The notes under the pieces: model-generated
The model's database searches: none
What the model was told of the DNA's origin: nothing
Seen by the model: only the letters and a program-made list of their open reading frames with translations
Shown here: positions 1 to 64,000 of the stretch, in pieces
Numbering within the stretch: the first letter of the stretch is position 1
How the letters are laid out: the number at the start of each line of letters is the position of its first letter
Assembly: GCA_963658575.1 (NCBI GenBank)
Contig: CAVKQB010000005.1
Coordinates: forward strand, 179 to 64,178
DNA from: Leyella stercorea
GTDB lineage: Bacteria > Bacteroidota > Bacteroidia > Bacteroidales > Paludibacteraceae
Direction: 5' to 3'
Length of the DNA stretch: 64,000 nt
Made by a program: the position numbers and the translations under genes

Positions 1-847
1 TTTCTTTGAGTACAATCAATCCGTAGAGGAACGCAATGAGCGTCCCTCCTCTTCGTATGGTCGATACGACGGATATGAGCGAATCCGTGTCGCTCAATGC
101 CAGCATATAGACATAGTCGCTCAACACGAGGAAGACGGAGATACCCGCAATCGCCCAAGTCCAGCGGAGCGGAGAGGCGGGGGTGTCTTTCCGTCGCTCT
201 ATTCCTTTGGTGATAATGAGTGCCACCGCCATTATCACGGTTTGGTAGAAAGTGTAATACACCTGTACGGCGTTGTGGTCAAAGTGCCGCATCATGTACT
301 TGTCGTACAGTCCGCTCCCCGCCCCAATCAGTATGGCAAGCGCGAGGAAGACATAGTATTTTCCCCGCCCTGCGGGCAGTTCATCTGTGGCTTTCCCTAC
401 CTTATGCTCCACGAGCGAGAGGGCGAATATGCTCCCTAGGGCGCAGACGATGCCCGCCCATTGCCAGCCGTTCAGCACCTCGCCGAAGAGTACCATCGCA
501 CCGAGCAGCGTCCACATCGGGCGGGTGGCTTGCATGGGAGAAACAATAGACAGCGGCAGGTATTTAATGGCGATGTAGGCGCACACCCACGAACTGAGTA
601 CGATGCACGATTTGAGCAGTATCAGCAAGTGCGCTTTCGTGCCAATAAGAGGCACATAGAACAGGGTTTTCTGCATCATATCGGGCGCACAGCGGGACAG
701 TACGAGCGGCACACAGAGTATGGCGGACGAGACAAGCAAACTGAAAGTCAGCACATTCAGCACACCGTTCTGTTGCAATGCCCGTTTCTTGCTTATATCA
801 TAGAAGCCCAAGCAAATGGCCGACAGTACGCTTAATAGCACCCACAT
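1..847 (-). CDS. EamA/DMT-family transporter, partial (3' end runs off the left edge)
   Basis: Manual minus-strand translation from the ATG at 847-845 gives MWVLLSVLSAICLGFYDISKKRALQQNGVLNVLTFSLLVSS... This is an uninterrupted, multi-TM hydrophobic frame down to position 1. It is missing from the ORF track only because no stop codon lies in the window. The plus-strand ORFs at 220-835 are overlapping antisense artefacts. Confidence 0.6.
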   Translation of the reverse strand, partial: MWVLLSVLSAICLGFYDISKKRALQQNGVLNVLTFSLLVSSAILCVPLVLSRCAPDMMQKTLFYVPLIGTKAHLLILLKSCIVLSSWVCAYIAIKYLPLSIVSPMQATRPMWTLLGAMVLFGEVLNGWQWAGIVCALGSIFALSLVEHKVGKATDELPAGRGKYYVFLALAILIGAGSGLYDKYMMRHFDHNAVQVYYTFYQTVIMAVALIITKGIERRKDTPASPLRWTWAIAGISVFLVLSDYVYMLALSDTDSLISVVSTIRRGGTLIAFLYGLIVLKE

Positions 848-865
848 AATAGATCCAGTGTTCAA

Positions 866-1735
866 TTAGTCCTTGCTATGGTAGCGGCGATACTTGGCTG
901 GCCATGCGGCGATGCGCTGGGGAACTTTGATAATCCAACGCACACATTTGTCGGCGGCGAAATGGAGCGTATCGTACCAGTGCTCCTGCGGTAATACAAC
1001 CTCGCCGCCACGCTGCGCTGCCGATTCGTGTATCAATGCGTCGATACGCGCTTTCTGCTTGCCTGCGGAGTGTTGGAACAGGCGCACAACGACAGACGGC
1101 ACAGAATAAAAGCGCGACAGCCACGAATGGGCGCAAAGTTGCCGCCCTTGCAGGTCGTACAACAGCGTGGAAGTGCCGTCGCTGTGGCGTTTGGGCATCA
1201 GGTAGAGCGTCCGGAAATTGGCAGCCAACCAAAGAAAAAACTGATAGTACGGTTCGATGATTTCGGGGCGGTCGAATGTGTAGTTTTTGCCCAACGAATC
1301 GACATCGTACGCCGCTATCATCGCCGCCTTGTGTTCAGCGTAACGGAACGCCTTTACCGCCTCGCGCGAAAATTTTGTGCGGATAAGCCGCAAATCGAAA
1401 ACATTGAAAAACGGATTGGTAACCAACGGATTACCACTACGCAACGACTCTCGGCCGCCATCGGGACAGCCCGCATTGGCATAGCCGTTTGCAACCACAT
1501 AATCGACCAAATCAAACACCGCCTGCGGGTCGGTGATGAAACAATCTTCATCGACATTGATGGCAATATCGCAGTCGGTATCGGCAAGCATGGTATAGAA
1601 ATAGCCGTCCGCCGATTGGTCGGTAAGGCGCACGCAGGGATAGCCCAATTCCTCGTAAAAAGCCTTGGAAAGGCGATAAAGCCGCAGGTCGAACGAGCGG
1701 CAGAAAAATTTGATACGGAGCAAATTATCTCTCAT
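866..1735 (-). CDS. hypothetical protein, possibly a nucleotide-sugar transferase-like accessory of the neighbouring glycosyltransferase
   Basis: 289-aa ORF that overlaps the upstream GT4 gene by 11 nt, which suggests an operon. It has an acidic DxD-like motif (INVDEDCF). No family was recognised with certainty. Confidence 0.45.
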   Translation of the reverse strand: MRDNLLRIKFFCRSFDLRLYRLSKAFYEELGYPCVRLTDQSADGYFYTMLADTDCDIAINVDEDCFITDPQAVFDLVDYVVANGYANAGCPDGGRESLRSGNPLVTNPFFNVFDLRLIRTKFSREAVKAFRYAEHKAAMIAAYDVDSLGKNYTFDRPEIIEPYYQFFLWLAANFRTLYLMPKRHSDGTSTLLYDLQGRQLCAHSWLSRFYSVPSVVVRLFQHSAGKQKARIDALIHESAAQRGGEVVLPQEHWYDTLHFAADKCVRWIIKVPQRIAAWPAKYRRYHSKD

Positions 1736-2825
1736 GGGGTGTGTCGATTAGCGATTGAAACGTTTTCTGCACTGCCTCGTAGGAGTAATGGTCGAGATAG
1801 ACCTGACGGGAGTAGGCATTGAAGCGGGGACGGGGTTGAGAGGCAAAGCGATTGAGGCAAGCGATGAATTCCTCTGCCGTATTGCACAAGCCGCCCACGC
1901 GGTCGTAGTCTGCTGTATAGCCCTCGAACGCCTCTTGCGTGCCGATGATATTCTTGCCGTACATCAGTGCTTCACAAGTCTTTACTTTCATACCACTGCC
2001 GGAGAAGATAGGCAGCACCACAATGTCCGCCTGCTCGATGTAGGATTGCAGGTCGGGCGCATCGCTAATGACCTCGATGTCTTTTAGGAGCGGGGACTCG
2101 GCTTTGAGTTTTGCCATACCCTTGCCCACGATACGGAGGTCGATATTCGCATAAGGTAGTACATGCTCCACAAACCACAGGATACCTTGATTATTCGGCG
2201 TGAAATATGCCCCAAAGAAGAGGCATTGCAGACGGGGATGAGTGAGTTCGGCAGTTGGAGTATAAGTCATGCGGTCGGACAGGGCAATGGGAATGAGCGT
2301 GTCGGGACGGCGACCATAGCGTTGCGCTATCTGGTCAGCATCCCGCTCGTTGAGCGCAATGACACGGTCTGCATATTGGCACGAATAGCGGTCGTTGCGG
2401 TCGGCGGTACGGATAATGATATTGCGCCCCGGCAGGTGGGGCAGTTTGGCATCGAAATAGACCGCCTCTACATTATGGAAATAGACCAGAATCTGCCCCT
2501 TATAGCCGCTCTGCTTGAGGCGCTTGGCTACAATACCGAACAGGCTGCGGTCGATAAAGACATAGTCGTAGGACTGCGCCTGCTGCACAAGGTGGCGCAC
2601 ACGCCGGGGCGTAAGACCGTAATAGTAGTGGAACAGGAAAAAGAAAGCCCCGCGAACATAGCCCCACAGTGTCTTGCGGGCGTACTCGTCGTGAACATAA
2701 TAGGAGTCGATGTTCTCGTCGCCGACGAGGCGGCGGAGCATATCATAGTTCTTTTGGCTGCCCTGACCGCCTCCTTCGAGGATGCCACGGGAACGCTTGT
2801 ACCAGATGAAAAGAATAGTGGACAT
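1725..2825 (-). CDS. glycosyltransferase family 4 (GT-B, 'glycosyl transferase group 1')
   Basis: 366 aa. The C-terminal region (...VVLPIFSGSGMKVKTCEALMYGKNIIGTQEAFEGY...) is typical of GT1/GT4 nucleotide-sugar binding domains. Confidence 0.8.
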   Translation of the reverse strand: MSTILFIWYKRSRGILEGGGQGSQKNYDMLRRLVGDENIDSYYVHDEYARKTLWGYVRGAFFFLFHYYYGLTPRRVRHLVQQAQSYDYVFIDRSLFGIVAKRLKQSGYKGQILVYFHNVEAVYFDAKLPHLPGRNIIIRTADRNDRYSCQYADRVIALNERDADQIAQRYGRRPDTLIPIALSDRMTYTPTAELTHPRLQCLFFGAYFTPNNQGILWFVEHVLPYANIDLRIVGKGMAKLKAESPLLKDIEVISDAPDLQSYIEQADIVVLPIFSGSGMKVKTCEALMYGKNIIGTQEAFEGYTADYDRVGGLCNTAEEFIACLNRFASQPRPRFNAYSRQVYLDHYSYEAVQKTFQSLIDTPHER

Positions 2826-2842
2826 AATTTAGGGGTGGGGAA

Positions 2843-3937
2843 TTATTTGTGGGTGATGGTTTGGATAGTATCTATTATCTCCATAGCGGTCTTACGAGGA
2901 ATACGAATGGACTGCGCTGCTGCCAACATATCGGCGGTGGTAGGGTTGCCTTTGCCCATCACCGATGTGGCATGCTCGCCATTATATCCCTGTTTGCAAC
3001 GGGTCAAATCGTACGCCGGTGCTAATGCCCATTTGTCCTCGTGGCAGATAAAACTAAAGTTCTTGGCGTGGTCGTCCTTATTGCCGATAATGACATTGAA
3101 CACCATACGACGGAACATCTGCTCCACCTGCTTGGGGTCTTGGGTTATATAGCCGGTCAGAGCCAACAGCGTCTTATAGTCTGTCTTGGGCGGATAGATG
3201 GATTCGCTGAGCAACGCAGCGGCAGTGGCAATATGCAGCCGTTGCCCATCGGAAGTGAGGTCGAAACGCCGAGAAGCGAAGAACTCACCGTCTATCAGTT
3301 GAAAATCTGGCACATCTATTCCACATTGGCGGGCAAGGCAGTTGTAATGATACTCCTCACGCCCCATATCTTGCGGGTCGTAGGTATGGCGGAACTTCAC
3401 CAACCAATGCCCCGTTTCGTTGGTCAACAAGCATTTAGGGCGACAGCCTCCACTGTTACCGCTATTGAAATACAGCACATCGGCATCTTGTGTGTTCCGC
3501 TCTTGAAACACATCCAATGCCAACTGCTGCAAGGCATGCAGTTCGGGCAAGACACGATTGCCGCTTAGGGTTTGCTCGGGGACATAGCAAAGTGCGCCCA
3601 TACCCGTGCTGCCGACAATACTGAGCCTCTGCAAAGGCGTGAGCGACATATCGTCCACACCTTGATTGCGCAACATACGGTTCAGTAAATAGCGTCCGTA
3701 GCCGTCAGGAAGACTGTCTTCGAAGATACCAAAATTACCGTAGAAAGGTGTAGGCGGCGCGATGAACAAGTCCGGCTTAAGTGGCAAGTCCAGCGGGGAA
3801 ATGGAGAACCCGTCGTGCAGCCACTCCTTGCTGTACTGAAATGTACACCGCCGACCGTCGGCTGCCATTGAGAGCGTGCCGACACAGCGGTCGTGGTACA
3901 ACACCGACAATTTATTGATTGAACTGATTGCGACCAT
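2843..3937 (-). CDS. hipA: HipA-family type II toxin (Ser/Thr kinase)
   Basis: 364 aa. The N-terminus (KLSVLYHDRCVGTLS...FQYSKEWL) resembles the HipA N-terminal coupling region. The C-terminal kinase core contains GNKDDHAKNFSF, matching the HipA catalytic loop. It is paired with an upstream HTH gene. Confidence 0.85.
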   Translation of the reverse strand: MVAISSINKLSVLYHDRCVGTLSMAADGRRCTFQYSKEWLHDGFSISPLDLPLKPDLFIAPPTPFYGNFGIFEDSLPDGYGRYLLNRMLRNQGVDDMSLTPLQRLSIVGSTGMGALCYVPEQTLSGNRVLPELHALQQLALDVFQERNTQDADVLYFNSGNSGGCRPKCLLTNETGHWLVKFRHTYDPQDMGREEYHYNCLARQCGIDVPDFQLIDGEFFASRRFDLTSDGQRLHIATAAALLSESIYPPKTDYKTLLALTGYITQDPKQVEQMFRRMVFNVIIGNKDDHAKNFSFICHEDKWALAPAYDLTRCKQGYNGEHATSVMGKGNPTTADMLAAAQSIRIPRKTAMEIIDTIQTITHK

Positions 3938-4238
3938 GCTTACGGTTCTTATTGCTATTGATGGTTTCCAACTCCTCCATGGTCTTATAGATCGGCTCTG
4001 CCATGACTTGTTTCAACGACTCCTTGTAGCCCAACGCCTTGCAGAGTGCGGCATACTGACGCAGGGAAATGGTGTACTGCGTTTCGAACTTGGCAATGGT
4101 CGGCACAGGCACGCCGCTCATCATCGAAAGCGCCTCCCGTGAAAGTGTGCGCTCCAAACGCCGATGACGCAACTGCTCCGCCAGATATTGCAGTATATCC
4201 TGCTCGGATTCGGTATCGAAAGTGTATAATAAATTCAT
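3912..4238 (-). CDS. hipB: XRE-family helix-turn-helix antitoxin (HipB-like)
   Basis: 108 aa with the HTH segment LSREALSMMSGVPVPTIAKFETQ. Its stop overlaps the annotated hipA start by 26 nt. A TTG lying immediately after the hipB stop would be an alternative hipA start. Confidence 0.75.
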   Translation of the reverse strand: MNLLYTFDTESEQDILQYLAEQLRHRRLERTLSREALSMMSGVPVPTIAKFETQYTISLRQYAALCKALGYKESLKQVMAEPIYKTMEELETINSNKNRKHGRNQFNQ

Positions 4239-4300
4239 ACTATTGTATCTATTATATTACAAATCGCCACATTACTAATACTATTGTATTTGTTATACAA
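4239..4300. promoter_or_regulatory. candidate HipB operator region (two palindromes plus a direct repeat)
   Basis: ACTATTGTAT occurs twice (4239-4248 and 4280-4289). Palindromes: TTGTA-N10-TACAA (4243-4262) and TTGTAT-N5-ATACAA (4284-4300). All lie directly upstream of the hipB start codon. Confidence 0.4.
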
Positions 4301-4570
4301 AATTCATGCCATAAGAGAATAGGGAAGATTCTAAATACATAGGCGGGGCTTTCTGTTGGCGAAAAATTTTCAAATGTTCGGAGAAAAATCTGCGATTCTC
4401 GAATGGAACGGGTGGTATTATTGGTGTATTATAGATCTGTTTCTAAAGCGCGGGCGATGATGTCGTCCTTGTCATACGAGCGCATGCGCAATGCTTTCAC
4501 AAAAGTAGAGATAATTTTCGAATTGCACAACAACGCCGTGGCACGCAAGCCGCACATCGCCACGCCACAA

Positions 4571-4606
4571 ACAAAATTTGCCCCACCTTTTGGGCAGGGC
4601 AAATCG
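4571..4606 (-). terminator. rho-independent terminator of the frd operon
   Basis: On the minus strand, ATTTGCCC...GGGGCAAAT forms a stem (plus-strand 4576-4604) followed by TTTGTTTG. It sits about 25 nt after the frdB stop. Confidence 0.6.
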
Positions 4607-4627
4607 TTCGGTTTATTCCAAGCAAAA

Positions 4628-5383
4628 TCAGTCTTTCAGTTTTGCGCAGATAAATTCACGGTTCAAACGAGCGATGTGCGTCAGCGAAACGCCTTTGGGG
4701 CATTCGGCGGCGCAGGCACCTGTGTTGGTGCAGTTGCCAAAACCGAGTTCGTCCATCTTCGAGAGCATGGCTTTGGCGCGCGCGGCGGCCTCTACTCTGC
4801 CCTGCGGCAACAACGCCAACTGGCTCACTTTGGCGGCTACGAACAACATGGCCGAGCCGTTTTTGCACGCAGCAGCGCACGCACCGCAACCGATACACGA
4901 GGCAGCGTCCATCGCTTCGTCGGCTTTGGCTTTCGGAATCGGAATGGCATTGGCATCGGTGCTGACACCCGTATTCACCGAGATGTAGCCACCGGCCTGC
5001 ATTATCTTGTCGTAGGCACCACGGTCGACCATCAAATCTTTGATGACGGGGAAAGCGTGCGAACGCCACGGCTCCACGGTGATGGTTTCGCCGTCGTGGA
5101 ATTTGCGCATGTGCAGTTGGCAGGTTGTTACGCCGCTGTCGGGTCCGTGCGGATGCCCGTTGATGTAGAGCGAACACATGCCACAGATGCCTTCGCGGCA
5201 GTCGTGATCAAAGGCGATAGGCTCTTTGCGCTCGCTGATGAGTTGTTCGTTCAACACATCGAGCATTTCGAGAAACGAGCTGTCGGTCGAGATGTTTTTC
5301 AGTTCGTACACTTCGAACGAGCCCTTGGCTTTCGGGCCGGCCTGACGCCAAACTTTTACTTTGATATTTATTGTCTTTTCCAT
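4628..5383 (-). CDS. frdB: fumarate reductase/succinate dehydrogenase iron-sulfur subunit
   Basis: 251 aa with Cys clusters [20 protein letters not shown] and [14 protein letters not shown], consistent with 2Fe-2S, 4Fe-4S and 3Fe-4S centres. It is the last gene of the frdCAB arrangement. Confidence 0.95.
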
Positions 5384-5389
5384 TGCCGC

Positions 5390-7522
5390 TTAATTTTTAT
5401 AGTTTCTGGTCTTTCTTTCGGTAAATTCGTAGTCGAGCCGTTCTTTGAGCAGCTTCGGTTCCTGATTTTCGCCCATGTATTTCCAGCAGGCGACATACGA
5501 GAATTTGTCGTCTTGGCGCAAGGCCTCGCCTTCGGGCGTTTGGTACTCTTCGCGGAAATGTCCGCCGCACGATTCTTCGCGGTTCAATGCGTCGCGCGCC
5601 ATCAGTTCGCCTATCTCCAAGAAGTCAGACAGGCGCAAGGCTTTTTCGAGTTCGACGTTCAAGTCGTTGCGCGAGCAGGGGATATAGACTTCGGTCCAGA
5701 ACACTTTTTTCAACGCTTTGATTTTTTCGAGAGCGGTTTTCAAGCCTTCGGCGGTGCGTCCCATGCCTACAAATTCCCACATCACCAAACCGAGTTCGCG
5801 GTGAATGCTGTCTACCGAACGGTGCCCTTGAATGGCCATCAGACGGTCGATTTTAGCGTTCACGGCCTTTTCGGCTTCGACAAATTCGGGCAGTTCGACG
5901 CTCATGCGCGGCACTTGAATCTGGTCGGCCAAATAGTTCTGAATGGTGTAAGGCAGCACGAAATAGCCGTCGGCCAAGCCCTGCATCAGAGCCGATGCGC
6001 CCAAACGGTTGGCGCCGTGGTCGGAGAAGTTGGCTTCGCCTATGCAGAACAAGCCTTTGATGGAGGTTTGCAGTTCGTAATCGACCCAAATGCCGCCCAT
6101 TGTGTAGTGAATGGCGGGGAAAATCATCATCGGCGTTTCGTACGGATTCTCATCGACGATTTTTTCGTACATCTGGAACAGATTGCCGTATTTCTGCTCG
6201 ACAACCTTTTTGCCAAGGCGATCGATGGCGTATTTGAAATCGAGATAAACGGCCAAACCGGTCGAATTTACGCCAAAACCGGCATCGCAGCGTTCTTTGG
6301 CGGCACGCGAAGCCACGTCGCGCGGCACCAAGTTGCCAAACGCCGGATAGCGACGTTCCAAGTAGAAGTCGCGGTCTTCGTCGGGAATATCGGTCGGTTT
6401 CAGTTTGCCAGCGCGTATGGCTTCGGCATCTTCTTTCTTTTTCGGCACCCAGATGCGGCCGTCGTTGCGCAACGATTCCGACATCAGCGTCAGTTTCGAT
6501 TGGAATTCGCCATGCTTCGGAATGCAGGTCGGGTGAATCTGCGCAAAGCACGGATTGGCAAAATAGGCACCTTTGCGGTACATCTGCATGGCCGCCGAAC
6601 CGTTCGAGGCCATGGCGTTGGTCGAGAGGAAGAACGTGTTGCCGTAGCCACCCGAACCAACCACTACTGCGTGAGCAAAGAAGCGTTCGATTTTGCCGGT
6701 AATCAGGTTGCGGGCGATGATGCCGCGGGCGCGACCGTCGATAATCACTACATCGAGCATCTCGTGGCGCGTGTACATCTTCACCGTGCCTTTTTTAATC
6801 TGGCGACTCAATGCCGAATAGGCTCCGAGCAACAGTTGTTGGCCGGTTTGACCTTTGGCGTAGAATGTGCGCGACACTTGTGCGCCGCCAAACGAGCGGT
6901 TGTCGAGCAAGCCGCCGTATTCACGGGCGAAAGGCACGCCTTGCGCCACACATTGGTCGATGATATTGTTCGACACTTCGGCCAAACGGTAGACGTTGGC
7001 TTCGCGAGCGCGGTAGTCGCCGCCTTTGATGGTGTCGTAGTAGAGGCGATATATCGAGTCGCCGTCGTTTTGGTAGTTTTTGGCTGCGTTGATACCGCCT
7101 TGCGCAGCGATGGAGTGTGCGCGGCGCGGCGAGTCCTGAATGCAGAAGTTCAGCACGTTGAATCCGAGTTCGCCCAGCGAGGCAGCCGCCGATGCACCAG
7201 CCAATCCCGTGCCCACCACGATGATGTCGAGGCGGCGTTTGTTGGCGGGGTTCACCAATTTCTGATGGGCTTTGTAGTTCGTCCATTTTTCGGCCAGAGG
7301 GCCTTCGGGTATTTTAGCGGTAACATAGTCGCCTTCGACGGCCGTTTCGACGGCTTTTTTGGCGGCGTGAACCACCTTTTCGGCAGCAACTTTGGTCGCT
7401 TTCACAGCCTCTTGCGTGGCATCGTCGGCAACGACTTCGGCCACTTTTTTGCGCACGGTCTTCACCACCTTTTCGGCAGCGGCCTTGGCGGTTTCGATAG
7501 CAGTTTCTTTCTTGTTTGCCAT
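5390..7522 (-). CDS. frdA: fumarate reductase/succinate dehydrogenase flavoprotein subunit with an unusual ~60-aa Lys/Ala-rich N-terminal extension
   Basis: 710 aa. FAD-binding motif [22 protein letters not shown], plus the conserved [28 protein letters not shown] segment that normally lies at the N-terminus of Bacteroides FrdA. Confidence 0.95.
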
Positions 7523-7549
7523 ATCTCTGTCAAGTTTTATGCGTTAAAA

Positions 7550-8224
7550 TTAAAGGGCACAGCATGCGCCGAGCGAATAACCGAAATAGTAAACCACCAC
7601 GGCAGCAAACATCAGCACGATGAGCGTAGCCACAATGTTGCCAATGCACTTGATGCGCGGCATCCACACGTCGTTGTTCCAACCCAATGTGTGTAGCGCG
7701 CTCCACACGCCGTGCGTCAGGTGATACCACAGCGCACCGAGCCACAGCAGATAGAGTACCACATAGTACCACTGCGAGAAGGTGTACTTAATCAGTTCCA
7801 CACCGCTTGCGGGCTCGTGGCCGAGAATTTCGACCAACTGCATCTTAGCCCAAAAGTTGAACAGGTGCAACGCCAAACCGCAGAGAATGATGAAGCCAAG
7901 CACCAACATGTTTTTCGATGCCCACTCCACCTGCTCCTGACGGGCGGTAACGGCGTAACGTTCGCGACCACGGGCGCGGTAATTCTGCACCGTCAGCACA
8001 AAGGCGTAGCAAATGTGCACCACGGCCAAAAACGCCAGCCCCAGCGTGCCTACCAAGGCATACCAGTTCGCACCCAGAAATTCGCAAATCGCATCGTAGC
8101 CCGATTCGGAAATGATGGCCACGAGATTCATCGTGCCGTGAAAAAGCAGAAACAGCACCAAACAGGCACCCGTTACGCTCATCACGACTTTTCTTCCGAT
8201 GGAAGAGTTTGTCAACCAAGTCAT
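7550..8224 (-). CDS. frdC: fumarate reductase/succinate dehydrogenase cytochrome b subunit
   Basis: 224-aa polytopic membrane protein with conserved His residues. It is the first gene of the operon and ends 27 nt upstream of frdA. Confidence 0.9.
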   Translation of the reverse strand: MTWLTNSSIGRKVVMSVTGACLVLFLLFHGTMNLVAIISESGYDAICEFLGANWYALVGTLGLAFLAVVHICYAFVLTVQNYRARGRERYAVTARQEQVEWASKNMLVLGFIILCGLALHLFNFWAKMQLVEILGHEPASGVELIKYTFSQWYYVVLYLLWLGALWYHLTHGVWSALHTLGWNNDVWMPRIKCIGNIVATLIVLMFAAVVVYYFGYSLGACCAL

Positions 8225-8311
8225 AAAAAGTTTGTTTTAAGTATAAGTAATTAGTAGTTAAAGAATTATCGCGCTTCGCATTGCCGCACACGACAATATC
8301 GAAACAAAATA

Positions 8312-8319
8312 CAAAGATA
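8312..8319 (-). promoter_or_regulatory. Bacteroidetes-type -7 box (TATCTTTG) for frdCAB
   Basis: Plus-strand CAAAGATA equals minus-strand TATCTTTG and matches TAnnTTTG. A TTTG (-33-like; plus-strand CAAA at 8340-8343) lies 20 nt upstream, which is the canonical spacing. Confidence 0.5.
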
Positions 8320-8401
8320 GTCGATTTTCGGCAAATGCGCAAACTAAACCGAAAAAAAATATTTTTTTGCTCCACCATTTGGCACTCTCGAAAGAAAAGC
8401 G

Positions 8402-8409
8402 TACCTTTG
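8402..8409 (+). promoter_or_regulatory. Bacteroidetes-type -7 box (TACCTTTG) for the zapA-rny gene string
   Basis: TACCTTTG matches TAnnTTTG, and a TTTG at 8378-8381 lies 20 nt upstream. This implies that the ATG at 8433, not the ORF-track start at 8367, is the first translatable start. Confidence 0.5.
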
Positions 8410-8432
8410 TACGAATATTTACAGTTCGACCG

Positions 8433-8726
8433 ATGAACCGCGAACATCAGCAAGCGACCGACGAATTTGAGGCAAAATTGGAGAGGCTCATATTCCTGTT
8501 CGAGAACGCCCAAAGCCGCGCCGATAAGTTGCAAAACGCGCTCGACGAGGCCAACGGCAAACTGATGGACGCACATCGGGAAATAGTCGAACTCCGCACG
8601 AAATACGAAAACCTGAAAATGGCACGCATGGTCGGATTCTCGGAAGAAGACAAGAAAAAAGCCTACCGACGCGTGTCGGGTTTTATGCGGAAAATTGACA
8701 GTTGTTTGGAATTGCTTAACGATTGA
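8433..8726 (+). CDS. small coiled-coil protein conserved upstream of zapA (cell-division context)
   Basis: 97 aa from the internal ATG (MNREHQQATDEFEAKLERL...). Heptad-like charged sequence. The start was chosen downstream of the predicted promoter. Confidence 0.6.
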   Translation: MNREHQQATDEFEAKLERLIFLFENAQSRADKLQNALDEANGKLMDAHREIVELRTKYENLKMARMVGFSEEDKKKAYRRVSGFMRKIDSCLELLND

Positions 8727-8734
8727 CGCACTCC

Positions 8735-9031
8735 ATGACGCACACAGACAAACTTCAGATAACGCTATCGATAGCAGGCCGGCGCCTACACCTGACGATA
8801 GACCGCGACGAAGAATTCGTCTTCCGCGAGGCAGCGCGAAAATTGAGCAACCGAATAGATTATTTGTACAAAGCATACCCAAAGGCCGACTACGCCTCGA
8901 TTCTCACCGTAGCAGCACTCGAAAAAGCCATCGACTGCGAAAAAGGAATCGGCAACCACGAAAGCATGCCTTTGCGAAGCAAAATAAACGAGTGGTCGGC
9001 ACTTATCGACCGCGTACTCGCCAACGAATAA
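8735..9031 (+). CDS. zapA: cell division protein ZapA
   Basis: The sequence MTHTDKLQITLSIAGRRLHLTIDRDEEFVFREAARKLSNRIDYL fits the ZapA family. The ORF-track start at 8723 is a TTG, and the first ATG is at 8735. Confidence 0.75.
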   Translation: MTHTDKLQITLSIAGRRLHLTIDRDEEFVFREAARKLSNRIDYLYKAYPKADYASILTVAALEKAIDCEKGIGNHESMPLRSKINEWSALIDRVLANE

Positions 9032-9182
9032 TCGCCCTGCCTTCGGGCAATCCTGCCATTTTCCACACATAAGCCACCCAAAAAGGCCGACCATTTCGCC
9101 GCGAAAAGTATTCGACGACGCACCCTATTTTATGCACAAAAACAGAGAAAAAACATACGAACACTAAAAAACACGAAAAATT

Positions 9183-10766
9183 ATGAACATCACACTATTT
9201 ATTATCATCGCCGTAGCGGCACTTGCTGGCGGCGGCGCACTCGGCTGGCTCATCACGCACATCAGCGTGAAAGGACGCGTGCAAAAAACACTGAAACAGG
9301 CCGAAAAAGATGCCGAAGAGTTGAAGCGCAACAAGATGCTCGAAGCCAAAGAAAAATTCCTGAACCTGAAATCGGACTTCGAAAAAGAGGTGGCCGACCG
9401 CAACGCCAAAGTGCAAGAGATGGAAAACCGCGCCAAACAGGCCGAATCGCGCATACAACAACGCGAACAAAGCCTGAACCAACGCCAAAACGAGCTGAAT
9501 CAACGCCAAGGCGAACTGCAACGGCGCAACAACGAAATCGACGCCATCAAAGAGAACCTCGACAAGCAACTGCAACTCGTCGACGAGAAAAAACAGGAAC
9601 TCGAACGGCTGCACTTCCAAGCCACCGAAAAACTGTCGGCCATATCGGGACTTTCGGTCGAACAGGCCAAAGCGCAACTCGTCGAAAACATCAAAGACGA
9701 AGCCAAAACCGATGCCATGGCATACGTGAACGAAATGATGGAAGAGGCCAAAATGACGGCCAACAAAGAGGCTAAACGCATCATCATACAAACGATACAA
9801 CGCGTAGCCACCGAAACCGCCATCGAAAACTCGGTTACCGTGTTCCACCTCGAATCGGACGAAGTGAAAGGCCGCATTATCGGCCGCGAAGGGCGCAACA
9901 TACGCGCACTCGAAGCCGCCACTGGCGTGGAAATCATCGTCGACGACACACCCGATGCCATCGTACTTTCGGGCTTCGACCCCGTGCGCCGCGAGATAGC
10001 ACGCTTGGCTCTGCACCAATTGGTTCAAGACGGACGCATACACCCTGCACGCATCGAAGAGGTGGTAGCCAAAACACGCAAACAGGTCGAAGAGGAGATT
10101 GCCGAAGTGGGCAAACGCACCACCATCGACCTCGGCATACACGGCCTGCACCCCGACCTTATCCGCCTAATCGGCAAGATGAAATACCGCTCGTCGTACG
10201 GACAAAACCTGCTGCAACACGCACGCGAAACCGCCAACCTCTGCGCCGTGATGGCCGCCGAACTCGGACTGAATCCGCAGAAAGCCAAACGCGCCGGCCT
10301 GCTGCACGACATAGGCAAAGTGCCCGACGACCAACCCGAACTGCCACACGCCATCTTGGGCATGAACTTGGCCGAAAAGTACAAGGAGAAACCCGACATC
10401 TGCAACGCCATCGGCGCACACCACGACGAGGTGGAGATGACCTCGCTCATCGCGCCCATCGTGCAAATATGCGATGCCATATCGGGCGCACGCCCTGGCG
10501 CACGCCGCGAGATAGTGGAGGCCTACATCAAACGCTTGAACGACCTCGAAAAACTTGCGCTCTCCTACCCCGGCGTGGTGAAAACCTATGCCATACAAGC
10601 CGGCCGCGAACTGCGCGTCATCGTGGGTGCCGACCGCGTGGACGACAAAGCCGTGGAGACACTCTCGTACGACATCGCCAAGAAGATTCAGGACGAGATG
10701 ACCTACCCCGGCCAAGTGAAAATCACCGTGATACGCGAAACACGCGCCGTAAGTTACGCCAAATAA
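9183..10766 (+). CDS. rny: ribonuclease Y
   Basis: 527 aa with an N-terminal TM helix, a long coiled coil, a KH domain ([19 protein letters not shown]) and an HD domain (LLHDIGK...GAHHDE). Confidence 0.95.
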
Positions 10767-10787
10767 AAACGCTGACAAAAAAACGGA

Positions 10788-10819
10788 ATCGGGCTGCAAA
10801 CATTGCAGCCCGATTTTTT
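10788..10819 (+). terminator. rho-independent terminator after rny (possibly bidirectional)
   Basis: Perfect 12-bp stem ATCGGGCTGCAA / TTGCAGCCCGAT with a 3-nt loop, followed by TTTTT. An A-run upstream means it could also stop the convergent dnd operon. Confidence 0.8.
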
Positions 10820-10842
10820 CACGCGCATCTTCGCGCATCGTT

Positions 10843-12426
10843 TTATTGCCATTGACCTTTCTGCCAATATTGATTTACACAAAACAATTCTCCTTTGGGA
10901 AACTCCTTAATATTGGATATTGCTTGTCCTTTCTGTATTTTTTCCAAACTACGATAAGCCTTGGCACCATCTTTATCCGTCAGCCCCAAGAATCTATTTA
11001 TTGGCCTCACATTATTTTTATCCTTTATATCAAGCAAAAAAGCAATTTCGCACATTGATGAAAAGTCGAACCCTTTTTGATTATATTCCTCTATACCTTG
11101 GGACAACAACACAATGGAAACCCCTTTTGAACGTATCTCACGCAGCATTTTTTCCAATATTTCCTCATATCTCTTTTCCTTGAACAATACATGCGCCTCA
11201 TCAATCAATATCACATAGCGCAATGCCTTGATATTGTCTTCAGTAGGAGTATTATCCATATTCATAAACACATTGTACATATAGTTGATAATCAAAAATA
11301 AAGACGTGAAGCGCACAGGGATGGGAAGATCGCCCGACAAAGAAAGATACAAATTTTTATTCAGAAAGTTCGATTCGTTTTTTTTGTCGTCTACAAAAAT
11401 TTTATAACGGCTCAAGTCATCCATTATTTCGGTCAGGCTATCCTGCTTGTCATATATTTCCAATAACCTTTCGTTAATTTGCGAAATTGTAGGATAAACG
11501 CCGCCACGCGCTTCCATAAAAGCGGCAGCAGTAGCATCCCGAAGCCTTCCCTTTTGTTTTGGCCCCAAATTCAGCGAACATTTGCAGACAATATCCACAA
11601 ATTTGTCGATGCCCATATTTTTGTTTTGCTCATTCACATTATCAATGAAAGTGAGTGGATTTATCGGAAACGGCGTATTAGGTACATCAATAAACTCGGT
11701 TTTCGTGTCATTGAAAAATTTTTCATAGGTCATCACATCATCCTGCTTCAACCCCTTAAAATCCAAATAAATATAGTTTACATGCCCATTCGACTTCTCA
11801 TAGATTTGCGAAATAACGTCTTTGGCGAATTCAGTTTTTCCAGTTCCCGAATTTCCGGCGACAGCAATATGGCAATTATTATATAGCGTACTGTCATTCA
11901 TGCTTAAATAAACAGGGGCGTTGTTTCCAATGGTTCGACCAACCTCCAATTTGATAAGGTTTGAAAAATAGGCTTTTTTAACATTTTGATTGTTGTTTCT
12001 CACATGGCCATTCGGAACATCCACATCAACCAAATGTTGGATACCCTTTTCTATATACTCGTTCAAGAAATCAAAGAAAGTATATTCGTTGCTTTCGAAA
12101 ATTTTATCCAACAATGACAAACCATCGTCAATGTGCATTTTAATGTATTTCGGGATGCTGTCGTCCGTTTTGTAAACGCCATAATATTGACATATCAATG
12201 CGATATAAAAATCTCGATATTGTGGGTCAAATAATATATGTTCCTTGTATTCCTTGCCCTTGGAATCCGCCGCATCATTGACATTGAACTTTTTCCCCTG
12301 TTGCAAAGAATAGGCCAACGCTATGCGGGCGATCACATTCTCTGCTATATTTTCTCCCAATTTTGGAGTAAGGCGACGGATTATTTCCTGACTCGCTTCT
12401 GACGTTTTGATGTTAATTTGCGCCAT
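10843..12426 (-). CDS. DndE-like N-terminal domain fused to a HerA/FtsK/VirB4-type P-loop ATPase
   Basis: 527 aa. The N-terminal ~110 aa (KTSEASQEIIRRLTPKLGENIAENVIARIALAYSLQ) resemble DndE. Walker A is AVAGNSGTGKTEF. Walker B/DEAH-like is VILIDEAHVLF, followed by RSKGVSIVLLSQG. It overlaps the dndD stop by 14 nt. Confidence 0.65.
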   Translation of the reverse strand: MAQINIKTSEASQEIIRRLTPKLGENIAENVIARIALAYSLQQGKKFNVNDAADSKGKEYKEHILFDPQYRDFYIALICQYYGVYKTDDSIPKYIKMHIDDGLSLLDKIFESNEYTFFDFLNEYIEKGIQHLVDVDVPNGHVRNNNQNVKKAYFSNLIKLEVGRTIGNNAPVYLSMNDSTLYNNCHIAVAGNSGTGKTEFAKDVISQIYEKSNGHVNYIYLDFKGLKQDDVMTYEKFFNDTKTEFIDVPNTPFPINPLTFIDNVNEQNKNMGIDKFVDIVCKCSLNLGPKQKGRLRDATAAAFMEARGGVYPTISQINERLLEIYDKQDSLTEIMDDLSRYKIFVDDKKNESNFLNKNLYLSLSGDLPIPVRFTSLFLIINYMYNVFMNMDNTPTEDNIKALRYVILIDEAHVLFKEKRYEEILEKMLREIRSKGVSIVLLSQGIEEYNQKGFDFSSMCEIAFLLDIKDKNNVRPINRFLGLTDKDGAKAYRSLEKIQKGQAISNIKEFPKGELFCVNQYWQKGQWQ

Positions 12427-14527
12427 GACTAATTTGATTGTATGTTGTGAATAAATTTGACGGTTCCGTTTCCATAAATTCAGAACTATCTGTTGTTGTA
12501 TTGTTAATTAAAAATGCCCGACAAACCTTTGGTTGGAGCAACCGATATTCTTCTTCCGTTAATTCCTTATATAATAATGGCAAAATGACCACTTGTTTGG
12601 CAACGTTAGGATAGAAATGCCTAATGATATTCTCTGCATGTTGTTTGTCAAACTTCTGCATAGGAGAGTCAATAAATACAGGAAAATCTATTTCAGATTC
12701 GGACACCAACGAATTTAACAAAGCCGAGGCATATAGTTGCCTTTCGCCCATAGATAAACCACTTTTGTTTATTTCTTCATCATTTGCTCCATACAAAACA
12801 ATATCGATGTCTTCGCTTGACATTATATCTACATCTATGCGTTGAACAAAATCCTTCTTATGCAATAATTGCGTAAGGGATTCTAACATTTTTGCCTGCA
12901 GCGACTCTTTCTTTTGATTCTTGAACTTCGTAATAAACTCGGCAAGTATATCAATAAGTTCTTTCGTTTTTTGTGCCTTTTCCGAATATTGCGTCGAATC
13001 GTCGATTTTTTTACGAATGGCCGTTTGCTCTTGACGAAGTTTCTTCAAATTTTCTTTCAATTCGTCGATTTTTCGATTTAGACTTCCTATTTTCTCTGCC
13101 TCTTCTCTAATTAAGCCATCAAAACTATCTTTTTGATCTCTCAAATCCTTTATACGGCCATCTTGTGCATTCCGCTCGGCATCGCGGATTTTGCGGCTGA
13201 TGACTGCAAGTTGGTTTCTTATGCCCATATATTCCGTATTAAGTTTTTCAAATCTGTATTTGAAGTCATTTTTAATTGACGATACAAGTTGATTGAAGTC
13301 ATGGATTTGATTTTCAGAAAAGTCGTGCAAAACTTTCAAATTTTCATCTATTTCTATGGCATCTGAGAAATATTTGATGATTGCCTCTCTAATTTGTTCG
13401 CGATAGAAATCGGCGACCTTAACATCTACCGTAAAGTTTCGGCGGCATCTTTCGTCGTCAATATCTTGTCTGATTCTGTCAATCTTTTCCCCTATATCCT
13501 CTTGTTTGAATTTTTGTTCGGACAAAATTCGCTCATTTTCAAGTTGTTCCGTGACATTCGCCAAGATTTCACCCGTCAAAGCAAACGGGATGTAATTAAA
13601 GCTTTCTTTTAATGCATTTTGTATATCCTTCTTTTGCTGTTCCAATTTGTTCTTTTCATCATTAAGTTGGCGCAATTCTTCTACACTCATTTTATCTCCA
13701 GCCCTTACAAGCCTTATTGAAAGTTCGTCCGAAATGTGCCTGTGCCGAGAAATTTGTTCATCTAATTTTTCAATTTCTTGGTCGGTTTCCTGAATTTCCA
13801 ATTCCGTATTTTTAATATCGGTTTCTAACTGGTTAAGTTGTCGTTTGTCATTTGTTTGCGCCGATTTCTTACGATATTCATCCTGTTTTTCCTCAAGATT
13901 ATCCTTAAGTATTTCGTATTTCTGTATTCCCAACACTTCCGAATAGGCTTGGCTTAATTGTTGCCGTTGTTCTTTTTGATTGTTGTTTGCGGCCAAGGCG
14001 GTTATTTTCTCCGCATCAAAAAAGAAAAATTTAGCGATGGCAATAGGCAAAATATAATCTCGGATAAAAATCTCTTCTCCTTTTTTGTTATCTTGTGAAA
14101 GATTATCTATCAATTCTTGCGCATAACCATCCAACAACACTTCAATTTTATCAGAAGTTCCTGTTATCGTATCGTAACTGCGTTTTATGGAAACATCACA
14201 GAGAACACCCTGTATATTAACTTCTGAGAACAGAATCTTTACATAGAAGTTGTGCTCTCCTTCCGCAGCTGCCTTACGGTTCATGCAGTCTGCTATATAG
14301 CGCGTATAGTTGCCTTGTTCGGTGATTTCGTTTTTATATATAGCATCGACTTGCTCCATGTTTTTGCCATACAAACACCAAACCAGCGACATAAGGAATG
14401 TTGTTTTCCCAAAACCGTTTTGCCCACTTAAAATAACAATGTTTTTATCGTTCTCGGGCATCAACGAAATTCGATTAACGCCCTTATAAATGCGAAAGTT
14501 GTTTAGTTCTATTTCTTTGATACGCAT
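12413..14527 (-). CDS. dndD: DNA sulfur modification protein DndD (SMC/ABC-like ATPase)
   Basis: 704 aa. N-terminus MRIKEIELNNFRIYKG...ILSGQNGFGKTTFL (Walker A), a long central coiled coil, and a C-terminal ABC signature/Walker B region (LSMGERQLYA...VFIDSP). Confidence 0.85.
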   Translation of the reverse strand: MRIKEIELNNFRIYKGVNRISLMPENDKNIVILSGQNGFGKTTFLMSLVWCLYGKNMEQVDAIYKNEITEQGNYTRYIADCMNRKAAAEGEHNFYVKILFSEVNIQGVLCDVSIKRSYDTITGTSDKIEVLLDGYAQELIDNLSQDNKKGEEIFIRDYILPIAIAKFFFFDAEKITALAANNNQKEQRQQLSQAYSEVLGIQKYEILKDNLEEKQDEYRKKSAQTNDKRQLNQLETDIKNTELEIQETDQEIEKLDEQISRHRHISDELSIRLVRAGDKMSVEELRQLNDEKNKLEQQKKDIQNALKESFNYIPFALTGEILANVTEQLENERILSEQKFKQEDIGEKIDRIRQDIDDERCRRNFTVDVKVADFYREQIREAIIKYFSDAIEIDENLKVLHDFSENQIHDFNQLVSSIKNDFKYRFEKLNTEYMGIRNQLAVISRKIRDAERNAQDGRIKDLRDQKDSFDGLIREEAEKIGSLNRKIDELKENLKKLRQEQTAIRKKIDDSTQYSEKAQKTKELIDILAEFITKFKNQKKESLQAKMLESLTQLLHKKDFVQRIDVDIMSSEDIDIVLYGANDEEINKSGLSMGERQLYASALLNSLVSESEIDFPVFIDSPMQKFDKQHAENIIRHFYPNVAKQVVILPLLYKELTEEEYRLLQPKVCRAFLINNTTTDSSEFMETEPSNLFTTYNQISHGAN

Positions 14528-14544
14528 TACGTTTCCTCCCCTTA

Positions 14545-15897
14545 TTATAAGTATTTTTCTATAACCTGTTCCATCTCATCCTTTAGACCGCGTTTGCGAT
14601 TCAGAAGTGCTTTTTGTTTCTGTAATTCAAGCAGTGCTTGAATCAAGTCAAAATCTTGACCATCCGCAGGACAAACGGATTTCAACAATTCGGTTTCTTT
14701 TTGCAATTTTTCCGTTAAGTTTTTCATGTCCAATTCTTTATTATAAACATTATTGTAAATTTCCGAAACGGTTTGGTAGTTCAATAATTCTCTACCCTTT
14801 TTACTTGACATCGCCAAATCACGCCTCCAAATCACTTGAATGGCAATAAGTTCTTGATTACTTATCAACTCGACACTGGAATGCGTTTGCTGAATGGCGT
14901 ATTGAGCCATCAATAACTGTTTAAGCAATCGTTCCCGATATTCGTGCGTGTAATTTCCTTGGTTGTGTCCATCTTCTGTAACAGCCTTTTGCCCGTTACG
15001 GCGTGTCTGCATACGATTATTTGACACATTACGCTCCTCAAACATACTCTGCCGCAAATCCAATAATGGCTTTAACCATTCCTGTCCCCTTTCGACCAAA
15101 GCCGTTAATGATTTATCCTCGTTCACTACCGTACATGTCCAACAGCCAAAGCGACTTTGTCCACATGATCCATGGCTCTTGTCTGTAACCATAGTCGGAC
15201 ACTCATAATCATCTGCACTTGCATCTAAATAGATTTGGAATAATTTAGAATTATCCGCACCCCACGGCGAAGTCATTGCATTTATGATATACCAAACTTC
15301 TTCCAGCATCAAATCTTTAATCGGTGCGTAAACAAATGTATTGTAATGATGGGGATGTTTGGAAAGCCGTTTTCCTCTGATTTCGTGTTTTTTGATAGAC
15401 CTTGCCCTTGTTGCACTCTCTGCGCTCCGTGTACCAATTAAAATAATGGCCTCTCCATTGGCCGTTACTTGTTCAACAATAAAACGGGAAGTCGGTTTTA
15501 TTTTCATCTTATCGGTACACCAACGAAACGTATTGTTTGGTACGGGATAGCCTCTGCCAATAACATTAACCCAAAAACTATCATCCAAACAAGGAATAGT
15601 CATATGCACCGTTACAGGCATATTCTGCTGTACCGCCGCACCTTCAATTTTTTTCAACACATCCTTCACATATCCCTGAATAACAGGATTTTCAACAAGT
15701 GTGTCGTTACAGACGACATGTATTTCTCGTTTACGCATCTCCGAAGGGATTTCGCTTACTGCGAGCCAAACCAATTGTAACAAGGCTGTAGAATCCTTGC
15801 CTCCGCTAAACCCAACAATCCAAGGTCGCCAATTATCATCAATCAAGTATTGATCTTTTATTTCTGAAATAATATAACTTATTCGTGTCATAAGCAT
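14545..15897 (-). CDS. dndC: DNA phosphorothioation sulfurtransferase DndC (PAPS-reductase/PP-loop fold)
   Basis: 450 aa with the PP-loop IVGFSGGKDSTALLQL and a Cys-rich segment (CPTM...SCGQSRFGCWTC) typical of the DndC Fe-S site. Confidence 0.85.
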   Translation of the reverse strand: MLMTRISYIISEIKDQYLIDDNWRPWIVGFSGGKDSTALLQLVWLAVSEIPSEMRKREIHVVCNDTLVENPVIQGYVKDVLKKIEGAAVQQNMPVTVHMTIPCLDDSFWVNVIGRGYPVPNNTFRWCTDKMKIKPTSRFIVEQVTANGEAIILIGTRSAESATRARSIKKHEIRGKRLSKHPHHYNTFVYAPIKDLMLEEVWYIINAMTSPWGADNSKLFQIYLDASADDYECPTMVTDKSHGSCGQSRFGCWTCTVVNEDKSLTALVERGQEWLKPLLDLRQSMFEERNVSNNRMQTRRNGQKAVTEDGHNQGNYTHEYRERLLKQLLMAQYAIQQTHSSVELISNQELIAIQVIWRRDLAMSSKKGRELLNYQTVSEIYNNVYNKELDMKNLTEKLQKETELLKSVCPADGQDFDLIQALLELQKQKALLNRKRGLKDEMEQVIEKYL

Positions 15898-15921
15898 CTA
15901 ATTTTGATTCAAAATTTTAAC

Positions 15922-16126
15922 CAACAAAAAAGGCATTCACTATTTTGTTCGTTACTTATTTAAGAAAGAAAGGTTCCGCCAAGAACCGCCGACGATAAAT
16001 AAGTACAAAATAGTTCATGCCACAATAGCGTGAACCTTTGCATGCTTATTCTCTCGTCATAAAACTTGGCGGATTTATCTTTCTGAGAATAAGAGCGTAA
16101 AGCCCAAATTATGAATATGTTAGTTT
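15922..16126 (-). ncRNA. candidate structured 5' leader / cassette-junction element, copy A (paralog of 46019-46217)
   Basis: The reverse complement aligns colinearly with the region upstream of the Type III mod gene. This includes a 20/21-identical block GCTTTACGCTCTTATTCTCA (16103-16084) and two helices with compensatory changes. See findings. Confidence 0.45.
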
Positions 16127-16190
16127 AGTTTTTCGTTTTTTCTGCTATTCTGTTGATTTATTGTTTTACAAAAAATGCGTGCATTATCGG

Positions 16191-17012
16191 TTACTGCAAC
16201 ACCATATTATATAGTTGGCAGCCGGCAAAGGCATCAGGAGTGCAGGCGGGCGGCTCGGCGTCGGGGGCGAACAGGCCGTAGATGGTGCTTCCGCTACCCG
16301 ACATGGCGGCATACGCTGCACCGCTGTCGTACAAACGCTGCTTGATGTCGGCCAGCACAGGGTGCCGCGCAAAGACATTCGCTTCGAAATCGTTGAATAC
16401 GCCATTGCGCCATTCGGCCACGGGGCGTTGCAAGGCCTCGCGCAGCGGCACCGCCCAACGTTTGCAGGCAATGTGCGCATAGGCTTCGGCCGTAGCGACA
16501 TGCACATCGGGTTTCACCAGCCAAATGTGCCAACCTGCCAACGGAAGCGCGATATCGGAAAAGCGGTCGCCGATGCCTTCGGCAAAAACGGGTTTGTTGC
16601 GCACGAAAAATGCGCAATCGGCACCCAACTGCGCGGCGTAACGTTCGAGGCGGTCGTCCGTAAGCCCCAGACCGAACTGCGCATTGAGCAGTTTGAGCAT
16701 GAAAGCCGCATCGCTCGAGCCGCCGCCCAAGCCAGCCCCCATCGGGATTTTTTTGAGCAACGCAATGGTCGCGTTCGGCAGGTCGAAATCGCGCTGCAGC
16801 AGACGGAACGCGCGCACAACCAGATTGTCGTCGCACGCGCCAGCGACAGGCGTGCCATAGGTGCGCAACGCAAGCGCATCGGCCGGCACAACTTCGAGTG
16901 CATCGCACAAGGCGATGGGATAGAACACCGTCTCGATGTCGTGGTAACCGTCGGCACGGCGCGCCACCACGTTCAAACCCAAGTTGATTTTAGCATTCGG
17001 AAAAACGACCAT
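16191..17012 (-). CDS. ispE: 4-(cytidine 5'-diphospho)-2-C-methyl-D-erythritol kinase
   Basis: 273 aa. The N-terminus FPNAKINLGLNVVARRADGYHDIETVF and the GHMP kinase motif PMGAGLGGGSSDAA match IspE. Confidence 0.92.
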   Translation of the reverse strand: MVVFPNAKINLGLNVVARRADGYHDIETVFYPIALCDALEVVPADALALRTYGTPVAGACDDNLVVRAFRLLQRDFDLPNATIALLKKIPMGAGLGGGSSDAAFMLKLLNAQFGLGLTDDRLERYAAQLGADCAFFVRNKPVFAEGIGDRFSDIALPLAGWHIWLVKPDVHVATAEAYAHIACKRWAVPLREALQRPVAEWRNGVFNDFEANVFARHPVLADIKQRLYDSGAAYAAMSGSGSTIYGLFAPDAEPPACTPDAFAGCQLYNMVLQ

Positions 17013-17137
17013 CGTTCCGCCACATTACATGTGCAAAGATAGTGTTTTTGTTGATAACTTCCGCCCATTTTATCGCAAAAAATTCGCAGATAAAGTGTAA
17101 TTTTGTGGTTTCGGACACCAACCGTCCGCCCAAAGAG

Positions 17138-18286
17138 ATGGATTTTCAGCAACTATTTTTGCAAACCACGCCCGTAGAATGGATTTTGATAGCGTTGCTT
17201 TTCGCGATTTTTTGCGTGCAATTGTTCATCTACGTCCACTACTACACGGGCATCGTCAGGCACAACCGAGAGGAACGCCCCACTGCCCACACACAGCCGC
17301 CCGTGTCGGTGATTATCTGCGCACGCGACGAGACAGAAAATCTGGAACAGTTTCTGCCGCTGATTTTGGAGCAGGACTATCCCGACTACGAAGTGATAGT
17401 GGTGAACGACGGCGAATCGGAAGCCACCGAGATGCTGCTCGCGCAGTTGGAGCACACCTATCCGCACCTGCGCCACACCTACACGCCCGAACAGACCGAC
17501 ATCATCTCGCGCAAAAAATTGGGACTGACCATCGGCATCAAAGCCGCTCGAAACGAGATTTTGCTCTTCACCGATGCCGATTGCCGCCCCGTCTCATCGC
17601 GCTGGATAGCCGCGATGACCGCTCGCTTCGACGACAGCACCGAATTTGTGTTGGGCTACGGCGGCTACATACCCGAAAACACGCTCTTGAGCCGCCTCAT
17701 CTCGTACGACACGATGACCATCGCCATGCAATACCTCGGTTTCGCCTACCGCGGCAAACCCTACATGGGCGTAGGGCGCAACTTGGCCTACCGGCGCAGT
17801 TCGTTTTTCGAGCATAAAGGCTTTGCTGGACTGCTCCACATCGCCTCGGGCGACGACGACCTGCTGATAAACAAATTCGCCAACGGCGCGAACACACGCT
17901 TTGTCGCCACAGCCGAAAGCATCACGCAATCCACGCCCAAACCGACATTCGTGCAGTGGTGCCGACAAAAAGCGCGCCACCTGACCGCCGCACCGCTCTA
18001 CAGTCCCGAAAGCCAACGCATGGTAGCACTCGAGCCCACCACACGCGGCCTGTTCTACGCTTTGGCAGTGGCTATATGCTGCATTGGAGGCTGGCTGACC
18101 ATCGGTTGCGCACTGGTGCTGTGTCTGTTTCGGTACATTTTTCAGGCCATCGTCATCAACACGACCGCAACGCAACTCGGCGAGCGACACTTCTACCTCA
18201 CCATTCCGCTGTTCGATATTTTTCTACCGATTATCACGCTGTTTTTGCTCATTTTCGGACGAAAAAAGGGCATAAAATGGAAATAA
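17138..18286 (+). CDS. glycosyltransferase family 2, membrane-anchored
   Basis: VSVIICARDETENLEQFLPLILEQDYPDYEVIVVNDGS-like GT2 signature, with TM helices at both ends. The start was moved to the ATG at 17138 (MDFQQLF...). Confidence 0.8.
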   Translation: MDFQQLFLQTTPVEWILIALLFAIFCVQLFIYVHYYTGIVRHNREERPTAHTQPPVSVIICARDETENLEQFLPLILEQDYPDYEVIVVNDGESEATEMLLAQLEHTYPHLRHTYTPEQTDIISRKKLGLTIGIKAARNEILLFTDADCRPVSSRWIAAMTARFDDSTEFVLGYGGYIPENTLLSRLISYDTMTIAMQYLGFAYRGKPYMGVGRNLAYRRSSFFEHKGFAGLLHIASGDDDLLINKFANGANTRFVATAESITQSTPKPTFVQWCRQKARHLTAAPLYSPESQRMVALEPTTRGLFYALAVAICCIGGWLTIGCALVLCLFRYIFQAIVINTTATQLGERHFYLTIPLFDIFLPIITLFLLIFGRKKGIKWK

Positions 18287-18423
18287 GCACGGCAAAAAAC
18301 GCACAAACAGCCACATTTTCGCTTTTTTATTTGGAACATTCGAGAAAAAGTTACTACATTTGTAAAAATTTTCTCATGCGGAGTTCGTGTGCACACACGT
18401 CCGCGTAACTTTTTGGAACAACT

Positions 18424-20166
18424 ATGGAAGAACCGGAAGTAAACAAAGCAGCCGAACAGCCTGCCGCCGAAAAATTGGCCGAAGTCATCGGAACCGTGGC
18501 ACAGCACGCCAACAAATTCTACAACCTCACACGCGAGGAGACGATAGAAAAACTGCGCGAGTTGTTGAAAACCAAGCCGATAACCGATGTCAAAGAGCAA
18601 GTCGAAAGCCTCAAACAGAACTTCTACCGCAGACTGAAAGCCGACATGGAAGCCCAATTGAGCGAAAACGCCGACAGCGAAGCGCAATCCGAAGCCGAGC
18701 ACCCAGAGGTCGACAAGTCGGAGGCGACATTCAAAGAACTGCTCGCCCAATACCGCGAGTTGAAAGCCGCCGAAAACGCCGCCACCGAAGCCGAGCACGA
18801 AGCCAACCTCGCCGCCAAGCAGCGCATTCTCGACGAATTGGAGAAGCTCACCAACTCGTCGGACGACCTTTCGTCGGTCATTCCGGCCTTCCGCAAACTG
18901 CAGCAGGATTGGAAAGCCATCGGGCAAGTGCCTGCGCCCAAAGTTACCGAACTCTGGAAGGCATACAGCGCATACCAAGAGAAATTCTACGACCTGATAA
19001 AGATAAACAACGACCTGCGCGACTACGACTTCAAGAAAAACCTCGAAGCCAAAACCGCTCTCTGCGAGCAAGCCGAGCAGTTGGCCGAAAAGGACGATGC
19101 CGTAGAAGCCTTCAAACGGCTGCAAAAACTGCACGAAGAGTGGCGCGAAATAGGTCCTGTGGCACGCGAAATGCGCGAAGAGATTTGGAACCGCTTCAAA
19201 GCCGCCTCGACCGCCGTCAACAAACGCCACCAAGCCTATTTCGAGAGCATCAAAGAGGAAGAAGAGAAATTCGTAGCCGAAAAAGCCGCCCTCTGCGAAC
19301 TCATCGAAAACATCGACTATGCCGCGCTGAAAACCTTCAAACAGTGGGAAGAGAAAACCAAGGAAGTAATTGATATTCAGGCGAAATGGAAGGCCATCGG
19401 CGGTGTGCCGTCGTACAAAGCCGCCGTCAAAGCCTTCAAACGCTTCCGCGCCGCCTGCGACAAATTTTTCAACGAGAAAAAAGCCTTCTACAAAAACGTG
19501 AAAGGCGAACTCACCAAAAACCTCGATGCCAAAAAAGCCCTCTGCGAACAAGCCGAAGCCCTGAAAGACAGCACCGAATGGAAAGAGACCGCCGAAAAAT
19601 TGACCGAACTGCAAAAAGAGTGGAAAAAACTCGGCCCGACGGCACGCAAACAATCCGATGCCATCTGGAAACGCTTCGTCGGTGCGTGCGACTATTTCTT
19701 CGAACAGAAAGCCGCCAATTGCAACGACAAATACGCCGAAGAGATTGCACACCTGAAGGCCAAAAAAGCCATCATCGAAAAAATCGCTGCCTACGAGCCG
19801 ACAGGCGACAACAAGCAGGACGCCGCCGCCATCAACGTCTTGGTCGAAGAATACAACAAGATAGGCTTTGTGCCCTACCGCGAGAAGGACAAACTGCAGA
19901 AAGCCTTCAAAGCCGCCACCGACAAATACGCCGAACTGCTGCACAGCAAACGCGACGGCAAGCCGTCGAACGAGCGCGCCAAACTGCTCAAAGAGTACGA
20001 CCGTCTGAAATCGGAAATCGCGACCTACGAAAACAATATCGGATTTTTTGCCAACACAAAAACCGCCAATTCGATGATCGAACAGATGAACAAAAAAATC
20101 GACCAATTGAAAAAGCAATACGAAAACGTGATGGCACAAATCAAAGCGTTCGACCAAGAGCAATAA
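18424..20166 (+). CDS. DUF349 repeat protein
   Basis: 580 aa, Lys/Glu-rich, with repeated ...W(K/R)xIGxVP... units (QQDWKAIGQVP, EEWREIGPVA, QAKWKAIGGVP, QKEWKKLGPTA) characteristic of DUF349. Confidence 0.8.
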   Translation: MEEPEVNKAAEQPAAEKLAEVIGTVAQHANKFYNLTREETIEKLRELLKTKPITDVKEQVESLKQNFYRRLKADMEAQLSENADSEAQSEAEHPEVDKSEATFKELLAQYRELKAAENAATEAEHEANLAAKQRILDELEKLTNSSDDLSSVIPAFRKLQQDWKAIGQVPAPKVTELWKAYSAYQEKFYDLIKINNDLRDYDFKKNLEAKTALCEQAEQLAEKDDAVEAFKRLQKLHEEWREIGPVAREMREEIWNRFKAASTAVNKRHQAYFESIKEEEEKFVAEKAALCELIENIDYAALKTFKQWEEKTKEVIDIQAKWKAIGGVPSYKAAVKAFKRFRAACDKFFNEKKAFYKNVKGELTKNLDAKKALCEQAEALKDSTEWKETAEKLTELQKEWKKLGPTARKQSDAIWKRFVGACDYFFEQKAANCNDKYAEEIAHLKAKKAIIEKIAAYEPTGDNKQDAAAINVLVEEYNKIGFVPYREKDKLQKAFKAATDKYAELLHSKRDGKPSNERAKLLKEYDRLKSEIATYENNIGFFANTKTANSMIEQMNKKIDQLKKQYENVMAQIKAFDQEQ

Positions 20167-20193
20167 TCGGCAAACGCAGCCCGAAAAACAAAC

Positions 20194-20221
20194 GAATGGC
20201 GCATCAACACGTGTGCCATTC
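20194..20221 (+). terminator. hairpin terminator after the DUF349 gene
   Basis: GAATGGCGCA-N8-TGTGCCATTC forms a 10-bp stem with one G.U pair, followed by TGTTT. Confidence 0.45.
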
Positions 20222-20524
20222 TGTTTAGTTAGTAGTTAGTAGTTAGTAATGAGGAGTGAGGAGTGAGGAGTGAGGAGTGAGGAGTGAGAAGTTAGAAGTT
20301 AGAAATTGTTGGGCGCGAGCCTGTCCCCTTTGCAAGGGGACGAGAAAAACGGAACGTTTTTCGGGTGGGGTTGATTTTAATTAAGAATTAAGAATGAATA
20401 ATTAAGAATTATTCGCGTCCAAGTTGTCCTTGTTCTTTATTCTATGTTCTTTGTTCTAAAAAATTGCGATAGCAATTTTGAGAAACAATTAAAAAACAGC
20501 AATTCTACAAATTGAAATAAGAAA
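20222..20524. repeat. intergenic repeat mosaic M1 (heptad tract plus shared modules)
   Basis: 92 nt with no C (20222-20313). This tract contains AGTTAGT x3, GAGGAGT x5 (20251-20285) and GAAGTTA units. It is followed by GTTGGGCGCG, the hairpin GTCCCCTT-TGC-AAGGGGAC (20323-20341), TTAAGAA repeats, and the module GTTGTCCTTGTTCTTTATTCTATGTTCTTTGTTCTAAAAAATTGC, which is shared with 39961-40007. Confidence 0.85.
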
Positions 20525-21346
20525 ATGTCAGTACACACACCCGAAGATGCACGCAAAGTTACCACTCGCCGTTTGTGCGAGATGAAACAGCGCGGCGAAA
20601 AGATAAGCATGCTCACCTCGTACGACTACACGATGGCCGAAATCGTGGACAAGGCGGGCATCGACGTGATACTCGTGGGCGACTCCGCCTCGAACGTAGT
20701 GGCCGGCAACGTAACCACGCTGCCCATCACACTCGACCAGATGATATACCACGGCAAATCGGTTGTTCGCGCCGTGAAACGCGCGCTCGTCGTAGTGGAT
20801 ATGCCATTCGGCACCTACCAAACCAGCGACGTGGAGGCCGTGCAGAACGCCATCAAAGTGATGAAGATAACCCACGCCGACGCGCTGAAACTCGAAGGCG
20901 GCGTGGAAATCATCGATGCTGTGAAAAAAATTCTCGCCGCTGGCATTCCCATCATGGGGCACCTCGGACTGATGCCGCAATCGATAAACAAATACGGCAC
21001 CTACACCGTGCGCGCCAAAGACGAAGAAGAGGCCGAAAAACTCGTGTCCGATGCCAAACTGCTCGAAGAGGCGGGCTGTTTTGCGCTTGTGCTCGAAAAA
21101 ATCCCCGCCAAATTGGCTGCACGCGTGGCGCAAGCACTCACCATTCCCGTCATCGGCATCGGAGCGGGCGGAGCGGTCGATGGACAGGTGCTCGTGCTGC
21201 ACGACATGCTCGGACTCACGCAGGGATTCACACCGCGTTTCCTGCGCCGCTACGCCGACCTCAACGCCGTGATGACCGATGCCGTGCACCACTACATTAG
21301 CGACGTGAAATCGTGCGATTTCCCGAATGAGCAGGAGCAGTATTAA
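20525..21346 (+). CDS. panB: 3-methyl-2-oxobutanoate hydroxymethyltransferase
   Basis: 273 aa. The sequence [36 protein letters not shown]...LKLEGG matches the PanB family. Confidence 0.93.
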
Positions 21347-21452
21347 AAAGTGAAAAGTAGAAAGTGAAAAGTGGGAAGAAAATAGACGACGGATTTATCT
21401 GTTCGTCAAAATAGACGATACTTTCACACGCCCCAAAAAAACGCAAACAACC

Positions 21453-21761
21453 ATGGAAGAAAAGAAAAAACAACTCGAGATTGCGCTTTCGCCCGACGTA
21501 GCCGAAGGCACCTACTCCAATTTGGCCATCATCTCGCATTCCAATTCGGAGTTCATCATCGACTTCGTGCGCATCATGCCTGGCACGCCCAAAGCCAACG
21601 TCAAATCGCGCATCATACTCACGCCCGAACACGCCAAACGGCTGCTTGGTGCCTTGCAGGACAACATCGCCAAATACGAGCAACAACACGGTGCCATAAA
21701 AACCGATAACGGCGGCACATTCGTACCGCCCATACCCATGTTCGGCGGCGGGCAAGCCTAA
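21453..21761 (+). CDS. DUF3467 domain protein
   Basis: 102 aa. The sequence EGTYSNLAIISHSNSEFIIDFVRIMPG is typical of DUF3467. Confidence 0.7.
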   Translation: MEEKKKQLEIALSPDVAEGTYSNLAIISHSNSEFIIDFVRIMPGTPKANVKSRIILTPEHAKRLLGALQDNIAKYEQQHGAIKTDNGGTFVPPIPMFGGGQA

Positions 21762-21808
21762 ACAGACCGCACATACATAATCCAGCGAAAACCAGCCCTT
21801 CGACCTGC

Positions 21809-23134
21809 ATGAAACAGACCGTCGCAGCATACATGCGTGCGCAAAAAATGCCGGCGGCACCCGCCAAAATCCTTGTTGCCGTGAGCGGCGGCATCGATTC
21901 GATAGTGCTGCTCGATGTGCTTGTGAGGCTGGGTTTTCAATGCGTCGTGGCGCACTGCAACTTCCATCTGCGTGGCGACGACTCCGACGGCGACGCACAA
22001 TTCGTCGAAACGCTGGCGCAAAAATACGGCATCCCGTTCCGCCGTGCCGATTTCGACACAAAAAAAGTGGCCGAACAGCGCAAAATATCCATCGAAATGG
22101 CAGCACGCGACCTGCGTTACACTTGGTTTGCCCAAGTGCGCAACGCGGAGCAATGCGTAGCCACCGCCGTGGCACACAACGCCAACGACTGCGCCGAAAC
22201 CATGCTGCTCAACATCGCACGCGGCACGGGCATCGACGGGCTGCACGGCATTCGGGCGGTGAACGGCGACATCGTGCGCCCGCTGCTCTGCGTTACGCGC
22301 CAAGAGATCGACGACTACGCCCTGCGCCACGGCCTGCAGCACCGTTTCGACAAGACAAACAACGACACCGACATTCGCCGCAACTTCGTGCGCCACAAAC
22401 TGATTCCGCTCTTCGAGCAGATAAATTCCGCCTTCGTATCGACCATGCGCAGCAATGCGCAAAACCTGACCGACGTGGCCGCCATCTACCACGACCACAT
22501 AGCGCAAGCCGAGCGCGAAACGTGCCACACCGCTACCAACGGACGCATCGAAATAGACGTAACGAAACTGCTCCGCCAAGCGGCACCGCGCACCATTTTG
22601 TTCGAACTGCTGAAACCGTACCACGTCAATAGCGACATGGCCAGCGACATTTTCGACAGTCTCGAGCGCTTCAGCGGCAAAACATTCTGCACAAGCAGCC
22701 ACCGTCTGCTCGTCGATCGGGGAAAAATCGTCGTTGCCACGCACGACACACCCGACCACGGCACCTACCACATTCAGAGCGACCAAGCCAAAATCGTGTC
22801 GCCCATTCGCCTGAAAATCGACCGTATCGACCACGCGCCAGAACGCTTCGAGCGCAACGCCGACATCGCCTATTTCGATGCCGACAAGGTGAAATTTCCG
22901 CTCACGCTGCGCCGTTGGCAAACGGGCGATGCGTTTTTTCCTTTCGGCATGAAGGGGCGCAAAAAGGTGAGCGACCTATTCGTCGATTGCAAACTCAGCC
23001 GTTTCGACAAAGAGAACGCTTGGGTTTTGACCTCCGACGGCCAAATAATCTGGGTCGTAGGCGTGCGCTCCGACAACCGTTTTCGCCTGACAAAATCGAC
23101 GAAACAGGCACTAAAACTGACATATTACAAGTAA
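21809..23134 (+). CDS. tilS: tRNA(Ile)-lysidine synthetase
   Basis: 441 aa with the PP-loop ILVAVSGGIDSIVLLDVL, then HCNFHLRG, consistent with the TilS N-type ATP pyrophosphatase. Confidence 0.9.
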   Translation: MKQTVAAYMRAQKMPAAPAKILVAVSGGIDSIVLLDVLVRLGFQCVVAHCNFHLRGDDSDGDAQFVETLAQKYGIPFRRADFDTKKVAEQRKISIEMAARDLRYTWFAQVRNAEQCVATAVAHNANDCAETMLLNIARGTGIDGLHGIRAVNGDIVRPLLCVTRQEIDDYALRHGLQHRFDKTNNDTDIRRNFVRHKLIPLFEQINSAFVSTMRSNAQNLTDVAAIYHDHIAQAERETCHTATNGRIEIDVTKLLRQAAPRTILFELLKPYHVNSDMASDIFDSLERFSGKTFCTSSHRLLVDRGKIVVATHDTPDHGTYHIQSDQAKIVSPIRLKIDRIDHAPERFERNADIAYFDADKVKFPLTLRRWQTGDAFFPFGMKGRKKVSDLFVDCKLSRFDKENAWVLTSDGQIIWVVGVRSDNRFRLTKSTKQALKLTYYK

Positions 23135-23170
23135 ATCAGCCCTTTAATCGAAAAAAAAACGTACCTTTGC

Positions 23171-23662
23171 ATGTCTAAAACCATGAACGCTATGAAACAT
23201 TGTGTCATCAAACTCGTTGCAGGCATGTTGAGTGTCGCTGGTGCGCTGTGCGTGTGCGGCTGCGGCACGCAAAAAGCCGCCAACAACGCCGCTCGCCACG
23301 CTTCCATCGTAGGCGAATTGCCGGAAAACATCGACTTTTCGAACTCGTTCAGAATGTTTTGGGACGCTTTCGTGCAGGACACCAAGCGCGTGCGTTCGCT
23401 CGACAAGTACACGCCATCGGACAAACTGCTGGAAAACGCTGCCGTGTCGGAGCAAGAGGGCGAATATGTCGTTTCGGGCTTCGTAACCATCGACAACACC
23501 TTCGACGAAGCCGCCTTTGCCGCACTTGGTGGCACGCTGAACCGCATCGACGACACAACGGCCACGTTCCAAATGCCGCTGAAACGGCTGCCCGACATGT
23601 GGCAAGTGCGCGGCATCGTATCGGTTGAAGCGGCGCAAAAAGTCTATCTGCGCAAACGCTAA
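23171..23662 (+). CDS. hypothetical lipoprotein (true start probably 23183 or 23192)
   Basis: Signal peptide with a lipobox-like sequence (LSVAGALCVCGCG). A TACCTTTG -7 box at 23162-23169 abuts the first ATG, so a downstream ATG is more likely the real start. Confidence 0.55.
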   Translation: MSKTMNAMKHCVIKLVAGMLSVAGALCVCGCGTQKAANNAARHASIVGELPENIDFSNSFRMFWDAFVQDTKRVRSLDKYTPSDKLLENAAVSEQEGEYVVSGFVTIDNTFDEAAFAALGGTLNRIDDTTATFQMPLKRLPDMWQVRGIVSVEAAQKVYLRKR

Positions 23663-23693
23663 ACAAGAAAACAAACACAAAAAAACAAATATC

Positions 23694-25844
23694 ATGAAAA
23701 GAACCAACCTTATCGCCGCATTGCTGTGCTTGGCCATCGCGGCATTTGCACAAGAGTCGAAACTATCGAACTACTCGCGCGCATTCATCGACGCAAACAA
23801 AAAGGCGCAAACCATCGAACAGCGCACCAAACTGCGCAAAAACTTTGCATTGAGAGTGGCCGAAAACGAGCAGGAATACGTCGCCGCATTCGTGCATTTC
23901 TATAGCGACGATGCCGACAAATCGGTGATTACGAACTACGGCGCACTGATAAACAACGACTTCGGCGATTTCGTAACTGCACAGATTCCCGTCGATAACC
24001 TCGAAGCCCTGTCGCAGGACGAAAACATCAAACTGGTGGAGATTGGCACACCCATACGCCCCAAAATGGACAAAGCGCGTACCGCTGCCAATGTGGACAA
24101 AGTACAGGCCGGCACGGGACTTTCGCAGCCGTTTTTGGGCACTGGCGTCATCGTGGGCGTGGTCGATGCTGGATTCCAATACAACCACATCAACTTCTAC
24201 GATGCAAACAACGCGTCGGAACTGCGTGTGAAACGCGTGTTGCGGCAATACAGTTCGAATCGGGCTACTAGTTATAGAACGAGAAAAGAATATACGACAC
24301 AAGCAGCCATTGAATCGGCCAAATACGACGATTCGGCCGACACCGACGGCCACGCCTCGCACGTTACGGGCATTGCGGCTGGCAGTTACAGCGGCAACGA
24401 CTACTACGGCGTAGCCAAAGATGCCGACATCGTGATGGTGAGCTACGGAACGGGCAACACCGATGTCGCCGACGGTGTGAAATACATATTCGACTACGCC
24501 ACCGAAGTGGGCAAACCCGCCGTGGTAAACCTGAGTCTCGGCACGCACATCGGGCCGCACGACGGCACCTCTACGTTCGACCGCACACTCGATGCCATGG
24601 TTGGCGCAGGACGCATCGTCTGCGGTGCCGCCGGCAACGAAGGCGATGCAGCACTATACATGGAACAATCGCTCACAGAGGGAAGCACAGCCACACAAGC
24701 ATTAACGCTTACCCACAACTATTCGTATGGCAGCAGTTACTATCTGCTAGATATCGATATTTGGGGCGAAGCCAACAAAAACTACTCCATTCAAGTGGTC
24801 ATAACAAAAAGCGGATCCGAAGTCTGGACAAGCGATGTTTTGGCAGCGAACACGACAAAAAGTAAAAGTTACACTTCGTTCACTGGAGCATCGGGCGGTT
24901 TGAACATATACACAGGAAAAAATAGTGTAAACAACAAAGGCAACGTCTCCATCACTTATGATTCGTATGACGGATTCACGCTCAAAAGTGGCTATACGCT
25001 CAACGTGCGTTTCATAGGGACCGAAGCCTGCACCGTGCAAGCGTGGGCCGACGGCTACGAAAGCAAATGGAAAAAAGGTAACACCTCGCACACCGCAGGC
25101 GAAATCGGCGGCACAGCCAACAACATCATCAGCGTAGGCGCGTGGACAAGCAATGTCAACTATTATTCTTCAGGGAAAACGAAAGGCGCAATCGCTCCAT
25201 TTTCGAGTTTGGGCCCCACAGCCGACGGCCGCCTGAAACCCGAAATATCAGCCCCTGGCGACGTTATCAGGTCGTCGATCCCAGACTTGAGCGATGTAAC
25301 CACTAATGCTTATAGCCCAACAAAAGAAACGGTGAACAACACGACCTACTATTGGGCTTATATGAGCGGCACCTCCATGGCCACGCCGTTCGTTACGGGC
25401 GTAGTAGCCACATGGCTGCAAGCCAACCCAAGCCTCACACCCGAACAGATTAAAAACGTCTTTGCACAAACGGCTATCACCGACTCGTACACAGGCACCT
25501 GCCCGAACAACACATGGGGCTACGGCAAAATCGACGCTTACGCCGGCCTGCTGTATGTGCTCAACCAAACCGACGTGAAAAACCTCGAAGGGTTGCCCGA
25601 AGCCATCATGCTCTACCCCAATCCGAGCGACGGCGCATTCAAACTCTTCTTCACGCAAAACGATGCCAACGTCAGCGTGCGTGTGTATGCCGCCAACGGA
25701 CAGCAAGTTTACACGCGCCACATCGGCAACGTCGATGCACAGCAGACGCTCGACATCAACCTCGACGGTGTGCAAGCCGGTGCCTACATCGTGAAAATCG
25801 CCGGCAACGGCTTCGACCAAACCTGCCGACTAATGGTGAAATAA
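23694..25844 (+). CDS. S8 (subtilisin-like) serine peptidase with T9SS C-terminal sorting domain
   Basis: Catalytic triad contexts: VGVVDAGF (Asp), DGHASHVTGIAAG (His), MSGTSMATPFVTG (Ser). N-terminal signal peptide MKRTNLIAALLCLAIAAFAQ. C-terminal ~80 aa (LYPNPSDGAFKLFF...YIVKIAG...) resemble a Por secretion tail. The start was moved to 23694. Confidence 0.9.
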   Translation: MKRTNLIAALLCLAIAAFAQESKLSNYSRAFIDANKKAQTIEQRTKLRKNFALRVAENEQEYVAAFVHFYSDDADKSVITNYGALINNDFGDFVTAQIPVDNLEALSQDENIKLVEIGTPIRPKMDKARTAANVDKVQAGTGLSQPFLGTGVIVGVVDAGFQYNHINFYDANNASELRVKRVLRQYSSNRATSYRTRKEYTTQAAIESAKYDDSADTDGHASHVTGIAAGSYSGNDYYGVAKDADIVMVSYGTGNTDVADGVKYIFDYATEVGKPAVVNLSLGTHIGPHDGTSTFDRTLDAMVGAGRIVCGAAGNEGDAALYMEQSLTEGSTATQALTLTHNYSYGSSYYLLDIDIWGEANKNYSIQVVITKSGSEVWTSDVLAANTTKSKSYTSFTGASGGLNIYTGKNSVNNKGNVSITYDSYDGFTLKSGYTLNVRFIGTEACTVQAWADGYESKWKKGNTSHTAGEIGGTANNIISVGAWTSNVNYYSSGKTKGAIAPFSSLGPTADGRLKPEISAPGDVIRSSIPDLSDVTTNAYSPTKETVNNTTYYWAYMSGTSMATPFVTGVVATWLQANPSLTPEQIKNVFAQTAITDSYTGTCPNNTWGYGKIDAYAGLLYVLNQTDVKNLEGLPEAIMLYPNPSDGAFKLFFTQNDANVSVRVYAANGQQVYTRHIGNVDAQQTLDINLDGVQAGAYIVKIAGNGFDQTCRLMVK

Positions 25845-25853
25845 TTGACAATG

Positions 25854-25886
25854 GAAGTGCGGCCAACGGCCGCGCTTCTTTTTTTG
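25854..25886 (+). terminator. rho-independent terminator after the S8 peptidase gene
   Basis: GAAGTGCGGCC-AAC-GGCCGCGCTTC forms an 11-bp stem with one G.U pair, followed by a T-run. Confidence 0.75.
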
Positions 25887-26192
25887 TTTTTCGTTCATTT
25901 CTTTTGACGACCAAAAGAAACGAACCAAAGAAAAGTCGCCAGCTGGGGCGCGAGCGTTGCCAAAAATTGGCGGTTTTGGTTTCGGCGGCGCCAAAACTCG
26001 CTTCGCTCAGACACTGCCGCCGCTTCTCGAAACACAAAACCTGATTTTTGACACTCGCCGCCCAATGCTGGAATCCCTTTTATCATCAAAATTTGTCAAT
26101 TGCGCCCAACAACTCCTCACTCCTCATTCCTAATTCCTCACTACTAATTAACTTTCTCACTTTCAAACTTTCACACTAATTTCATCTTGCTA
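25887..26192. repeat. intergenic repeat mosaic M3
   Basis: Contains the hairpin GTTCATTTCTTTTG...CAAAAGAAACGAAC. GCGCCCAACAACTCCTCACTCC is the reverse complement of GGAGTGAGGAGTTGTTGGGCGC. An 84-nt tract with no G on the plus strand (26105-26188) has a 7-nt period and reads as a TAG-initiated, C-free heptad tract downstream of the minus-strand gene that ends at 26193. Confidence 0.8.
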
Positions 26193-26693
26193 CTACTCAA
26201 CGTGTTTCGGCATCTCCACCACTTCGAGATTTTGGATTTTGTCGCCATCGATTTCGAAGCGTAGCAGCGTGCGCACTTGGTGAAAGCCGTAGATGCCGGC
26301 CGCTCCGGGGTTCATGGTCAGCATATCGCGTTGCTTGTCGTACTGCACCTTCAGAATGTGCGAATGGCCGCACACAAACAGTCGCGGCTTGTCGGACACG
26401 ATGTGTCGGTAGGCTTGCGGGCTGTAGTGGCCGGGGTAGCCGCCTATGTGTGTCATCAGCACATCGACCGCCTCGCAGCGAAACGCCAGAAATTCGGGGT
26501 AGGTGTAGCGCACAAATCCGCCGTCGACATTGCCATGCACGGCGCGAAGCGGCTTGAATTCGGCCAGACGGCGCGCCACCTCGTCGCTGCCGATGTCGCC
26601 GCAGTGCCAAATCTCGTCGCAATCGGCAAAGTGCGTCAGATAGCGTTCGTCGAAATAGCCGTGTGTGTCCGAAAGCAGACCGATGCGTGTCAT
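26193..26693 (-). CDS. metallophosphoesterase (YfcE/MJ0936 family)
   Basis: 166 aa with motifs LSDTHG, GDIGS, GNVD and CGHSH. Confidence 0.85.
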   Translation of the reverse strand: MTRIGLLSDTHGYFDERYLTHFADCDEIWHCGDIGSDEVARRLAEFKPLRAVHGNVDGGFVRYTYPEFLAFRCEAVDVLMTHIGGYPGHYSPQAYRHIVSDKPRLFVCGHSHILKVQYDKQRDMLTMNPGAAGIYGFHQVRTLLRFEIDGDKIQNLEVVEMPKHVE

Positions 26694-26814
26694 TCTAAAT
26701 CTTCAAATTGAGTTAATCGAGATAACGATTTTTTGTCGCTTCATTGGGCGGTGAATTTGTTGAACCGCCAATCTTCAAATTTTCAAATCTTTCAAATCTT
26801 CAAATGAAGAAATC
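26694..26814. repeat. intergenic spacer with ATCTTCAAAT-type 8-9-nt repeats and a hairpin
   Basis: CTTCAAAT variants occur four times at 26771-26805. GGCGGT-N11-ACCGCC hairpin at 26748-26770. The same repeat word occurs at 35637-35664. Confidence 0.7.
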
Positions 26815-27888
26815 TCATTTCTTCACCAAGATTCCCATGGCATCGAGCACTTTGTCGCGGAAATCGATGTTTTGCTGCACGCCGGCGAAGCGTTCGGCAC
26901 CTGGGCCAAAGGCAAACACAGGCACAGGCACGCCGCTGTGGTCGGGCTTGTTGAATTTGCATTCGACGTGGCCAGTGGCAAAATCGCCGTTGATGATGGA
27001 GAGTGCGCCAGTTTCGTGGTCGGCGGTAATCACCACGAGCGTGTTGCCGTCCTTGCGTGCAAAGTCGAGCACCTTGCCGATGGCGCGGTCGAAATCGAGC
27101 ATTTCGCGAATCATCTCTTCGCCGTTGTTGTTGTGGCATTGGTAGTCGATTTGCGAGCCTTCGACCATGAGGAAGAATCCGTTGGTGTCGCGCGCCAGCA
27201 CTTCGATGGCCTTTTCGACGGCCGATGGCAGGTAGTCGCCGCGCTCGGAGGCTATCGGCATATCGATGTCGGCCAGCGGAGCGAGTATTTTCGGGCTGTT
27301 CGACTTCAGCAGGTCGGCTTCGGTATAGACCACGTCGTAGCCTTTGTCGGCAAATTGGCGCGAGAGGTTTTGTCCGTCGGCACGCTGTTCGAGGTTTTGG
27401 CGGCCGCCGCCAATCAGCACGTCGATGTCGGCAGCGAGCATGTCGAGCGCGATTTCGTCGTACATTTTGCGCGAAATTTGGTGCGCGTAGAAGTCGGCCG
27501 GTGTGGCGTGGGTGAGCGGACACGTTACGACGATGCCCGTGGCTTTGCCGTTTTGGCCGGCGTAGTAGAGCGACGAGTAGAGCGGCGTGATGCTGTCGGG
27601 GGCAAGTCCGACCATGTTGTTGCGTGTTTTGCTGCCCGTGGCCAACGCTGTGCCGCCGGCCGCGCTATCGGTGATGTAGTTGTTGGCCGAGTAGGTTTTG
27701 CTGAATCCGGTGATGGGGCACTGCTCGATGTTGAGCGAGCCGCCATTGGCGGTGAGTGCGGCGTAGATTTGGTTGATTCCCATGCCGTCGCCAATCATGA
27801 ACACGACGTTTTTGACTTTTGGCTGCGCCAGAAGCGACGAGCAGCAGAGTGCTAATAATACTCCACAGAGAAATTTTTTAGTTTGCAT
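26815..27888 (-). CDS. alkaline phosphatase (PhoA family), secreted
   Basis: 357 aa with a signal peptide, VVFMIGDGMGINQ and DSAAGGTALATG (active-site Ser context). Confidence 0.9.
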   Translation of the reverse strand: MQTKKFLCGVLLALCCSSLLAQPKVKNVVFMIGDGMGINQIYAALTANGGSLNIEQCPITGFSKTYSANNYITDSAAGGTALATGSKTRNNMVGLAPDSITPLYSSLYYAGQNGKATGIVVTCPLTHATPADFYAHQISRKMYDEIALDMLAADIDVLIGGGRQNLEQRADGQNLSRQFADKGYDVVYTEADLLKSNSPKILAPLADIDMPIASERGDYLPSAVEKAIEVLARDTNGFFLMVEGSQIDYQCHNNNGEEMIREMLDFDRAIGKVLDFARKDGNTLVVITADHETGALSIINGDFATGHVECKFNKPDHSGVPVPVFAFGPGAERFAGVQQNIDFRDKVLDAMGILVKK

Positions 27889-28924
27889 ATTCGTATTGTA
27901 AATTTTTGAAAATATAATCTACAGGCGGGGTAAAGATATCTCCCTTTATGAGGCTCAATTTGTTTTTAGTGGCTGTAATAGCCAAATCCGATTGGTCGAT
28001 GCCAATCCATTTTCGTCCATTTCTTTGGGCAGCCGCCAACGTGGTACCGCTCCCACAGAAACAGTCCATCACAATACTGTCTTCATTGGAAGAGGTCTTG
28101 ATAATTAAATCCAACATCTCGGCATTTTTCTCGGTTGGGTAATTAGGATATTGTGGGTCTTTATATTCCCAAATATCCTGAACCCTTTTTCCGTCGCGCT
28201 CGTCGGCATAGATGATTTTGCGTGGATTGCCGTTCGACGACCATTCTATCAAACCGACCTTGTCCCATCTTTCCAATGTGGCGACATCTGTCCGCCAATG
28301 CCGCCCTTGCGGCGGGTAAATTCCCTTGAATGGCTGGTTGGATTTCCCGTTTTCGGTTTCGCCAGGGGCGTGAATGGGAACAGTTGTATAGCGTCGGCCG
28401 TTTCGGTCTATTTTCGGGAATAGTTTTTCCACATCTTTTTCCGTGTATTTTTCCCGTGGCTCGTTCCAAATAGGGAAAGATGTTTTGGTATAAAAAAGTA
28501 TCAAATCTTTTATATTGCCGTAACCGATTCTTTCAAAATTTTTCGGATTGCACTTTATGCGTGTAATGTCATTCCTAAAATTTTCGATGCCAAACACTTC
28601 GTCCATCATCACTTTTACATAATGGCCGATTTTGTAGTCGATATGCAGATAAACAGAGCCTTGGTCAGACAACAATTCCCGAATAAGAATCAAACGATTC
28701 CGCAAAAAATCGATAAAATCGCTCCCTTTTAACGTATCGGCATAGGCAATCTCTCCGTTGCGTGAATTGCTAATGGTCGAGGCGCGTCCGTTTGTGATAG
28801 TAAAATTGCCTCCTGTTGCAAAGGGAGGGTCGATATATACCAAATCAATCTTCCCGCCATATCCCTGTTCCAACAGATAGTTCAGCCCTGTAATGTTTTC
28901 ACTATGTATCAGTAGGTTTTTCAT
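27878..28924 (-). CDS. Type II DNA methyltransferase, beta-class (probable N6-adenine)
   Basis: 348 aa. Motif IV (IDPPFATGGNF) is near the N-terminus and motif I (DCFCGSGTTLAAA) near the C-terminus. AT-rich relative to flanking DNA. Its ATG overlaps the upstream endonuclease stop (TAATG). Confidence 0.85.
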   Translation of the reverse strand: MKNLLIHSENITGLNYLLEQGYGGKIDLVYIDPPFATGGNFTITNGRASTISNSRNGEIAYADTLKGSDFIDFLRNRLILIRELLSDQGSVYLHIDYKIGHYVKVMMDEVFGIENFRNDITRIKCNPKNFERIGYGNIKDLILFYTKTSFPIWNEPREKYTEKDVEKLFPKIDRNGRRYTTVPIHAPGETENGKSNQPFKGIYPPQGRHWRTDVATLERWDKVGLIEWSSNGNPRKIIYADERDGKRVQDIWEYKDPQYPNYPTEKNAEMLDLIIKTSSNEDSIVMDCFCGSGTTLAAAQRNGRKWIGIDQSDLAITATKNKLSLIKGDIFTPPVDYIFKNLQYEYAN

Positions 28925-29706
28925 TACAATTGATATAAAAATTCACGCAAAACCAAGGCACTCATAATATTGTATGACTTGTACGTTTCCGTTATTTCCC
29001 GATACATTTTGTTGTTGCCTTTTATGTAGAGTACACCATCGAGAATCGCTATTTTTTCCGCTTTTACACGTTTTGTTTCGACGGTCGAAATAGCATCGTT
29101 GAATTGAGCGTTTTGATGCCCTCCAAAATCAGTCAAAAACTTGGCTTCTCCAATCACATATTTTCCGTTGAAACGACCTACGAAATCAAGTCCCTTGTCT
29201 CTGTCATATCCCAACTCCTCTTTCGCAAAATCCATCATCAATTTATCGTTTCCATCGAGGATGGCATTCCCTTTTGATGAAAGGAACTTTTCCAGCCCTA
29301 CAGGTTTTATTCCTAAAGCCTTTGATTTGAGCCACTCCTTAAACATGGGACCAATTTGCCGATTGGTTTCTTTGGGTTCGCTGCAGCGTTCGTACAATTT
29401 TGACAATCCTAATTCATAAATTCTACCACAAAGACGGTTGATTGTTTCTGGATTCCTTTCGATGGCCGATTTATCTCTCTTTAAGTAAGCAACATAACTA
29501 TCTTTTATGGGAAACAAATCCAATTCCAATAGGGAGCGTATCAGTTGAACATTGTTTTTTTGTTTGAACGCTTTTTCCACATTTCCCCAAACATTACCGT
29601 TTATATCCCTTATCCCTTCTGGAATGGTAGGATATACGCGGAATAGGTCGTCCAAATAAGAACGTTGATTGGCGTATTCGATGCTGAGTTTTGTCCACTT
29701 TTTCAT
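28924..29706 (-). CDS. putative Type II restriction endonuclease (PD-(D/E)xK-like)
   Basis: 260 aa from the ATG at 29706 (MKKWTKLSIEY...). It has a candidate D...E-x-K motif (LDFVGRF...VIGEAKF), is translationally coupled to the methylase, and has AT-rich composition. The family was not identified. Confidence 0.6.
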   Translation of the reverse strand: MKKWTKLSIEYANQRSYLDDLFRVYPTIPEGIRDINGNVWGNVEKAFKQKNNVQLIRSLLELDLFPIKDSYVAYLKRDKSAIERNPETINRLCGRIYELGLSKLYERCSEPKETNRQIGPMFKEWLKSKALGIKPVGLEKFLSSKGNAILDGNDKLMMDFAKEELGYDRDKGLDFVGRFNGKYVIGEAKFLTDFGGHQNAQFNDAISTVETKRVKAEKIAILDGVLYIKGNNKMYREITETYKSYNIMSALVLREFLYQL

Positions 29707-29726
29707 ATCGTTCAAGTTTTTTTGGA

Positions 29727-30077
29727 TTATTCTATTACGACCTCTTCGTCGAAGGCATCGTTGTCGTTGAGTTCGTGGCGGAAGTCGGCGAGTTCGCGGC
29801 GCAGTGCTTCGAGCGTGTCGCGCAGTTTTTGTTTGCGTTCCACATCGCTTTTGTTTGTAGCGAGCCGCTCTTTTGCGCCCGAAATGGTCAGTTTTTGGTC
29901 GTTCAGCAGAAATTGAATCAGTTTCACCGTTTCGATATCGGCGGGACTGTAGTAGCGGCGGCCGTTGGTGCGCTTGGGGTTGAGTTGCGAAAATTCCTTT
30001 TCCCAATAGCGCAAAGTCGAGGCGTTCACGCCGAACTGCTCGGCCACTTCGTTGATGGAGTAATAGGCTTTTTCCAT
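29727..30077 (-). CDS. MerR-family transcriptional regulator
   Basis: The sequence YSINEVAEQFGVNASTLRYWEKEF...RTNGRRYYSPADI is a MerR HTH, followed by a C-terminal coiled coil. The start was taken at MEKAYYS. Composition matches the host. Confidence 0.8.
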   Translation of the reverse strand: MEKAYYSINEVAEQFGVNASTLRYWEKEFSQLNPKRTNGRRYYSPADIETVKLIQFLLNDQKLTISGAKERLATNKSDVERKQKLRDTLEALRRELADFRHELNDNDAFDEEVVIE

Positions 30078-30126
30078 GGATTTTTTTAATTCCCCGATAG
30101 GGAAACGCAACTTTCACATTTTTTAC

Positions 30127-31383
30127 TTATCTGTAGATTTTCAGGCGTTGTCCGATGCGAATCATCGAGCCGCGCAGACCGTTCCAGCGTTTTATTTGGT
30201 TCACGGTGCAGTGGTAGCGTGCTGCGATGCCGCCGAGCGTGTCGCCCGAACGCACTTTGTAGTAGATCAGTCGGCCGTCGCCCGATGGGTTGTAGGAGGC
30301 AGGCTGCACTTGTGCGCGGTTGGCCACCAGTTCGGCTGCGCGATGCAGCGGTATGGTGTCGCTATTGGCTATGTAATTGCCGATTTGGTTGAGCGGCAGC
30401 ACCAGCGGATAGGGTTTGATGTTGCCCGGCACGATGTCTTGTCGGTATTGCGGATTCATAAAACGCAGTTCTTCCATCGGTATCGACAGAATGTCGGAAA
30501 CCTGTTGCAGATTGATGCGTTTGTTCACCATGATTGTGTCGGTGGCTACCGTTATTGTCGGCTCCACGGGGCACATGTTGTGCCGATTGTAGTAGTTCAT
30601 CACATAGTTGGCCGCGATGAAAATGGGTACGTAGCCCCGCGTTTCGCTCGGCAGGTAGGGATAGATTTGCCAATAGTCTTTTTTGCCGCCGCCGGCGTAG
30701 CGTGTTGCTTTGGCCACGTTGCCTGGGCCGCAGTTGTAGGCGGCTATCACCAGATGCCAATCGTGATAAAGGTCGTAGAGGTCGCGCAGATAGCGTGCGG
30801 CTGCATCGGACGATTTCAGCGGGTCGCGCCGTTCGTCGACGAGGCTGTTCACTTCGAGTCCGTAGAGTCGGCCTGTGGCCACCATGAACTGCCACAATCC
30901 GGCGGCTCCGGCGCGCGATGTGGCGCGTGCATTCAGTGCCGATTCGATGACGGGCAGATATTTCAGTTCCAGCGGCACGCCGTAGCGTTCGAGCGCGGCT
31001 TCGAATATCGGGAAATAGTACGTTTCGCCCAATCCGAGCATATATTCCACTTTTTCGGGGCGTTGCAGGTAGTGTTCGATGGAGCGTTTCACGATGTCGT
31101 TGAACGGCATCTCCATGATGTAAGGCAATTTTTGCAGCCGTTCGATGTACTCTTCGTTGCTGGCCAAGACGAGGCCTGTGTCTTTGTGGCACTCGCCCAT
31201 TTTGGCGTTTTGCAGATACCAATTGTGTACTATTTCGTCGAGTTCTTCGTCGAAATCGGAGGGAATGACGATGGTGGTATCCTGCGTAGTGGCCGTGCGC
31301 ACCGAGTCGGTCGGTGTTTCGCCGGCAAACGCCACGGCGCAAGGCAACGCCGCCATTAGAATCGCTAAAATTTTACTATTCAT
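30127..31383 (-). CDS. lytic transglycosylase (MltD-like) with C-terminal LysM domain
   Basis: Signal peptide, SLT catalytic region (ESALNARATSRAGAAGLWQFM) and a LysM domain (YYKVRSGDTLGGIAARYHCTVNQIKRWNGL). Confidence 0.85.
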   Translation of the reverse strand: MNSKILAILMAALPCAVAFAGETPTDSVRTATTQDTTIVIPSDFDEELDEIVHNWYLQNAKMGECHKDTGLVLASNEEYIERLQKLPYIMEMPFNDIVKRSIEHYLQRPEKVEYMLGLGETYYFPIFEAALERYGVPLELKYLPVIESALNARATSRAGAAGLWQFMVATGRLYGLEVNSLVDERRDPLKSSDAAARYLRDLYDLYHDWHLVIAAYNCGPGNVAKATRYAGGGKKDYWQIYPYLPSETRGYVPIFIAANYVMNYYNRHNMCPVEPTITVATDTIMVNKRINLQQVSDILSIPMEELRFMNPQYRQDIVPGNIKPYPLVLPLNQIGNYIANSDTIPLHRAAELVANRAQVQPASYNPSGDGRLIYYKVRSGDTLGGIAARYHCTVNQIKRWNGLRGSMIRIGQRLKIYR

Positions 31384-31514
31384 TCGTTTTCAGTGGATTT
31401 CGATGAATGGCTTTGTAGTGAATTTTGACTGAACGAAAGCGTACACAAGTATTCAGAAATCCGTCATTTGTTAAATTTATTACGAAACGGGAATTTTGGA
31501 AATCCCTTATCTTT

Positions 31515-32564
31515 TTACAAACTCATTTCGCCACGCAATGGTGTGCGCATCAACTCTTTGATGCGATTGCCGTCGGTCTGTTGCCCGAGCAGATACATCA
31601 GTTTGGCGACGGCGGCTTCGGTTGTCATGTCGTTGCCGCTCACTACGCCAGCGCGTTGCAGGTTGAGGCTTGTCTCGTATCGCCCCATCTCTACGCTGCC
31701 GGCGCGGCACTGCGTGATGTTCACCACCACAATGCCTCGGTCTGTCGCCTTTTTGAGCAGCAGATAGAGCCATTCGCCGCTTGGGGCGTTGCCTGCGCCG
31801 AAACTTTCGAGCACCACGGCGCGCAGCCCGTCGATAGACAGAATGGCATCGACTGTCGCTGGGCTGATGCCTGGAAACAGTTTGAGTATGGCGATGTGCG
31901 TGTCGAGCGTGGTTTGTATGCCGAACTTTTGCGGCGTGTTTGCGCGGTGAATGGCGTTGGCGGCATAGCGAATGTGAACGCCCGTCTTGGCCAGTTCGGG
32001 ATAGTTGAACGAGGCGAAGGCGTTGAATTCTTCGGTATTGCGTTTTGTGGTGCGGTTGCCGCGCATCAGTTTGTCTTCGAAAAAGAGGCAGACCTCTGGC
32101 ACGCACGCGCGTCCGTGCTCGTCCTTGGCGGCGGCAAGTTCGATGGAGGTAATCAGATTTTCTTTGGCATCGCTGCGCAAAACGCCCACAGGCAGTTGCG
32201 CGCCGGTGAAGATGACGGGCTTGGTCAGATGTTCGAGCATGAAACTGAGTGCCGATGCCGAGTAAGCCATCGTATCGGTGCCGTGTAGCACGACGAAGCC
32301 GTCGAAGCGGTCGTAGTTGTCGCGTATGGTTTCGGCTATGCGCACCCACGCATCGGGCTGCATGTCCGACGAGTCGATGAGCGGGCAGAACGACACCGAC
32401 GAAATATCGACGTGCAACATCTTCAGTTCTGGAATCAGGCTCAATATGCGGTCGCTGTCGAGCGGTGCGAGTGCCTGCGTCGACGGATTTTCGCCCATGC
32501 TGATGGTGCCGCCCGTGAAAATCAGCAGGACGGCACTGTGTGCGCTATCGTTCGTTGGAGTCAT
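31515..32564 (-). CDS. ansA: L-asparaginase, type I
   Basis: Motifs VLLIFTGGTISM and VVLHGTDTM. The start is the ATG that overlaps the glmS stop (ATGA). The 388-aa ORF-track version is over-extended. Confidence 0.85.
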   Translation of the reverse strand: MTPTNDSAHSAVLLIFTGGTISMGENPSTQALAPLDSDRILSLIPELKMLHVDISSVSFCPLIDSSDMQPDAWVRIAETIRDNYDRFDGFVVLHGTDTMAYSASALSFMLEHLTKPVIFTGAQLPVGVLRSDAKENLITSIELAAAKDEHGRACVPEVCLFFEDKLMRGNRTTKRNTEEFNAFASFNYPELAKTGVHIRYAANAIHRANTPQKFGIQTTLDTHIAILKLFPGISPATVDAILSIDGLRAVVLESFGAGNAPSGEWLYLLLKKATDRGIVVVNITQCRAGSVEMGRYETSLNLQRAGVVSGNDMTTEAAVAKLMYLLGQQTDGNRIKELMRTPLRGEMSL

Positions 32565-34405
32565 TCTACGGTTACAGATTTTGCCAAATTGCGCGGTTGG
32601 TCTACGTCGCAGCCCTTGACTACCGCAATGTGGTAGGCCAACAATTGCAACGGCACCACGGCCAATAGCGGCGCAAGGCACTCTTCGGTTTTCGGAATGG
32701 TGATGGTGTAGTCCGACATCTTTTTCACAATCTCGTCGCCTTCGGTAACGATGGAGATGATGCGACCTTTGCGCGCTTTCACCTCTTGAATGTTGCTCAC
32801 CACCTTCTCGTAAGTGCTGCAGTGCGGCGCGATGACCACCACGGGCATCTCTTGCGAAATGAGTGCGATGGGACCGTGTTTCATCTCGGCGGCGGGATAG
32901 CCTTCGGCGTGTATGTAACTGATTTCCTTCAGTTTGAGTGCGCCTTCCAACGCCACGGGATAGTTGTAGCCACGCCCAAGGTAGATGAAGTTTTGCGCAT
33001 AGGTGAACGTCTTGGCAAACTCGGCGATGTGGTCGTTTTGTTTCAAGATTTCGGCGATTTTATCGGGGATTTTGCTGAGTTCCGACACTATTTGCAGGTA
33101 GCGCGCCTCGTCGAGTGTGCCTTTGGCGCGACCAATCATCAGTGCAAGCATGGTGAGCACCGTAACTTGCGCCGTAAACGCCTTGGTCGATGCCACGCCA
33201 ATTTCGGGGCCGACGTGCGTGTAGCAGCCGCTGTGCGCTGCCCGTGGAATGCTGGCACCAACCACATTGCAGATGCCAAAAATGAATGCGCCGTACGATT
33301 TTGCCAACTCGATGGCGGCCAGCGTGTCGGCGGTTTCACCCGATTGCGAGATGGCAATCACCACATCGTCCTTGCTGATGACGGGCTTGCGGTAGCGGAA
33401 CTCCGACGAGTATTCCACCTCCACCGGAATGCGCGCAAACTCTTCGATGGCATACATGCCGATGAGTCCGGCATGCCACGAGGTGCCGCACGCTGTGATG
33501 ATGATGCGCTTGGCGTTGAGAAAACGCTCTTTGTTGTCGATGAATCCAGCGATGGTTACGTTGTTTCTGTCCACATTTACACGACCGCGCATACTTGCAG
33601 CCAGCGTGGTGGGCTGTTCGAAAATCTCTTTGAGCATGAAGTGCGGATAGCCGCCCTTTTCGAGTTGCGAAAGCGTCAGTTCGAGCCGTTTGATTTCGGG
33701 CGTTTTCTGCACGTTGCCAATGGTGGTGATGTCGAGTTTTTTGCCGCGCTCGATGGCAACCACCTCTTCGTCGTCGATATAGACCACTTTGTCGGTATAC
33801 TCCACGATGGGCGTAGCGTCGGAAGCGAGAAAATACTCATCGTCGCCGATGCCAACTACCAGCGGACTGCCTTTGCGCGCCGCCACGATGATGTTGGGAT
33901 TTGAGCGGTCGAGCACAGCGATGGCATACGCTCCCACAACCTGATTCAGCGCGAGTTGAACGGCGGTTTTCAGACTTACATTGTCGGTGCGTTTGGTGTA
34001 TTCTATCAGTTGCACAAGCACTTCGGTGTCGGTGTCGCTCTTGAACGTGTAGCCGTGTTGCTGCAAGCCTTGTTTCAGTACGGCATAATTTTCGATGATG
34101 CCGTTGTGTATAATCGCCAACTCTTCCGATTCGGAGTAGTGCGGGTGTGCGTTCACGGTGTTCGGCTCGCCGTGCGTAGCCCAGCGCGTGTGCGCTATGC
34201 CGATGGTGCCGCTCACATCTTTGTCGGCGGCGAACGCCTCCAAATCCGCCACTTTTCCTTTGGTTTTGTACACACTCAGTTTCCCTTGCGGATTGATGAG
34301 CGCCACGCCGGCACTGTCGTAGCCGCGGTATTCGAGGCGGTGCAAGCCTTTGATAAGAACTGGGTAAGCATCGCGCTTACCGACATAACCAACTATTCCA
34401 CACAT
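32561..34405 (-). CDS. glmS: glutamine--fructose-6-phosphate aminotransferase
   Basis: 614 aa. It starts MCGIVGYVG (N-terminal nucleophile Cys), contains two SIS domains, and ends ...KSVTVE. Confidence 0.97.
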   Translation of the reverse strand: MCGIVGYVGKRDAYPVLIKGLHRLEYRGYDSAGVALINPQGKLSVYKTKGKVADLEAFAADKDVSGTIGIAHTRWATHGEPNTVNAHPHYSESEELAIIHNGIIENYAVLKQGLQQHGYTFKSDTDTEVLVQLIEYTKRTDNVSLKTAVQLALNQVVGAYAIAVLDRSNPNIIVAARKGSPLVVGIGDDEYFLASDATPIVEYTDKVVYIDDEEVVAIERGKKLDITTIGNVQKTPEIKRLELTLSQLEKGGYPHFMLKEIFEQPTTLAASMRGRVNVDRNNVTIAGFIDNKERFLNAKRIIITACGTSWHAGLIGMYAIEEFARIPVEVEYSSEFRYRKPVISKDDVVIAISQSGETADTLAAIELAKSYGAFIFGICNVVGASIPRAAHSGCYTHVGPEIGVASTKAFTAQVTVLTMLALMIGRAKGTLDEARYLQIVSELSKIPDKIAEILKQNDHIAEFAKTFTYAQNFIYLGRGYNYPVALEGALKLKEISYIHAEGYPAAEMKHGPIALISQEMPVVVIAPHCSTYEKVVSNIQEVKARKGRIISIVTEGDEIVKKMSDYTITIPKTEECLAPLLAVVPLQLLAYHIAVVKGCDVDQPRNLAKSVTVE

Positions 34406-34531
34406 AGTTTTGTCAGTTTTTTAGTGTATTTTTAACGTGCAAAGTTCGCACTTTTTCGTCAAAAAAGCAATATGTTGTGCGCAGTTTTCGCTTTTTTCGC
34501 ATCGATGGCGCAACATTCGCAAAAGTTTGAG

Positions 34532-34539
34532 TAATTTTG
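34532..34539 (+). promoter_or_regulatory. candidate -7 box (TAATTTTG) for ribD
   Basis: Exact TAnnTTTG match 22 nt upstream of the ribD ATG. No convincing -33 element was seen. Confidence 0.35.
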
Positions 34540-34561
34540 TCCGACTTTTTATCGTTCCGAA

Positions 34562-35608
34562 ATGCCCAACGACGAACTCTACATGCGCCGCTGCCTGCAA
34601 TTAGCGCAACAAGCCGAAGGCGAAACTGCCCCCAACCCGATGGTCGGCGCGGTTTTGGTGTGCGACGGCACAATCATTGGCGAGGGCTACCACCACCGTT
34701 GTGGGCTGCCCCATGCCGAGGTGAACGCCATCGCATCGGTACAAAAGCCCGAACTGCTGCCGCAATCGACGCTCTACGTCAATCTCGAGCCCTGTTCGCA
34801 CTACGGCAAAACGCCGCCATGCGCCAAACTCATCATCGAAAAGGGCATTCCGCGCGTGGTGGTGGGCATGGGCGACCCCAACGAAAAAGTGAACGGACGC
34901 GGCATCGCCATGTTGCGCGAGGCTGGCATCGAGGTAACGGAACACGTTTTGGAGAGCGAATGTCGCTGGTTGAATCGGCGTTTCGTAACGTTTCACACGC
35001 AAAAAAGGCCGTATATTCTGCTCAAATGGGCGCAAACGGCCGACGGTTTCATCGACACAATCCGAGAGAATGCCGACACGCCGCCGCTGCGCATCTCGAA
35101 CGAAGTTACCAAAACGCTCAATCATCAAATTCGCTCGGTAGAATCGGCTATTTTGGTGGGTACCAACACCGTTTTGCTCGACAATCCACACCTCACGTCG
35201 CGCAAGTGGAGCACCCGAAATCCTGTGCGCATGGCCATCGACCGCCAACGGCGCATTCCGGCCAACTACAAACTGCTCGACGACAGCACGAAAACCGTGA
35301 TTTTTACCGATGAAAACGCCCAAATCGGACAAAATACCACGTTCGTGAAAATCTATTTTTCGCACGACATTGTGCCGCAGATTTTGGACTATCTCTACCA
35401 AAACGAACTGCAATCGGTGATAGTCGAAGGCGGCCGGCAATTGCTGCAAGCCTTTATCGACGACGACCTGTGGGACGAGGCGCGCGTCGAAACGTCGCCC
35501 AGCGTCATCGGTTGCGGCGTGAATGCTCCAAAATTCCCGATGAAACCGTGCAAAACCGAATTTTTCGGACAAAATAAAATGGAGCACTTTTTTCGTAAAA
35601 CGAATTAG
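34562..35608 (+). CDS. ribD: bifunctional riboflavin biosynthesis deaminase/reductase RibD
   Basis: 348 aa with the CMP/dCMP deaminase zinc motifs (GLPHAEVNAI...LEPCSHYGKTPPC), followed by the reductase domain. Confidence 0.92.
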   Translation: MPNDELYMRRCLQLAQQAEGETAPNPMVGAVLVCDGTIIGEGYHHRCGLPHAEVNAIASVQKPELLPQSTLYVNLEPCSHYGKTPPCAKLIIEKGIPRVVVGMGDPNEKVNGRGIAMLREAGIEVTEHVLESECRWLNRRFVTFHTQKRPYILLKWAQTADGFIDTIRENADTPPLRISNEVTKTLNHQIRSVESAILVGTNTVLLDNPHLTSRKWSTRNPVRMAIDRQRRIPANYKLLDDSTKTVIFTDENAQIGQNTTFVKIYFSHDIVPQILDYLYQNELQSVIVEGGRQLLQAFIDDDLWDEARVETSPSVIGCGVNAPKFPMKPCKTEFFGQNKMEHFFRKTN

Positions 35609-35669
35609 TCGTAAGCCGTAAATAACACACTAAATAATCTTCAAATTTTCAAATCTTCAAACAATCACC

Positions 35670-36434
35670 ATGCTATTCCCCGAACCCGTTTTTGGACCGA
35701 TACATAGCCGCCGTTTGGGCGCGTCGCTGGGCGTGAATCTGTTGCCTCCCAACGCCAAAGTCTGTTCGTTCGAGTGTGTCTATTGCGAGTGCGGTTTTGC
35801 CACAGCACACGGCGAAGCGCGCATTCCGTCGCGGCACGACATACGCGAAAAACTCGAAGCAAAACTGCGCGATTTGGCCGCTGCCAATGCGCCCGTCGAT
35901 GTTATCACGTTTGCGGGCAACGGCGAACCGACTCTGCACCCACATTTCGGCGAAATAATCGACGATACCATCGCTCTGCGCAACCGCTACTATCCGTCGG
36001 CCAAGGTGAGCGTGCTGTCGAATGCCACGCGTATACACCGTCCCAGCGTGCGTGCAGCGTTGCTCAAGGTGGACAACAACATTCTGAAACTCGATTCGGC
36101 CATCGAAGCCACCGCGCAACTGATAAACCAACCGCGTAATCCCGATTTTTCGATAGCGAAAATCGTCGATGAAATCGCGACTTTCGACAATGCCGTGGTG
36201 CAAACGCTGTTCTTCACAGGCGACTACAAAGGGCAGCACATCGACAACACGACAGAGCCCGAAATTGCGGCTTGGCTCGATGCGTTGCGCAAAATCAATC
36301 CGCGGCAAGTGATGATTTACTCGCTCGACCGCGCCACGCCCGTCGAAAATCTGAAAAAAGCCTCTCAAGCGACCCTCGATGCCATCGCTGCGCGCGTGCA
36401 GGCGTTGGGCTACGACACGCTGGTGGCGCAATAA
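35670..36434 (+). CDS. radical SAM protein
   Basis: 254 aa with the CxxxCxxC cluster CSFECVYCECG near the N-terminus. Confidence 0.75.
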   Translation: MLFPEPVFGPIHSRRLGASLGVNLLPPNAKVCSFECVYCECGFATAHGEARIPSRHDIREKLEAKLRDLAAANAPVDVITFAGNGEPTLHPHFGEIIDDTIALRNRYYPSAKVSVLSNATRIHRPSVRAALLKVDNNILKLDSAIEATAQLINQPRNPDFSIAKIVDEIATFDNAVVQTLFFTGDYKGQHIDNTTEPEIAAWLDALRKINPRQVMIYSLDRATPVENLKKASQATLDAIAARVQALGYDTLVAQ

Positions 36435-36445
36435 ACGCAAACAGA

Positions 36446-37444
36446 ATGAACGCGCTGCTGCCCAAAGCCATCGCCCAAGTCAAAGGCAACCGCATTTTGG
36501 TTTGCCCGCTCGATTGGGGGTTGGGACACGCTACGCGTTGTGTGCCGATAATCAACGAGTTGATGGCGGCGGGCAAGCAGGTGATTTTGGCTGCCGATGG
36601 CGCAGCGTACCAGTTTTTGCAGTGCGAATTTCCCGATGTGCCGCTCGTGCGCTTTGCTGGACTCACGGTGCGCTATTCCGCTTCGCGCTCGCAGGTGTGG
36701 GCGATGTTGGCGCAGTTGCCGAAATTTGTCGTTCAGATAGCCCGCGAACACCGTAAGTTGCAGAAAATCACTGCGATGCACAACATCGACGCGGTCATTT
36801 CCGACAACCGTTTTGGGCTTTGGACACGGCGCGCGCAGTGCATCTACATCACGCACCAACTGATGGTGAAGATGCCGCCGCATGGGCGTTTTTGGGAGAA
36901 AACCGTTTGGCGAATCCACCGGAGAATCATTCAAAAGTACGATTTTTGCTGGATTCCCGACAGCGACACCGAGCGGCTGGCTGGCGATTTGGTGCACAAA
37001 TACAAATTGCCAAAAAATGGCGTTTTCATCGGCATAATTTCACGTTTCGATGCATCAGAAAAGAGCGCAGAACCGGCGGTTTTTGCAGCCGTTGGCATCG
37101 CATCGGGACCCGAACCGCAACGCACGCGCTTCGAGGAGCAGTTGGTGCGCCTTTTGGCGGCCGAAAAGGGGCGTTGTCTTGTTGTGCGCGGCCTGCCAAA
37201 CGCGCCACACACGCCGCCAGATGTGGGCGACATCGTCTTTCGCAACCACCTGACAACCAGCGAGATGCAGCGGATTTTACAAACCACGCCACGCATCGTT
37301 TGCCGTTCGGGCTACTCCACACTGATGGATCTGCACACGCTCGGCCGCACCGCCACGCTGGTGCCAACGCCCGGGCAGACCGAGCAGGAGTATTTGGCGC
37401 AATATGCCACACGGTTTGGCTTCGACACGCTCGCCCAAGACTAA
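36446..37444 (+). CDS. glycosyltransferase (GT28/MurG-like fold)
   Basis: 332 aa from the ATG at 36446. The sequence RILVCPLDWGLGHATRCVPIINELMAAGKQVILAADG resembles the GT-B N-terminal glycine-rich region. The C-terminus has CRSGYSTLMDL...PTPGQTEQEYLA. Confidence 0.65.
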   Translation: MNALLPKAIAQVKGNRILVCPLDWGLGHATRCVPIINELMAAGKQVILAADGAAYQFLQCEFPDVPLVRFAGLTVRYSASRSQVWAMLAQLPKFVVQIAREHRKLQKITAMHNIDAVISDNRFGLWTRRAQCIYITHQLMVKMPPHGRFWEKTVWRIHRRIIQKYDFCWIPDSDTERLAGDLVHKYKLPKNGVFIGIISRFDASEKSAEPAVFAAVGIASGPEPQRTRFEEQLVRLLAAEKGRCLVVRGLPNAPHTPPDVGDIVFRNHLTTSEMQRILQTTPRIVCRSGYSTLMDLHTLGRTATLVPTPGQTEQEYLAQYATRFGFDTLAQD

Positions 37445-37648
37445 AATTTCGGAAAGTAAAAAAGTGGCGTTTTCATCGGCATTTTTTGCATATACACGTG
37501 TGCAAAATTTGGGTGAAAACGAAAAAAGTGTGCCGAAGATACTCGTTCGTCCAAAAAAATGCCTACATTTGTAGTTTGAATCGGCAGGCAAAAAACTGCG
37601 GTAAAACGGAGAGAAATTTATTTTTTTGCCGCCGCTGCTGCAAAATTT

Positions 37649-38683
37649 GTGGACGCTATGAGAGTGCTTATCATCTGTTTTTCGGGCATCAGCAACGTGG
37701 CATCTGTTGTGCCACCGCTCGATGCGCTCGACAGGCGGTATCCTCAGCACGAATTTACGGTGTTGAGCAGGCACTTTTTGCAGCCGCTGTTCGCACATTT
37801 TGCGCACGTTACGTTTGTGGGAGCCGACATTCGCCGCAAGCACAAAGGGCTGCGTGGTGCGCTCAAACTCTTCGGCGAATTGCGCCGCCAGCGGTTCGAT
37901 GTGGTAGTCGATTTGCAAGATGCGCCGCGCACACGGCTATTGCGCCGGCTTTTTCGCCTTTTTGGTGCAAAAGTGGTAGTGGTCGACAAGCAGCGCGCCG
38001 AACGTCGCCGGTTGATACGCCGTGGAGCGTTGCGCTACAAGCCGCTGAAAACCATTTTCGAGCGTTACAGCGAAGCCTTCGGGCAGATAGGGCTGCAAAC
38101 CGACGACCAATTTGTGCGTATTCCGCCCGCTTCGGACGAAAAACGGCAGAAGGTGGTCGAAATATACGGCGAAAAACGCGGACATTGGATTGGCATCGCC
38201 CCACTGTCGATAGCGCGCGGCAAAACGTTGCCGTTTCGGAAGACAAAAAACGTCATCCGCCACTTCGACAGCCAGCCCGACACCAAGATATTTCTGTTTG
38301 GCGCAGGCGAGATGGAAAACGAACTCTTGGGCGATTGGCAGACCGTGTTCACCAACGTGTATGCCGTGCATACATCGCTCAAACTCGACGAAGAGTTGGC
38401 GCTGATGGAGCAGTTGGACGTGATGGTAACGATGGATTCGGGCAACATGCACTTGGCTGCGCTCACCGCCACGCCTGTGGTGAGCATTTGGGGAGCCACG
38501 CACCCGTATGCGGGCTTTGGCGGCTGGCGACAACCGGCCGAAAACCAAGTGGGCGTCGATTTCTCGTGCCGGCCATGCACCGCACACGAAGCCAAACGGT
38601 GCAAATACGGCGACTACCGCTGCCTCGAAAGCATTCCGTCGGAAAAGATAATCGGCACCATCGAACGAGTTATAAATAGTTAG
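37649..38683 (+). CDS. glycosyltransferase family 9 (heptosyltransferase-like)
   Basis: 344 aa. VTMDSGNMHLAAL resembles the GT9 DSGPMHLAAA motif, and the overall layout fits. The stop TAG is the first triplet of the downstream heptad tract. Confidence 0.75.
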   Translation: MDAMRVLIICFSGISNVASVVPPLDALDRRYPQHEFTVLSRHFLQPLFAHFAHVTFVGADIRRKHKGLRGALKLFGELRRQRFDVVVDLQDAPRTRLLRRLFRLFGAKVVVVDKQRAERRRLIRRGALRYKPLKTIFERYSEAFGQIGLQTDDQFVRIPPASDEKRQKVVEIYGEKRGHWIGIAPLSIARGKTLPFRKTKNVIRHFDSQPDTKIFLFGAGEMENELLGDWQTVFTNVYAVHTSLKLDEELALMEQLDVMVTMDSGNMHLAALTATPVVSIWGATHPYAGFGGWRQPAENQVGVDFSCRPCTAHEAKRCKYGDYRCLESIPSEKIIGTIERVINS

Positions 38684-39056
38684 TAGTGAGAAGTGAGTAA
38701 TTAGTAGTGAGGAGTGAGGAATGAGATTAGAAATGAGAAATTAGGAGTGAGGAATTAGGAGTTGTTGGGCGCGATTCTGTCCCTCTGCTTGGAGCGAAGC
38801 GGAAAGATAGGGGGACGAGGAGCGATAGCGACGGAGGGGGTTCTTTCCTAATTAAGAATTATGAATTAAGAATTTTTTCGGTAAGCGAGAGCAGAGTCAA
38901 ACTTGTTTGAACTATGCCGAGCGGAGAAAAAAAGCGCGTAGCGAATGAATAATAATCCTCAAATAACCAAATAACCAAATCCACAGAAACTTAGAAACGC
39001 GCGTAGCGCAATCAAATAACCAAATCCACAGAAATTTAGAAACAATACGAAAAACT
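38681..39056. repeat. intergenic repeat mosaic M6
   Basis: 89-nt C-free heptad tract (38681-38769). GTTGGGCGCG. A ~215-nt module (38775-38990) recurs at 41945-42150. Two copies of AAATAACCAAATCCACAGAAAnTTAGAAAC. GCGC-GTA-GCGC hairpin at 38999-39009. Confidence 0.85.
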
Positions 39057-39815
39057 ATGGGTAAAATAATTGCAATTGCCAACCAAAAAGGCGGTGTAGG
39101 CAAAACCACCACAAGCATCAATTTGGCGGCCTCGCTTGCGCACTACGGCAAGAAAGTGCTGCTCGTAGATGCCGACCCACAGGCCAACGCCTCGACGGGG
39201 CTCGGGTTCGACATCAAAAACCAAGACAAAACCATCTACCAAAGCCTCATCGGCAAAATAGAGATGCGCGAAGCCGTGCGCCACACCGAAGTCGAAAACC
39301 TCGACCTCGTTACGTCCGACATCAATCTGGTGGGCGTAGAGGTGGAACTGTACGAAGTGGCCGACCGCGAACTCTACATGCGCCGCGCGCTGAATCAGGT
39401 GAAAGACGACTACGACTACATACTGATAGACTGCTCGCCGTCGCTCGGACTGATTACGCTCAATGCGCTCACCGCCGCCAATTCAGTGATCATACCCGTG
39501 CAGAGCGAATACTTTGCGCTCGAAGGCATCGGCAAACTGCTGCACACCATCAAACTGCTGAAAGGCCAATTGAATCCGTCGCTCAAAATCGAAGGCTTCG
39601 TGCTGACCATGTTCGACGCACGCTTGCGCCACGCCAACCAAGTGGCCACCGAAGTGAAGAGCCATTTTGGCGATATGGTGTTCAACACTATGATTCAGCG
39701 CAACGTGAAACTGAGCGAAGCCGCCAGTTACGGGCAGCCAGTGCTGCAATACGACCCCGAATCGCGCGGCGCCATCAACTATCTCGATTTGGCCAAAGAA
39801 CTTATTAACCGTTAG
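39057..39815 (+). CDS. parA: chromosome partitioning ATPase ParA/Soj
   Basis: 252 aa starting MGKIIAIANQKGGVGKTTTSINLAASLA (deviant Walker A). Confidence 0.95.
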   Translation: MGKIIAIANQKGGVGKTTTSINLAASLAHYGKKVLLVDADPQANASTGLGFDIKNQDKTIYQSLIGKIEMREAVRHTEVENLDLVTSDINLVGVEVELYEVADRELYMRRALNQVKDDYDYILIDCSPSLGLITLNALTAANSVIIPVQSEYFALEGIGKLLHTIKLLKGQLNPSLKIEGFVLTMFDARLRHANQVATEVKSHFGDMVFNTMIQRNVKLSEAASYGQPVLQYDPESRGAINYLDLAKELINR

Positions 39816-40182
39816 TCGCAAGATATGAGTAGCAAGACACAAGACAATTAGAACAAAGAGCAATTGAATTAGTAGCAAGATATGAGTAGCAAGTAGCAAG
39901 AAAATTTTAGAAATGAGGAGTTAGGAGTGAGAAGTGAGGAATGCATAATTGTTCGCACCAAGTTGTCCTTGCTCTTTATTCTATGTTCTTTGTTCTAAAA
40001 AATTGCAAATCCCGCGCAACCAAATAACCAAAAACCTAAAAACAAAAATTGCGGTAGCAATTTTGAGAAACCTAGAAACGTGCGAAGCACGAGAAACTTA
40101 GAAACAGCGCGAAGCGCAAAAAACTTAGAAACCTAGAAACGTGCGTAGCACGAAAACAATCAACCAAAGATTTCAAAAACCA
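39813..40182. repeat. intergenic repeat mosaic M7 separating parA from parB
   Basis: Starts at the parA stop TAG. Contains 7-nt periodic TAGCAAG/TGAGGAG units, a shared ~50-nt module (39961-40007), and three GC-clamped GNA-triloop hairpins (40079-40091, 40107-40117, 40140-40152) interleaved with (C/T)TAGAAAC words. Confidence 0.85.
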
Positions 40183-41058
40183 ATGGCAAAACAACCCGCT
40201 TTGGGGCGCGGACTTAGTGCCCTGATTCAAGACATCGAAATAGATGCGCAGCCGCAAGGAGGCTCGTCGATAAACGAAATAGCGATGGCGCAGATAGAAG
40301 CCAATCCCGCCCAACCACGCACCACGTTCGACGACGATGCGCTGGCCGAATTGGCCGACTCGATACGCGCTTTTGGCGTGATTTCGCCCATCACACTGCG
40401 CAAAATCGACGACGAACACTACCAGATTATCGCCGGCGAACGGCGTTGGCGCGCTGCAAAATTGGCTGGGCTCGACCGCATTCCAGCCTACATCAAAACC
40501 GCCGACGACGAAAAACAGGTGCAGTTGATGGCACTCATCGAAAACATACAGCGCGAAGACCTGAACGCCATCGAAATAGCGCTGAGTTACCACAAATTGA
40601 TGAACGACTACAACCTGACACAAGAGGCACTCAGCAAGCAAGTGGGCAAAAAACGCGCCACCATAGCCAACTATGTGCGGCTGCTCAAACTGCCCGCCGA
40701 AGTACAACTCGGCATCAAAGACGGCAAAATAGATATGGGACATGCACGCGCATTGGCGGGCATCGAAAACGCCGCCGACCAAATAGCCGTGTACGAGCGC
40801 ATATTGGACGAAAACTTGCCCGTGCGCGCGGTGGAAGAGTTGGTGAAAAACTCGACAGAAATCGCCTCGGGCACCCAAAAGCGACCATCGGTCAAAACGA
40901 CCAAGCACGCCGAACTGGCCGAACGCATAGCGCACATCGTAGGCGCACCGACGCAAATAACCACCGCCGAAAACGGCAGCGGCAAACTGACCATCAAATT
41001 TGGGTCGGCCGACGAACTGAACAGACTTGTAGAAACACTCCAAAAACTGGCAAACTGA
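40183..41058 (+). CDS. parB: chromosome partitioning protein ParB/Spo0J
   Basis: Starts MAKQPALGRGLSALI. Contains the ParB box (IIAGERRWRAAKLAGL) and an HTH (TQEALSKQVGKKRATIANYVRLL). Confidence 0.95.
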   Translation: MAKQPALGRGLSALIQDIEIDAQPQGGSSINEIAMAQIEANPAQPRTTFDDDALAELADSIRAFGVISPITLRKIDDEHYQIIAGERRWRAAKLAGLDRIPAYIKTADDEKQVQLMALIENIQREDLNAIEIALSYHKLMNDYNLTQEALSKQVGKKRATIANYVRLLKLPAEVQLGIKDGKIDMGHARALAGIENAADQIAVYERILDENLPVRAVEELVKNSTEIASGTQKRPSVKTTKHAELAERIAHIVGAPTQITTAENGSGKLTIKFGSADELNRLVETLQKLAN

Positions 41059-41063
41059 CCACA

Positions 41064-41738
41064 ATGACCAAACGTCTTGCTCTCGCAATCGGTATTTTGG
41101 CGGCAAGCCTCGCAGGTTTGCACGCACAGACACCCGCAGACGGCTTCGCCCCACAAGTGCAAGCCGACGAGCAAGTGTTCACCGTGTCCGACACGGCCGT
41201 ATTTTTCACCGAAGCGCGGCCGGCACCCGTCCAACGCCACTACGACCACGAAGTGTGGCTGCCCGACCCCAAGAAATCGCTTTGGTACGCATTCATATTC
41301 CCCGGTTTGGGGCAAATATACAACCGCAGTTATTGGAAATTGCCGATAGTTTACGGCGGCACCATCGGGTTTGTCTATGGCATAACGTGGAACAACCGCT
41401 ACTACCAAGAGTACTCGCGCGCCTACCGCGATGTGATGGGCAGCAACCCCACGGGGCGCAGTTACGACAATCTGCTGCCGCCCGGCACCGACCCAACATC
41501 GGATTACGCCAAAAATTTGCTCAAAAGCCAGCACAACACCTACCGCCGCTACCGCGACTTGTGCATCGTGGGAGCCGTGGCGTTTTATGCGCTCACCATC
41601 GTCGAGGCCTATGTCGATGCGCAATTGGCCGACTTCGACATCAGTCCCGACCTGTCGATGCATGTGCGCCCCACCGTCTTTCTCACCGAAAACAACCAAA
41701 ACCCAAATTTCGGTGTGGGCGTGGGGATTAAATTTTAG
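41064..41738 (+). CDS. DUF5683 domain protein (conserved downstream of parB in Bacteroidetes)
   Basis: 224 aa with a signal peptide, then SLWYAFIFPGLGQIYNRSYWKLPIVYGG. It lies in frame inside the over-extended ORF 40446-41738. Confidence 0.75.
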   Translation: MTKRLALAIGILAASLAGLHAQTPADGFAPQVQADEQVFTVSDTAVFFTEARPAPVQRHYDHEVWLPDPKKSLWYAFIFPGLGQIYNRSYWKLPIVYGGTIGFVYGITWNNRYYQEYSRAYRDVMGSNPTGRSYDNLLPPGTDPTSDYAKNLLKSQHNTYRRYRDLCIVGAVAFYALTIVEAYVDAQLADFDISPDLSMHVRPTVFLTENNQNPNFGVGVGIKF

Positions 41739-42170
41739 TTAGCAGTTAGTAGTGAGCAGTGAGGAGTTAGGAATGAGGAGTGGTGCGGCGAAGCCGCAAT
41801 TTCAAGAACAAAGAATATAGAACATAGAGCAAAGACTTTTTAATTATCTAATTATTTAATTTCCAATTATTTAATCAATTTTAGATTTCGAATTGACAGA
41901 TTGAGGATTCAATGATTCAATAAATCAATAAGTCAATGATTCATTTCTGTCCCTCTGCCGAGCGCAGCGAGGATAGGGGGACGAGGAGCGACAGCGACGG
42001 AGGGGGTTGAAACCAATTAAGAATTAAGAATTTTTTCGGTAAGCGAGAGCAGAGTCAAACTTGTTTGAACTATGCCGAGCGGAGAAAAAATGCGCGCAGC
42101 GAATTAAGAATGAATAATAATCTCCAAATAATCAAATAACCAAATCTCCAAAAGCCAAAAAAACTTTCCT
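41736..42170. repeat. intergenic repeat mosaic M8
   Basis: TAG-initiated heptad tract, TGCGGC-GAA-GCCGCA hairpin (41784-41798), AT-rich word repeats (AATTATTTAAT, TCAATGATTCA), and the second copy of the ~215-nt module (41945-42150). Confidence 0.85.
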
Positions 42171-43124
42171 GTGAATCGCTTTCTGTTTTTTTCGCGTGGC
42201 CAGCAAATCGGCATCATCGTGCTGTTGGTGCTGATAGCGGCGGTGGTGGCACTCGACGTGTTGCTGCCACGCTTGGTGGCTCCACACGACGACACGTACG
42301 AGAGCGATTCGGTGTTTGTGGCGCAAGTGGCCGCCTTCGAGCAGTCGCTGCGCGACAAACCCAAACCTGTTTGGCAATCGCCTTTCGAGGCGCGCCACAA
42401 AGAACCGAAGCAGACCGATTTTGACGCGCCCACACGCCTCGCGCCATTCGATTTCGACCCGAACACGCTCGATTCGGCCGAATTTGTGCGCATGGGCTTC
42501 AAACCTTACGACGTGCGCCGCATCATGTCGTTCAGGCGGAAAGGCAAGCAGTTTCGCACCGCCGAATTTTTTGTGGAGTTTTGCCGGCTCGAACCCGAAG
42601 AGGCCGAAAAACTGTTGCCGCACGTGCTTATTGCCGCAGTGGCGCCAGCCAAAACCGACACCACCGCACAGAAGCCACGCAAAGCGTATGTGCATATAGA
42701 ACTGAACGCCGCCGACACCGCCGAACTGCAACGCATGCCGGGCATCGGCAGCGGACGCGCCAAACAGATAGTGGGTTACCGTCGCCAATTGGGCGGTTTT
42801 GCCCACGTCGGGCAGTTGCTCGAAATCAACAATTTTCCGCAGGAGGTATTCGACAAAACTGCGCCATATCTATCTGTAAACCAAACACTTATCGAGAAAA
42901 TACAGATAAACAAAGCCAGCGTCGAACGGCTGAAAAAGCACCCGTACATCGATTTTTACCAAGCGAAAGCCATCTACGAACTGCGGCGCATGCGAGGCAC
43001 GCTGCACAACATCGACGAACTGAAAACGCTGAAAGAGAGGAAAGAGTTCGACGGCTACGATTTCGACCGACTTGCGCCATATCTCGATTTCAGCGAAATA
43101 AAATACGACTACAAACGAAAATAA
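42171..43124 (+). CDS. ComEA-like helix-hairpin-helix DNA-binding protein (GTG start)
   Basis: 317 aa with an N-terminal TM helix and two HhH units (AELQRMPGIGSGRAKQIVGYRRQLGGF and ERLKKHPYIDFYQAKAIYELR). Confidence 0.7.
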   Translation: MNRFLFFSRGQQIGIIVLLVLIAAVVALDVLLPRLVAPHDDTYESDSVFVAQVAAFEQSLRDKPKPVWQSPFEARHKEPKQTDFDAPTRLAPFDFDPNTLDSAEFVRMGFKPYDVRRIMSFRRKGKQFRTAEFFVEFCRLEPEEAEKLLPHVLIAAVAPAKTDTTAQKPRKAYVHIELNAADTAELQRMPGIGSGRAKQIVGYRRQLGGFAHVGQLLEINNFPQEVFDKTAPYLSVNQTLIEKIQINKASVERLKKHPYIDFYQAKAIYELRRMRGTLHNIDELKTLKERKEFDGYDFDRLAPYLDFSEIKYDYKRK

Positions 43125-43152
43125 AAGTCCCGTTTATCCGTTACAATAATAG

Positions 43153-44187
43153 ATGAAAAAACGTCTGTACATACTTGCCCTCTGTAGCGTTTGTGCTTTG
43201 GCGGCATTTGCCCAAGCGGGGCGCGACACCTACCAATTCCTCAATTTGCCGACATCCGCCCGATTGGCATCGTTTGGCGGTGCTAACGTGTCGATAAACG
43301 ACGGCGACCTGAACATGGCGTTCCAAAATCCGGCACTGATGAGCGGCAGCACGCACAATGTGCTGACATTCAACTACATGTACTACATTTCGGACATCAA
43401 TCTGGCATCGGTGGCCTACGGACGCTCGTTCGGGCAAGACAACCACATGCTGTTCGGCATACAGTATATCGACTACGGCAAATTTACCGAAACCTCCGCC
43501 ACCGACGTCGAACTTGGCACATTCACCGCCAAGGATTTTGCCCTCTATGTGGGCTACGCACGCACCTTGCCGCTCGGATTCACCGTGGCCGCCACCTGCA
43601 AACCCATCTATTCGGTTTACGAACGCTACCAGAGTTTCGGTTTGGCGTTCGATATCGGCGCGCACTACCAAAACGACACGCTCGGACTCTCCGTCGGACT
43701 CACGCTGCGCAATGCTGGCTGGCAATTCACCGGCTACTACTCCATCGACGGTAAGCAACACCGCGAAACCTTGCCGCTCGACCTCGAACTTGGCATCTCC
43801 GAACGGTTTCAACACGCGCCCATACGCCTGTCGCTCACCATACACAATATGCAACACTGGAACCTCGGCTACGAACGCGCCAGCAAAGTGCTCGAAGCCG
43901 AAAGCACCACCGACAACGTGAAATGGTACGACATGATGTTCCGCCACACCATTTGGACAGTGGAGATACTACCCACGAAAAATCTCTTCTTCGCCGTGAG
44001 CTACAACCACCGCCGCCGCGCCGAACTATCGACCAAAGATTGGAAAACCGCCGCCGGATTTACCTTCGGAGCGGGCATCAAAATAAAAATGTTCAACGTC
44101 GGATTTTCGCTGGTGCCGTACCAAGTGGGCAACCTCTCGTACCACGCCACGCTGGGAGTCAATCTGGCCGAATTCGGCGTGAAATAG
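43153..44187 (+). CDS. porQ: type IX secretion system protein PorQ
   Basis: 344 aa with a signal peptide and an N-terminus ([21 protein letters not shown]) characteristic of PorQ. The rest is a beta-barrel-like alternating sequence. Confidence 0.8.
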
Positions 44188-44210
44188 CGCAACAAAACGA
44201 ACCACTGCCT

Positions 44211-44894
44211 ATGAAACGAATCATTGTGGCGATAGACGGCTACTCGTCGTGCGGCAAAAGCACCATGGCCAAGGAGTTGGCGCGCCGCGTGGGCTACGTC
44301 TATGTCGATACGGGAGCCATGTACCGCGCTGTGTCGCTCTATGCGCTGCGCCACGGCATCATCACCGATAGCGACATCGACGAAAAACGCTTGCAGGAAG
44401 CCCTCGGCGACATCGACATCAATTTCCGCACCAACGCTGCCGGCAAGCAGGAGACCTACCTGAACGGCGAAAACGTGGAGCAGGCCATACGCACGCTCGA
44501 AGTGGCCAACGGTGCAAGCCGCGTAAGCACCATCGGTTTCGTGCGCCGCGAACTGGTGCGCCAACAACAACGCATGGGCGCGCAAAAAGGCATCGTGATG
44601 GATGGGCGCGACATTGGCACCGTCGTCTTTCCCGAAGCCGAACTGAAACTTTTTCTCACCGCCTCGCCCGAAGTGCGCGCGCAACGCCGCTACGACGAGA
44701 TGCGCGCCAAAGGCGAAGCCGCCGACTACGCCCAAGTGCTGGCCAATGTGAAAGAGCGCGACTACCGCGACACGCACCGAGCCGAAAGTCCGCTGCGCCA
44801 AGCCGCCGACGCCGTGCTGATCGACAACTCGCACATGACACCCGCCGAACAAAACGCACTGCTGCAACGCCTTTTCGACGAACGCACACGATAA
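44211..44894 (+). CDS. cmk: cytidylate kinase
   Basis: Starts [40 protein letters not shown]. The true start lies inside the over-extended ORF 43923-44894. Confidence 0.93.
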
Positions 44895-44897
44895 AAC

Positions 44898-45989
44898 ATG
44901 GCAGCACACGATACAAATATCGACCTAAACGAGTACATGCGCCAAACCGAGCCGCAAAAAAACGACAAGGTAAAAGCATGGCAGGTAGCCATCGGCCTAC
45001 AAGCCGTCGATGGTTTGACCACGTCCGACTATTTGCTATCGACCGCCAAAAGACACATCGACGGCGACCTATCCATTGCCGAAGTGCAGGATTTGATTGG
45101 GCAATACTACACAACACAAGAAGGGCGCGCCCTCAACGAGGCAAAAAGAACCGAAGAGGCCGACAAAGTGGCGGCAAACATCACCGAAATACTCGGACAA
45201 AACACATTCACTTTTTCTCCAGCAGGATTTGCGGCAATTCACCGGCGGCTTTTCACGGGCATACTGCACCACGCAGGGCAATACCGCACCTACAACATCA
45301 CAAAACAAGAGTGGGTTTTGCGTGGCGACAGCGTTATCTACACCGACTACAGCATGATAGCCGACACCCTTGCCTTCGATTTCGAGCAAGAAAATCCATC
45401 GGCCTATACGCAGATGGACATGCCAACACTGATTCACCACATTTGCAAGTTCATTGCTGGCATTTGGCAGATACACCCATTCGAAGAGGGCAACACGCGC
45501 ACAACGGCCATTTTTACCATCAAATACCTGCGGAGTCTGGGGTTGAACGTGGACAATTCCGCCTTTTCCGAACACTCATGGTATTTCCGGAACGCGCTGG
45601 TACGCGCCAACTACCACAATTACCAAAAAGGCATTGCCGACACAAACGAATTTCTCGAACTCTTCTTCAGAAACCTACTGCTCGGAGAGCATAACAGCCT
45701 GAAAAACAGGTATATGCTCGTCGGTGCAACATGGCAACACCAGCAAAAAGTACCGGCAAAAGTACCGAGAAAAAGTACCGAGAAAAGTACCGAGAAAAGT
45801 ACCGAGAAAAGTACCGAGAAAATTTTGGCGCTCATGAAGCGCAAGCCCAGCATCACCATCAAGGAACTGTGCGCCGCCCTGCCTATGTCTGACAAAGGTG
45901 TGCGCAAAAACATAAACAAACTGAAAGAACAAGGCCGTTTGCGCCGCATTGGCCCCGACAAAGGCGGCTCGTGGCAAGTAACCGGCTGA
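44898..45989 (+). CDS. Fic/DOC-family protein with C-terminal winged-helix domain
   Basis: 363 aa with the Fic motif HPFEEGNTRTTAIF, a (STEK)4 linker repeat, and a C-terminal HTH-like region (ITIKELCAALPMSDKGVRKNINKLKEQGRLRRIG). Confidence 0.85.
   Translation: MAAHDTNIDLNEYMRQTEPQKNDKVKAWQVAIGLQAVDGLTTSDYLLSTAKRHIDGDLSIAEVQDLIGQYYTTQEGRALNEAKRTEEADKVAANITEILGQNTFTFSPAGFAAIHRRLFTGILHHAGQYRTYNITKQEWVLRGDSVIYTDYSMIADTLAFDFEQENPSAYTQMDMPTLIHHICKFIAGIWQIHPFEEGNTRTTAIFTIKYLRSLGLNVDNSAFSEHSWYFRNALVRANYHNYQKGIADTNEFLELFFRNLLLGEHNSLKNRYMLVGATWQHQQKVPAKVPRKSTEKSTEKSTEKSTEKILALMKRKPSITIKELCAALPMSDKGVRKNINKLKEQGRLRRIGPDKGGSWQVTG
45746..45823 (+). repeat. tandem AAAGTACCG(R)(S)A repeats inside the Fic gene
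   Basis: Four perfect 12-nt units AGTACCGAGAAA (45774-45821) are preceded by two degenerate units. A 13-nt unit shifts the reading frame of the repeat, from KVP to STE. Confidence 0.9.
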
Positions 45990-46018
45990 CAAAACCGAAA
46001 AAAACGACAAAAAATAGT

Positions 46019-46217
46019 TAACTAACATAACCACAGAGCTTTACGCTCTTATTCTCACAAATCGGAATCTAGACAATTTCAATGCGTATGGGAATAAGTG
46101 AGCGAAGGTTCATGCTTTCGGGCGTGAACTGTTTCGTGCTTATTTACGCATAGGGAAGTCTAGACCCTCGATTTGAATAAGCAAACAAAACGAGCAGTTC
46201 ATAGCCTTTTTTGTTGC
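46019..46217 (+). ncRNA. candidate structured 5' leader / cassette-junction element, copy B (paralog of 15922-16126)
   Basis: Colinear with the reverse complement of the dndC upstream region. Helices are conserved with compensatory substitutions. It ends about 40 nt before the mod ATG. Confidence 0.45.
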
Positions 46218-46255
46218 TGTCAGGATAAGGGCGATAGGCGAAAAAGCAATATGCC

Positions 46256-47908
46256 ATGCCCACACTCAATTGGATTGGAAAAGAGAAAGTCGTTACTCAC
46301 GCCGACCATGTCCCCTACCGTGTATTAGACCACAAGTACGACTATGGCGAGCCGACGGATAGCCCTGCGGCGGGCGAGGACGGAGGCAATATGATTATTC
46401 ACGGCGACAATCTCGAAGCCCTGAAAGCCCTGCTGCCAAAGTACGAGAACAAGGTGGACTGCATCTACATCGACCCGCCGTACAACACGGGCAACGAGGG
46501 TTGGGTGTACAACGACAATGTGAACGACCCGCATATTCGCAAGTGGTTGGGCGAGGTGGTAGGCAAAGAAGCCGAAGACCTCACCCGCCACGACAAGTGG
46601 CTATGCATGATGTACCCCCGTTTGGTGCTGCTGCAAAAACTCCTTTCTCCCACAGGGGCTATCTTTATCTCCATAGACGACAACGAACAAGCCAACCTCA
46701 AACTCATCTGCGACGAGATTTTCGGCGCAGGGAACTTTGTGGCTTGTTACTTGTGGAATAAAACATCCACGCCACCAGCTTTATCCAAGAAGGTTAGACG
46801 AACGCACGAATATATTCTTTGTTACAATAAAAACAATGATGGTTCTCAAAAATATATAGGATTGGTCAACGATGGAGGCGATGCTCCAATTCTAAACGAA
46901 ATAAACAAAGAGATTACCCTTTCTTTTCCGGCAAATTATGTTGTTACAACCTTACCTGATGGGATTTACAATGCTGGTGATAGGGAACGGGTATGTTTAC
47001 TTAATGATGTTGTTGTTTCTAATGGAATAATAAAATCTCCCTTTCAGTTGAAAGGGCATTTTCGATGGACACAAAGTACGCTTGACTATGAAATCAGTCA
47101 AAAGTGTCGCTTGATAATCAAGAGTAATAAATTTGCAATAAGGTATTGCCGACAAGAAGACAGAACTGTAGCACCTCCTAACTTTATCACAGAGCGTTTT
47201 TATTTAGGAACGGCTATTGATAAAGAAACGAATGTAGATACCAATGATAAGGCGGGTGAAGAATTGAAATGTATTTTTGGTTCTAAGGTTTTTGAGTTCC
47301 CTAAACCACACTCACTAATTGAATACCTTATAGGCTTCTTAGGCAATCCCAACGCCCTTATCCTCGACTCCTTTGCGGGTAGCGGCACAACCGCCCACGC
47401 TGTCTTGAATCTCAACAAGCAGGACGGGGGACACCGCCGCTTTATCTTGGTCGAGATGTGCGACTATGCCGAGACCATTACCGCCGAGCGGGTGCGGCGT
47501 GTCATTAGTGGCTACGGCGAGGGCAGCAAAGCCGTGGAGGGGACGGGCGGCACATTCTCCTACTACGAACTGGGCGAGACCCTGTTTCATGGCGAAAACC
47601 TAAACGAAAACGTCGGCACCGAAAAACTGCGCGAATACATCTGGTACTGCGAGACACGCACGCCCTACGCCAAAAACGGAGCGGCAAGCGCAAATGCCTA
47701 TCATTTGGGCAATTACAATAATGTAGGCTATTACTTCTACTACGAACGGGACAAAACGACCACATTGGACAAAGCGTTTTTGAACACCATTGCCGCACGC
47801 GCCGACCAATACATCGTCTATGCCGACAATTGCCTGTTGAGCGTCGAATTTATGCAAGCCAACCATATCATTTTCAAAAAGATACCGCGCGACATACGCA
47901 GATTTTAA
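46256..47908 (+). CDS. mod: Type III restriction-modification methyltransferase (Mod), N6-adenine
   Basis: 550 aa. Motif IV is CIYIDPPYNTGNEGW and motif I is LDSFAGSGTTAHAV. A central AT-rich target-recognition region lies between them. A Res gene follows. Confidence 0.9.
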   Translation: MPTLNWIGKEKVVTHADHVPYRVLDHKYDYGEPTDSPAAGEDGGNMIIHGDNLEALKALLPKYENKVDCIYIDPPYNTGNEGWVYNDNVNDPHIRKWLGEVVGKEAEDLTRHDKWLCMMYPRLVLLQKLLSPTGAIFISIDDNEQANLKLICDEIFGAGNFVACYLWNKTSTPPALSKKVRRTHEYILCYNKNNDGSQKYIGLVNDGGDAPILNEINKEITLSFPANYVVTTLPDGIYNAGDRERVCLLNDVVVSNGIIKSPFQLKGHFRWTQSTLDYEISQKCRLIIKSNKFAIRYCRQEDRTVAPPNFITERFYLGTAIDKETNVDTNDKAGEELKCIFGSKVFEFPKPHSLIEYLIGFLGNPNALILDSFAGSGTTAHAVLNLNKQDGGHRRFILVEMCDYAETITAERVRRVISGYGEGSKAVEGTGGTFSYYELGETLFHGENLNENVGTEKLREYIWYCETRTPYAKNGAASANAYHLGNYNNVGYYFYYERDKTTTLDKAFLNTIAARADQYIVYADNCLLSVEFMQANHIIFKKIPRDIRRF

Positions 47909-47919
47909 CCCGTAGAGCC

Positions 47920-50565
47920 ATGGAACTGAAACCCTATCAGCAACAAATAATAGACGACCTGCGCCGTTTCATGCTTTGTGTGCAGGAGAAGAAAAACATC
48001 GGCGATGCGTTCAACGCCTTTTGGGTTGGTCATCTGCGCACGCCGCTCACTCCATTCCCTGGCGAGGCGGTGGAGCCGTACAAAAACAACGTGAAAAATG
48101 CGCCTCACGTTTGCATAAAAGTGCCCACGGGCGGCGGCAAAACCTTTATCGCCTCGGCAGCGTTGAAGACCATTTTCGACGCATTTGATGCGACGCGTTT
48201 CCGTGCCGTGGTTTGGCTGGTTCCGTCCATCACCATTTTGGAGCAAACGCTGCGCAACTTGCGCAACCCCAGCCATCCGTACAGGCAGCGCATCAATGCC
48301 GATTTTGCCAATCGTGTCGAGGTTTTCGGCAAAGATCAAGCCTTGCAAGGCGCGGGTTTTTCGCTACCAGTAGCCAAAGAGAACCTGTGCATACTTGTGA
48401 TGAGTTTCGACAGTCTGCGCGCTAAAAAGAAAGAAGACCGCAAAGTGTATCAGGAAAATGGCAACCTGCAATCGTTCGAAACACTTGTGAGCAAAGACGA
48501 AAACGGCGACCCCGAATTGCAGTTGATGAAGGTGTTGCAAGCCATGAATCCCGTAGTGGTAGTGGACGAAAGCCACAATGCCGAAAGCGATTTGAGCGTG
48601 GAAATGCTGCAAAACCTGAATCCGAGTTTTGTGCTCGACCTCACGGCCACACCACGCCGGCACAGCAACATCATCAGTTTCACCGATGCCTACGAGTTGA
48701 AGAGAGAAAGCATGGTGAAGTTGCCCGTAATCGTCTACAACCACCAAAGCCGCAACGATGTGATTTCGTCGGCGTTGGAACTGCAGCGCCGCTTGGAAAA
48801 CGAGGCCAACAAGGCGCAAGCAGACGGAGGCCGCTACATTCGCCCCATCGTGCTGTTTCAGGCGCAACCACGCACCGACGATGAGAACGTTACCTTCGAA
48901 AAAATCAAACGGACACTGCTCGAACTGAAAATTCCCGAAAACCAAATCCGTATCAAAACCGCCGACCGCAACGAGATAAAAGACGTGGATTTGCTTTCGC
49001 CCGACTGCGAAGTGCGTTACATCATCACAGTGAACGCCCTGAAAGAGGGTTGGGATTGTCCGTTTGCCTACATTTTGGCATCGTTGGCCGACAAGAGTTC
49101 GCCGGTAGATGTGGAACAGATTTTAGGCCGTGTGCTACGCATGCCTTGGGTGCGGAGCAGCAAAAATGCCATGCTCAATATGAGTTATGTGCTGACCGCC
49201 TCGCCCAAATTTCTCGATACGCTCGACAACATCGTCAAAGGGTTGAATCGTGCCGGATTTAGCGATAAGGATTACAAAATTGCGGAACCCGAAAAGCCGA
49301 AAGAAGCGACCGCCGCAGAACCGGCGCAAACCATGGGCTCTCTGTTCGCGCCTCGAGGTGCCGCGCCAGCAACAGACAAACCAGACACCGACGAATTTGA
49401 TGCGGGGAAAATTCATTTTTCGCTGCAGCCGACAGAGGACGATACGAAATCGGCAACCATCAACAGCGATGTAGACAAAATAGAAGAACAAGCGAAAGCC
49501 GAAGCAGAAAAAGCAGCACAGCACGAAAAACAGGACAACAACGGAACCGATAACGTTCCGACAGCATTGGAAAATCAAGTGAAAAAGTACAAAATGAAGG
49601 AGATTTTCAGCGAATCGGCCAAATCGCTGAAACTGCCGCAATTTATGAGCAATAACGGGCAAAAACTTACCAATTGCCTATTCGTGGACTTGCCACAAAC
49701 GGCCATTTTTGAATCCGAGGAACTGTTGCGCGACTTCAAATTGGGCAACGAAAACTCGGAAATAAACTTCGACAGCGTCGAAACATCGATGTATCGCGTA
49801 GATTTGGACGAAACGAACGACTACAAGCCAACCTATCTGAAAGTAGAGGGCGGCGTTCACGAAAAAATTGTGGATTACCTACTCGACCCCAAACAAAAAG
49901 GGAAGCGCGTCGAAAACTGCACGTTTCGTCTGAAAAACATCATCGGCAAAATGTATCCTATCCCCGACAAGGAAATAGAACTTTACATTTCCCGTGTATT
50001 AGAGCGGTTTTCCGACGAGCAATTCTCCGACCTGCTGAATCACGAATACTCGTATGCCGATAAAATCAAAGCAAAAATCAAGCAGTTGAGCGAGGCTTAT
50101 AAGGAACGGCAATTTTTCGATATGGTCGATAGAGACCTGATTTTTACAGCAGAAACCTATCGTTTGCCCGCGGAAATTATTCCTACAAAAGTCATTTCGG
50201 GCTTACCAAAATCGCTCTACGACAAGGAAGGAGACATTGACGATTTCGAAAGAGAGGTGATTAACGATGTAGCCAATCTCGAAAATGTGGAATTTTGGAC
50301 ACGCAACCTTGAGCGCGGCAAAGGATTTCACATAAACGGTTTCATCAACCATTATCCCGATTTTATCATCAAAACGAAAAAGGGGAAAATCGTTCTGCTC
50401 GAGACCAAAGGCGACCATTTGGATGCCGAAAAAAGAATAAAACTCGGAAATTTGTGGGCAACCAAGGCTGGGAACGATTACAAATACTGCTTGGTCTATA
50501 ATATCCGCCAAGTGGACGGTGCTTACACCAAAGACCGTTTCATCGACTTGCTCCGAAATTGGTGA
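47920..50565 (+). CDS. res: Type III restriction enzyme Res subunit (SF2 helicase-nuclease)
   Basis: 881 aa from MELKPYQQQIIDDL. Motif I is VPTGGGKTFIA and motif II is VVVDESHNA. The start was moved from 47830 to 47920. Confidence 0.9.
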   Translation: MELKPYQQQIIDDLRRFMLCVQEKKNIGDAFNAFWVGHLRTPLTPFPGEAVEPYKNNVKNAPHVCIKVPTGGGKTFIASAALKTIFDAFDATRFRAVVWLVPSITILEQTLRNLRNPSHPYRQRINADFANRVEVFGKDQALQGAGFSLPVAKENLCILVMSFDSLRAKKKEDRKVYQENGNLQSFETLVSKDENGDPELQLMKVLQAMNPVVVVDESHNAESDLSVEMLQNLNPSFVLDLTATPRRHSNIISFTDAYELKRESMVKLPVIVYNHQSRNDVISSALELQRRLENEANKAQADGGRYIRPIVLFQAQPRTDDENVTFEKIKRTLLELKIPENQIRIKTADRNEIKDVDLLSPDCEVRYIITVNALKEGWDCPFAYILASLADKSSPVDVEQILGRVLRMPWVRSSKNAMLNMSYVLTASPKFLDTLDNIVKGLNRAGFSDKDYKIAEPEKPKEATAAEPAQTMGSLFAPRGAAPATDKPDTDEFDAGKIHFSLQPTEDDTKSATINSDVDKIEEQAKAEAEKAAQHEKQDNNGTDNVPTALENQVKKYKMKEIFSESAKSLKLPQFMSNNGQKLTNCLFVDLPQTAIFESEELLRDFKLGNENSEINFDSVETSMYRVDLDETNDYKPTYLKVEGGVHEKIVDYLLDPKQKGKRVENCTFRLKNIIGKMYPIPDKEIELYISRVLERFSDEQFSDLLNHEYSYADKIKAKIKQLSEAYKERQFFDMVDRDLIFTAETYRLPAEIIPTKVISGLPKSLYDKEGDIDDFEREVINDVANLENVEFWTRNLERGKGFHINGFINHYPDFIIKTKKGKIVLLETKGDHLDAEKRIKLGNLWATKAGNDYKYCLVYNIRQVDGAYTKDRFIDLLRNW

Positions 50566-50695
50566 GAACAGAACAACGTCAGATAGCACGAAATGTGCAA
50601 CAAAACCAAAAAGCGCAGCCGTTGTAGGTTGCGCTTTGGTTGTTGGGGACGAACGGTTTTTACATCAATTTCACAACTTTTGCGGCGAAAAAACG

Positions 50696-50729
50696 CTCTA
50701 TTCTCCGCAAATTTGCGGAGAATAGAGCC
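50696..50729. terminator. perfect 34-nt palindrome, probable bidirectional terminator between convergent res and the giant gene
   Basis: GCTCTATTCTCCGCAAA|TTTGCGGAGAATAGAGC is a 17+17 perfect palindrome. It is flanked by an A-run on the left (a T-run for the minus-strand transcript) and by AAATTTT on the right. Confidence 0.7.
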
Positions 50730-50748
50730 AAATTTTCCATCTAACGTT

Positions 50749-53700
50749 CTATTTCACCAGCACTTTTTGGTGGCCGATGGCGGCAGATTGCAGCCGGACA
50801 TATACCAGCGCGATGCCCGACGGGGCTGTGAGCGTGCAGACCGATGTGCCTACGGTGGGTGCGGCACTTGTCAGTAGCCGCCCGACAAGGTCGTAGACGC
50901 GTATCTCGGCAATGTCGCTCGAAGCCACCACCACGATGCTTTCCTGCGCGTTGGAGAAGGCGGTTATCTGCTCTACTCCATCTGTATCGATGGCTGGTAT
51001 GGCGTTGTCGGTCGGCGTGTCGTTGGGATTATCGGGAGTATCGGCCTCGCCTTGCAGATAGTAGCGTATCTCGTGGTTGGCCGGCGTAGCGATGCGGACA
51101 CAGATGTCGTTGTAGAGGCGCGTTTTTTCGCCCGTTTTGCTGTCGCAGAGGTAGCACTCTTCGCTCCAGTTGGTGCTGGTGTGGAAGTAGAGCGTCAGGC
51201 TGTCGGAGCGGAAATCGCTGTGCAGCACAAAGCCGAGCGGCACGGTTTTCATCTCCGGTCGCAAGTCGGCGGCTAGCGGCTGGTTGTCGGCCAGCGTGTA
51301 GATGTTCACGGGCGTGGTGAGTGTGTTGTCGTTCACGCCGTACTCCACACCAGAGGAGATTAAGCGTACATCTTCGTTGCTGTCGTAGCCGTTGGAGGTG
51401 AAATCCATCAGTGCCAACTGCGTTTCGCCGCGCTGGTATTGCCAATCGCCGTCTTTATCTTGTCCGCCGGAGAGTGCGGTTATCTTCATCAGTTCGGGGC
51501 GCAGGGTGCGACCTTGAGCGCGTGCGTGAGCCGAAGCCTGCCTTGTCGTGGTGCGGTTGCGCGGCACGAGGCTCAGGTGTTCGGGTTTGAGGCTTACCTC
51601 CACCGTGCGGATATCTCCCGTAACATCTTGGCTCGCCACCATAGCCGACTGCATCGGGCGGAGGAACAGGTCGGTGGTCGTTACATCGCGCTTGATGGTT
51701 TCCCACTTGCCATCGACCTCCACTTGATAAGAGCCAATGTTGAGTACGTTTTGGTTGTCGTCGAGGAATTTCGCCATATTGATGTACGCCATGGTCGGGT
51801 TGCCAAAGAGGAAACCTTGTTGCCCTGCGATGGGCGTGGCAGAGCCGTCGGTCTTTTGGTTGAGGATAGTCAGCGTGATGTGCATCGCCCCGTCGCTTGC
51901 TGGCACAAAACCGAGTCGGTATGCCGAGTCGCGGTCGAGAGTTTCCACCATGCCATTCGGTTGGAGCGTAACGGAGTCGTAGTATTCGTACTCGGTATCG
52001 GGTTTGGGTAGTTTGATTGTGAGCGACTGCGTGTCGTCGGTCGGTCCGAAGCCCGCCACGGCAAATCCCTGTCCGGGTTCGAGTTTCTTGCCCATCGTAT
52101 TCGACTCGATGAAGTCGGCCGTCGTGCTGTAGCGATAGTCCCACCCTGTGGGAGTTACCACGGTTACATTTTGGTTGTAGTACGAAGCCCATACGGCGTA
52201 GGCGGCATACTTGGTGCGTTCGCCTTGGAAGCCGTTCACCTCGAAGTCGGCACTGCTCTCGGTCGAGGCACCTGCGCTGTATTTGCCCGTGTGCGGCACA
52301 AATAGGTCGCCCGAATAGGTTGCTTGCATAGGCGATGCCACGGTGTACCAATCGTTGGCGGGCAGGGTAGCATTGACATACGCTTCGTTGTAGGCGAGAT
52401 ACTCTTGTCCGATGATTTTCGCGCCCGAACGGAACTGCACTTTTTTGCAGACATTGGTGTGATAGTGTACATCTTCGGGGTAGAGGATATACGGGTCGCA
52501 GTCGGGCTGAATGGTCGGGTACTTCATCTCGTCGAGGAAGTCGGCGTTATGCTCCGGCAGGATTACCATCGTGTTTTTGAGCGGCGCGTAGCCGTGGTCG
52601 AGCACTTTGCCGTCCACTATGCCGCGCCAGTTGCGGTCGTCACCCCAGAGGTAGAGGCTGTCGCCCGTCATGGCGGTCGGTGTCCAGATGACGGTATCTG
52701 GCACAACCACCACATTGATGTACGAGTAGCCCAGCAGACAGCCGCTGTCGCCGTCGTCCATTTCGGCGGTGGTGCCGCGCACTTTCATCTGCAGGCGGAG
52801 TGTGTATTCGTAGCCAGCGCGCATCGGGTGCGAGTTCACAACCCAGAGCCCGGGGTGCCCCTCTTTCCAGCCCGATTGGTTGTTGTGCACCCATTTCATC
52901 GAATCCACATGGTCTTGGTCGATGTAGTGGAAGACGATGCTGTCGCCCACGTCGTAGTAATTGGCCGAAGCACCGTCGTAGCCGTTGAACTTGTCTTGCG
53001 AGAAGTGCATCGAGAAGCCCGGAGTTCCAATCAGTGGGCTGACCACGGGGTCGGTGCTGAGCACCACTTGGGTACTGTCGTAGCAGATGGCCACATTTTT
53101 TCCTATCTCCTTAATCGGCACATAGAATTGGTTGTGTGCGTTGTGTTCCGAGATGCGCACGCGGGGCACATCGTTGCCCGTGATGTCGGCGGTCGCCTTG
53201 TTGCTCAGGTTCAGCACATAGTCGCTCTTCACGCTGAAAACCATGATGTAGGTCGGGTTGGCGCATTCGTTCAGAATGTAGGTATTGCCGTTGTACACAG
53301 TTTTGGCCGTACCGGCAATCGGGTATATCCAGTAGCGGCAGGTATCCTCGGAGCGCATGTATATCTGTTGGCGTTCCTGCCAGAGAACGAGTTTTTTCTG
53401 TTCCACGAGGGTTTTGATTATCTCGTAGTGGCTTTGGTCGTCCCAATACTCTGTGTTGGCGTTCACCTTGCTCAAGTCGGTGGCAAGGTAGTTCGATTTT
53501 TGGTTTATGGTGTCGCGGCGCAGGTCGGCTATGGCGGCATCTACTTGCTCGCGGGTGTAGCCGTATGCCGCCTCGAATGCAGCGTTGCATTGTGTTTCAC
53601 GCTCCGTCGTCATCTCTTGGTAGGCGACGTCCTCGTCGGGGTCGAGGTAGGAGTAGTACCACGCGTCGTCGCTATCTATGCCCAAAAGCCAGTCGCCCTT

Positions 53701-56700
53701 GGCGTATGCCTGCAGATGAATGAGTTTGTCGCCATCGGTGAGCGTGTCGGTTACGAGAATCTCCAGCGGATAGAGGCCGTTGGCGCACTGTCCGGCGGCG
53801 GGATAGGTTTCGCCGTTGAATACGAATGCCGTCTTCTCGAATACGGGAAGTTTGGTACGCATGGCGCAGGCGGCTTCGCTCAGTTCGTCTTTCGCGTAGG
53901 CGGTGCGCACTTCGTAATTCTTCTTGGCAGAGAGTGGGCTTTGGTGTACCAATTGCGCCAGATAGATTATCCAGCGTTCCTTGCCCGACTCGTAGTTGCG
54001 AATGTAGCGCAGCAGCGTGGTATCGCTATCGTATTGCGCAATCGAGTCCAACAGGGCTTTGGCCGAAACGGCAGTTTCCGCTTCCGTGGGCGTGAAATCT
54101 TTTGCCGGAGTAACCAGATAGCCGTAGTCGGCCGATACGGACTTGCCGTCTTGATAGTAGTTGGTTTTTATGGCCTTGCCTTTCGACACGTCGTAGATGT
54201 CGTAGAAGAGTTGTGTGTTGTATTTATCCACGCCAGTGAATTGCGTGTAATCCGCTTTGATGATGGTTACCATCTGGTCGCCTTTGGCGTTGCGGCTGCA
54301 GTCGGTGCTGGCTTGGAACGATTCGAGTGGCGTAGGCGAAGCGTAGAGGTAGATGTCGTCCAACAGGAAGTCGTTGCCGTCGTTGTCGGAGGCGTAGTTC
54401 ATCACGCTGATGCGCGTCTCGTCGTAGTTTTGTGCGCCTACCAGCGGGAAGTTCACCTGCTGCCAATTGACGCTGCCGTCGAGCGGACCCGTGCAGAATG
54501 CGCCTATCGACTCCCATTCGCCGCCCGCAACGCGCCCTTCGATGTCGAATTGCAGAATCGGCTGTGTCTTGTTGTTGTAGTTGGCGTTGGCCACCCAAGC
54601 GGCGCAGTAGAGTTGCTGTCCCGAGCAGATGGTGGCGTTGGTGGAGAGGGTTACGACCTTGCCAGGCAACTGCGCGCCGTCCACATAGAGGCAGTAGCCG
54701 TTTTCGGCTCCGCCGTGTTGCGCAATGTTTTTGCCCCAATAGGCGTATTGTCCCTGTTCGCTCGGACAATTCGTGCCTATCGCATTCACTATGGCATATT
54801 CGCCGTAGAACGGGAATGGAATTTGGTCGCCGCTTCCACTCATGCTTCGTGTGCCACGGAACGACTGTCCTTGCGTTACCGAATAGGGATAGCAGTAGCC
54901 AAAACTGCTCTCTTGGGCACCGAGCGGTTTGGGATAGATGACGCAGTTGGTGGTGCCGGGTTTGTCGTAGTCGAAGTTCTGCTCGGCAAGCAGCACATAG
55001 TTGCGCTCGATGTCCTCTTTGGTGATGAGCGCAGTGGTCGATGGGCCGTAGTCCGAGGCGACGGCGAAATGTATCGTCCAGCGGGCAAGCAGGAGCGTAT
55101 CGGCCAGACTGATGCCGTTGTATTTGTCCCATATCGTCTTGCCAAACGAGCCGCCGTAGGTGCCGTTGGCAGCAGGCTCGATGCGGTATTCATAGACTAC
55201 CGAATCTGGTATTGCCCGCTGTACGGTGCGGAAATCGTAGCGCGAGCCAAGCGTGTTGCGCGCTTGTGGATAATCGGTTCCGTCCGCCACTTGCATGGCT
55301 GGAGTCTGCAACACGCCGTTTTTGTAGAAGCGCACCTCTACCGAGTCCAAGTTCGCGCTCATCGAGAGGCGCAACAGGGTGTCGCGCGGCGTGCCGAGGG
55401 TGTTTATCTTCACGGGAACGAAGTAGCAGAGGTCGCTCGGGCGGTCCATCGTGGCATTGTCGTTGTAGGGATAGGCCGAGGCGTATTTGGTGCGGAGAAT
55501 GACATTCTTGCCGACAGGCGCAGTGATGGTGTAATCCTCGAAATAGTTGCCACTCTTGGCGGTGAATTTCGAGAGCGAGTCGGCCATTTGGCTTGCGGGG
55601 CGCAGGTGGAATATCTGGCGGTAACTGATAGTCGGCTCTTGCACCTGTTTGGCAGAGGCGAGGTCTATCTTGTAGTCCGTGTAGTTGCTCATATCCACGG
55701 CGATATCGCGCTCCGCGGGCAGGTCGTTGCCGGTGGTGTCCCAGCCAAGCACGACGGGAATGACCATGTTCGACAGGGCGGCTTCTTGCTCGTTCAGCGA
55801 GCCAGCCTCGTCGAGCCCAGCCCACATCCAGCCTCTGCCCTTCTCCATGGCGTAGTACAAGCCCTGCGAGGTGGACGGCGTGCTGTTGATGGAGTCGTAG
55901 AGCCAAAGGCTCACGCCGTTGTCGTTGATGTTTTTGGCGGGCGGCCGTTGGTAGAAATCGCTTTGAGTCTTGTAAGTGCCGTCCTTGCGGCTGCGGTAGA
56001 AGCGCGGGTCTGCGCCTGTGTTGTAGTCGTACCAGCGTTGCCAGCCGAAGAAGTTACGCTCGCGGGGACGCAGTTCCACCTTTTCGCCAGGGTAATAGTA
56101 GATGGTGGTCTCGTGGGTATGCACGCTCTGCCGTCCCTCGTCATCGACGGTGGTGTAGCCCCAGCCGCCTTGTGGAACAAAATCTATTTCGCCTGCCGAG
56201 GCGTGGTTCAACTGCTCGATGGGAATGACGCGCGTGTAGGTCGTCTTCATCTCTTTGTTTTTGAAATAGTGCAGCAGCACGTTCGAGCGGTTAACGTTCA
56301 GCGGGTTGGCTTCGGCGGTAAGCGTAATGCTCGTGCCGCCTTCGTCGAACTCTTTGTCCGCCGTAATGGTCAGCCAACTGCAAGGGTCTTCCTCCAACTT
56401 GGCAGAGTGTTCCACGCGGTCGAGCAGTTCCTCCGAGCCAGGAGTAAGTTTCTCCCGCCCAAGCTCGATGGCGGCCTTCTCTACGCGCTCTTTGGTGTAG
56501 AGTTTGATGGTGTTCTCCACCACGAGCGAGTCGTAGGTAACCTCCACCGACCCTCCATCGGCGGGGAAAATAATTTGGCTTTGGCTCAGATAAGGCACGA
56601 GTTTCTGCTCGTGGTAGTAGTGGTACGACTCACGGATAATAGGCTGCTTGTAGTAGTACACCTCTTGCCCGTTCTTGGTAATGGCAAAACGCAGCGTATC

Positions 56701-58032
56701 GGTGAAGTCCGCCCAATAGGCACCGTCGGGACGGGAATAGTAGGTGCCTGTTACGTAGTTGAGCGGGCTGCGGCCTTTGGGGAAGAACTGAACGACAAAC
56801 CACTGCATCTTAAACGGGTCGGGGTCGTCGTCCGTACCCCAGTCCAAACTGTCTTTCATCACGCGGTAGTCTATCATCAGACGGGCGGTGTCGCGGTACT
56901 GCATGCCCCACTCTGCCCCGGGTTGGTTGTAGATGCCAGGAGCGGTGATGTCGCTATACCACTTGTAGACGGGCAAACTCTTGCCGCCGTCGTTTATCAA
57001 AGAGCAGGTGTGACCGTAGCCGCGTTTCTGCATCTTACGGAAATCCAGCGTGAGTGTATTTTCGGAGTATAGCCATTCGGTGTCGTAGCCGTCCTGCACG
57101 CCCGCTACGGAGTAGTAGCCCGACCAGATGGTCATCTGCGGGTAGATATAGAGCATGGCGGTGCTGTCTGCCTCTGCCTTGGCACTGTCTGGCTCGTAGG
57201 CGTAGTAGGTGTCCGAGCACCAAGTGGTGGCTATCAGGCTGTCTTGGTCTTCGGCATACGACCACTTCTCGTAGTAGGCGGGGTGAATGGTGGTGGTGCT
57301 GGGGTCGGAGGTGTAAGCCCAGCGGTCGTTTTTCTTGTCGAAATAGAGGTAGTATTCCGTGCCGGCTCCGTCCGACACAAGCGGGTATGCCAAGGTGCGC
57401 AGGTGCGTTTTGTAGTCCAGCACGCGCGTCCATTGGTGGTCGATGGCCGACGAATTTTCGTATGCGTCAACAAGGGTTATCGTTACCGTGCCGTCGGTGC
57501 CGACCTCGGTGCGCACCCATTGACCGGTAGCAAGATTTTGGTAGCGGCGGTAGTTGGTGCCGTCGTTGTCGCCTTGTACCACGCGCCAGAGATTGACGGT
57601 AGAAGCGTCGGTGGGCAATACGGTGGCCGAAGCGGCTATGGTGGTGCCATCAGCACTGATGGTCATATAGACGAATTTCACCTCTTCGCGGTAGTAGTGT
57701 ACGGTCTGCGTGCCGTCCGTCGCCGTGATGGTGTCGGAGTAGTAGAAGAGCGAACGCCCGTAGGCCGTCTTCTTGCCCGTGTATTCTCGCTTCGAAATTT
57801 CTGTGATAGAGGTGCTTACGGGATAACCAAATAGGCAGGTGTCGCCTGCTGCGATGGGATTGCTACCCGAAGCGGAGCGGGTGTTGTCGTCGTAAGTGTC
57901 GATGACCAATCCTGCCATGTTCGCCATGTGCAGATTGCTCCACAAATTGCCGGCCTGCAGGCCTCCTACGGCGATGACCGCCGCTATCGCTATTGCGCCA
58001 CTTACTACACCCAACTGGATACGCTTTTTCAT
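50749..58032 (-). CDS. giant (2427 aa) secreted protein with T9SS C-terminal sorting domain; function unknown
   Basis: N-terminal signal/anchor (MKKRIQLGVVSGAIAIAAVIAVGG). The last ~80 aa (ITAFSNAQESIVVVASSDIAEIRVYDLVGRLL...VYVRLQ...KVLVK) resemble a Por secretion tail. Rich in Tyr, Trp, Asp and Thr, with no obvious internal tandem repeats. Confidence 0.8.
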   Translation of the reverse strand: MKKRIQLGVVSGAIAIAAVIAVGGLQAGNLWSNLHMANMAGLVIDTYDDNTRSASGSNPIAAGDTCLFGYPVSTSITEISKREYTGKKTAYGRSLFYYSDTITATDGTQTVHYYREEVKFVYMTISADGTTIAASATVLPTDASTVNLWRVVQGDNDGTNYRRYQNLATGQWVRTEVGTDGTVTITLVDAYENSSAIDHQWTRVLDYKTHLRTLAYPLVSDGAGTEYYLYFDKKNDRWAYTSDPSTTTIHPAYYEKWSYAEDQDSLIATTWCSDTYYAYEPDSAKAEADSTAMLYIYPQMTIWSGYYSVAGVQDGYDTEWLYSENTLTLDFRKMQKRGYGHTCSLINDGGKSLPVYKWYSDITAPGIYNQPGAEWGMQYRDTARLMIDYRVMKDSLDWGTDDDPDPFKMQWFVVQFFPKGRSPLNYVTGTYYSRPDGAYWADFTDTLRFAITKNGQEVYYYKQPIIRESYHYYHEQKLVPYLSQSQIIFPADGGSVEVTYDSLVVENTIKLYTKERVEKAAIELGREKLTPGSEELLDRVEHSAKLEEDPCSWLTITADKEFDEGGTSITLTAEANPLNVNRSNVLLHYFKNKEMKTTYTRVIPIEQLNHASAGEIDFVPQGGWGYTTVDDEGRQSVHTHETTIYYYPGEKVELRPRERNFFGWQRWYDYNTGADPRFYRSRKDGTYKTQSDFYQRPPAKNINDNGVSLWLYDSINSTPSTSQGLYYAMEKGRGWMWAGLDEAGSLNEQEAALSNMVIPVVLGWDTTGNDLPAERDIAVDMSNYTDYKIDLASAKQVQEPTISYRQIFHLRPASQMADSLSKFTAKSGNYFEDYTITAPVGKNVILRTKYASAYPYNDNATMDRPSDLCYFVPVKINTLGTPRDTLLRLSMSANLDSVEVRFYKNGVLQTPAMQVADGTDYPQARNTLGSRYDFRTVQRAIPDSVVYEYRIEPAANGTYGGSFGKTIWDKYNGISLADTLLLARWTIHFAVASDYGPSTTALITKEDIERNYVLLAEQNFDYDKPGTTNCVIYPKPLGAQESSFGYCYPYSVTQGQSFRGTRSMSGSGDQIPFPFYGEYAIVNAIGTNCPSEQGQYAYWGKNIAQHGGAENGYCLYVDGAQLPGKVVTLSTNATICSGQQLYCAAWVANANYNNKTQPILQFDIEGRVAGGEWESIGAFCTGPLDGSVNWQQVNFPLVGAQNYDETRISVMNYASDNDGNDFLLDDIYLYASPTPLESFQASTDCSRNAKGDQMVTIIKADYTQFTGVDKYNTQLFYDIYDVSKGKAIKTNYYQDGKSVSADYGYLVTPAKDFTPTEAETAVSAKALLDSIAQYDSDTTLLRYIRNYESGKERWIIYLAQLVHQSPLSAKKNYEVRTAYAKDELSEAACAMRTKLPVFEKTAFVFNGETYPAAGQCANGLYPLEILVTDTLTDGDKLIHLQAYAKGDWLLGIDSDDAWYYSYLDPDEDVAYQEMTTERETQCNAAFEAAYGYTREQVDAAIADLRRDTINQKSNYLATDLSKVNANTEYWDDQSHYEIIKTLVEQKKLVLWQERQQIYMRSEDTCRYWIYPIAGTAKTVYNGNTYILNECANPTYIMVFSVKSDYVLNLSNKATADITGNDVPRVRISEHNAHNQFYVPIKEIGKNVAICYDSTQVVLSTDPVVSPLIGTPGFSMHFSQDKFNGYDGASANYYDVGDSIVFHYIDQDHVDSMKWVHNNQSGWKEGHPGLWVVNSHPMRAGYEYTLRLQMKVRGTTAEMDDGDSGCLLGYSYINVVVVPDTVIWTPTAMTGDSLYLWGDDRNWRGIVDGKVLDHGYAPLKNTMVILPEHNADFLDEMKYPTIQPDCDPYILYPEDVHYHTNVCKKVQFRSGAKIIGQEYLAYNEAYVNATLPANDWYTVASPMQATYSGDLFVPHTGKYSAGASTESSADFEVNGFQGERTKYAAYAVWASYYNQNVTVVTPTGWDYRYSTTADFIESNTMGKKLEPGQGFAVAGFGPTDDTQSLTIKLPKPDTEYEYYDSVTLQPNGMVETLDRDSAYRLGFVPASDGAMHITLTILNQKTDGSATPIAGQQGFLFGNPTMAYINMAKFLDDNQNVLNIGSYQVEVDGKWETIKRDVTTTDLFLRPMQSAMVASQDVTGDIRTVEVSLKPEHLSLVPRNRTTTRQASAHARAQGRTLRPELMKITALSGGQDKDGDWQYQRGETQLALMDFTSNGYDSNEDVRLISSGVEYGVNDNTLTTPVNIYTLADNQPLAADLRPEMKTVPLGFVLHSDFRSDSLTLYFHTSTNWSEECYLCDSKTGEKTRLYNDICVRIATPANHEIRYYLQGEADTPDNPNDTPTDNAIPAIDTDGVEQITAFSNAQESIVVVASSDIAEIRVYDLVGRLLTSAAPTVGTSVCTLTAPSGIALVYVRLQSAAIGHQKVLVK

Positions 58033-58059
58033 CTTGCTGTGTCTTGGATTTATGTTAAT

Positions 58060-58692
58060 CTATAATATCAATTCGTAATTCTTATTTCTCTTCAGGCGCG
58101 TACGCTTGAAAAGGCAGTAGCCCGCTGCGAAAAACAGCAGGGATATCACCGCATCGCCTACGGGTGCTTGTGGCGGCACCTCTCCGACGGGGTCGGAGCC
58201 AGGACGTTTGATGCGTAAAAATTTATTGCTGTGATCTATGGAACTCATCTCGTCGAAAACGTCGCCTGCACCAGCATCCATGTCGCTGAACAGTTTGGCG
58301 GATCTGACGGTAGAAAAACCCCAATCGTTGGTGCTGAACGGTGCGCTCATCTCGGCGGTGCGGGTTATGCGCGACGTGCGTGTCGACGAGAACGACCGAT
58401 AGCCGTTCTTGCCGCCTCCAAAGTCTACGCCAGGCGTTCCAGCCGATGTGCCAGGCAGGCGTTTGGCCGCATTGATGCCGAGCGCATTGCGGCGGCAAGT
58501 GGCCACCGACGAGCTGGGCTGTTGCGCAAAACGCGTGGCGAAATCATTCACTAATCCCACATTTTTTGCCCTGCCGCAACCGTATGCCGCTTGGTCGGCC
58601 GAAACCCATGTCGAAAAAAAGTCCTCTGCAGAAACACTTTCGATGCCCCATAGGAGCATCGCGTAAATCAGAAATTTATAGTGGATAGACAT
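58060..58692 (-). CDS. small secreted protein with C-terminal TM anchor plus basic tail (sorting-signal-like)
   Basis: 210 aa with a signal peptide (LIYAMLLWGIESVSAEDF). The C-terminus is ...PPQAPVGDAVISLLFFAAGYCLFKRTRLKRNK. It ends 27 nt upstream of the giant gene on the same strand. Confidence 0.55.
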   Translation of the reverse strand: MSIHYKFLIYAMLLWGIESVSAEDFFSTWVSADQAAYGCGRAKNVGLVNDFATRFAQQPSSSVATCRRNALGINAAKRLPGTSAGTPGVDFGGGKNGYRSFSSTRTSRITRTAEMSAPFSTNDWGFSTVRSAKLFSDMDAGAGDVFDEMSSIDHSNKFLRIKRPGSDPVGEVPPQAPVGDAVISLLFFAAGYCLFKRTRLKRNKNYELIL

Positions 58693-58829
58693 CTCTTCCT
58701 CTTTTTAGTCAAAAAAAGTTCTCTTCTCCAAAATTGGCGGCAAAAGTAGAACTTTTTTCTAATGCAACCAAACTTTTCGCTCGTTGGCAGTTCACTTTTT
58801 TGCGCATTCTACGCCACCAACAGAGCCTA

Positions 58830-59308
58830 AGTTGCTGACTATTTGAGGATTTGAGGATTATTATTCATTGTTAATTATTCATTCTTAATTCTTAATTAGT
58901 CTTTAACCCCCTCCGTCGCTACGCTCCTCGTCCCCCTATCCTCGCTGCGCTCGGCAGAGGGACAGAATTGAATCATTGAATCACTGAATTATTGAATGAT
59001 TGAATTTTGGGGCGCATTCTCTCCCCCTGCTGCGCAGCAGATAGGGGGAGTACCCACGCAGTGGGGGTAGGGGTTTTATGTCAATTGACAATTGATAATG
59101 AACAATGAATAATTGTTTGCGCCCAAAATCATCTTTGCTCTATGTTCTAAAAAAAGCACGGGATTACAAATCCCGTGCGACCAAAAAATTGAATCATTGA
59201 CTTATTGAATTCTCAATTTGTAAATTTTTCATTATCAATTATCCATTGTCAATTAAACAACTCCTCACTCCTCATTTCTCACTACTAACTGCTAACTCCT
59301 CACTCCTA
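58830..59308. repeat. intergenic repeat mosaic M9
   Basis: Inverted partial copy of the M6/M8 module (58905-58967). Hairpins CTGCTGC/GCAGCAG, CCCAC-GCA-GTGGG (59053-59065) and GCACGGGAT-TACAA-ATCCCGTGC. AT-rich word repeats. G-poor heptad tract (59248-59316), which on the minus strand begins with the TAG stop of the gene ending at 59306. Confidence 0.85.
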
Positions 59309-61228
59309 ATTTTTTTGAAATGTTCCGAGCAATTGGTTCATGGCCGCCACAAATTCGCGCGGATTGCCGGTGCGGTGCTGCGAGTAGGTGAGCGCATTCG
59401 ACTTGTCGGTGCTTTGGTATTCCAACAGGCTTTTGCCGTACGGCCCCAAGAATATCTCCTTGGTAGTGCCGTTCATCTCGATGAAGATAGATGTGTCGCG
59501 CAAGGCGATGGCGTTGATGTTGCGGTAGAATATCGAATCGGTGTCGCACGGTTCGAGTTCATTCTTGTAGGTGTCCCAATAGTTGTAGTTGATAATCAAC
59601 CGGTCGCGTTGCGGCACGGCCACTACATAGTACACACGGTCGAGCACGTCGTAAGGGTTGTTGGTCCACTGTTTGTCGGGGTCGTCCTTGCGGTACTGCA
59701 CAAAGTAGTTGAGGAACAGAATTTTGCCAGGCACCTCTTTTTCGTCGAATATGCCACAATTTTTCAGCGTTTGGGTTACGGGGTCGCCAAAGGGAATCAC
59801 CTCGTTGCTGCCCGACAGAAATTCGCGGCAAAAGTCGACCATATCGAGCAATTTGGCGCGGTTGTGGTAGATGTCCAACGCGTGTTCGTATTTGTTCTGA
59901 TTTTCGCGCTCTTCGTTGGCTACCTCGCGCCGCTGACGGCTCACACGCGAGAACCGAACTATGGTTTTCAGCAAAAAGATGATGAACGGCAACAGCAGCA
60001 CAAGCACATCTACGGCGATGCGCCAATCTTTGGCCACACCAAAATAACCCGTTACTTTGCCCTGATGCTCTTCGGCCACAACGGAGCCGTTGATGGTTTG
60101 CTTTTGGCCGTTTTCGTCGATGTCGTACGACACCAGTTTGTAGTCAGCCCAGAATATGCTGTCTTTTTCGGCGCGCGCAATGCTGTCGGCACGCAACTTT
60201 TCCTTGATTTCGTTGCGTTCGGCTTTCGATAGTTTTTTGTCCCGATAGAGTGCGTTGTACTCTTGTTGCACGGTTTGCTGCGGATGCGTTTTTATCTCGC
60301 ACACGCCCCAATTCTCCTTGGCTTCGAACAACAGCACAGCGACCATCACGGCCACCGTTGCAACCGCCATGACGATGAGGCGTACAATCATATTGCCGAT
60401 GGGATAACTGGGTTTGTCCAGTTTTTGCGGCTTTTGCGGCTCGTACATGTAGTCGAAAAAGTTCAAGCGTTCTTGCGGGTCGGTCAAGCGTCGCACGGCA
60501 TCGTGCCAATTTTCGGGCAGTTCGTTGTCTCGGTCGCTCGGAATGCTCACGCGGAAACTCTCGAGATACGAGAGGTCGGCTTCGCGCTTGCGGTTTTCCG
60601 CCTGTTTTTCGCCCTTCAGCAGTTGGAGATATTCCACATTTTTCGGGTCGGAAATTTTCACATGCGTCTCAATCTCCGTCAGCTCGTCGGCTTCGGGCAG
60701 CATGGTCTGGATTTTGGCAAAAAGTTCGTCGGGCGTTTCGCCATGCACTTGCAAACCGTTGGCCACGAACGCTCCTTGGCGCAAAATCATTTGCAAAATC
60801 AGATATTTGCGCTTTTTCTGCAGATTTGTAGCGGTGTGCAGCCACTCTTCGATTTTCTCGGCACGGTTAGTGTCGATCATTTTGGGCGATTTCCCCTCGA
60901 AGAGCGACAGCGCGTAGTAGTAGTACATGTCGGGCTCGGTGGGCTGCTGATCGACGGCCATCTTGAAGTTGCGCTGCGCCAATTCGTAGTTTTTCAGCCC
61001 CAGATAGAACAGCCCCATGGCAAAAAGGGCGTTGGTGTCCTTGGGATTGTCGGCGGCCTTTTGCTTGAATGCGTCGATGTATTGTTGCGCCATCTCGTTG
61101 GTCATCTTCAGCGGATCGACCTCCGAGGCTACGAGTTTGTTCACTGCGCCGCATTTCGGACAAACGCTCTGCCCTTCTTTGAGCGGACTGGTGCATTCGC
61201 TACACCGGAGTACTTTTATCAGTGCCAT
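59306..61228 (-). CDS. zinc-ribbon / TPR-like / two-TM membrane protein with unknown C-terminal domain
   Basis: 640 aa. N-terminal CxxC...CxxC (CSECTSPLKEGQSVCPKCG), TPR-like helices (ALFAMGLFYLGLKNYELAQRNFKMAV), and two TM segments (IVRLIVMAVATVAVMVAVLLF and IAVDVLVLLLPFIIFLL). Confidence 0.6.
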   Translation of the reverse strand: MALIKVLRCSECTSPLKEGQSVCPKCGAVNKLVASEVDPLKMTNEMAQQYIDAFKQKAADNPKDTNALFAMGLFYLGLKNYELAQRNFKMAVDQQPTEPDMYYYYALSLFEGKSPKMIDTNRAEKIEEWLHTATNLQKKRKYLILQMILRQGAFVANGLQVHGETPDELFAKIQTMLPEADELTEIETHVKISDPKNVEYLQLLKGEKQAENRKREADLSYLESFRVSIPSDRDNELPENWHDAVRRLTDPQERLNFFDYMYEPQKPQKLDKPSYPIGNMIVRLIVMAVATVAVMVAVLLFEAKENWGVCEIKTHPQQTVQQEYNALYRDKKLSKAERNEIKEKLRADSIARAEKDSIFWADYKLVSYDIDENGQKQTINGSVVAEEHQGKVTGYFGVAKDWRIAVDVLVLLLPFIIFLLKTIVRFSRVSRQRREVANEERENQNKYEHALDIYHNRAKLLDMVDFCREFLSGSNEVIPFGDPVTQTLKNCGIFDEKEVPGKILFLNYFVQYRKDDPDKQWTNNPYDVLDRVYYVVAVPQRDRLIINYNYWDTYKNELEPCDTDSIFYRNINAIALRDTSIFIEMNGTTKEIFLGPYGKSLLEYQSTDKSNALTYSQHRTGNPREFVAAMNQLLGTFQKN

Positions 61229-61270
61229 GTTTTTTCGGGATTATTGGTGATGATTGTGTGTTGCCGATGG

Positions 61271-61942
61271 TCAATTGTTTTTGATGCTCTCGATGTATTG
61301 CGCTATTTTGCCAAAATCGATTTGTCCGCCATCGACACCGCGCTGTAGTTCGTCCAGCACGAGTTGTAGTGTGTGCGCATTGTCGGGTTTTTGCAGGCGT
61401 GCTGGCGGCAGCGACTTCACGTCGCGCACGAGGCGTGCCATCTCCTGTTCGTCGCCGTTGTAGCGTCGGGCGAGTGCCTCTATTTCGCTCACGGCGTTGC
61501 GCACGGTTTGGGTGTTTGCCTCGAGTTTTTGCTGACGCGCCTCGTGGTTCGAGTCGGTTTCGGCCATAAAAATGGCCGGAATGCACCACAAAAGCGTAAT
61601 CACCAGCAGCACCGCGATGTACCATTTGAAATCGATGTCGAGACCTACGCCAGCCGTGAGAACGGCGTAAGCAACCATCACGACGATGCCTGCCAGCAGA
61701 TAAAACAGCCCATACGTGCCAATCGTTACACTCAACCACGGCGAAACGCCTTGGACATCGCAGCGCAAAAACGCCAGCCAGCCAAAGAAAACGGCTTCCA
61801 ACAGGAGCGTGTAGCAAAGGTTGAACCAGAAAAGTGCCGTGGTCTCTTCGGGTTTGAACAGCAAAAACAGTACGAGCGTAACCAACGCTGTTATCGTAGG
61901 CAGCACGATTTGTGCCAATCGGTTGATGTTTTTTGTTGCCAT
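61271..61942 (-). CDS. polytopic membrane protein (4 predicted TM helices) with C-terminal helical domain
   Basis: 223 aa with a hydrophobic N-terminal two-thirds and then a charged helical tail. It is tightly packed between the two neighbouring genes (gaps of 24 and 42 nt). Confidence 0.55.
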   Translation of the reverse strand: MATKNINRLAQIVLPTITALVTLVLFLLFKPEETTALFWFNLCYTLLLEAVFFGWLAFLRCDVQGVSPWLSVTIGTYGLFYLLAGIVVMVAYAVLTAGVGLDIDFKWYIAVLLVITLLWCIPAIFMAETDSNHEARQQKLEANTQTVRNAVSEIEALARRYNGDEQEMARLVRDVKSLPPARLQKPDNAHTLQLVLDELQRGVDGGQIDFGKIAQYIESIKNN

Positions 61943-61966
61943 AGTGTTTTGTTTTTTCTGAAAAAG

Positions 61967-63208
61967 TTAGAGAGTTGGTGGTGGCGGTGGCGGCACTGCG
62001 CCAAACAGCGGCGCCAAATCGGGACGGCTGTTGGCGGCAGCCCATTGTGGCATGCCTGCCGTCCAAACCATTGTGGCGGGCGTGAGCGTGCCTTGTTGCG
62101 CCAGCGTGTGCAGCGTGGTGAGGTCGTACGGACCTTGTTGTGCGCCATTCACCAAAATGTGGTACACGGTGGCGACTGGTGGTGGCGGTGGCGTGGCTGT
62201 GTTTTGTGGTTGCACTGGTTGAGCGTTCATCACGCCAGCCATTTGCCCCATCTGCGCTCCGAATGCGCCTCCCACGCCGAAGCCCATACCCATGCCCATG
62301 CCTGCGCCCATCATCTGACCGGCCGAGCCTTCGTTTTGCGCCGCGCCTTCCATCACGTCGAATTGGCGTTCTTGTTGGTAGGTGTAGCCCTCGCGCGCAC
62401 GCGCTCTTGCTCTGGCGCGCGACTCGAAGTCCGTTTCGCCGCCGGCCGTTTGCGCCGCCACGATGCGTTGGTAGTTTTCGTCCTCTTCGTTTGGATTGAT
62501 GGCTTCTACATCGAAACGGGTTATCTGTATGCCGTACTCTTCGAAATAGGCGTTTATCTCCTTTTTAACATAGTCCGAAACGTCGTTCAAATAGTCGTTG
62601 GCTTCGGTTACCGATATGCGCTGTTGGCTGAAATAGCGCGAGATGAGCGGTTTCACGCGCTGCGCTACGGCACTGGTAAATTCGCCCACAAAGTCAGCGA
62701 GCAGAATCTCGTGCTGCGTGCCAGAATACTCGCGAATGAAGGCGATGGCGTTCGATATGCGAAATTCGTACGAGCCGTACGAGCCTATTTTGATGGTTAC
62801 GCCCTCGTCGCCAAACGAATAATCTTTCACCGTCAGTCCTACGCCCCAGCCATTGTCGTCGGCCACACGCTGACGGGTGGTGTTCAGCACAAACAGCGTG
62901 GTTTTGAAGGCAGAGTTGCCGCCAGTAGCCAGATTTACAATGTTTTGCAAAAATGGCACATTGTTGGTCGATAGTTCGTATCGCCCCGGACGGAACGTGT
63001 CGGAGTACATGCCTTCGCTGCAAAAGACCATCTCCTGACCCTCTTGCACAGTAACTTTGGCTTTGGTCGAGAGGTTGTCGTAGGGATAGCGTTGCAACAG
63101 GCAGCCTTTTTCGAGGTTGTAAAACACGTTGTCGATTATACCCACGCGCTCAGCACCCTGTCCGTCGTAAGTGATGCCGTCGGTACGCTGTTTCGAGAAG
63201 AGTCCCAT
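61967..63208 (-). CDS. SPFH/band-7-like (YdjI/COG4260-type) protein with Gly/Met-rich linker, polyproline tracts and GYF_2-like C-terminal domain
   Basis: 413 aa. The N-terminal ~270 aa resemble the 'virion core protein-like' SPFH branch. Linker is GAGMGMGMGFGVGGAFGAQMGQMAG. TPPPPPV is followed by YHILVNGAQQGPYDLTTLHTLAQQGTLTPATMVWTAGMPQWAAA (GYF_2/DUF4339 pattern). The protein ends PPPPPPTL. Confidence 0.7.
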   Translation of the reverse strand: MGLFSKQRTDGITYDGQGAERVGIIDNVFYNLEKGCLLQRYPYDNLSTKAKVTVQEGQEMVFCSEGMYSDTFRPGRYELSTNNVPFLQNIVNLATGGNSAFKTTLFVLNTTRQRVADDNGWGVGLTVKDYSFGDEGVTIKIGSYGSYEFRISNAIAFIREYSGTQHEILLADFVGEFTSAVAQRVKPLISRYFSQQRISVTEANDYLNDVSDYVKKEINAYFEEYGIQITRFDVEAINPNEEDENYQRIVAAQTAGGETDFESRARARARAREGYTYQQERQFDVMEGAAQNEGSAGQMMGAGMGMGMGFGVGGAFGAQMGQMAGVMNAQPVQPQNTATPPPPPVATVYHILVNGAQQGPYDLTTLHTLAQQGTLTPATMVWTAGMPQWAAANSRPDLAPLFGAVPPPPPPTL

Positions 63209-63239
63209 AGTTTTCGGTTATTTTAGTTCGAGAATCGGA

Positions 63240-64000
63240 TTATTTCACTATCACTTTGTGTGTTTGCGTGCCGCATTTCACGATGTAGATGCCGCTGAGC
63301 GAACCGTTTTGGCGCGTTACATCGAGTCCGAGCACGGTGTAGATGCGCATGTCGTCGGTGCCGTAGATGCGTCCGTCGTGTGCAAAGATGGGTGCGTTCG
63401 TGACCGCCGGCTGCTCTATGGCTGTGGCGTTGCAAAGGGCGGTCAGTGCCACATTTTTAATCTCCCAGCACGAACCTTCGGCAGCCGTGGCGGCTACATA
63501 TTTGAAGGCGAAGTGCATGTTCTTTGCCAAAAATTCGGCGGGAATGGTTATTTCGCCCGAATTGACGAACGTCCAATTGGTGCCCGTGGGATAGTTTGGA
63601 ATGGTTATCTGCGTCCATGTGCCGGTCGATGGGTAGCCATCGACATAGTCGGCCGAAAGCCACAGGGTTTGCATGGTGGTTTTGTTGGCGGCAGTGCCTT
63701 TGTTGGCGGTGTGGTCGAAAGCAAGTACGGCTCGCTGATGTTTCGACAGGTCGAAAGCGGGCGACACCAGCCAATCCTCGTTGTTGTCGGAGCCAGTGCC
63801 GTTCATCCTAGCGTAGTGGTAGTTAGCATCTATAAACCAATCGTTGGTGCCACTCACATTTATCGAGGTGAAATCGCCCAATGTCGAGTAGAAGGTTTCG
63901 GTATAGGTAATGTTGCTGCACACGTCGTCTTCTTTGTCGCCGCTTCCGTCCGATTTCAGTGCCAAACCAATCAGATAGGGGTCGTGGTCGGAGTAGCGAT
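63240..64000 (-). CDS. secreted endonuclease/exonuclease/phosphatase-family protein with choice-of-anchor-J-like and T9SS C-terminal domains, partial (5' end beyond window)
   Basis: The frame stays open upstream of the ORF-track TTG at 63965 up to the window edge (...RYSDHDPYLIGLALKSDG; SDHDP is the EEP C-terminal motif). The DWLVSPAFDL region fits choice-of-anchor J. The C-terminus (IYTVLGLDV...GIYIVKCGTQTHKVIVK) resembles a Por secretion tail. Confidence 0.65.
   Translation of the reverse strand, partial: RYSDHDPYLIGLALKSDGSGDKEDDVCSNITYTETFYSTLGDFTSINVSGTNDWFIDANYHYARMNGTGSDNNEDWLVSPAFDLSKHQRAVLAFDHTANKGTAANKTTMQTLWLSADYVDGYPSTGTWTQITIPNYPTGTNWTFVNSGEITIPAEFLAKNMHFAFKYVAATAAEGSCWEIKNVALTALCNATAIEQPAVTNAPIFAHDGRIYGTDDMRIYTVLGLDVTRQNGSLSGIYIVKCGTQTHKVIVK

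Follow-up and report, generated by a model that had tools for sequence, protein, structure and literature searches.

The region at 10843-15897 of the 64,000-nucleotide stretch of DNA analyzed here (the window) is, we conclude with high confidence, an intact dndC-dndD-dndEi DNA phosphorothioation (PT) modification cassette of a type known in Bacteroidota. The cassette itself only adds a further genome to a well-populated family; the putative leader RNA that precedes it and the apparent swapping of its alleles are more interesting than the cassette itself.

Three packed genes encode DndC, DndD and DndEi

All three genes lie on the minus strand. The first, dndC (14545-15897, 450 aa), encodes a PAPS-reductase-family PP-loop ATP pyrophosphatase/sulfurtransferase of the phosphorothioation module; dndD (12413-14527, 704 aa) encodes an SMC/ABC-type coiled-coil ATPase of the DndD clade; and dndEi (10843-12426, 527 aa), a dndE::ATPase fusion, joins a DndE DNA-binding domain to a HerA/FtsK-type ATPase. 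A 17-nt gap separates dndC from dndD, and dndD overlaps dndEi by 14 nt, confirming the tight co-directional packing described in the first-pass annotation. The AT-richness that it had reported is equally clear: GC content is 0.34-0.42 over 10750-16249 as against 0.55-0.62 in rny and ispE, and the cassette as a whole has a GC content of 0.376 (about 0.38) compared with 0.56-0.60 in the flanks and 0.514 over the entire window. The hairpin previously assigned to rny is also real. It lies at 10787-10815 and forms a bidirectional intrinsic terminator, with a 13-bp stem (7 G-C pairs) and T-runs on both strands, that serves the convergent rny and dndEi genes in common.

The gene identities proposed at first reading hold against TIGRFAM, Pfam and PADLOC models. 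DndC scores 449 bits against the TIGR03183 equivalog (cutoff 290) and 487 bits against the PADLOC DndC model, matches Pfam PAPS_reduct, and on reading of its translation shows the PP-loop SGGKDS and a Cys cluster. DndD, encoded adjacent to dndC, scores 285 bits against the TIGR03185 equivalog (cutoff 246).

PADLOC gives DndD a second name. Its 'PbeC' model PDLC02742 matches the protein over its full length (869 bits, E = 7e-262), as against 309 bits for the DndD models, and PbeABCD systems, like this locus, combine a coiled-coil ABC ATPase with a DndE-like protein. We nevertheless give next to no credence to the locus being a Pbe-type (CxC ABC ATPase) system instead of a Dnd modification module. 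The defining feature of PbeC is a CxC Zn-hook at the apex of its coiled coil (PMC10853773), and a CxC motif in the coiled coil is found neither in the window protein nor in any of 62 DndD orthologues; DndD also passes the TIGR03185 equivalog threshold, and a bona fide DndC adjoins it. The window moreover lacks PbeA (HKD plus SF2 helicase), the small disordered PbeB and a separate PbeD, the PbeA search having returned only weak matches (E = 1e-8) to the helicase part of a Type III Res protein that scores 249 bits as REase_III. Identification of the second gene as PbeC was thus rejected. PADLOC's label is apparently no more than an artefact of naming, its model having probably been built from the Bacteroidota DndD subclade.

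In DndEi, the DndE domain spans residues 6-112 (about 12091-12411) and the ATPase residues ~150-500 (about 10927-11979). The former scores 72 bits against Pfam PF08870 (cutoff 25) and 43 bits against the NCBIfam equivalog, below its 71.85 cutoff. The remainder of the protein matches Pfam HerA_C, AAA_10, FtsK (FtsK_SpoIIIE) and DUF87, as well as the C-terminus of DndH in PADLOC (E = 1e-24), and the Walker A GxxGxGKT and Walker B DE motifs are invariant in an alignment of the family. Among PDB profiles, DndEi matches the DptH ATPase domain (7es4, E = 8e-17) and DndE (7x4e, E = 4e-5). In an AlphaFold model the N-terminal DndE domain has a pLDDT below 50, so the ATPase core alone was used; its top Foldseek matches are the DndH C-domain, VirB4 and HerA. 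By both profile and fold (fold E = 2e-10), no solved structure is closer to the DndEi ATPase than the C-terminal HerA/FtsK domain of DndH/DptH. In DndH, however, this ATPase sits within a restriction protein of ~1700 aa that carries an REase domain, whereas in the window it is fused to DndE as part of the modification module. A look-up of the exact DndEi sequence found no record. A DndE domain with an extra C-terminal ATPase/helicase domain is the architecture defined as DndEi in PMC6435447.

The cassette type is common and often minimal

The fusion of DndE to an ATPase is the published DndEi of Bacteroidetes, characterised in Riemerella anatipestifer according to PMC6435447, which cites Barbier 2013 and Zheng 2016, and dndEi also occurs in Prevotella and Bacteroides (PMC7464106). 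As PMC6435447 summarises Zheng 2016, this cassette type was shown to carry out PT modification in R. anatipestifer; PT cannot be formed without the helicase/ATPase domain of DndEi, whose ATPase activity GAAC/GTTC DNA stimulates. The Riemerella anatipestifer/Flavobacterium clusters have the same three genes, order and overlaps as the window. We compared the R. anatipestifer strain RCAD1090, the published strain being ATCC 11845. Its DndEi (526 aa compared with 527 aa) has the same two domains and aligns end-to-end, with 65% identity and 82% positives over 524 residues, and its cluster is equally minimal, with no adjacent dndA or dndB. DndC is 62% identical between the two. They differ in that R. 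anatipestifer belongs to a different taxonomic order and has a GC content of 0.35-0.38, as against ~0.55 in the Bacteroidales-like MAG host, and in that identity is no higher than 49% for DndD, which would allow for a different target motif.

Of 198 confirmed relatives, 80 GTDB-species loci were kept, and the order and spacing of the three genes are invariant in all 80. Add-on modules (PD-Lambda-5_A-like, DndB-like, HARE-Mrr) lie downstream in 46/65 loci; the PD-Lambda-5_A-like module consists of a ParB-domain protein with a 328-aa partner, and DndB-like genes follow dndEi in 19/65 of the relatives' loci. An equally minimal layout, without a recurrent co-directional partner gene, is found in 19/65 loci, the window and Riemerella included. 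Published surveys point the same way: DndA accompanies the modification module in only 32% of taxa and DndB in 51%, all eight Dnd genes occur in 7% of all recovered taxa, and DndDE form the conserved core, with IscS able to replace DndA and with DndB and DndFGH frequently absent (PMC10853773). Because DndEi is already published, all 80 loci are alike, Riemerella is equally minimal and absence of the partners is common, the architecture is ordinary, and neither the earlier description of an unusual orphan island nor the weight it placed on the missing DndA, DndB and DndFGH is supported.

The absences themselves were borne out in the scanned ORFs of the window, where no dndA, dndB, known restriction partner, integrase or transposase was found. 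Positions 1 to 24.9 kb were covered by near-identical contigs annotated with Pfam, the rest by running 30 ORFs against Pfam and 10 against PADLOC, and paralogues were sought with tblastn; several window ORFs have no Pfam match, for example one of 2427 aa at 50749-58032. Across these scanned ORFs of the 64 kb there is no cysteine desulfurase (no Aminotran_5-type protein), no DndB (no match to PF14072, DGQHR), no PbeA and no SspE, and PADLOC finds no DndFGH among the large or unknown ORFs, nor does the window hold a second DndH-type ATPase. As had been noted, the cassette coexists with two restriction-modification (R-M) systems, a Type II system at 27878-30117 (N6_N4 MTase and Tsp45I-like REase) and a Type III Mod/Res system at 46256-50565, identified by Pfam and PADLOC, whose mod gene is at 46256-47908 on the plus strand.

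A proposed route to phosphorothioation

DndC, DndD and the DndE domain belong to the same orthologous families as their counterparts in the canonical DndABCDE(-FGH) systems of Streptomyces lividans, Salmonella and E. coli B7A, and presumably share their PT chemistry. The window cassette departs from these systems in lacking DndA, DndB and DndFGH, and in fusing DndE to a HerA/FtsK ATPase that elsewhere forms the C-terminus of DndH. What is established about the Dnd pathway, together with the account of the DndEi work given in PMC6435447, leads us to infer the following scheme. Persulfide sulfur would come from a housekeeping cysteine desulfurase encoded elsewhere and would be activated and transferred by DndC, a PP-loop/FeS enzyme. 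DndD, as a coiled-coil ABC ATPase, and the DndE domain would form the DNA-scanning, site-selecting core, while the HerA/FtsK-type ATPase fused to DndE, essential in R. anatipestifer, would supply a strand-separating, ATP-driven activity. PT would thereby be placed at a short motif, GAAC/GTTC in the case of Riemerella. With no cognate restriction arm in the window, the cassette may serve as a stand-alone epigenetic or protective mark, or may work with a reader nuclease encoded elsewhere. A structured leader RNA acquired in this lineage, which also heads the Type III R-M operon of the window, probably gates expression of the cassette.

The kinship of the DndEi ATPase with the DndH/DptH C-domain raises the alternative that the three genes are a self-contained modification-plus-defence system, in which the ATPase acts like the DndH motor, translocating on or excluding unmodified invading DNA with no need of a restriction arm. 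HerA/FtsK 'capture' has been argued to be a general theme in anti-invader systems (PMC10853773), and the 19/65 loci without a recurrent co-directional partner would fit. We judge this improbable: none of the three proteins has a detected nuclease domain, PMC6435447 describes the extra domain of DndEi as a requirement of the modification reaction itself, and the downstream add-ons of the other 46/65 loci suggest that defence is supplied separately. A modification module remains our preferred reading.

A resident site with exchanged alleles

The 'island' is not a recent insertion, for conspecific MAGs and one related species carry the cassette at the same position between ispE and rny; it is foreign by composition but resident. 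Every genome with an IspE at least 90% identical also carries the cassette, and cassette-free genomes with an Rny at least 90% identical have unrelated genes after rny. Since no empty rny-ispE site was found among genomes at least 90% identical in IspE or Rny, the boundaries of the original insertion could not be defined. Site-specific integration was considered and rejected, there being no tRNA in the window and no integrase or flanking direct repeats.

A comparison with the conspecific genome GCA_963653575.1 reveals a tract of ~4.7 kb (~10950-15675, minus strand) that is replaced there by a divergent allele, with breakpoints inside dndC and dndEi. Identity is 100% in the leader and the first ~220 nt of dndC, returns to 100% over the final ~100 nt of dndEi and through the terminator, and falls to 72-88% per 50-nt block in blocks sampled just inside both breakpoints. 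Over whole genes it is 83% for dndC, 74% for dndD and 77-85% for dndEi, as against 98-99.7% in the flanking genes, and the GCA_963653575.1 allele is closer to that of another species. At the level of sequence, this is evidence that whole cassette alleles are exchanged between strains by homologous recombination. DndD is the most divergent part (72% amino acid identity between the two alleles), which fits specificity switching.

Low-GC, foreign composition and missing partner genes might also mark an inactive remnant of horizontal transfer. We regard this as very improbable, because none of the three ORFs is truncated, their catalytic motifs are intact, and the cassette is kept at the same site in several genomes (ORFs intact in three MAGs and one related species). 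Two divergent full-length alleles are maintained as well, and together with the conserved ORFs they argue for selection, not decay.

A structured leader precedes dndC

Upstream of dndC, on the minus strand, the leader is predicted to fold into a 5' hairpin (GAGC-UUUAC-GCUC) followed by a nested rod of ~145 nt with helices H0, H1a, H1b, H2 and an apical P2 (15947-16106; MFE -54.4 kcal/mol). This architecture recurs in 17 copies. A second member of the leader family in the window, outside the dnd cassette and found by blastn, nhmmer and alignment, stands at 46035-46189 on the plus strand, directly upstream of the Type III mod gene, and scores 113 bits with a covariance model. In the 17-sequence alignment, 87.6% of paired cells can pair compared with 77.3% in shuffles, and 106 cells show double changes compared with 39.5 +/- 4.9 in shuffles, 0/500 of which attain 106; slid controls give 0.08-0.13 as against 0.351. 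The H1 duplex has an energy of -21.0 kcal/mol for cognate arms and -9.7 kcal/mol for non-cognate ones.

A second helix competes with the rod. Its 3' arm (15932-15948, minus strand), followed by a U-run at 15926-15931, pairs with the 3' side of the apical hairpin at 16005-16021, forming the 17-nt inverted repeat I6 (88% complementary). An equivalent helix of 14-18 bp ending at a T4-T7 run is present in 17/17 copies, at -21.7 kcal/mol compared with -8.5 +/- 3.1 kcal/mol for shuffled arms and with covarying sequences; its loop of 47-61 nt is atypical for intrinsic terminators. The rod and this helix are mutually exclusive, the rod leaving the downstream U-run unpaired, and the U-run ends 28 nt before the dndC start codon. 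Exclusive antiterminator-like and terminator helices with a U-run, conserved with covariation, are, as predicted folds, the layout of a transcription attenuator. We infer that the leader is transcribed from its covariation and G.U asymmetry only. A sigma-70 promoter scan gave 16 sites compared with 17.7 in shuffles, that consensus not being appropriate for Bacteroidota, and inspection by eye for TTTG/TAnnTTTG promoters gave no convincing candidate.

Like transcription attenuators and C-protein-controlled R-M operons, the leader places exclusive folds 5' of a modification operon, often, as in the latter, with a small HTH gene between leader and operon. Unlike known attenuators, it has no conserved leader peptide, known ligand or Rfam family, and its rod is unusually long, with helices that are hypervariable yet complementary. 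A 4-codon ORF (ATG ACG AGA GAA TAA) was rejected as a leader peptide, being present in two copies only and not conserved. Rfam gave no match at gathering score across the whole window and chance-level matches only at E <= 10 for the leader; the FopS sRNA family, of different architecture and already in Rfam, was rejected as its identity. A literature search by leader sequence found no paper, and phage and virus collections held no copy.

Elsewhere the leader heads R-M, ATPase and YcaO/radical-SAM operons, usually by way of a small XRE-like HTH gene. This HTH family has no Pfam domain, and no homologue was found in the window. We tentatively propose, while rating it at somewhat under an even chance, that the ~230-nt leader represents an undescribed class of bistable cis-regulatory RNA in Bacteroidales, a portable expression gate heading exchanged accessory operons (R-M, dnd, ATPase defence-like, YcaO/radical-SAM).

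A DNA-level palindromic repeat (MITE-like, a recombination site or a cruciform) travelling with mobile accessory operons is an unlikely alternative. The leader is a long near-palindrome with several copies per genome (two in the window), it adjoins horizontally exchanged operons and the edge of the swapped dnd tract, and quasi-palindrome correction could mimic its covariation. Several observations speak against such a repeat: every copy examined has the same orientation as the gene downstream of it, 173-252 nt separate the beginning of the conserved motif from the start codon of the downstream ORF in the 14 metagenomic copies where that ORF is callable, non-Watson-Crick pairs on the sense strand comprise 84 G.U compared with 24 A.C, and the covariance model scores 110 bits on the sense strand and 29 on the antisense. 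A DNA palindrome does not explain the conserved, covarying second exclusive helix at the U-run, and transposases, target-site duplications and flanking repeats were looked for without success.

The first-pass annotation had suggested that a structured leader may functionally replace DndB. This was half right as an idea: a conserved, attenuator-like leader does exist, but it also heads R-M and other operons and is missing from most dndCDEi cassettes, and we found nothing linking it functionally to DndB. Nor is the leader required for cassette function, since the R. anatipestifer cassette, unlike that of the window, has no structured leader (z = +0.6).

Significance

These results correct the notion that a dnd locus is unusual when it lacks dndA, dndB or dndFGH. 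They also nominate candidate PT-dependent effectors, namely the PD-Lambda-5_A-like ParB-domain protein with its 328-aa partner and the DndB-like proteins encoded after dndEi. The two divergent alleles with identical flanks in one species, sharing even the terminator at 10787-10815 (100% identical in the conspecific MAG bearing the other dnd allele), one allele being also shared with a different species, constitute a natural experiment on the DndD and DndEi residues that set PT specificity. If the leader is indeed a regulatory RNA, it would time the activation of newly acquired DNA-modification genes, and would itself border the point at which cassette alleles are swapped. Because the leader family occurs in the cultured, genetically tractable Bacteroides ovatus and Phocaeicola massiliensis, this possible new regulatory RNA of DNA-modification and accessory operons is directly testable in both.

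Identity and family of the cassette

Three co-directional minus-strand genes make up the cassette, namely dndC (14545-15897, 450-aa ORF), dndD (12413-14527, 704-aa ORF) and dndEi, a dndE::ATPase fusion (10843-12426, 527-aa ORF), with a 17-nt gap between the first two and a 14-nt overlap between the last two. GC content is 0.34-0.42 across ~10750-16250 against 0.55-0.62 in rny and ispE, and averages 0.376 in the cassette versus 0.514 in the whole window. A bidirectional terminator with a 13-bp hairpin (10787-10815) is common to the convergent rny and dndEi. The first-pass annotation was accurate on the packing, the AT-richness relative to the flanks and the rny terminator, and its protein assignments were borne out by the HMM check. 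DndC scores 449 bits on the NCBIfam equivalog TIGR03183 (cutoff 290), DndD 285 bits on TIGR03185 (cutoff 246), and the Pfam DndE domain covers residues 6-112 of the third protein (72 bits, cutoff 25).

The remainder of this third protein matches HerA_C, AAA_10, FtsK_SpoIIIE and DUF87 in Pfam, and residues ~150-460 align with the DndH C-terminus (PADLOC, E = 1e-24). Among solved structures, a DndEi family profile retrieves the ATPase domain of DptH/DndH (7es4, E = 8e-17) as well as DndE (7x4e, E = 4e-5), and the family alignment shows no variation at the Walker A and Walker B residues. In the AlphaFold model, the ATPase core is predicted at pLDDT 70-89 and the N-terminus poorly; the best structural match is the DndH C-domain, followed by VirB4 and HerA.

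Such extended DndE proteins, termed DndEi, are described from Riemerella anatipestifer, Flavobacterium indicum and Kordia algicida, in which the added domain acts as helicase and ATPase, is essential for phosphorothioation (PT), and is stimulated in its ATPase activity by GAAC/GTTC DNA (review PMC6435447). The presence of dndEi has also been noted in Prevotella and Bacteroides (PMC7464106). Homology searches returned at least 984 clusters of fused ~525-aa proteins, mostly from Bacteroidota and named 'DndE family protein' at source. Scanning a single genome for each GTDB species, we confirmed 198 relatives, with R. anatipestifer among the best 80; within these 80, every locus whose contig allows the check has the same dndC-dndD-dndEi order and spacing. 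The window DndEi is 65% identical to the Riemerella protein over 524 residues, DndC 62% and DndD 49%. Judged from these comparisons, the cassette belongs to the known DndEi type as an ordinary dndCDEi family member, correctly read in the first-pass annotation.

Among PADLOC models, the one named 'PbeC' matches the dndD product best (869 bits). The defining feature of PbeC is a CxC Zn-hook (PMC10853773). A search of the coiled coil found no CxC in the window DndD or in 62 orthologues, and we therefore reject a PbeC identity and take the label as a naming artefact. Separately, DndC residues 400-447 (window 14548-14700) give a sub-threshold match to Pfam Sp-DndD (21.2 bits, cutoff 27.2), described as a 'small protein found in certain Dnd systems'. 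On this hint, the C-terminal ~50 residues of DndC in this clade may derive from fusion with a small accessory protein.

Genomic setting and partner genes

Contents of the first 24.9 kb of the window were read from near-identical contigs with precomputed Pfam annotation; in the rest, 30 ORFs were scanned with Pfam and 10 with PADLOC. The rny-side flank carries, in order, EamA, glycosyltransferases, HipA/HipB, SdhCAB, ZapA and Rny, followed by DndEi, DndD and DndC; on the ispE side lie IspE, GT21, DUF349, PanB, TilS and a Peptidase_S8 with a T9SS tail. The two restriction-modification (R-M) systems reported earlier are present, a Type II methyltransferase with a Tsp45I-like REase (27878-30117) and a Type III Mod/Res pair (46256-50565), separated in order by housekeeping genes, ParA/ParB and a Fic-HTH protein. 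Beyond the Type III genes come an ORF of 2427 aa with no match in Pfam and then an SPFH protein.

Several observations concern these neighbours. The Fic/DOC-HTH protein (44898-45989, plus strand) matches the PADLOC candidate PDC-S72 (398 bits) and SoFic, and lies directly 5' of the Type III system and its leader; its GC of 0.50 is below that of the host, and on this basis a further small defence island may lie here. The 2427-aa ORF (50749-58032, minus strand) has host-like codon GC (GC3 0.74), lacks a Pfam match at E <= 1e-4, and is overlapped by antisense ORFs of up to 1582 aa, a typical artefact of GC-rich DNA. A second intergenic repeat family (~90-190 nt, copies 85-87% identical), seen as secondary BLAST hits from 4548-4751 of the conspecific contig L016, has copies at ~20180-20370, 38678-38873, 41945-42031 and 58860-58968.

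Among the scanned ORFs, Pfam and PADLOC revealed no cysteine desulfurase, DndB, DndFGH, PbeA, SspE, integrase or transposase, upholding the absences from which the cassette had been called an orphan island; searches of the window likewise found no tRNA, no direct repeats flanking the cassette and no paralogues of the three Dnd proteins. That this layout is unusual did not hold. Among taxa with a modification module, DndA occurs in 32% and DndB in 51%; of all taxa recovered, just 7% possess the full set of eight Dnd genes, and DndABCDE and DndFGH are argued to be functionally decoupled (PMC10853773). Across 65 dndCDEi loci, each with at least 2.5 kb 3' of dndEi, 19 have no recurrent co-directional partner, including R. 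anatipestifer and the closest relative, the related-species contig L020. A PD-Lambda-5_A-like ParB-domain protein follows in 22 loci, a DndB-family (PF14072) protein in 19, and HATPase_c_3 and/or Methyltransf_35, or HARE-HTH/Mrr alone, in five. For the upstream side alone, three loci is the most in which any family recurs.

In these 22 loci (e.g., L058 8256-10332, L021, L026, L029, L032), a module immediately 3' of dndEi comprises a ~367-aa ParB_N-like protein (PADLOC PD-Lambda-5_A, E = 4e-27) and, usually, a ~328-aa protein without a Pfam or PADLOC match; it is a candidate partner or effector of the PT module. The PF14072/DGQHR proteins lie 3' of dndEi rather than 5' of dndC (L094 12071-13300, L081 10398-11642 and ~17 other loci), often after a small ORF (166-193 aa) whose product, judged by eye, looks GIY-YIG-like at some loci and membrane-like at others; in one subgroup the better score is to DpdB. 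Elsewhere, dndCDEi adjoins a ~667-aa protein, TraG/VirD4 coupling-protein-like by eye (L025 4265-6268, L024, L075, L078), or a tyrosine-recombinase-like ORF (L044 12406-13356), which suggests that these cassettes, unlike that of the window, are carried on conjugative or integrative elements.

A structured leader family

Between ispE and dndC lies a ~160-nt element (15947-16106) in the sense orientation of dndC; with its terminator part it covers 15926-16106 (minus strand), and the family measures ~160-230 nt. A second copy (46035-46189, plus strand), 72-75% identical, lies directly 5' of the Type III mod gene. Copies outside the window lie at L020 5089-5248, L048 2683-2841, L115 886-1043 and L117 1255-1411 and in L100-L114. 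By method of detection, a pattern scan yielded 15 copies from metagenomes, BLAST one from Phocaeicola massiliensis, and a covariance model copies in Bacteroides ovatus together with a divergent one that precedes dndC in a Crocinitomicaceae MAG. A rod of -92.7 kcal/mol occupies the corresponding position in the Bacteroidales MAG L082. Most dndCDEi cassettes, including that of Riemerella, lack the leader. Rfam (15) gave no match, FopS was ruled out as its identity, and a literature search by its sequence found no paper.

All copies fold into a 5' hairpin and a ~145-nt nested rod (MFE -50 to -70 kcal/mol). In an alignment of 17 sequences, controlled by shuffles and slid alignments, 87.6% of rod cells are paired versus 77.3% when shuffled, and 23 pairs show compensatory changes; double-change cells number 106 versus 39.5 +/- 4.9 (0/500 shuffles reach the observed value), and the covariation score is 0.351 versus 0.08-0.13 in slid controls. 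Two rod helices are hypervariable yet complementary (cognate duplex -21.0 kcal/mol, non-cognate -9.7), and sense-strand pairs favour G.U (84) over A.C (24). In an alternative fold, the 3' side of the apical hairpin pairs with a segment ending exactly at a T4-T7 run. This terminator helix (in the window 16005-16021 with 15932-15948, U-run 15926-15931, 28 nt before the dndC ATG) is found in 17/17 copies and covaries (-21.7 kcal/mol versus -8.5 for shuffled arms). The two mutually exclusive folds have the layout of an attenuator, from which we infer regulation.

The leader stands at a roughly constant distance 5' of dndC, of Type I and Type III methyltransferase genes and of a small HTH gene. It heads Type III Mod/Res, Type I HsdM/HsdS, a methyltransferase with helicase, an AAA_15/21 ATPase with SF0329, RmuC, and YcaO/radical-SAM clusters. 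The structured leader postulated earlier is real; standing at the head of operons generally, it is no dnd-specific substitute for DndB. After most copies outside the window, the first gene encodes a 68-103-aa HTH protein (L101 1578-1808, L103, L105, L108-L110, L112-L114, L115 1068-1298; proteins P0143-P0262) with the consensus hIGxxI...TWLAxQI...IYKIF...ID..LL.RIS.AL..DFF. Members of this family, labelled 'XRE family transcriptional regulator', form at least 499 clusters across Bacteroides, Phocaeicola and Parabacteroides; they lack any Pfam domain, and the window encodes no homologue.

Residence and allele exchange

The cassette occupies the same ispE/rny site in contigs from conspecific MAGs (91-100% identical overall), and synteny extends to L020 (rny 90%, ispE 81% nucleotide identity to the window). 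In the conspecific MAG GCA_963653575.1, the flanks are 98-99.7% and the leader and terminator spacer 100% identical to the window; inside the cassette, nucleotide identity is 83% in dndC, 74% in dndD and 77-85% in dndEi. By sliding identity, one breakpoint falls inside dndC, about 220 nt from its start, and the other inside dndEi, about 100 nt short of its stop, so that the internal ~4.7 kb (window ~10950-15675) is replaced by a divergent allele within one species, between flanking stretches of 100% identity. The GCA_963653575.1 proteins are 95% (DndC), 90% (DndD) and 90% (DndEi) identical to those of L020 versus 89%, 72% and 79% to those of the window, and this greater nearness to L020 indicates that allele classes cross species boundaries. 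DndD, the most divergent component between alleles, fits the view of the DndD/DndE pair as specificity core (PMC10853773).

The L020 contig (CAVGYO010000014.1) is labelled 'Erysipelotrichaceae bacterium' yet is syntenic with and 77-92% identical to the Bacteroidota-like window (rny, ispE, dndCDEi); this MAG contig was probably mis-binned or mislabelled, and the same may hold for L022 ('Streptococcaceae') and L042 ('Acidaminococcaceae').

Read from these comparisons, the cassette is a resident of its site that is exchanged as alleles, in classes that cross species boundaries.

Follow-up and report, generated by a model that had tools for sequence, protein, structure and literature searches.

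DndEi is a helicase-bearing, extended form of DndE that, as summarized in PMC6435447, was named and characterized by Zheng et al. (2016, J Biol Chem 291:1492). In this summary, DndEi is known from Riemerella anatipestifer, Flavobacterium indicum, and Kordia algicida, and the extra domain of the R. anatipestifer protein is reported to possess helicase and ATPase activity, its inactivation abolishing phosphorothioate (PT) modification, the placement of sulfur in the DNA backbone. The ATPase is stated to be strongly stimulated by GAAC/GTTC DNA (PMC6435447, citing Barbier 2013 and Zheng 2016), and the DNA of this species, represented in the same account by strain ATCC 11845, is described as PT modified at GAAC/GTTC. 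Within the human microbiome, dndEi has also been reported for Prevotella and Bacteroides (PMC7464106). In addition, the HerA/FtsK domain fused to DndE, the DndD-like ATPase adjoining it, and the kinship of the fused domain to the HerA/FtsK domain of DndH ("clade 3") were published in NAR in 2024 (PMC10853773).

Here we analyzed a fusion gene encoded in a 64-kb stretch of DNA, referred to as the window; the coordinates of the features are compiled in Table 1. The gene starts with ATG and is the last of a low-GC island, with dndD and dndC located directly upstream on the same strand. A preliminary description of the window had noted a 527-aa ORF that overlaps dndD by 14 nt; its coordinates proved to be exact, the strand being minus, and the overlap was correct. 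Comparison with the 526-aa protein of R. anatipestifer RCAD1090 (species-representative genome L041; the strain named in PMC6435447 is ATCC 11845) revealed an identity of 65%, with 82% positives, in an alignment of 524 residues that covers both proteins from end to end. The two proteins share the same two domains and are of almost the same length (526 versus 527 aa), and their genes occur in the same order, with overlapping or abutting neighbors. Both loci are minimal three-gene islands placed between housekeeping genes, which in R. anatipestifer are a universal stress protein gene and HmuY/TonB receptor genes. In contrast, the hosts differ, as the closest relatives of the window are labeled Prevotellaceae/Bacteroidales and its flanks have a GC content of ~53%. 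Four features of DndEi were thus found, namely, (i) a DndE N-terminal domain, (ii) an ATPase/helicase domain in the same polypeptide, (iii) orthology to the Riemerella protein, and (iv) adjoining dndC and dndD genes. We conclude, with a probability of roughly 0.9, that the window gene is a dndEi orthologue, located third in a minimal dndC-dndD-dndEi PT operon that was acquired horizontally and acts by the mechanism proposed below. The fusion of DndE to an ATPase is real and represents an ordinary member of the published DndEi family, of which the architecture, the biochemistry, and the kinship to DndH are all already known.

Table 1. Features of the dndC-dndD-dndEi island and of the protein encoded by its last gene
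Feature	Coordinates	Strand	Basis
dndEi, 527-aa DndE + HerA/FtsK-class ATPase/helicase fusion	10843..12426	-	ORF; domain matches; 65% end-to-end identity with the R. anatipestifer orthologue
N-terminal DndE domain, residues 6-112	12091..12411	-	PF08870; TIGR03184; profile match to 7X4E
C-terminal HerA/FtsK-class ATPase	10867..11988	-	PADLOC DndH C-region; 7ES4; Foldseek; pLDDT mostly >85
Walker A GNSGTGKT, residues 191-198	11833..11856	-	Sequence; G, G, G, K, and T invariant in 45 homologues
Walker B VILIDEAH, residues 405-412	11191..11214	-	Sequence; D-E-A-H invariant in 45 homologues
RSKGVSIVLLSQ, candidate arginine finger + sensor-1 glutamine of the HerA/FtsK clade, residues 432-443	11098..11133	-	YjgR alignment
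dndD, SMC/ABC-type ATPase, 704 aa	12413..14527	-	TIGR03185, 285 bits (cutoff, 246); PADLOC DndD and PbeC models
dndC, PP-loop/PAPS-reductase-type sulfurtransferase, 450 aa	14545..15897	-	TIGR03183, 449 bits (cutoff, 290); PADLOC DndC, E 1.6e-146
AT-rich intergenic region upstream of dndC, presumed operon promoter region	15898..16190	-	GC ~0.33-0.38; sequence read
Perfect 13-bp hairpin between convergent dndEi and rny, likely bidirectional terminator	10787..10815	.	Inverted repeat I15; A/T-run flanks
Example loci with varying downstream neighbors of dndEi	L005:12102-13331; L062:10398-11642; L045:13726-14526; L014:11577-12917		

The N-terminal part of the protein had been described as DndE-like, which was borne out by two results. 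Pfam family DndE (PF08870; cutoff, 25 bits) matched this domain with 72 bits (E value of 6e-20) over positions 2 to 109 of the 111 positions of the model, and a profile of the N-domain and stand-alone DndE proteins matched the solved DndE structure 7X4E with an E value of 1.2e-11. The alignment underlying this profile contained nine proteins of stand-alone DndE size (118 to 164 aa) and the N-domain of Riemerella DndEi. The profile was required for this match, since a single-sequence search of the PDB with the fusion protein returned no DndE match for the N-domain. Residues T8, S9, E29, N30, G57, K58, and Y82 are invariant between the N-domain of the fusion protein, Riemerella DndEi, and the alignment of stand-alone DndE proteins. 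The likeness to canonical, stand-alone DndE (7X4E; PF08870; TIGR03184) consequently consists of ~110 N-terminal residues that match the whole DndE model and of the invariant positions, whereas canonical DndE has a length of ~118 to 135 aa and the fusion protein adds an ATPase domain of ~380 aa. The score of the fusion protein against TIGR03184 was 43 bits, which is under the equivalog cutoff of 71.85 and places it outside the canonical DndE equivalog, as is expected for a divergent, fused form. The AlphaFold model of the DndE part, obtained with a 45-sequence alignment, is of low confidence (pLDDT of 30 to 50); the assignment of this domain is thus based on sequence and profiles and implies no claim as to its fold.

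The C-terminal part had been assigned to the HerA/FtsK-type P-loop ATPases akin to the motor of DndH, and both the sequence and the predicted structure agree with this assignment. The Pfam families AAA_10, HerA_C, DUF87, and FtsK_SpoIIIE matched this part weakly. Much better matches were obtained with the PADLOC DndH models (E value of 1e-24), which aligned over their C-terminal ATPase region (model positions ~1297 to 1614 of 1678), and the best sequence relative of solved structure was the DptH/DndH fragment PDB 7ES4 (E value of 9e-9). The AlphaFold model, which was based on 45 homologues, is of high confidence for residues ~145 to 526. A structure prediction followed by a Foldseek search had been suggested in the preliminary description for confirmation of both domains; the fold of the ATPase was supported in this way, and the DndE part was supported by its profile match to 7X4E. 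The best Foldseek match of the ATPase model was the C-domain of DndH (7ES4; E value of 1.3e-18; target-normalized TM score of 0.84; rmsd of 3.1 Å), followed by VirB4, HerA, SIR2-HerA complexes, TdpAB, and TrwB.

In sequence as well as in fold, the C-domain of DndH was therefore the best match to residues ~147 to 460 of the fusion protein. However, DndH has ~1700 aa and includes further domains, among them a restriction endonuclease and an inactive methylase, of which the fusion protein has none. Scans against Pfam, NCBIfam, and PADLOC detected no nuclease or other effector domain in it, and the DndH models matched with their ATPase part alone, so that the protein does not belong to the DndH/DptH restriction subunits. 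The ring ATPases HerA, VirB4, and TrwB, including the motors of the SIR2-HerA, DUF4297-HerA, and TdpAB systems, are of the same P-loop fold class and have the Walker A motif, the Walker B motif (DEAH), the arginine finger, and the glutamine sensor in common with the fusion ATPase, but they share 11 to 16% identity with it, have weaker TM scores, and possess other partners and N-terminal domains.

All motifs that the preliminary description had quoted are present, i.e., GNSGTGKT (residues 191 to 198), VILIDEAHVLF (residues 405 to 415), and RSKGVSIVLLSQG (residues 432 to 444, in full-protein numbering). The Walker B motif aligns to the DEAH of the HerA-like protein YjgR. Furthermore, RSKGVSIVLLSQ, the RSKG...LLSQ segment, aligns with IRSKGVGVWFVSQ of YjgR, and its R, G, S, and Q are invariant in the 45 homologues. 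The arginine finger and the Q-sensor are named as features of the HerA/FtsK clade in PMC10853773. [quoted passage not shown] All catalytic motifs of the protein are intact and invariant across the 45 homologues.

The island is bounded by rny (RNase Y; 9183..10766), which is convergent to dndEi, and by a 273-aa ORF (16191..17012) that we read as ispE from inspection of its sequence, without a family search. The inverted repeat I15 between dndEi and rny is 100% complementary and has a 3-nt loop. The GC content is 0.37 in the dnd island and ~0.53 in its flanks, and this foreign composition suggests horizontal acquisition. The dndC, dndD, and dndEi ORFs are intact, with full-length matches to the family models. 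Scans of ORFs and domains between rny and ispE showed that dndA, dndB, dndFGH, and nuclease genes are absent from the island, and no cysteine desulfurase was found among the subset of window ORFs that was scanned. The island is not a complete Dnd R-M system (dndABCDE + dndFGH), as it encodes neither dndFGH nor another PT-dependent nuclease in cis; in the 80 related loci described below, no DndH-like match was present within 10 kb. A search for direct repeats or att sites flanking the island returned short, chance-level matches. An island-free allele was sought by means of the exact RNase Y protein, which retrieved just two other assemblies, both of which enter the same dndEi gene.

Two observations concern the neighboring proteins. 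(i) One PADLOC PbeC model matched DndD (12413-14527, minus strand) from end to end with 869 bits, versus ≤309 bits for the PADLOC DndD models. Based on this match, a Pbe system was considered and rejected: PbeC is itself a DndD-like ABC ATPase (PMC10853773), and the other Pbe components are absent. Automated defense finders could mislabel this clade of DndD proteins as part of Pbe. (ii) Residues 400 to 447 of DndC (14545-14700, minus strand) weakly resemble the Pfam family Sp-DndD (PF20306; E value of 3e-4; 21 bits, with a cutoff of 27), which Pfam describes as a "small protein found in certain Dnd systems." Judging from this similarity, the Sp-DndD small protein may have been fused to DndC as its C-terminal tail.

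To assess the distribution of the fusion, we retrieved its relatives at several levels. A collection of 5.8 billion proteins contained at least 984 matching proteins, and the best 120 of these were all 522 to 538 aa long and had DndE and ATPase Pfam matches; the NCBI name of the best-scoring relatives is "DndE family protein." Among the representatives of 50%-identity clusters, there were 735 matches at E values of ≤1e-3, in which full-length relatives of ~500 to 540 aa reached down to ~24% identity. Stand-alone DndE proteins among these cluster matches aligned to the N-terminal part, and proteins of DndH size (1624 and 1817 aa) aligned to residues ~156 to 465. In contigs representing one genome per species, 176 stretches encoded a relative of the fusion protein. 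Eighty of these loci were kept, which were mostly from Bacteroidota (Prevotellaceae, Tannerellaceae, Flavobacteriaceae, Saprospiraceae, and others). The preliminary description had called for a survey of how often such fusions occur next to dndCD; the order dndC-dndD-fusion gene was maintained in all 80 loci, wherever the contig reached. The closest species-representative locus (L001; CAVGYO010000014.1; 83% identity) is labeled Erysipelotrichaceae, and others (L003 and L022) are labeled Streptococcaceae and Acidaminococcaceae. As nearly all relatives are from Bacteroidota, these labels point to misbinned metagenome contigs or to recent transfer.

The genes located downstream of dndEi vary among the related loci (examples are listed in Table 1). 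In 24 of the 80 loci, dndEi is followed after ~17 nt by a gene for a ParB-like protein of ~365 aa with a PD-Lambda-5_A-like N terminus (e.g., L013:11581-12678), and in 20 loci a conserved 331-aa protein without a Pfam or PADLOC match comes next (e.g., L007:12691-13677). The window lacks this pair, which is a candidate for a partner module of dndC-dndD-dndEi. In addition, the genes downstream of dndEi were observed to encode DndB/DpdB-like DGQHR proteins (~21 loci), a HARE-HTH-containing restriction endonuclease of the Mrr type (6 loci), or a GHKL-type ATPase (4 loci).

Canonical DndE prefers nicked duplex DNA. In the mechanism that we propose, the N-terminal DndE domain would bind DNA, and the C-terminal HerA/FtsK-class ATPase would couple ATP hydrolysis to the unwinding or translocation of DNA at the target motif. 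The SMC/ABC ATPase DndD and the PP-loop sulfurtransferase DndC would then insert sulfur in the backbone, with the sulfur being derived from a cysteine desulfurase presumably encoded elsewhere in the genome. Housekeeping IscS, NifS, or SufS may substitute for DndA, according to a proposal cited in PMC10853773. By analogy, the window protein would act like its Riemerella orthologue, i.e., as a helicase/ATPase that is needed for PT, and would oligomerize like other HerA/FtsK ATPases; the target motif of the protein and an actual PT modification of the host DNA are likewise predicted from the described systems. The N-domains of the window protein and of R. anatipestifer DndEi are 67% identical, so the recognition sequence could differ from that of Riemerella. 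As far as the window shows, the island is a modification-only module because it encodes no restriction partner.

Other explanations of the fusion and of its island are conceivable. For any contig of metagenome type, there is a generic possibility that an assembly or sequencing frameshift has merged two separate genes, one for a small DndE and one for an ATPase, and we found no further support for such an event. The same single ORF, of 523 to 538 aa, occurs in the best 120 relatives, relatives are present in 176 species-representative genomes, and the full-length architecture is retained in the 50%-identity clusters down to ~24% identity. Two further, independent assemblies contain DNA that is 98 to 100% identical from rny into the 3' part of dndEi. 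Since the single ORF is conserved, we reject a frameshift artifact, the probability of which is practically negligible; its unlikelihood had already been noted in the preliminary description and is now supported by a single frame (523 to 538 aa) kept in hundreds of relatives. The island might also be an inactive remnant, with three genes that fell into disuse without dndA, dndB, and a restriction partner. The lack of dndA, dndB, and dndFGH in the island and its foreign GC content, which suggests horizontal acquisition, are in line with this idea. We nevertheless judge it to be very improbable: the three ORFs are intact, match the family models over their full length, and have conserved catalytic motifs; the same minimal layout exists in R. 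anatipestifer, the DNA of which is described in PMC6435447 as PT modified at GAAC/GTTC; and the absence of DndA could be compensated for by IscS, NifS, or SufS, as proposed in work cited in PMC10853773.

A further possibility is that the fused HerA/FtsK motor has a restriction-like role or scans DNA for PT, so that modification and surveillance would be combined in one polypeptide, as the preliminary description had suggested. This reading draws on the fact that the C-domain of DndH, a restriction protein, is the closest match of the ATPase in both sequence and fold, that the SIR2-HerA, DUF4297-HerA, and TdpAB defense complexes, which are also among the fold matches, are powered by related motors of the HerA type, and that candidate effectors are encoded directly downstream in related loci (ParB-like in 24 of 80, Mrr-like nuclease in 6 of 80). 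However, the fusion protein carries no nuclease or other effector domain, and neither in the window nor in R. anatipestifer is dndEi followed by another operon gene. A survey of anticorrelation with dndFGH had been suggested as well; in cis, a tblastn search of the 80 related loci with the ATPase domain detected no second, DndH-like copy of this domain at a distance of up to 10 kb. Among the 13 large ORFs of ≥800 aa in the flanks of the related loci, the 4 that were scanned against PADLOC (955 to 1620 aa) included no DndH. Moreover, according to PMC6435447, inactivation of the helicase of the orthologue abolishes the modification itself, which places this domain outside any restriction or sensing arm. 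With no nuclease and no dndFGH in the island and with the orthologous domain acting in modification, a restriction or scanning function was not supported, and we regard it as improbable. In some of its versions, the module might, with a low probability, work with a restriction partner; this concerns the other loci and not the window. It is similarly doubtful that the DndH-like motor of DndEi serves in addition as a docking or translocation module for variable, unlinked or downstream effectors that restrict unmodified DNA, for which the candidates would be the ParB-like protein and its 331-aa partner encoded directly downstream in about a quarter of the related loci. If this were true, the effector of the orphan island in the window would have been lost or would be encoded elsewhere in the genome. 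The DndEi orthologue acting in modification is thus our preferred reading. Of the preliminary description, the domain anatomy, the position beside dndD, and the absence of an artifact stood; the restriction or sensing function did not, nor did the implied novelty, as the architecture had already been named DndEi (PMC6435447; PMC7464106; PMC10853773).

Several other loci of the window deserve mention. A type II R-M pair is located at 27878-30117 (minus strand) and consists of a Tsp45I-family endonuclease (28924-30117; 416 bits with PF06300) and a DNA methylase of the N6/N4 type (27878-28924); it is abutted by a 357-aa ORF (26815-27888). An apparent type III R-M pair is found at 46256-50565 (plus strand), where a DNA methylase (46256-47908; PF01555) overlaps a ResIII helicase/res subunit (47830-50565). 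Together with the dnd island, there are three DNA modification loci in 64 kb. Directly after the type III res gene, a 2427-aa ORF is encoded on the opposite strand (50749-58032, minus strand) that had no Pfam match at E values of ≤1e-5; since it overlaps with a 1582-aa ORF of the other strand, either of the two may be the real gene. At 2843-4238 (minus strand), a HipA-like toxin kinase (2843-3937) and a small HTH_3/HTH_31 partner (3912-4238) look like a hipBA-type toxin-antitoxin pair, as judged from precomputed Pfam matches on a 98%-identical contig (L081). A 1097-aa ORF (4403-7696, plus strand) overlaps the fumarate reductase/succinate dehydrogenase genes (4628-8224, minus strand); like several further long ORFs of the GC-rich flanks, it is apparently an antisense shadow of real genes and should not be taken for a gene.

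Taken together, dndEi is the appropriate annotation for the gene, in place of plain dndE or a fusion of unknown kind. In this Bacteroidales-like genome, the gene flags a modification-only dndC-dndD-dndEi island of horizontal origin. Bacteroidota very commonly have the three-gene module, as indicated by the relatives of the fusion protein in 176 species-representative genomes. The module is not linked in cis to dndFGH, in agreement with published work that regards Dnd modification as decoupled from DndFGH.

Follow-up and report, generated by a model that had tools for sequence, protein, structure and literature searches.

The window (the whole 64,000-nt stretch of DNA that was analysed, to which all positions refer) contains seven tracts of tandem heptads, 40-130 nt each, with the unit K-A-G-D-A-G-T (variants TAGTAGT, GAGGAGT, GAGAAGT and GAGGAAT), all in the sense orientation just 3′ of a gene. 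These tracts are arrays of a rapidly changing heptameric simple-sequence repeat (SSR), whose whole units are gained, lost and reshuffled among conspecific strains. They constitute the stop-proximal module of mosaic, repeat-built intergenic spacers, which have multiplied within a single sub-lineage of Paludibacteraceae-like Bacteroidales. The tracts are probably best understood as hypervariable heptameric SSR arrays heading such spacers, with a polarity that stems from a selective filter and with no dedicated function. They belong to a known kind of element, the bacterial heptameric intergenic repeats (SSR/STRR-like).

All seven tracts are intergenic or cover just the last codons of an ORF. T1 (20222-20313, plus strand) is a 92-nt C-free array of 12 heptads (TTAGTAG x3, TGAGGAG x5, TGAGAAG, TTAGAAG and others), located 56 nt past the TAA of a DUF349 gene (18424-20166) and directly 3′ of a hairpin (20194-20221). 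T2 (21347-21385, plus) consists of AAAGTGA-type heptads immediately 3′ of the panB TAA (21344-21346), and the C-free run at this site spans 21339-21386 (48 nt). T3 (26105-26195, minus) opens with the TAG of a Metallophos_2 gene (26195-26193), is G-free on the plus strand at 26105-26188 (84 nt), and ends with the junction TTGTTGGGCGCAA (26112-26100). T4 (38681-38769, plus), the tract that was originally noted, comprises 12 degenerate heptads opening with the TAG of the GT9 gene (38681-38683). T5 (39813-39945, plus) opens with the parA TAG (39813-39815) and is composed of C-containing AGTAGCA/AGACACA-type heptads up to 39897, followed by C-free KAGNAGT heptads (39898-39943, plus, 46 nt). T6 (41736-41783, plus) opens with the DUF5683 TAG (41736-41738), and its 6-7 heptads, including TAGCAGT and GAGCAGT, are followed by the hairpin GCGGCGAAGCCGC. 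T7 (59248-59308, minus) opens with the TAG (59308-59306) of a zinc-ribbon gene (59306-61228, minus) and contains 7 heptads, with a plus-strand G-free run at 59249-59290 (42 nt). More KAGNAGT sites are present in the related genomes L132 and L136.

The sequence-only reading had described these tracts as C-free, degenerate heptads starting exactly at stop codons. The periodicity was borne out at every site (TRF period 7, 71-97% matches), as were the coordinates of the five TAG codons given above, and a run scan recovered the C-free run of T1, with its five GAGGAGT units, and the G-free run of T3. The run at T4, claimed to be 89 nt (38681-38769), proved longer, i.e. 103 nt (38667-38769), beginning already within the final 5 codons of the GT9 gene. 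Heptads were also found at T5, T6 and T7, but these tracts are not free of cytosine (12, 2 and 2 C's, respectively, in units such as TAGCAGT and AGTAGCA). An exact start at the stop holds for the five TAG genes, and the panB TAA lies directly 5′ of T2, but T1 is separated from its TAA by 56 nt and a hairpin.

It had also been argued that such runs cannot arise by chance in a genome this GC-rich. The window has a GC content of only 51%. As a statement about independent bases the argument is correct: in shuffles of the whole window (n=200) the longest C- or G-free run averaged 37 nt and reached at most 61 nt, and in shuffles of the intergenic DNA (n=500) it reached 68 nt, against an observed maximum of 103 nt. 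Chance composition was thus rejected; however, both the periodicity and the missing cytosines follow trivially from the tandem copying of a C-free unit.

No fold is predicted for T4 RNA in either orientation (MFE -0.9 kcal/mol sense, 0 kcal/mol antisense), and its complement, as had been pointed out, contains no G. A structured RNA was therefore discarded as the identity of the tracts, and a known RNA family was excluded by the lack of Rfam matches (zero in the whole window at gathering thresholds, and zero in 38600-42250 at E≤1). The arrays have no GC-rich hairpin followed by a U-run, and no terminator-like sites were found within them; the scan of the spacers for sigma-70 promoters and terminators was uninformative there. 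A single hairpin with a T-rich tail, at 20194-20221, lies 5′ of T1.

Comparison of conspecific strains sharing an identical PanB or ParA protein revealed the extent of array variability. The 12 units of T1 in the window compare with 17 in both L137 and L138, whose unit orders differ, and with at least 13 in L139, which also has one 7-nt unit more in T2. T4 is 7 nt longer in L002 and 15 nt shorter in L003, and carries substitutions, including some to C. Nearby TTGTTCT and AATTAAG arrays likewise vary by whole units among strains. Variation within the unit is restricted to positions 1 and 4, as would be expected from shuffling of existing unit variants.

The arrays also affect the ends of the adjacent genes. 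All five genes abutting arrays end in the array's own TAG, while stop codon usage across the window is TAA 31, TAG 9 and TGA 8 (hypergeometric probability 126/1,712,304 = 7 × 10⁻⁵). Every tract bears stop codons in all three frames in the sense direction, as previously noted, and few in the antisense direction, so a gene overlapped by an array ends at the first in-frame stop; this overlap with ORF 3′ ends accounts for the phasing of the tracts to stop codons. The aligned protein ends show that the arrays overwrite the end of the ORF and supply its stop codon. ParA of the window, whose final codon and TAA stop have been lost, ends in INR-TAG and is one residue shorter than the aligned proteins of the relatives L132, L134 and L136 (253 aa, TAA stop), which end in INRN-TAA or INRK-TAA. 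The GT9 tail has been replaced, being RVINS* or RVLLE* in array-bearing genomes as against HTLEQKEQQKKKI* in the compact relative. AGTAGCA/AGTCGCA-type heptads encode the C-terminal residues of RibD together with its stop codon in L132 and L136, and in the window the RibD TAG is followed merely by a vestigial TAGTCGT unit.

Downstream of the arrays the spacers are built of further repeats. T4 is followed (38762-38841, plus) by the junction TTGTTGGGCGCGA and a GC-rich hairpin repeat (CTGTCCCTCTGC...GATAGGGGGACGAGGAGCG...GGAGGGGGTT) with an RNA MFE of -35 kcal/mol (z-score -2.1), further copies of which lie at 41947-42008 and 58905-58965 (minus). Such GC modules are the sole hairpin formers adjoining the otherwise unfolded arrays (-35 and -27 kcal/mol), and at the T1 site strains differ in having either the GC module or another hairpin module. 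The remaining part of the GT9-parA spacer (38850-39056, plus), 53 nt of which are missing from strain L001, contains AATTAAG heptads (38850-38874), a 97-nt dispersed module (38857-38953), G-free CAAATAAC octads (38948-38985 and 39010-39035), and AGAAAC and GC-hairpin units.

The DUF5683-HHH_3 spacer (41784-42170, plus) is composed of AGAACAT, TAATTATC and GATTCAAT arrays, the GC module, AATTAAG heptads, the 97-nt module and CAAATAAC octads. Its module set and order match those of the GT9-parA spacer, with copy identities of 95% (D4), 97% (D14) and 93% (I1), and the spacer after T7 (58693-59247, minus) repeats this set and order of modules when read in the direction of transcription. A search for Bacteroidetes-type promoters identified one strict motif in the array spacers (58772-58741), far downstream of T7 and 49 nt 5′ of the next start codon. 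The remainder of the parA-parB spacer (39946-40182, plus) contains TTGTTCT heptads, a promoter-like palindromic module (98% identity with 20419-20486, 5′ of panB), CAAATAAC-type octads, and 27-nt AGAAAC/GC-hairpin repeats (40065-40132, plus). An array of ATTTGAAG octads (26768-26805, minus), C-free on the sense strand, lies directly past the stop of gene 26815-27888 (minus), and the same unit in the opposite, G-free orientation precedes a start codon at 35619-35671 (plus).

The earlier proposal of a comparison with related genomes proved informative, showing the same gene junctions without tracts in four related lineages, although some sites keep their arrays. The GT9-parA, parA-parB and DUF5683-next gene gaps are 373, 367 and 432 nt in the window, respectively, 21, 20 and 18 nt in L134, and between -8 and +34 nt in L144, L145 and L146; across six related lineages, parA and parB are 0-69 nt apart. 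The share of sequence taken up by period-7/8 arrays is 1.5-5.4% in the window, L132, L133 and L136, and 0.15-0.46% in L134, L144, L145 and L146. The tracts are thus lineage-specific and dispensable. However, the end of the DUF5683 gene bears arrays also in L132 and L136 (none in L134), which indicates that some sites are not purely ephemeral. The locus offers a clean natural comparison between sister lineages with shared gene order, i.e. 0-20-nt junctions versus 350-430-nt repeat-built spacers, including a split parA-parB pair and strains differing by whole units. It makes addressable the question of why the arrays are polar, and any effect they have on termination, Rho loading or expression.

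As had been claimed, the tracts are systematically placed and oriented with respect to gene 3′ ends: the 12 KAGNAGT sites of the window and of two related genomes (a census of the window and syntenic loci, about 100 kb of clade DNA) are without exception sense and lie 0-92 nt past a stop. Their orientation tracks the local gene strand and not one replication strand. A replication-strand bias was rejected on the basis of the minus-strand tracts at 26 and 59 kb, which lie behind minus-strand genes amid plus-strand tracts. In a sample of 120 KAGKAGT array loci from many phyla, arrays at most 50 nt from a gene 3′ end numbered 67 in the sense and 24 in the antisense orientation (p=7 × 10⁻⁶), and the relative spacer position was 0.19 for sense and 0.68 for antisense arrays (p=7 × 10⁻⁵), both statistics being based on crude longest-ORF gene calls that may inflate the sense-at-stop class. 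Among the matches listed in a genome-contig scan (KAGKAGT x3) only other taxa appeared, with no contigs of the source lineage, nor were such contigs found in a metagenome scan with the lineage-specific GC module. Along 27 co-directional spacers GC skew falls from +0.27 to -0.14 (p=0.004). Several C-free units (KAGNAGT, AAAGTGA, GTGAAAGT and ATTTGAAG) share the post-stop position; as a point against the SSR explanation, this hints at selection on transcript composition.

The arrays probably grow via replication slippage or unequal recombination, and their polarity probably reflects a selective filter instead of a dedicated function. Beside a stop codon, only the stop-rich purine strand would be harmless to the upstream ORF as the array expands or contracts. 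The sense strands of spacers would generally be C-poor after stops and G-poor before starts, and G-poor leaders may be what the SD-blind ribosomes of Bacteroidia need. The arrays themselves are probably unstructured filler in 3′ UTRs or terminator-proximal DNA, and any translational insulation would be a by-product. T1 is in the sense orientation despite lying beyond both a hairpin and 56 nt of spacer, a polarity stricter than predicted from the supply of stop codons.

Heptameric repeats have long, for decades, been recognised as over-represented in many bacteria. The window tracts share with them head-to-tail 7-nt units, whole-unit strain polymorphism and dispersed non-coding sites. Rehm et al. 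2015 described mostly intergenic G-rich heptamers of unknown function in Xanthomonas (GGGAATC) and Nostoc (GGGGA[C/T]T), which vary among close relatives (PMC4692102). These are placed on the coding strand mostly 0-50 bp past or overlapping stop codons, whereas upstream of start codons the G-rich strand is the non-coding one (PMC4692102); these published placement rules match the sense-at-stop bias of KAGKAGT arrays. The clade sites resemble these heptamers in their 7-nt intergenic units, in the G-rich sense strand at stops (12/12) and in the variation of length and sequence. They differ in the phylum (Bacteroidota), in that only the sense, post-stop orientation was seen in the window clade, and in that the window arrays head mosaic spacers containing many other 7-8-nt arrays and hairpin repeats. 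Moreover, KAGDAGT arrays lack runs of three or more G (GG at most within a unit) and hence have no G-quadruplex potential.

The STRR heptanucleotides of Calothrix and Nostoc, as cited in PMC4692102 (ref. 39), are likewise dispersed tandem heptamers of non-coding DNA, hypervariable enough for strain fingerprinting. KAGKAGT x3 arrays occur in many Nostocales genomes among the matches listed in our genome scan. The classical STRR units have sequences different from KAGDAGT, and the resemblance is of kind only; homology or common origin is not claimed.

TAACTGA direct repeats occur in Beggiatoaceae, Cyanobacteria and some Bacteroidetes (MacGregor 2015; PMC4679880). Forward TAACTGA arrays have stops in three frames, so only ORF ends can be overlapped; the repeats lie mostly just 5′ of start codons, and a role in translational regulation was proposed. 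Other heptamers co-occur in Gramella and Aequorivita spacers, with relatives lacking them at the same junctions (PMC4679880). The window tracts are similar in being intergenic heptamer direct repeats with three-frame forward stops that are missing in relatives; however, their unit is KAGDAGT and they follow stops rather than precede starts, which places them outside this family. The window spacers as a whole are built of dispersed modules with strain-variable content and thereby resemble REP/BIME spacers. In enterobacteria the latter draw on a few dispersed modules, GC-rich hairpins among them, that often follow genes, and their content is strain-variable. Unlike REP or MITE sequences, the heptad arrays are neither palindromic nor able to fold, and only the adjoining GC modules are REP-like.

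Among the functional explanations suggested by the sequence-only reading, i.e. insulators, Rho-dependent terminators and ribosome tethers, none is favoured by the evidence, and the comparative data point away from a dedicated element. A further possibility is that the arrays are C-free 3′-UTR or intercistronic elements selected to keep Rho off long untranslated spacers, so that transcription reaches the hairpin terminator or the next gene. Rho loads on C-rich, G-poor, unstructured RNA, and inversion of an array would give rise to a strong rut site and to polarity. This would account for an orientation that is strictly sense at 12/12 sites, including T1, which does not adjoin its stop. The C-free, unstructured sense RNA opposite a G-free complement rich in C, the GC-skew gradient and the insertion of spacers inside ancestral operon junctions such as parA-parB agree with this view. 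However, G-free, C-containing arrays (CAAATAAC and AATCTTCA), themselves rut-like, occur on the sense strand further down the same spacers; some spacers contain promoter motifs of their own, so read-through may be unneeded; and relatives function without any spacer. We regard protection from Rho as rather unlikely.

Alternatively, the arrays could head a polar terminator-promoter spacer element that propagates itself, spreading by recombination or in a MITE-like manner, inserting at gene junctions and splitting operons. Several spacers contain dispersed modules that are 93-98% identical and are arranged alike, in order and in orientation, with respect to transcription, a module has been swapped between strains, the 367-nt parA-parB spacer with its promoter-like module is confined to the window species, and short-read contigs break in spacers. 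Terminal inverted repeats, target-site duplications and a transposase were not found, though, and the heptad parts of different spacers (81-92% alike) are far less similar than the GC modules. The orthologous L132 and L136 spacers use different modules, and in-situ growth with gene conversion fits equally well. Such a cassette seems unlikely, but it is compatible with the SSR explanation and does not exclude it. We are similarly doubtful of a stronger form, in which the arrays are the functional head of a polar, self-propagating spacer that invades junctions, splits operons (parA/parB) and is specific to SD-blind Bacteroidia. This spacer would comprise, in order, a C-free trailer, hairpin, promoter and G-free leader, with the head selected to exclude Rho from untranslated RNA or to dispose of terminating ribosomes; if true, the spacers would be modular regulatory or mobile elements of a new intergenic kind and not neutral microsatellites.

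Rho could also act on the opposite strand, with the complement of the arrays serving as a rut site for transcripts entering gene 3′ ends. Textbook rut sites are C-rich, G-poor, unstructured RNAs of about 70 nt or more, and they are not tandem repeats. The complement is C-rich, G-free and wholly unstructured, which agrees with this description in composition only. However, only T3 faces a convergent gene; the other six of the seven tracts have co-directional genes on either side, which leaves no evident origin for antisense transcripts that could be terminated. Across phyla, 24 arrays are antisense at 3′ ends; in addition, sister lineages lack arrays and array length is hypervariable. This makes antisense termination very unlikely.

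Even less credible is selection of the tracts as translational insulators, through their three-frame stops, or as ribosome tethers, through AGGAG motifs binding the 16S anti-SD. Both properties are present as noted earlier, with stops in all frames of every tract and 18 of the window's 77 AGGAG motifs (both strands) in the seven tracts. However, three-frame stops come automatically with the unit, as they do with TAACTGA (PMC4679880), and 12-17 units are present where one or two would suffice. Bacteroidia ribosomes are reported to be SD-blind, with a sequestered anti-SD (PMC7797042, PMC9976891, PMC13000453), which argues against tethering, and an SD-like 4-mer precedes only 3/48 window genes, i.e. 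the background level. The tracts are, moreover, missing in related lineages.

Phase-variation SSRs were rejected, as these lie inside an ORF or promoter spacer and the arrays lie past stop codons. A link to the neighbouring Dnd and R-M genes was considered and no evidence for it was found. An assembly or scaffolding artefact, named earlier as a finding that would overturn the reading, has a negligible probability: short-read contigs often end inside the spacers, but four MAGs, assembled independently, contain the tracts and differ in them by small, unit-wise changes, and separate short-read runs yielded contigs that include the AAAGTGA tract, extend into these spacers or break off within them. 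In practical terms, the arrays cause short-read assemblies to break, alter stop codons and the C-termini of proteins, and could act as strain markers.

The window has a GC content of 51.4% and contains long runs lacking one base: C-free runs at 20222-20313 (92 nt), 21339-21386, 38667-38769 (103 nt) and 39898-39943, and, likewise read on the plus strand, G-free runs at 26105-26188 (84 nt) and 59249-59290. When the window, or just its intergenic DNA, was shuffled, the longest C- or G-free run was 61-68 nt, compared with the 103 nt observed. Tandem Repeats Finder detected a period of 7 at every tract site, and the tracts consist of degenerate heptads, K-A-G-D-A-G-T. The sequence-only reading, which had described C-free heptad tracts at stop codons, was therefore accurate after small corrections, since three of the tracts hold a few Cs. 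The observation is real, the placement is systematic, and the tracts fall into a class already described, that of over-represented heptameric intergenic repeats which are polar and hypervariable; here they are set in a gut-type Bacteroidales lineage with unusually modular spacers. Tract RNA is predicted to be without structure in either orientation (minimum free energies of -0.9 and 0 kcal/mol). No Rfam family matched the window at gathering thresholds, and none matched 38600-42250 at E≤1.

An assembly artefact was ruled out. Four independent MAG assemblies containing the same tracts encode ParA and PanB proteins identical to those of the window, as do short-read contigs from separate sequencing runs, which extend into the same spacers or break within them. 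Four of the single-run contigs (L140-L143) start approximately 64-72 nt upstream of panB, within a repeat-built spacer; short-read assemblies are evidently broken by these spacers.

The tracts are hypervariable simple-sequence repeats. Among strains with identical PanB, the tract at 20222 (T1) comprises 12 heptads in the window, 17 in both L137 and L138, and at least 13 in L139, and the order of units in L138 differs from that in L137. All strain differences in this tract fall at unit positions 1 (G/T) and 4 (G/A/T), as expected if existing unit variants were duplicated, lost and shuffled. In the tract at 38681, one strain has gained 7 nt, another has lost 15 nt, and a few substitutions occur, some of them to C; the AAAGTGA tract has one unit more in L139. 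At the T1 site, one GC module is swapped for another between strains and the adjacent arrays vary in steps of whole units. Tandem copying of a C-free unit accounts for both the 7-nt periodicity and the missing cytosine; the arrays would grow by replication slippage or unequal recombination.

Five tracts open with the TAG stop codon of a gene, i.e. those encoding GT9 (38681, plus strand), ParA (39813, plus), a DUF5683 protein (41736, plus), a Metallophos_2 protein (26195-26193, minus) and a zinc-ribbon protein (59308-59306, minus), and the AAAGTGA tract directly follows the TAA of panB. The stop positions previously claimed were thus correct, except that the 20222 tract begins 56 nt past a TAA, right behind a hairpin. 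TAA terminates 31 of the 48 genes in the window, whereas all five array-abutting genes use TAG (hypergeometric p=7e-5), and in each case this TAG is the first stop that the array offers in frame. The arrays overlap ORF ends: ParA terminates in ...INR-TAG in the window and in ...INRN-TAA or ...INRK-TAA in relatives, the GT9 tail reads RVINS* or RVLLE* where arrays are present and HTLEQKEQQKKKI* in the compact relative, and in the array-bearing relatives L132 and L136 AGTAGCA/AGTCGCA-type heptads encode the last codons of RibD. These comparisons show gene ends overwritten by arrays that supply the stop, which makes the phasing to stop codons a by-product, as MacGregor (2015; PMC4679880) had noted for TAACTGA repeats.

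Systematic placement and orientation at gene 3′ ends, also proposed from the sequence, was borne out. The window, L132 and L136 together contain 12 KAGNAGT sites at nine distinct gene ends, every one of them sense-oriented and 0-92 nt past the stop. A replication-strand effect was ruled out, as the sites track the local gene strand. Along 27 co-directional spacers, sense-strand GC skew is +0.27 in the first sextile and declines to -0.14 by the last (Wilcoxon p=0.004). The octad ATTTGAAG, found immediately after a stop at 26768-26805 (minus), is C-free on the sense strand; inverted, as AATCTTCA, it is G-free on the sense strand immediately before a start at 35619-35671 (plus).

A scan for three consecutive KAGKAGT units over genomes of 185,579 species revealed at least 120 loci, the matches listed including Nostocales, many Bacteroidales (Alistipes, Prevotella, Muribaculaceae, Paludibacteraceae), Planctomycetes and others. 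Among these matches, 67 sense and 24 antisense arrays lie no more than 50 nt from the 3′ end of a gene (p=7e-6), and in co-directional spacers sense arrays have a relative position of 0.19 (by the stop) versus 0.68 for antisense arrays (nearer the start; p=7e-5), although gene calls were crude longest-ORF calls and may inflate the sense-at-stop class. This placement agrees with that reported for the G-rich heptamers of Xanthomonas and Nostoc, which lie on the coding strand 0-50 bp from or overlapping the stop, occupy the non-coding strand ahead of starts, and differ between close relatives (Rehm et al. 2015; PMC4692102).

The gene order RibD-rSAM-GT-GT9-ParA-ParB-DUF5683 is kept in relatives, but spacer lengths vary. 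In the window, 373 nt separate GT9 from parA, 367 nt parA from parB and 432 nt DUF5683 from the next gene; the corresponding distances are 363, 10 and 351 nt in L132, 162, 69 and 96 nt in L136, 21, 20 and 18 nt in the compact relative L134, and -8 to +34 nt in three further compact relatives (L144, L145, L146). The share of sequence in period-7/8 arrays is 1.5-5.4% for the window, L132, L133 and L136, versus 0.15-0.46% for the four compact lineages. Where present, the L132 and L136 spacers hold modules partly different from those of the window, yet they open at the stop with KAGNAGT or AGTCGCA heptads in sense orientation and close with G-free arrays ahead of the start. These differences mark the tracts as lineage-specific, dispensable expansions and not as conserved regulatory elements. 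L132 exceeds the window in repeat-built spacer DNA (19% intergenic, 4.8% period-7/8 arrays; loci 13641-14158, 15888-16504 and 16978-17575), and its syntenic region additionally contains an inserted YafQ/ParE-type toxin pair.

The heptad arrays form the first module of long spacers, followed by other 7-8-nt arrays (AATTAAG, TTGTTCT, GATTCAAT, TAATTATC, CAAATAAC, ATTTGAAG), GC-rich hairpin repeats and longer dispersed modules, whose copies are 93-98% identical and in several spacers keep their order and orientation relative to transcription. The GC modules are predicted to fold stably (-35 and -27 kcal/mol). The REP-like hairpin repeat CTGTCCCTCTGC...GATAGGGGGACGAGGAGCG...GGAGGGGGTT (-35 kcal/mol) occurs at 38777-38841, 41947-42008 and 58905-58965 (minus), in L137 and L138 (approximately 2740-2810) and in L127 (152-188 and 5250-5284), with a related copy on a metagenome contig of 182 kb that is unrelated. 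Between conspecific strains, this repeat and a different hairpin module are alternative alleles; no Rfam family matched the repeat. The parA-parB spacer (39816-40182; 367 nt, versus 0-69 nt in six related lineages) holds a 98%-identical copy of the panB-upstream module (20419-20486), which combines a Bacteroidetes -33/-7 motif close to consensus (TTTG-N19-CAATTTTG) with a perfect palindrome, AAAATTGC-N4-GCAATTTT; parB may thereby have acquired its own promoter or operator.

The closest named ParA homologues (83% identity) belong to Paludibacteraceae MAGs. DUF5683 and Por_Secre_tail domains occur as well, and strict Bacteroidetes-type promoter motifs (TTTG-N17-23-TAnnTTTG) are intergenic only, 24-88 nt before starts. 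SD-like 4-mers precede 3 of 48 starts, equal to background, confirming the SD-poor initiation assumed earlier, and leaders contain 45% A and 13% G. The source is thus a Bacteroidales genome with SD-independent initiation. Bacteroidia ribosomes are SD-blind (PMC7797042, PMC9976891, PMC13000453), and leaders would have to stay G-poor and unstructured for them. Polarity would probably reflect a selective filter: beside a stop, only the stop-rich strand would spare the upstream protein as the array expands or contracts. Unit-wise hypervariability, the array-supplied stop, dispensability and polarity are demonstrated; trailers are C-poor even away from the stop (T1), beyond what such a filter predicts, and periods 7 and 8 dominate.

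Two other roles are possible minority readings: C-free sense RNA would serve as a shield against Rho, or the spacers would be mobile "terminator-promoter cassettes". Antisense Rho termination, suggested previously, fits the composition of the complementary strand, but six of the seven tracts have co-directional genes on both sides, which leaves no evident origin for antisense transcripts. Insulation against read-through translation is disfavoured: the arrays carry stops in all three sense frames (few antisense), yet this is automatic for the unit, and they are far longer than needed. Sequestration of the anti-SD in Bacteroidia speaks against the suggested 16S tethering.

Elsewhere in the window, a low-GC island (10843-15897, minus; GC3 0.36-0.42 versus approximately 0.65-0.72 elsewhere) encodes a DndE-like plus HerA/AAA protein, an SMC/AAA_23 (DndD-like) ATPase and a PAPS-reductase plus Sp-DndD (DndC-like) protein, and appears to be a DNA phosphorothioation (dnd-type) cluster gained by horizontal transfer. 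Two restriction-modification systems were distinguished, one with an N6/N4 methylase and a Tsp45I-type II endonuclease (27878-30117, minus), the other with a type III-like methylase and a ResIII helicase/endonuclease (46256-50565, plus). The 3′ part of a Fic/HTH gene (44898-45989) contains a 12-nt tandem repeat, AAAAGTACCGAG (6.3 copies, 93% matches, 45746-45822), which is in frame and thus encodes a repeated tetrapeptide.

Follow-up and report, generated by a model that had tools for sequence, protein, structure and literature searches.

What are the repeats that fill the intergenic spacers of this locus, and how does one block come to be identical in two of them? In the window, by which we mean the whole 64-kb stretch of DNA analysed here, a preliminary description had listed eight spacers built from shared modules, which agree with our gene calls (made with a codon-usage caller that reproduces the public ones), and a 67-nt block present without change at two loci. 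This identity is real and slightly longer than first given: positions 38863-38932 and 42021-42090 match exactly over 70 nt, whereas the longest exact repeat in ten dinucleotide-preserving shuffles of the window measured 15-17 nt. The larger unit of about 205 nt said to surround it was likewise recovered, with 38775-38981 and 41945-42146 aligning at 84.6% identity over 214 columns.

Rather than one single element, the 205-nt unit is a composite of modules. Its parts stand in a fixed order: a module termed M1, an (AATTAAG)n linker, a hairpin module termed S, a mini-hairpin with a GNA triloop and tandem arrays of 7-8-nt units. In copy A these are M1 at 38771-38842, the linker at 38850-38874, S at 38873-38932, the mini-hairpin CGC-GTA-GCG at 38933-38946 and a start-proximal (CAAATAAC)n array at 38960-38980; in copy B, M1 lies at 41945-42008, the linker at 42015-42032, S at 42031-42090, the mini-hairpin TGCGCGCAGCGAAT at 42091-42104 and the start-proximal array at 42124-42145 (all on the + strand). 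We found the M1-linker-S composite twice more, in L028. A partial, inverted copy without the 67-nt block is also present, as had been proposed: 41907-41990 and 58922-59005 are 93% complementary over 84 nt, and the M1 there (copy C, 58905-58967, - strand) joins an (AATTAAG)n array directly, without S. Folding of the whole composite gave a z-score that was not significant on either strand, and the predicted structured units are the individual modules and the pair of M1 with a second element, E, not the composite as a whole.

M1 is G+C-rich and 64-72 nt long. Copy A, of a subtype with apical CTTGGAGCGAAGCGGAAAG, has GCGATTCT as its foot and an irregular hairpin GTCCCTCT...ATAGGGGGAC whose triloop is GCGAAGC, as well as another mini-hairpin, GCGATAGC, and the motif GGGGGTT; copies B and C belong to the subtype with apical CCGAGCGCAGCGAGG. 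The predicted fold of copy A reaches -22.0 kcal/mol on the + strand versus -11.5 on the complement, and three G.T/U pairs are valid on one strand only. Two longer elements resemble M1, namely E (59005-59128, + strand; core at 59009-59075, with a hairpin region of ~62 nt) and the more diverged D (20308-20423, + strand), which contains GTCCCCTTTGCAAGGGGAC, GAAAAACGGAACGTTTTTC, GGGGTT and an AATTAAG array. E lies inverted beside M1 copy C, and the two are predicted to form one long hairpin (DNA fold of 58895-59085, z = -5.2). This was the one pair folded, and all 16 E copies that we found are inverted beside an M1, at distances of 24-177 nt; 24 of the 40 M1 copies are unpaired, and S has no inverted partner. 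CGATTCT stands at the foot of the M1 and E hairpins and is missing from S. A small peptide encoded by the single open frame of M1 was considered and rejected, given the stop-filled flanks and the copies in both orientations.

S is a discrete structured hairpin module that is conserved far beyond the present genome. This 60-nt core of the 67-nt block, identical in its two copies, has an outer stem TTTTTTC/GAAAAAA and an apical stem around CAAAC-TT-GTTTG; the internal loop AGCGAGA/CGAGCG could form tandem G.A pairs. In the covariation analysis 97.3% of cells were paired as against 84% in shuffles (0/500), and double-sided, compensatory changes occurred in nine pairs of the stem, with slid controls at 30-45%. 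We detected S in 20 gut or rumen metagenome contigs with GC contents of 34-57%, and BLAST identified an S-like module in one Phocaeicola replicon and one gut phage contig; pattern scans of viral contigs for M1, S and the module G gave zero matches. S usually lies 13-75 nt past a stop codon and in sense in unrelated contigs, with about 12 sense orientations to one antisense in the metagenome contigs, and in other organisms equivalents of the GNA mini-hairpin are likewise found 3' of it. In some contigs S overlaps the end of an ORF. Because S is conserved so far beyond this genome, its identity at the two loci is partly a matter of constraint on the family and does not require a very recent copy. 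It is a candidate for a new structured motif in Bacteroidales and in the phages that infect them.

Tandem arrays occur at ~1.3 per kb in dozens of different 7- and 8-nt units, and the period is 7 or 8 nt in 314 of 337 arrays. Stop-proximal arrays are purine-rich and start-proximal ones A/C-rich. The arrays furnish stop codons of upstream genes: the first unit of an AGTGAGG/AGTTAGT-type heptamer array (38680-38762, + strand) holds the TAG stop of the glycosyltransferase-9 gene, a second stop-proximal heptamer array (41737-41782, + strand) begins at the TAG stop of the DUF5683 gene, and one of AGGAGTG type on the minus strand (59256-59307) begins at the TAG stop of gene 59306-61228. At 39813-39940 (+ strand), AGTCGCAAG/AGTAGCAAG arrays followed by GAGGAGT begin at the ParA stop codon, which the array itself supplied, the ancestral ...NRN-TAA reading ...NR-TAG in the window. 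Further sense arrays lie downstream of gene 18424-20166 (TTAGTAG, then six units of TGAGGAG; 20225-20304, + strand) and of the minus-strand gene 26193-26693 (heptamers and octamers; 26112-26177, - strand). Smaller modules recur where they had been reported. The one first placed at 20422-20466 and 39961-40007 is a 49-nt module, CCAAGTTGTCCTTG.TCTTTATTCTATGTTCTTTGTTCTAAAAAATTGC, at 20419-20467 (+ strand) and 39958-40006 with 98% identity, and ATTGCG(A/G)TAGCAATTTTGAGAAA is found at both of its expected places; a hairpin AAAATTGC-GATA-GCAATTTT at 20460-20479 (+ strand) has a second copy at 40045-40064 with the loop GGTA.

Placement of the modules is tied to genes. In 282 kb of the window and related contigs we counted 114 copies (40 M1, 27 G, 16 E, 16 S and 15 H), all of them outside called genes. 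Divergent spacers of at least 150 nt are empty in 10 of 12 cases, whereas co-directional ones are mostly filled and convergent ones are filled as well. Relative to the upstream gene, AGGAGTG-type arrays are 27 times sense and never antisense, and the sense:antisense ratio is 10:4 for M1 and 10:2 for G. The modules had been thought to be combined in different orders and orientations, but their arrangement is not random: order and polarity are strongly conserved with respect to the direction of the flanking genes, and (G)-(rcE)-M1-(G)-(S) recurs in many spacers and species with G, M1 and S co-oriented.

Comparison with relatives indicates how these spacers arose. The nearest named relatives of the host lineage, which includes the species of assemblies GCA_963653575.1 and GCA_963659365.1, are Paludibacteraceae MAGs. 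In the GT9-parA-parB-DUF5683-HHH_3 cluster, the three spacers measure 373, 367 and 432 nt in the window and 172-363, 9 and 340-351 nt in L043/L044, while in L045, L046 and L047 they are 4-23 nt long or the genes overlap. Synonymous-site identity of the window is ~0.75 both to L045 and to L043, and since equally close relatives get by at these three junctions with 4-23 nt or with genes that overlap, the spacers are lineage-specific insertions. The invaded sites include junctions within compact gene clusters. L043, the title of whose record names Acutalibacteraceae (such titles are unreliable), is syntenic with the window, and its ParB is 88% identical. Non-coding DNA makes up 10.6% of the window and 15-22% of syntenic ~20-kb loci of sister species, as against 4-7% in two relatives without the repeats and 11% in a third, a rough comparison because the regions differ. 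M1 is present in at least eight species-level MAGs at 93-100% identity to the consensus (the higher value being taken where two BLAST segments were merged). Copies of the modules are found outside the window, both elsewhere in its genome and in related species, and Rfam holds no match to them, so that neither of the two findings that the preliminary description had named as fatal to its proposal, restriction to the window or membership in a catalogued family, applies.

Among strains, array units are gained or lost, deletions of 53 and 61 nt have occurred between internal repeats, and spacer segments are replaced wholesale between strains with identical ParA or ParB. The suggestion that the 67-nt identity stems from recent mobility or gene conversion is therefore borne out in part, as these deletions and replacements are good evidence of recombination or gene conversion, but the identity of the block also reflects the family constraint on S. 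No clean filled-versus-empty polymorphism of a single module was seen in the strain and related-locus spacers compared, which come mostly from short-read MAG contigs that can be chimeric at repeats. Nor was a target-site duplication seen around D, E or S (at S, which sits within a tandem array, the search for one is uninformative), and the comparisons thus delimit no mobile unit.

We consider it probable that the spacers hold a REP/BIME-like mosaic of non-autonomous hairpin repeats that has spread into the 3' flanks of genes within a single lineage of uncultured gut Bacteroidales, and the invasion appears to be recent. Copying of the hairpin modules would proceed through single-stranded hairpins, with an HUH/Y1 'REP-associated' transposase of the Bacteroidetes kind as the most plausible enzyme; the mosaics would then be remodelled as 7-8-nt units slip, stretches between internal repeats are deleted and gene conversion acts among spacers. 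Only insertions downstream of genes would persist; the stop-rich arrays there may block read-through extensions, and 15-30 nt ahead of the next start codon would be retained. Because the modules would be transcribed in sense within 3' UTRs or intercistronic RNA, a secondary role as RNA 3'-end or processing hairpins is possible.

The analogy with E. coli BIMEs drawn in the preliminary description is supported by mosaics of hairpin modules that are strictly extragenic, lie downstream of genes, occur in many copies in the genome and related species and are polymorphic among strains. Like the REP/BIME elements of E. coli and other Proteobacteria, these are multi-copy imperfect palindromes that alternate with other conserved motifs in regular mosaics, after genes or between co-directional ones and rarely in divergent promoter regions. 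REP ends can also donate stop codons, and GTAG REPs are known donors of TAG stops (PMC3733652). Against this likeness, the modules of the window are 60-72 nt long as compared with 20-40 nt for canonical REPs, and M1, E and S have no GT[AG]G foot. Unlike in BIMEs, the modules follow one another in an order that is polar relative to the upstream gene, and dense 7-8-nt arrays, missing from BIMEs, are present; the host belongs to an uncultured Bacteroidales lineage, and the modules are not known to be linked to gyrase, IHF or RAYT.

The REPIN/RAYT system offers another parallel. The inverted E beside M1 is predicted to form a long hairpin as a REP doublet does, the foot sequence (here CGATTCT) is conserved, and canonical GTAG-footed and 'double-foot' REPs share the mosaics of related MAGs. 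There the H family, which at 24-28 nt falls within the canonical REP size and is absent from the window, has GTAG, which is also found in the reverse complement of G. For Bacteroidetes, subclasses 2.4 and 2.6 of the REP-associated transposases have been described, and the repeats reported to flank the latter are atypical and weakly structured (PMC6006769). Unlike in REPIN/RAYT, most M1 copies are singletons, S stands without an inverted partner, and no cognate transposase gene was found: HUH...Y motifs typical of TnpA_REP/IS200 were missing from all six frames of the 537 kb searched, a sample far below genome size and too small to establish absence. The Neisseria intergenic mosaics and Correia elements and the pneumococcal BOX elements are also modular intergenic mosaics with a variable number of modules, transcribed with neighbouring genes (boxA-boxB(n)-boxC in BOX; RS units between dRS3 in Neisseria), but they are unrelated in sequence, nothing like the dRS3 recombination site is evident here, and the array units of the window are 7-8 nt long.

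It is possible, though we hold it less likely, that selection maintains the modules as cis-acting RNA elements in 3' UTRs and between cistrons (for example as barriers to exonucleases, sites of processing or terminators without a U-tract), duplicated because they are useful, with mobility incidental. Strict array polarity, conserved order and the sense bias of the modules fit a constraint at the RNA level at least as well as a selfish one: polarity tracks the upstream gene (27:0 for the arrays; 10:4, 10:2 and 9:2 for modules), and array composition differs between stop- and start-proximal positions. The sense placement of S just past stop codons in unrelated contigs of widely differing GC content, as well as on the Phocaeicola replicon and the phage contig, points the same way, as do the strand-specific wobble pairs and the compensatory changes. 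However, equally close relatives manage with minimal or no spacers at the same junctions, and occupancy and composition vary among strains of one species. Moreover, 72 nt are near-identical across species that are ~25% diverged at synonymous sites, which is hard to achieve by selection on structure only. No terminator-like site was found in the spacers between 38000 and 43000, and no T-run lies 3' of S or M1, so that neither resembles an intrinsic terminator with a G+C-rich hairpin and a T-run. The whole window gave no Rfam hits at gathering thresholds, three spacer regions searched at E <= 5 gave chance-level matches only (the best at 28.6 bits versus a threshold of 72), and no tRNA or tmRNA was found. 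Some H copies of related MAGs do have T-runs.

More speculatively, S, M1 and E might represent an undescribed class of polar mobile hairpins that target sites just past stop codons in gut and rumen Bacteroidales, with S widespread, partly phage-borne and absent from Rfam. The same machinery, not ordinary slippage, would then generate the 7-8-nt arrays, and an ordered 'grammar' would rebuild 3' UTRs and split operons. We think this unlikely.

A REP/BIME-like mosaic also accounts better for the data than classical MITEs, by which the M1-like elements would derive from a DDE-transposase insertion sequence and the arrays would have grown from target-site duplications or be footprints of excision. 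D and E, at 115-125 nt, have inverted ends of 11-12 nt (GTTGGGCGCGAG/TTCGCGTCCAAG and TTTTGGGGCGCA/TGCGCCCAAAA, respectively), and the predominant array periods of 7 or 8 nt equal the size of many DDE target duplications. Yet no direct duplication was seen flanking D or E, the inverted end has no right-hand partner in M1 copies A, B and C, and no related insertion sequence was seen in the sequence examined. Identical array units are found at many loci, a recurrence that random target sites would not yield. Heptanucleotide repeats, moreover, are known to dominate the long SSRs of many bacteria in which no transposon is involved (Mrazek 2007, cited in PMC4679880), which leaves the MITE origin improbable.

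The likeness to the Porphyromonas gingivalis BrickBuilt MITE noted previously proved generic only. BrickBuilt is also a Bacteroidales repeat that is always intergenic and has a tandem repeat within short inverted ends, but it is one element, composed of a 23-nt minisatellite with leader and tail and present in 19 copies in one species (PMC4596501), whereas the window has arrays with 7-8-nt periods in place of the 23-nt minisatellite and many module types that several species share. The arrays agree with the heptanucleotide long SSRs (Mrazek 2007), tandem repeats whose units are mostly 7 nt within a 5-11-nt range, in their non-coding location and in a copy number that varies among strains. TAACTGA heptamer repeats, as described in PMC4679880, are similarly intergenic and gene-oriented, provide stops in all three frames, sometimes overlap the upstream stop, and are reported from a few Bacteroidetes including Paludibacter. 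The variety and density of array units in the window, their position-specific order from stop to start and the interleaved hairpins set it apart from both.

The preliminary description had also suggested a functional small transcript. That the 67-nt block is an independently transcribed small-RNA gene in two copies is highly unlikely, because each copy of S has different flanks, which therefore provide no common promoter or terminator. The hairpin is conserved and covarying, and both copies of the block contain a weak sigma-70-like match on the opposite strand, but to our knowledge the sigma-70 consensus is inapplicable to Bacteroidota promoters, and a scan of this type is uninformative for them. 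S also behaves as one module of a mosaic, overlaps ORF ends in some contigs and has no Rfam match. Assembly artefacts can be dismissed for practical purposes: although related MAG contigs often end within repeats, the same spacers with the same modules recur in four independent NCBI MAGs and two Logan assemblies, and the modules also in JGI and ENA metagenomes.

If the spacers do hold a REP/BIME-like mosaic, the intergenic space of an uncultured gut Bacteroidales lineage would have undergone recent, massive colonisation by structured modules that are ordered and oriented according to the direction of genes. Naturally matched pairs of filled and empty junctions, such as parA-parB with 367 nt versus 9-20 nt, would allow REP/BIME-like effects on operon expression to be tested in a phylum whose translation initiation does not use Shine-Dalgarno pairing. 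The modules would supply candidate substrates of the REP-associated transposases specific to Bacteroidetes, the repeats of which are known only as 'atypical'. Many module copies lie at contig ends, so assembly breaks at the repeats, which would account for the short contigs in MAGs of the host lineage.

The 67-nt block reported as identical at two loci in the preliminary description is present and extends to an exact repeat of 70 nt (38863-38932 and 42021-42090), whereas the longest exact repeat in ten dinucleotide-preserving shuffles of the window was at most 17 nt. The two composites that contain it (38775-38981 and 41945-42146) align with 84.6% identity over 214 columns and match their earlier description, the inverted partial copy lacking the block was recovered at 58905-58967, and the remaining shared modules were found where they had been placed. 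The 205-nt unit is a composite of separate parts. It begins with M1, a G+C-rich module (38771-38842, 41945-42008 and, on the minus strand, 58905-58967) in which a conserved foot (GCGATTCT) is combined with an irregular hairpin, GTCCCYCT...ATAGGGGGAC, capped by a C-GNA-G triloop (GCGAAGC, GCGCAGC), with a second mini-hairpin that reads GCGAYAGC or GCGTAGC, and with a GGGGGTT run. An (AATTAAG)n linker array lies 3′ of M1, followed by S, a 60-nt hairpin at the core of the 67-nt block (38873-38932 and 42031-42090), then by a CGC-GNA-GCG mini-hairpin and, beyond this, by arrays of 7-8-nt units, (GAATGAAT) and (CAAATAAC). The M1-like elements D (20308-20423) and E (59005-59128) have inverted ends of 11-12 nt. 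The whole composite folds no better than shuffles on either strand. M1 folds at −22.0 kcal/mol on its own strand versus −11.5 kcal/mol on the complement, and three of its pairs are G·T/U wobbles that would become A·C mismatches on the opposite strand.

The window carries parA-parB-DUF5683, an order typical of Bacteroidota. ParA proteins identical to its own occur in four NCBI MAGs and two Logan assemblies, and the nearest named relatives of its ParB are in Paludibacteraceae MAGs (76% identity; about 58% for Prevotellaceae). The modules are not restricted to this stretch: a search with an exact 18-mer of M1 returned 35 additional copies, many at contig ends, in at least eight species-level MAGs. 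In a k-mer census of 282 kb, the common vocabulary comprised M1 (40 copies), the module families G (27 copies; GGCTTTTCCCCCTTCGGGGGAAACGGGAAAGGGGGCTAC) and H (15 copies), E and S (16 copies each) and dozens of 7-8-nt array units. Across species, M1 copies match the consensus at 93-100% identity (taking the higher BLAST segment where two were merged) despite about 25% synonymous divergence, which implies either that copies are still being made or exchanged or that the sequence is very strongly constrained. Several 'cleanbin' MAG record titles among the compared loci (L008-L042 and L043) clash with their content, the implausible ones being Erysipelotrichaceae, Flexilinea, Acutalibacteraceae and Segatella copri. 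L043 (CAVKTI...), filed under Acutalibacteraceae, shares synteny with the window and encodes an 88% identical ParB, so the first three of these labels are wrong, and taxon labels across the project appear scrambled.

All 114 module copies lie outside called genes, and 10 of 12 divergent spacers of at least 150 nt are empty of modules and arrays. Between co-directional genes, sense:antisense counts are 10:4 for M1, 10:2 for G, 9:2 for H, 3:2 for S and 1:4 for E; in metagenome contigs about 12 S copies are sense and one is antisense, with S usually 13-75 nt downstream of a stop codon. This polarity favors the main rival explanation, in which selection keeps the modules as RNA elements of 3′ UTRs; that reading is compatible with their spread as a mosaic. 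Where G, M1 and S are neighbors, they share one orientation and follow the order (G)-(rcE)-M1-(G)-(S), and the M1-linker-S composite occurs twice in another species (L028). E adjoins M1 in inverted orientation in 16 of 16 copies, the same arrangement as in REPINs, the inverted doublets of extragenic palindromes (REPs); the E-M1 pair in the window forms one long DNA hairpin (−40.3 vs −24.1 ± 3.1 kcal/mol, z = −5.2). The arrays follow an order of their own, with (AAGTAGC), (AGGAGTG/AAGTGAG/AATTAGG) and (AAAGTGTG) from the stop side, then the hairpin modules with AT-rich flanking units in the middle, and (AACATAG), (AAACTAG), (AACTAATC), (AAATAACC) and (ACACTTTC) ahead of the start codon. AGGAGTG-type arrays were sense in 27 cases and antisense in none.

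The gene order SLT-asparaginase-GlmS-RibD-rSAM-GT-GT9-ParA-ParB-DUF5683-HHH_3 is kept in five related loci, and the spacers are lineage-specific insertions. The GT9-ParA, ParA-ParB and DUF5683-HHH_3 spacers measure 373, 367 and 432 nt in the window, 172, 9 and 340 nt in L043, and 363, 9 and 351 nt in L044; they are 6, 13 and 23 nt in L045, 13, 20 and 18 nt in L046, and an overlap, 13 and 4 nt in L047. L045 and L043 are equally close to the window (synonymous-site identity about 0.75 for both). L043 and L044 have identical ParB and spacers that differ in large parts, and the final 27 nt upstream of parA are those of the window in L043 and different in L044. Among strains with identical ParA, single 7-nt units have been gained or lost, deletions of 53 and 61 nt lie between internal repeats, and a 215-nt segment with an E element stands in place of the window's 50 nt of (GATTCAAT)n in short-read contigs whose joins at repeats are possibly chimeric. 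We saw no clean single-module insertion allele among the compared loci and strains. Both the equally close relatives without modules and the turnover between strains weaken the reading as selected 3′ UTR elements.

The arrays either begin at the stop codon of the preceding gene or overlap it. Stop codons lie in or abut the first array unit at 38681-38683, 39813-39815, 41736-41738 and 59306-59308, and also at 26193-26195, 26815-26817 and 21344-21346. The arrays supply the stop codons, since the window's ParA is shorter by the last residue than that of relatives (...NRN-TAA there, ...NR-TAG(TCGCAAG...) here) and the C-terminal tail of GT9 is also lost: the tail of L045 is replaced in the window, L043 and L044, with the stop inside a first array unit that is different in each. 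The DUF5683 stop is kept, and the array begins directly after it. Sense-strand stop codons are present in 22 of the 25 arrays beginning at most 8 nt from a stop codon, and a period of 7 or 8 nt places array stops in all three frames.

TRF identified 337 intergenic arrays in 284 kb (about 1.3 per kb), which make up about a third of intergenic DNA. Of these, 196 have a 7-nt and 118 an 8-nt period (314 of 337), and periods of 4-6 and 9-11 nt were nearly absent (6 nt in 2, 9 nt in 6, 5 or 10 nt in none). So sharp a period is not obviously predicted by slippage alone. Arrays in the window lie at 20225-20304, 21346-21373, 26112-26177, 26770-26805, 35636-35661, 38680-38762, 39885-39940, 41737-41943, 58841-59005 and 59188-59307, and L008-L044 also carry them. 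Heptanucleotide units are the dominant kind among the long simple-sequence repeats of several bacteria (Mrazek 2007, as cited in PMC4679880), and oriented, stop-rich TAACTGA heptamers are known from Beggiatoaceae, Cyanobacteria and a few Bacteroidetes including Paludibacter (PMC4679880); array density, unit diversity and positional order here exceed those reports.

S extends beyond this lineage. A degenerate-pattern search found it in 20 gut and rumen metagenome contigs (GC 0.34 to 0.57), and BLAST located an S-like module in a Phocaeicola massiliensis replicon (OY726012.1; L068, 2490-2560), where two co-directional genes flank it, and, with identical sequence, in a human gut phage contig (MT836274.1; L069, 740-810). 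This hairpin, in which the apical stem is compensated (CGAAC/GTTCG) and the mini-hairpin reads GAC-GAA-GTC, directly follows a stop codon; the shared sequence is a possible vehicle for horizontal spread. Across 19 distinct copies of S, standard pairs filled 97.3% of cells versus 84% when shuffled (0 of 500 shuffles as high), nine pairs had changed on both sides, and sliding the partners by 1-3 columns left 30-45% of cells paired. The outer stem varies from TTTTTTC/GAAAAAA to TTTTGC/GCAAAA, ATCTGC/GCAGAT, TTCCGC/GCGGAA and CTTTGC/GCAAAG; the covarying positions were free of search-pattern constraint. The internal loop, AGCGAGA opposite CGAGCG, is invariant, in part because the search pattern imposed it, and can be drawn as putative G-C pairs flanking tandem G·A pairs. 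Tandem S-like modules in L065 (1900-2080) have this loop (AGCGAGAGCA...TGCCGAGCG) and the outer stem in common and differ in their apical hairpins, which suggests that loop and outer stem are the recognized parts. S is a candidate for a new structured motif in Bacteroidales and in their phages.

We conclude that the spacers are a REP/BIME-like mosaic of non-autonomous hairpin modules, in support of the BIME-like interpretation first proposed. Rfam searches of the whole window and of three spacer regions matched no catalogued family, and BrickBuilt, which in P. gingivalis is a single element containing a 23-nt minisatellite (PMC4596501), bears only a loose likeness. The window contains no canonical GTAG REPs; in related MAGs they occur in the same mosaics (GTAG, then GGACGCAC-CGA-GTGCGTCC), with compensating stem variants, 'double-foot' forms (GTAG...CTAC) and inverted doublets. 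A 'Bacteroidaceae bacterium' MAG (L039), which also has a diverged M1, carries inverted GTAG doublets (GTAGGGACACGGCAYGCCGTGTCC) at 541-640 and 4282-4380 that are REPIN-like, their REPs being about 75 nt apart. Among the REP-associated Y1 transposases of Bacteroidetes described by Quentin et al, subclass 2.4 has long and double-foot REPs, and the flanking repeats of subclass 2.6 are atypical, weakly structured and without GT[AG]G (PMC6006769); according to Di Nocera et al, GTAG REPs often donate a TAG stop to neighboring ORFs (PMC3733652). Read against these studies, the REPIN-like pairing of E with M1, the strand-specific folds that carry C-GNA-G loops and the co-occurring canonical REPs lead us to infer that a Y1/HUH transposase acting on single-stranded hairpins may propagate the modules; no transposase was found within 537 kb. 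The modules would spread into the 3′ flanks of genes, be reshuffled through slippage, deletion between repeats and gene conversion, and be tolerated where arrays rich in stop codons close off the preceding ORF and the following gene keeps its leader. The interest lies in the scale and orderliness of this intergenic invasion and in the unexplained 7-8-nt periodicity.

A low-GC island at 10843-15897 (GC 0.35-0.39) encodes a DndE-domain/AAA protein, an SMC-like AAA_23 ATPase and a PAPS-reductase-domain protein; this gene content resembles that of a dnd-type DNA phosphorothioation cluster, probably of horizontal origin. Another, at 27878-29706 (GC about 0.39), encodes an N6/N4 DNA methylase and a Tsp45I-family type II restriction enzyme, a pair also found beside the syntenic region of L001 and L003. 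On the minus strand, a 2427-residue ORF with a very strong coding signal (50749-58032) had no Pfam match at E ≤ 1e-5, and Pfam gave none for the neighboring genes (58060-58692 and 59306-61228). Within the 613-nt mosaic spacer, a canonical intrinsic terminator (59155-59192, minus strand; GCACGGGAT-TTGT-AATCCCGTGC then T7) gave a weak, sub-threshold Rfam match to the Bacteroides rteR sRNA (28.6 bits vs a threshold of 72). A 12-nt tandem repeat, AAAAGTACCGAG, at 45746-45822 (6.3 copies, 93% matches) lies within the called ORF 44898-45989 and would encode a repeated tetrapeptide.
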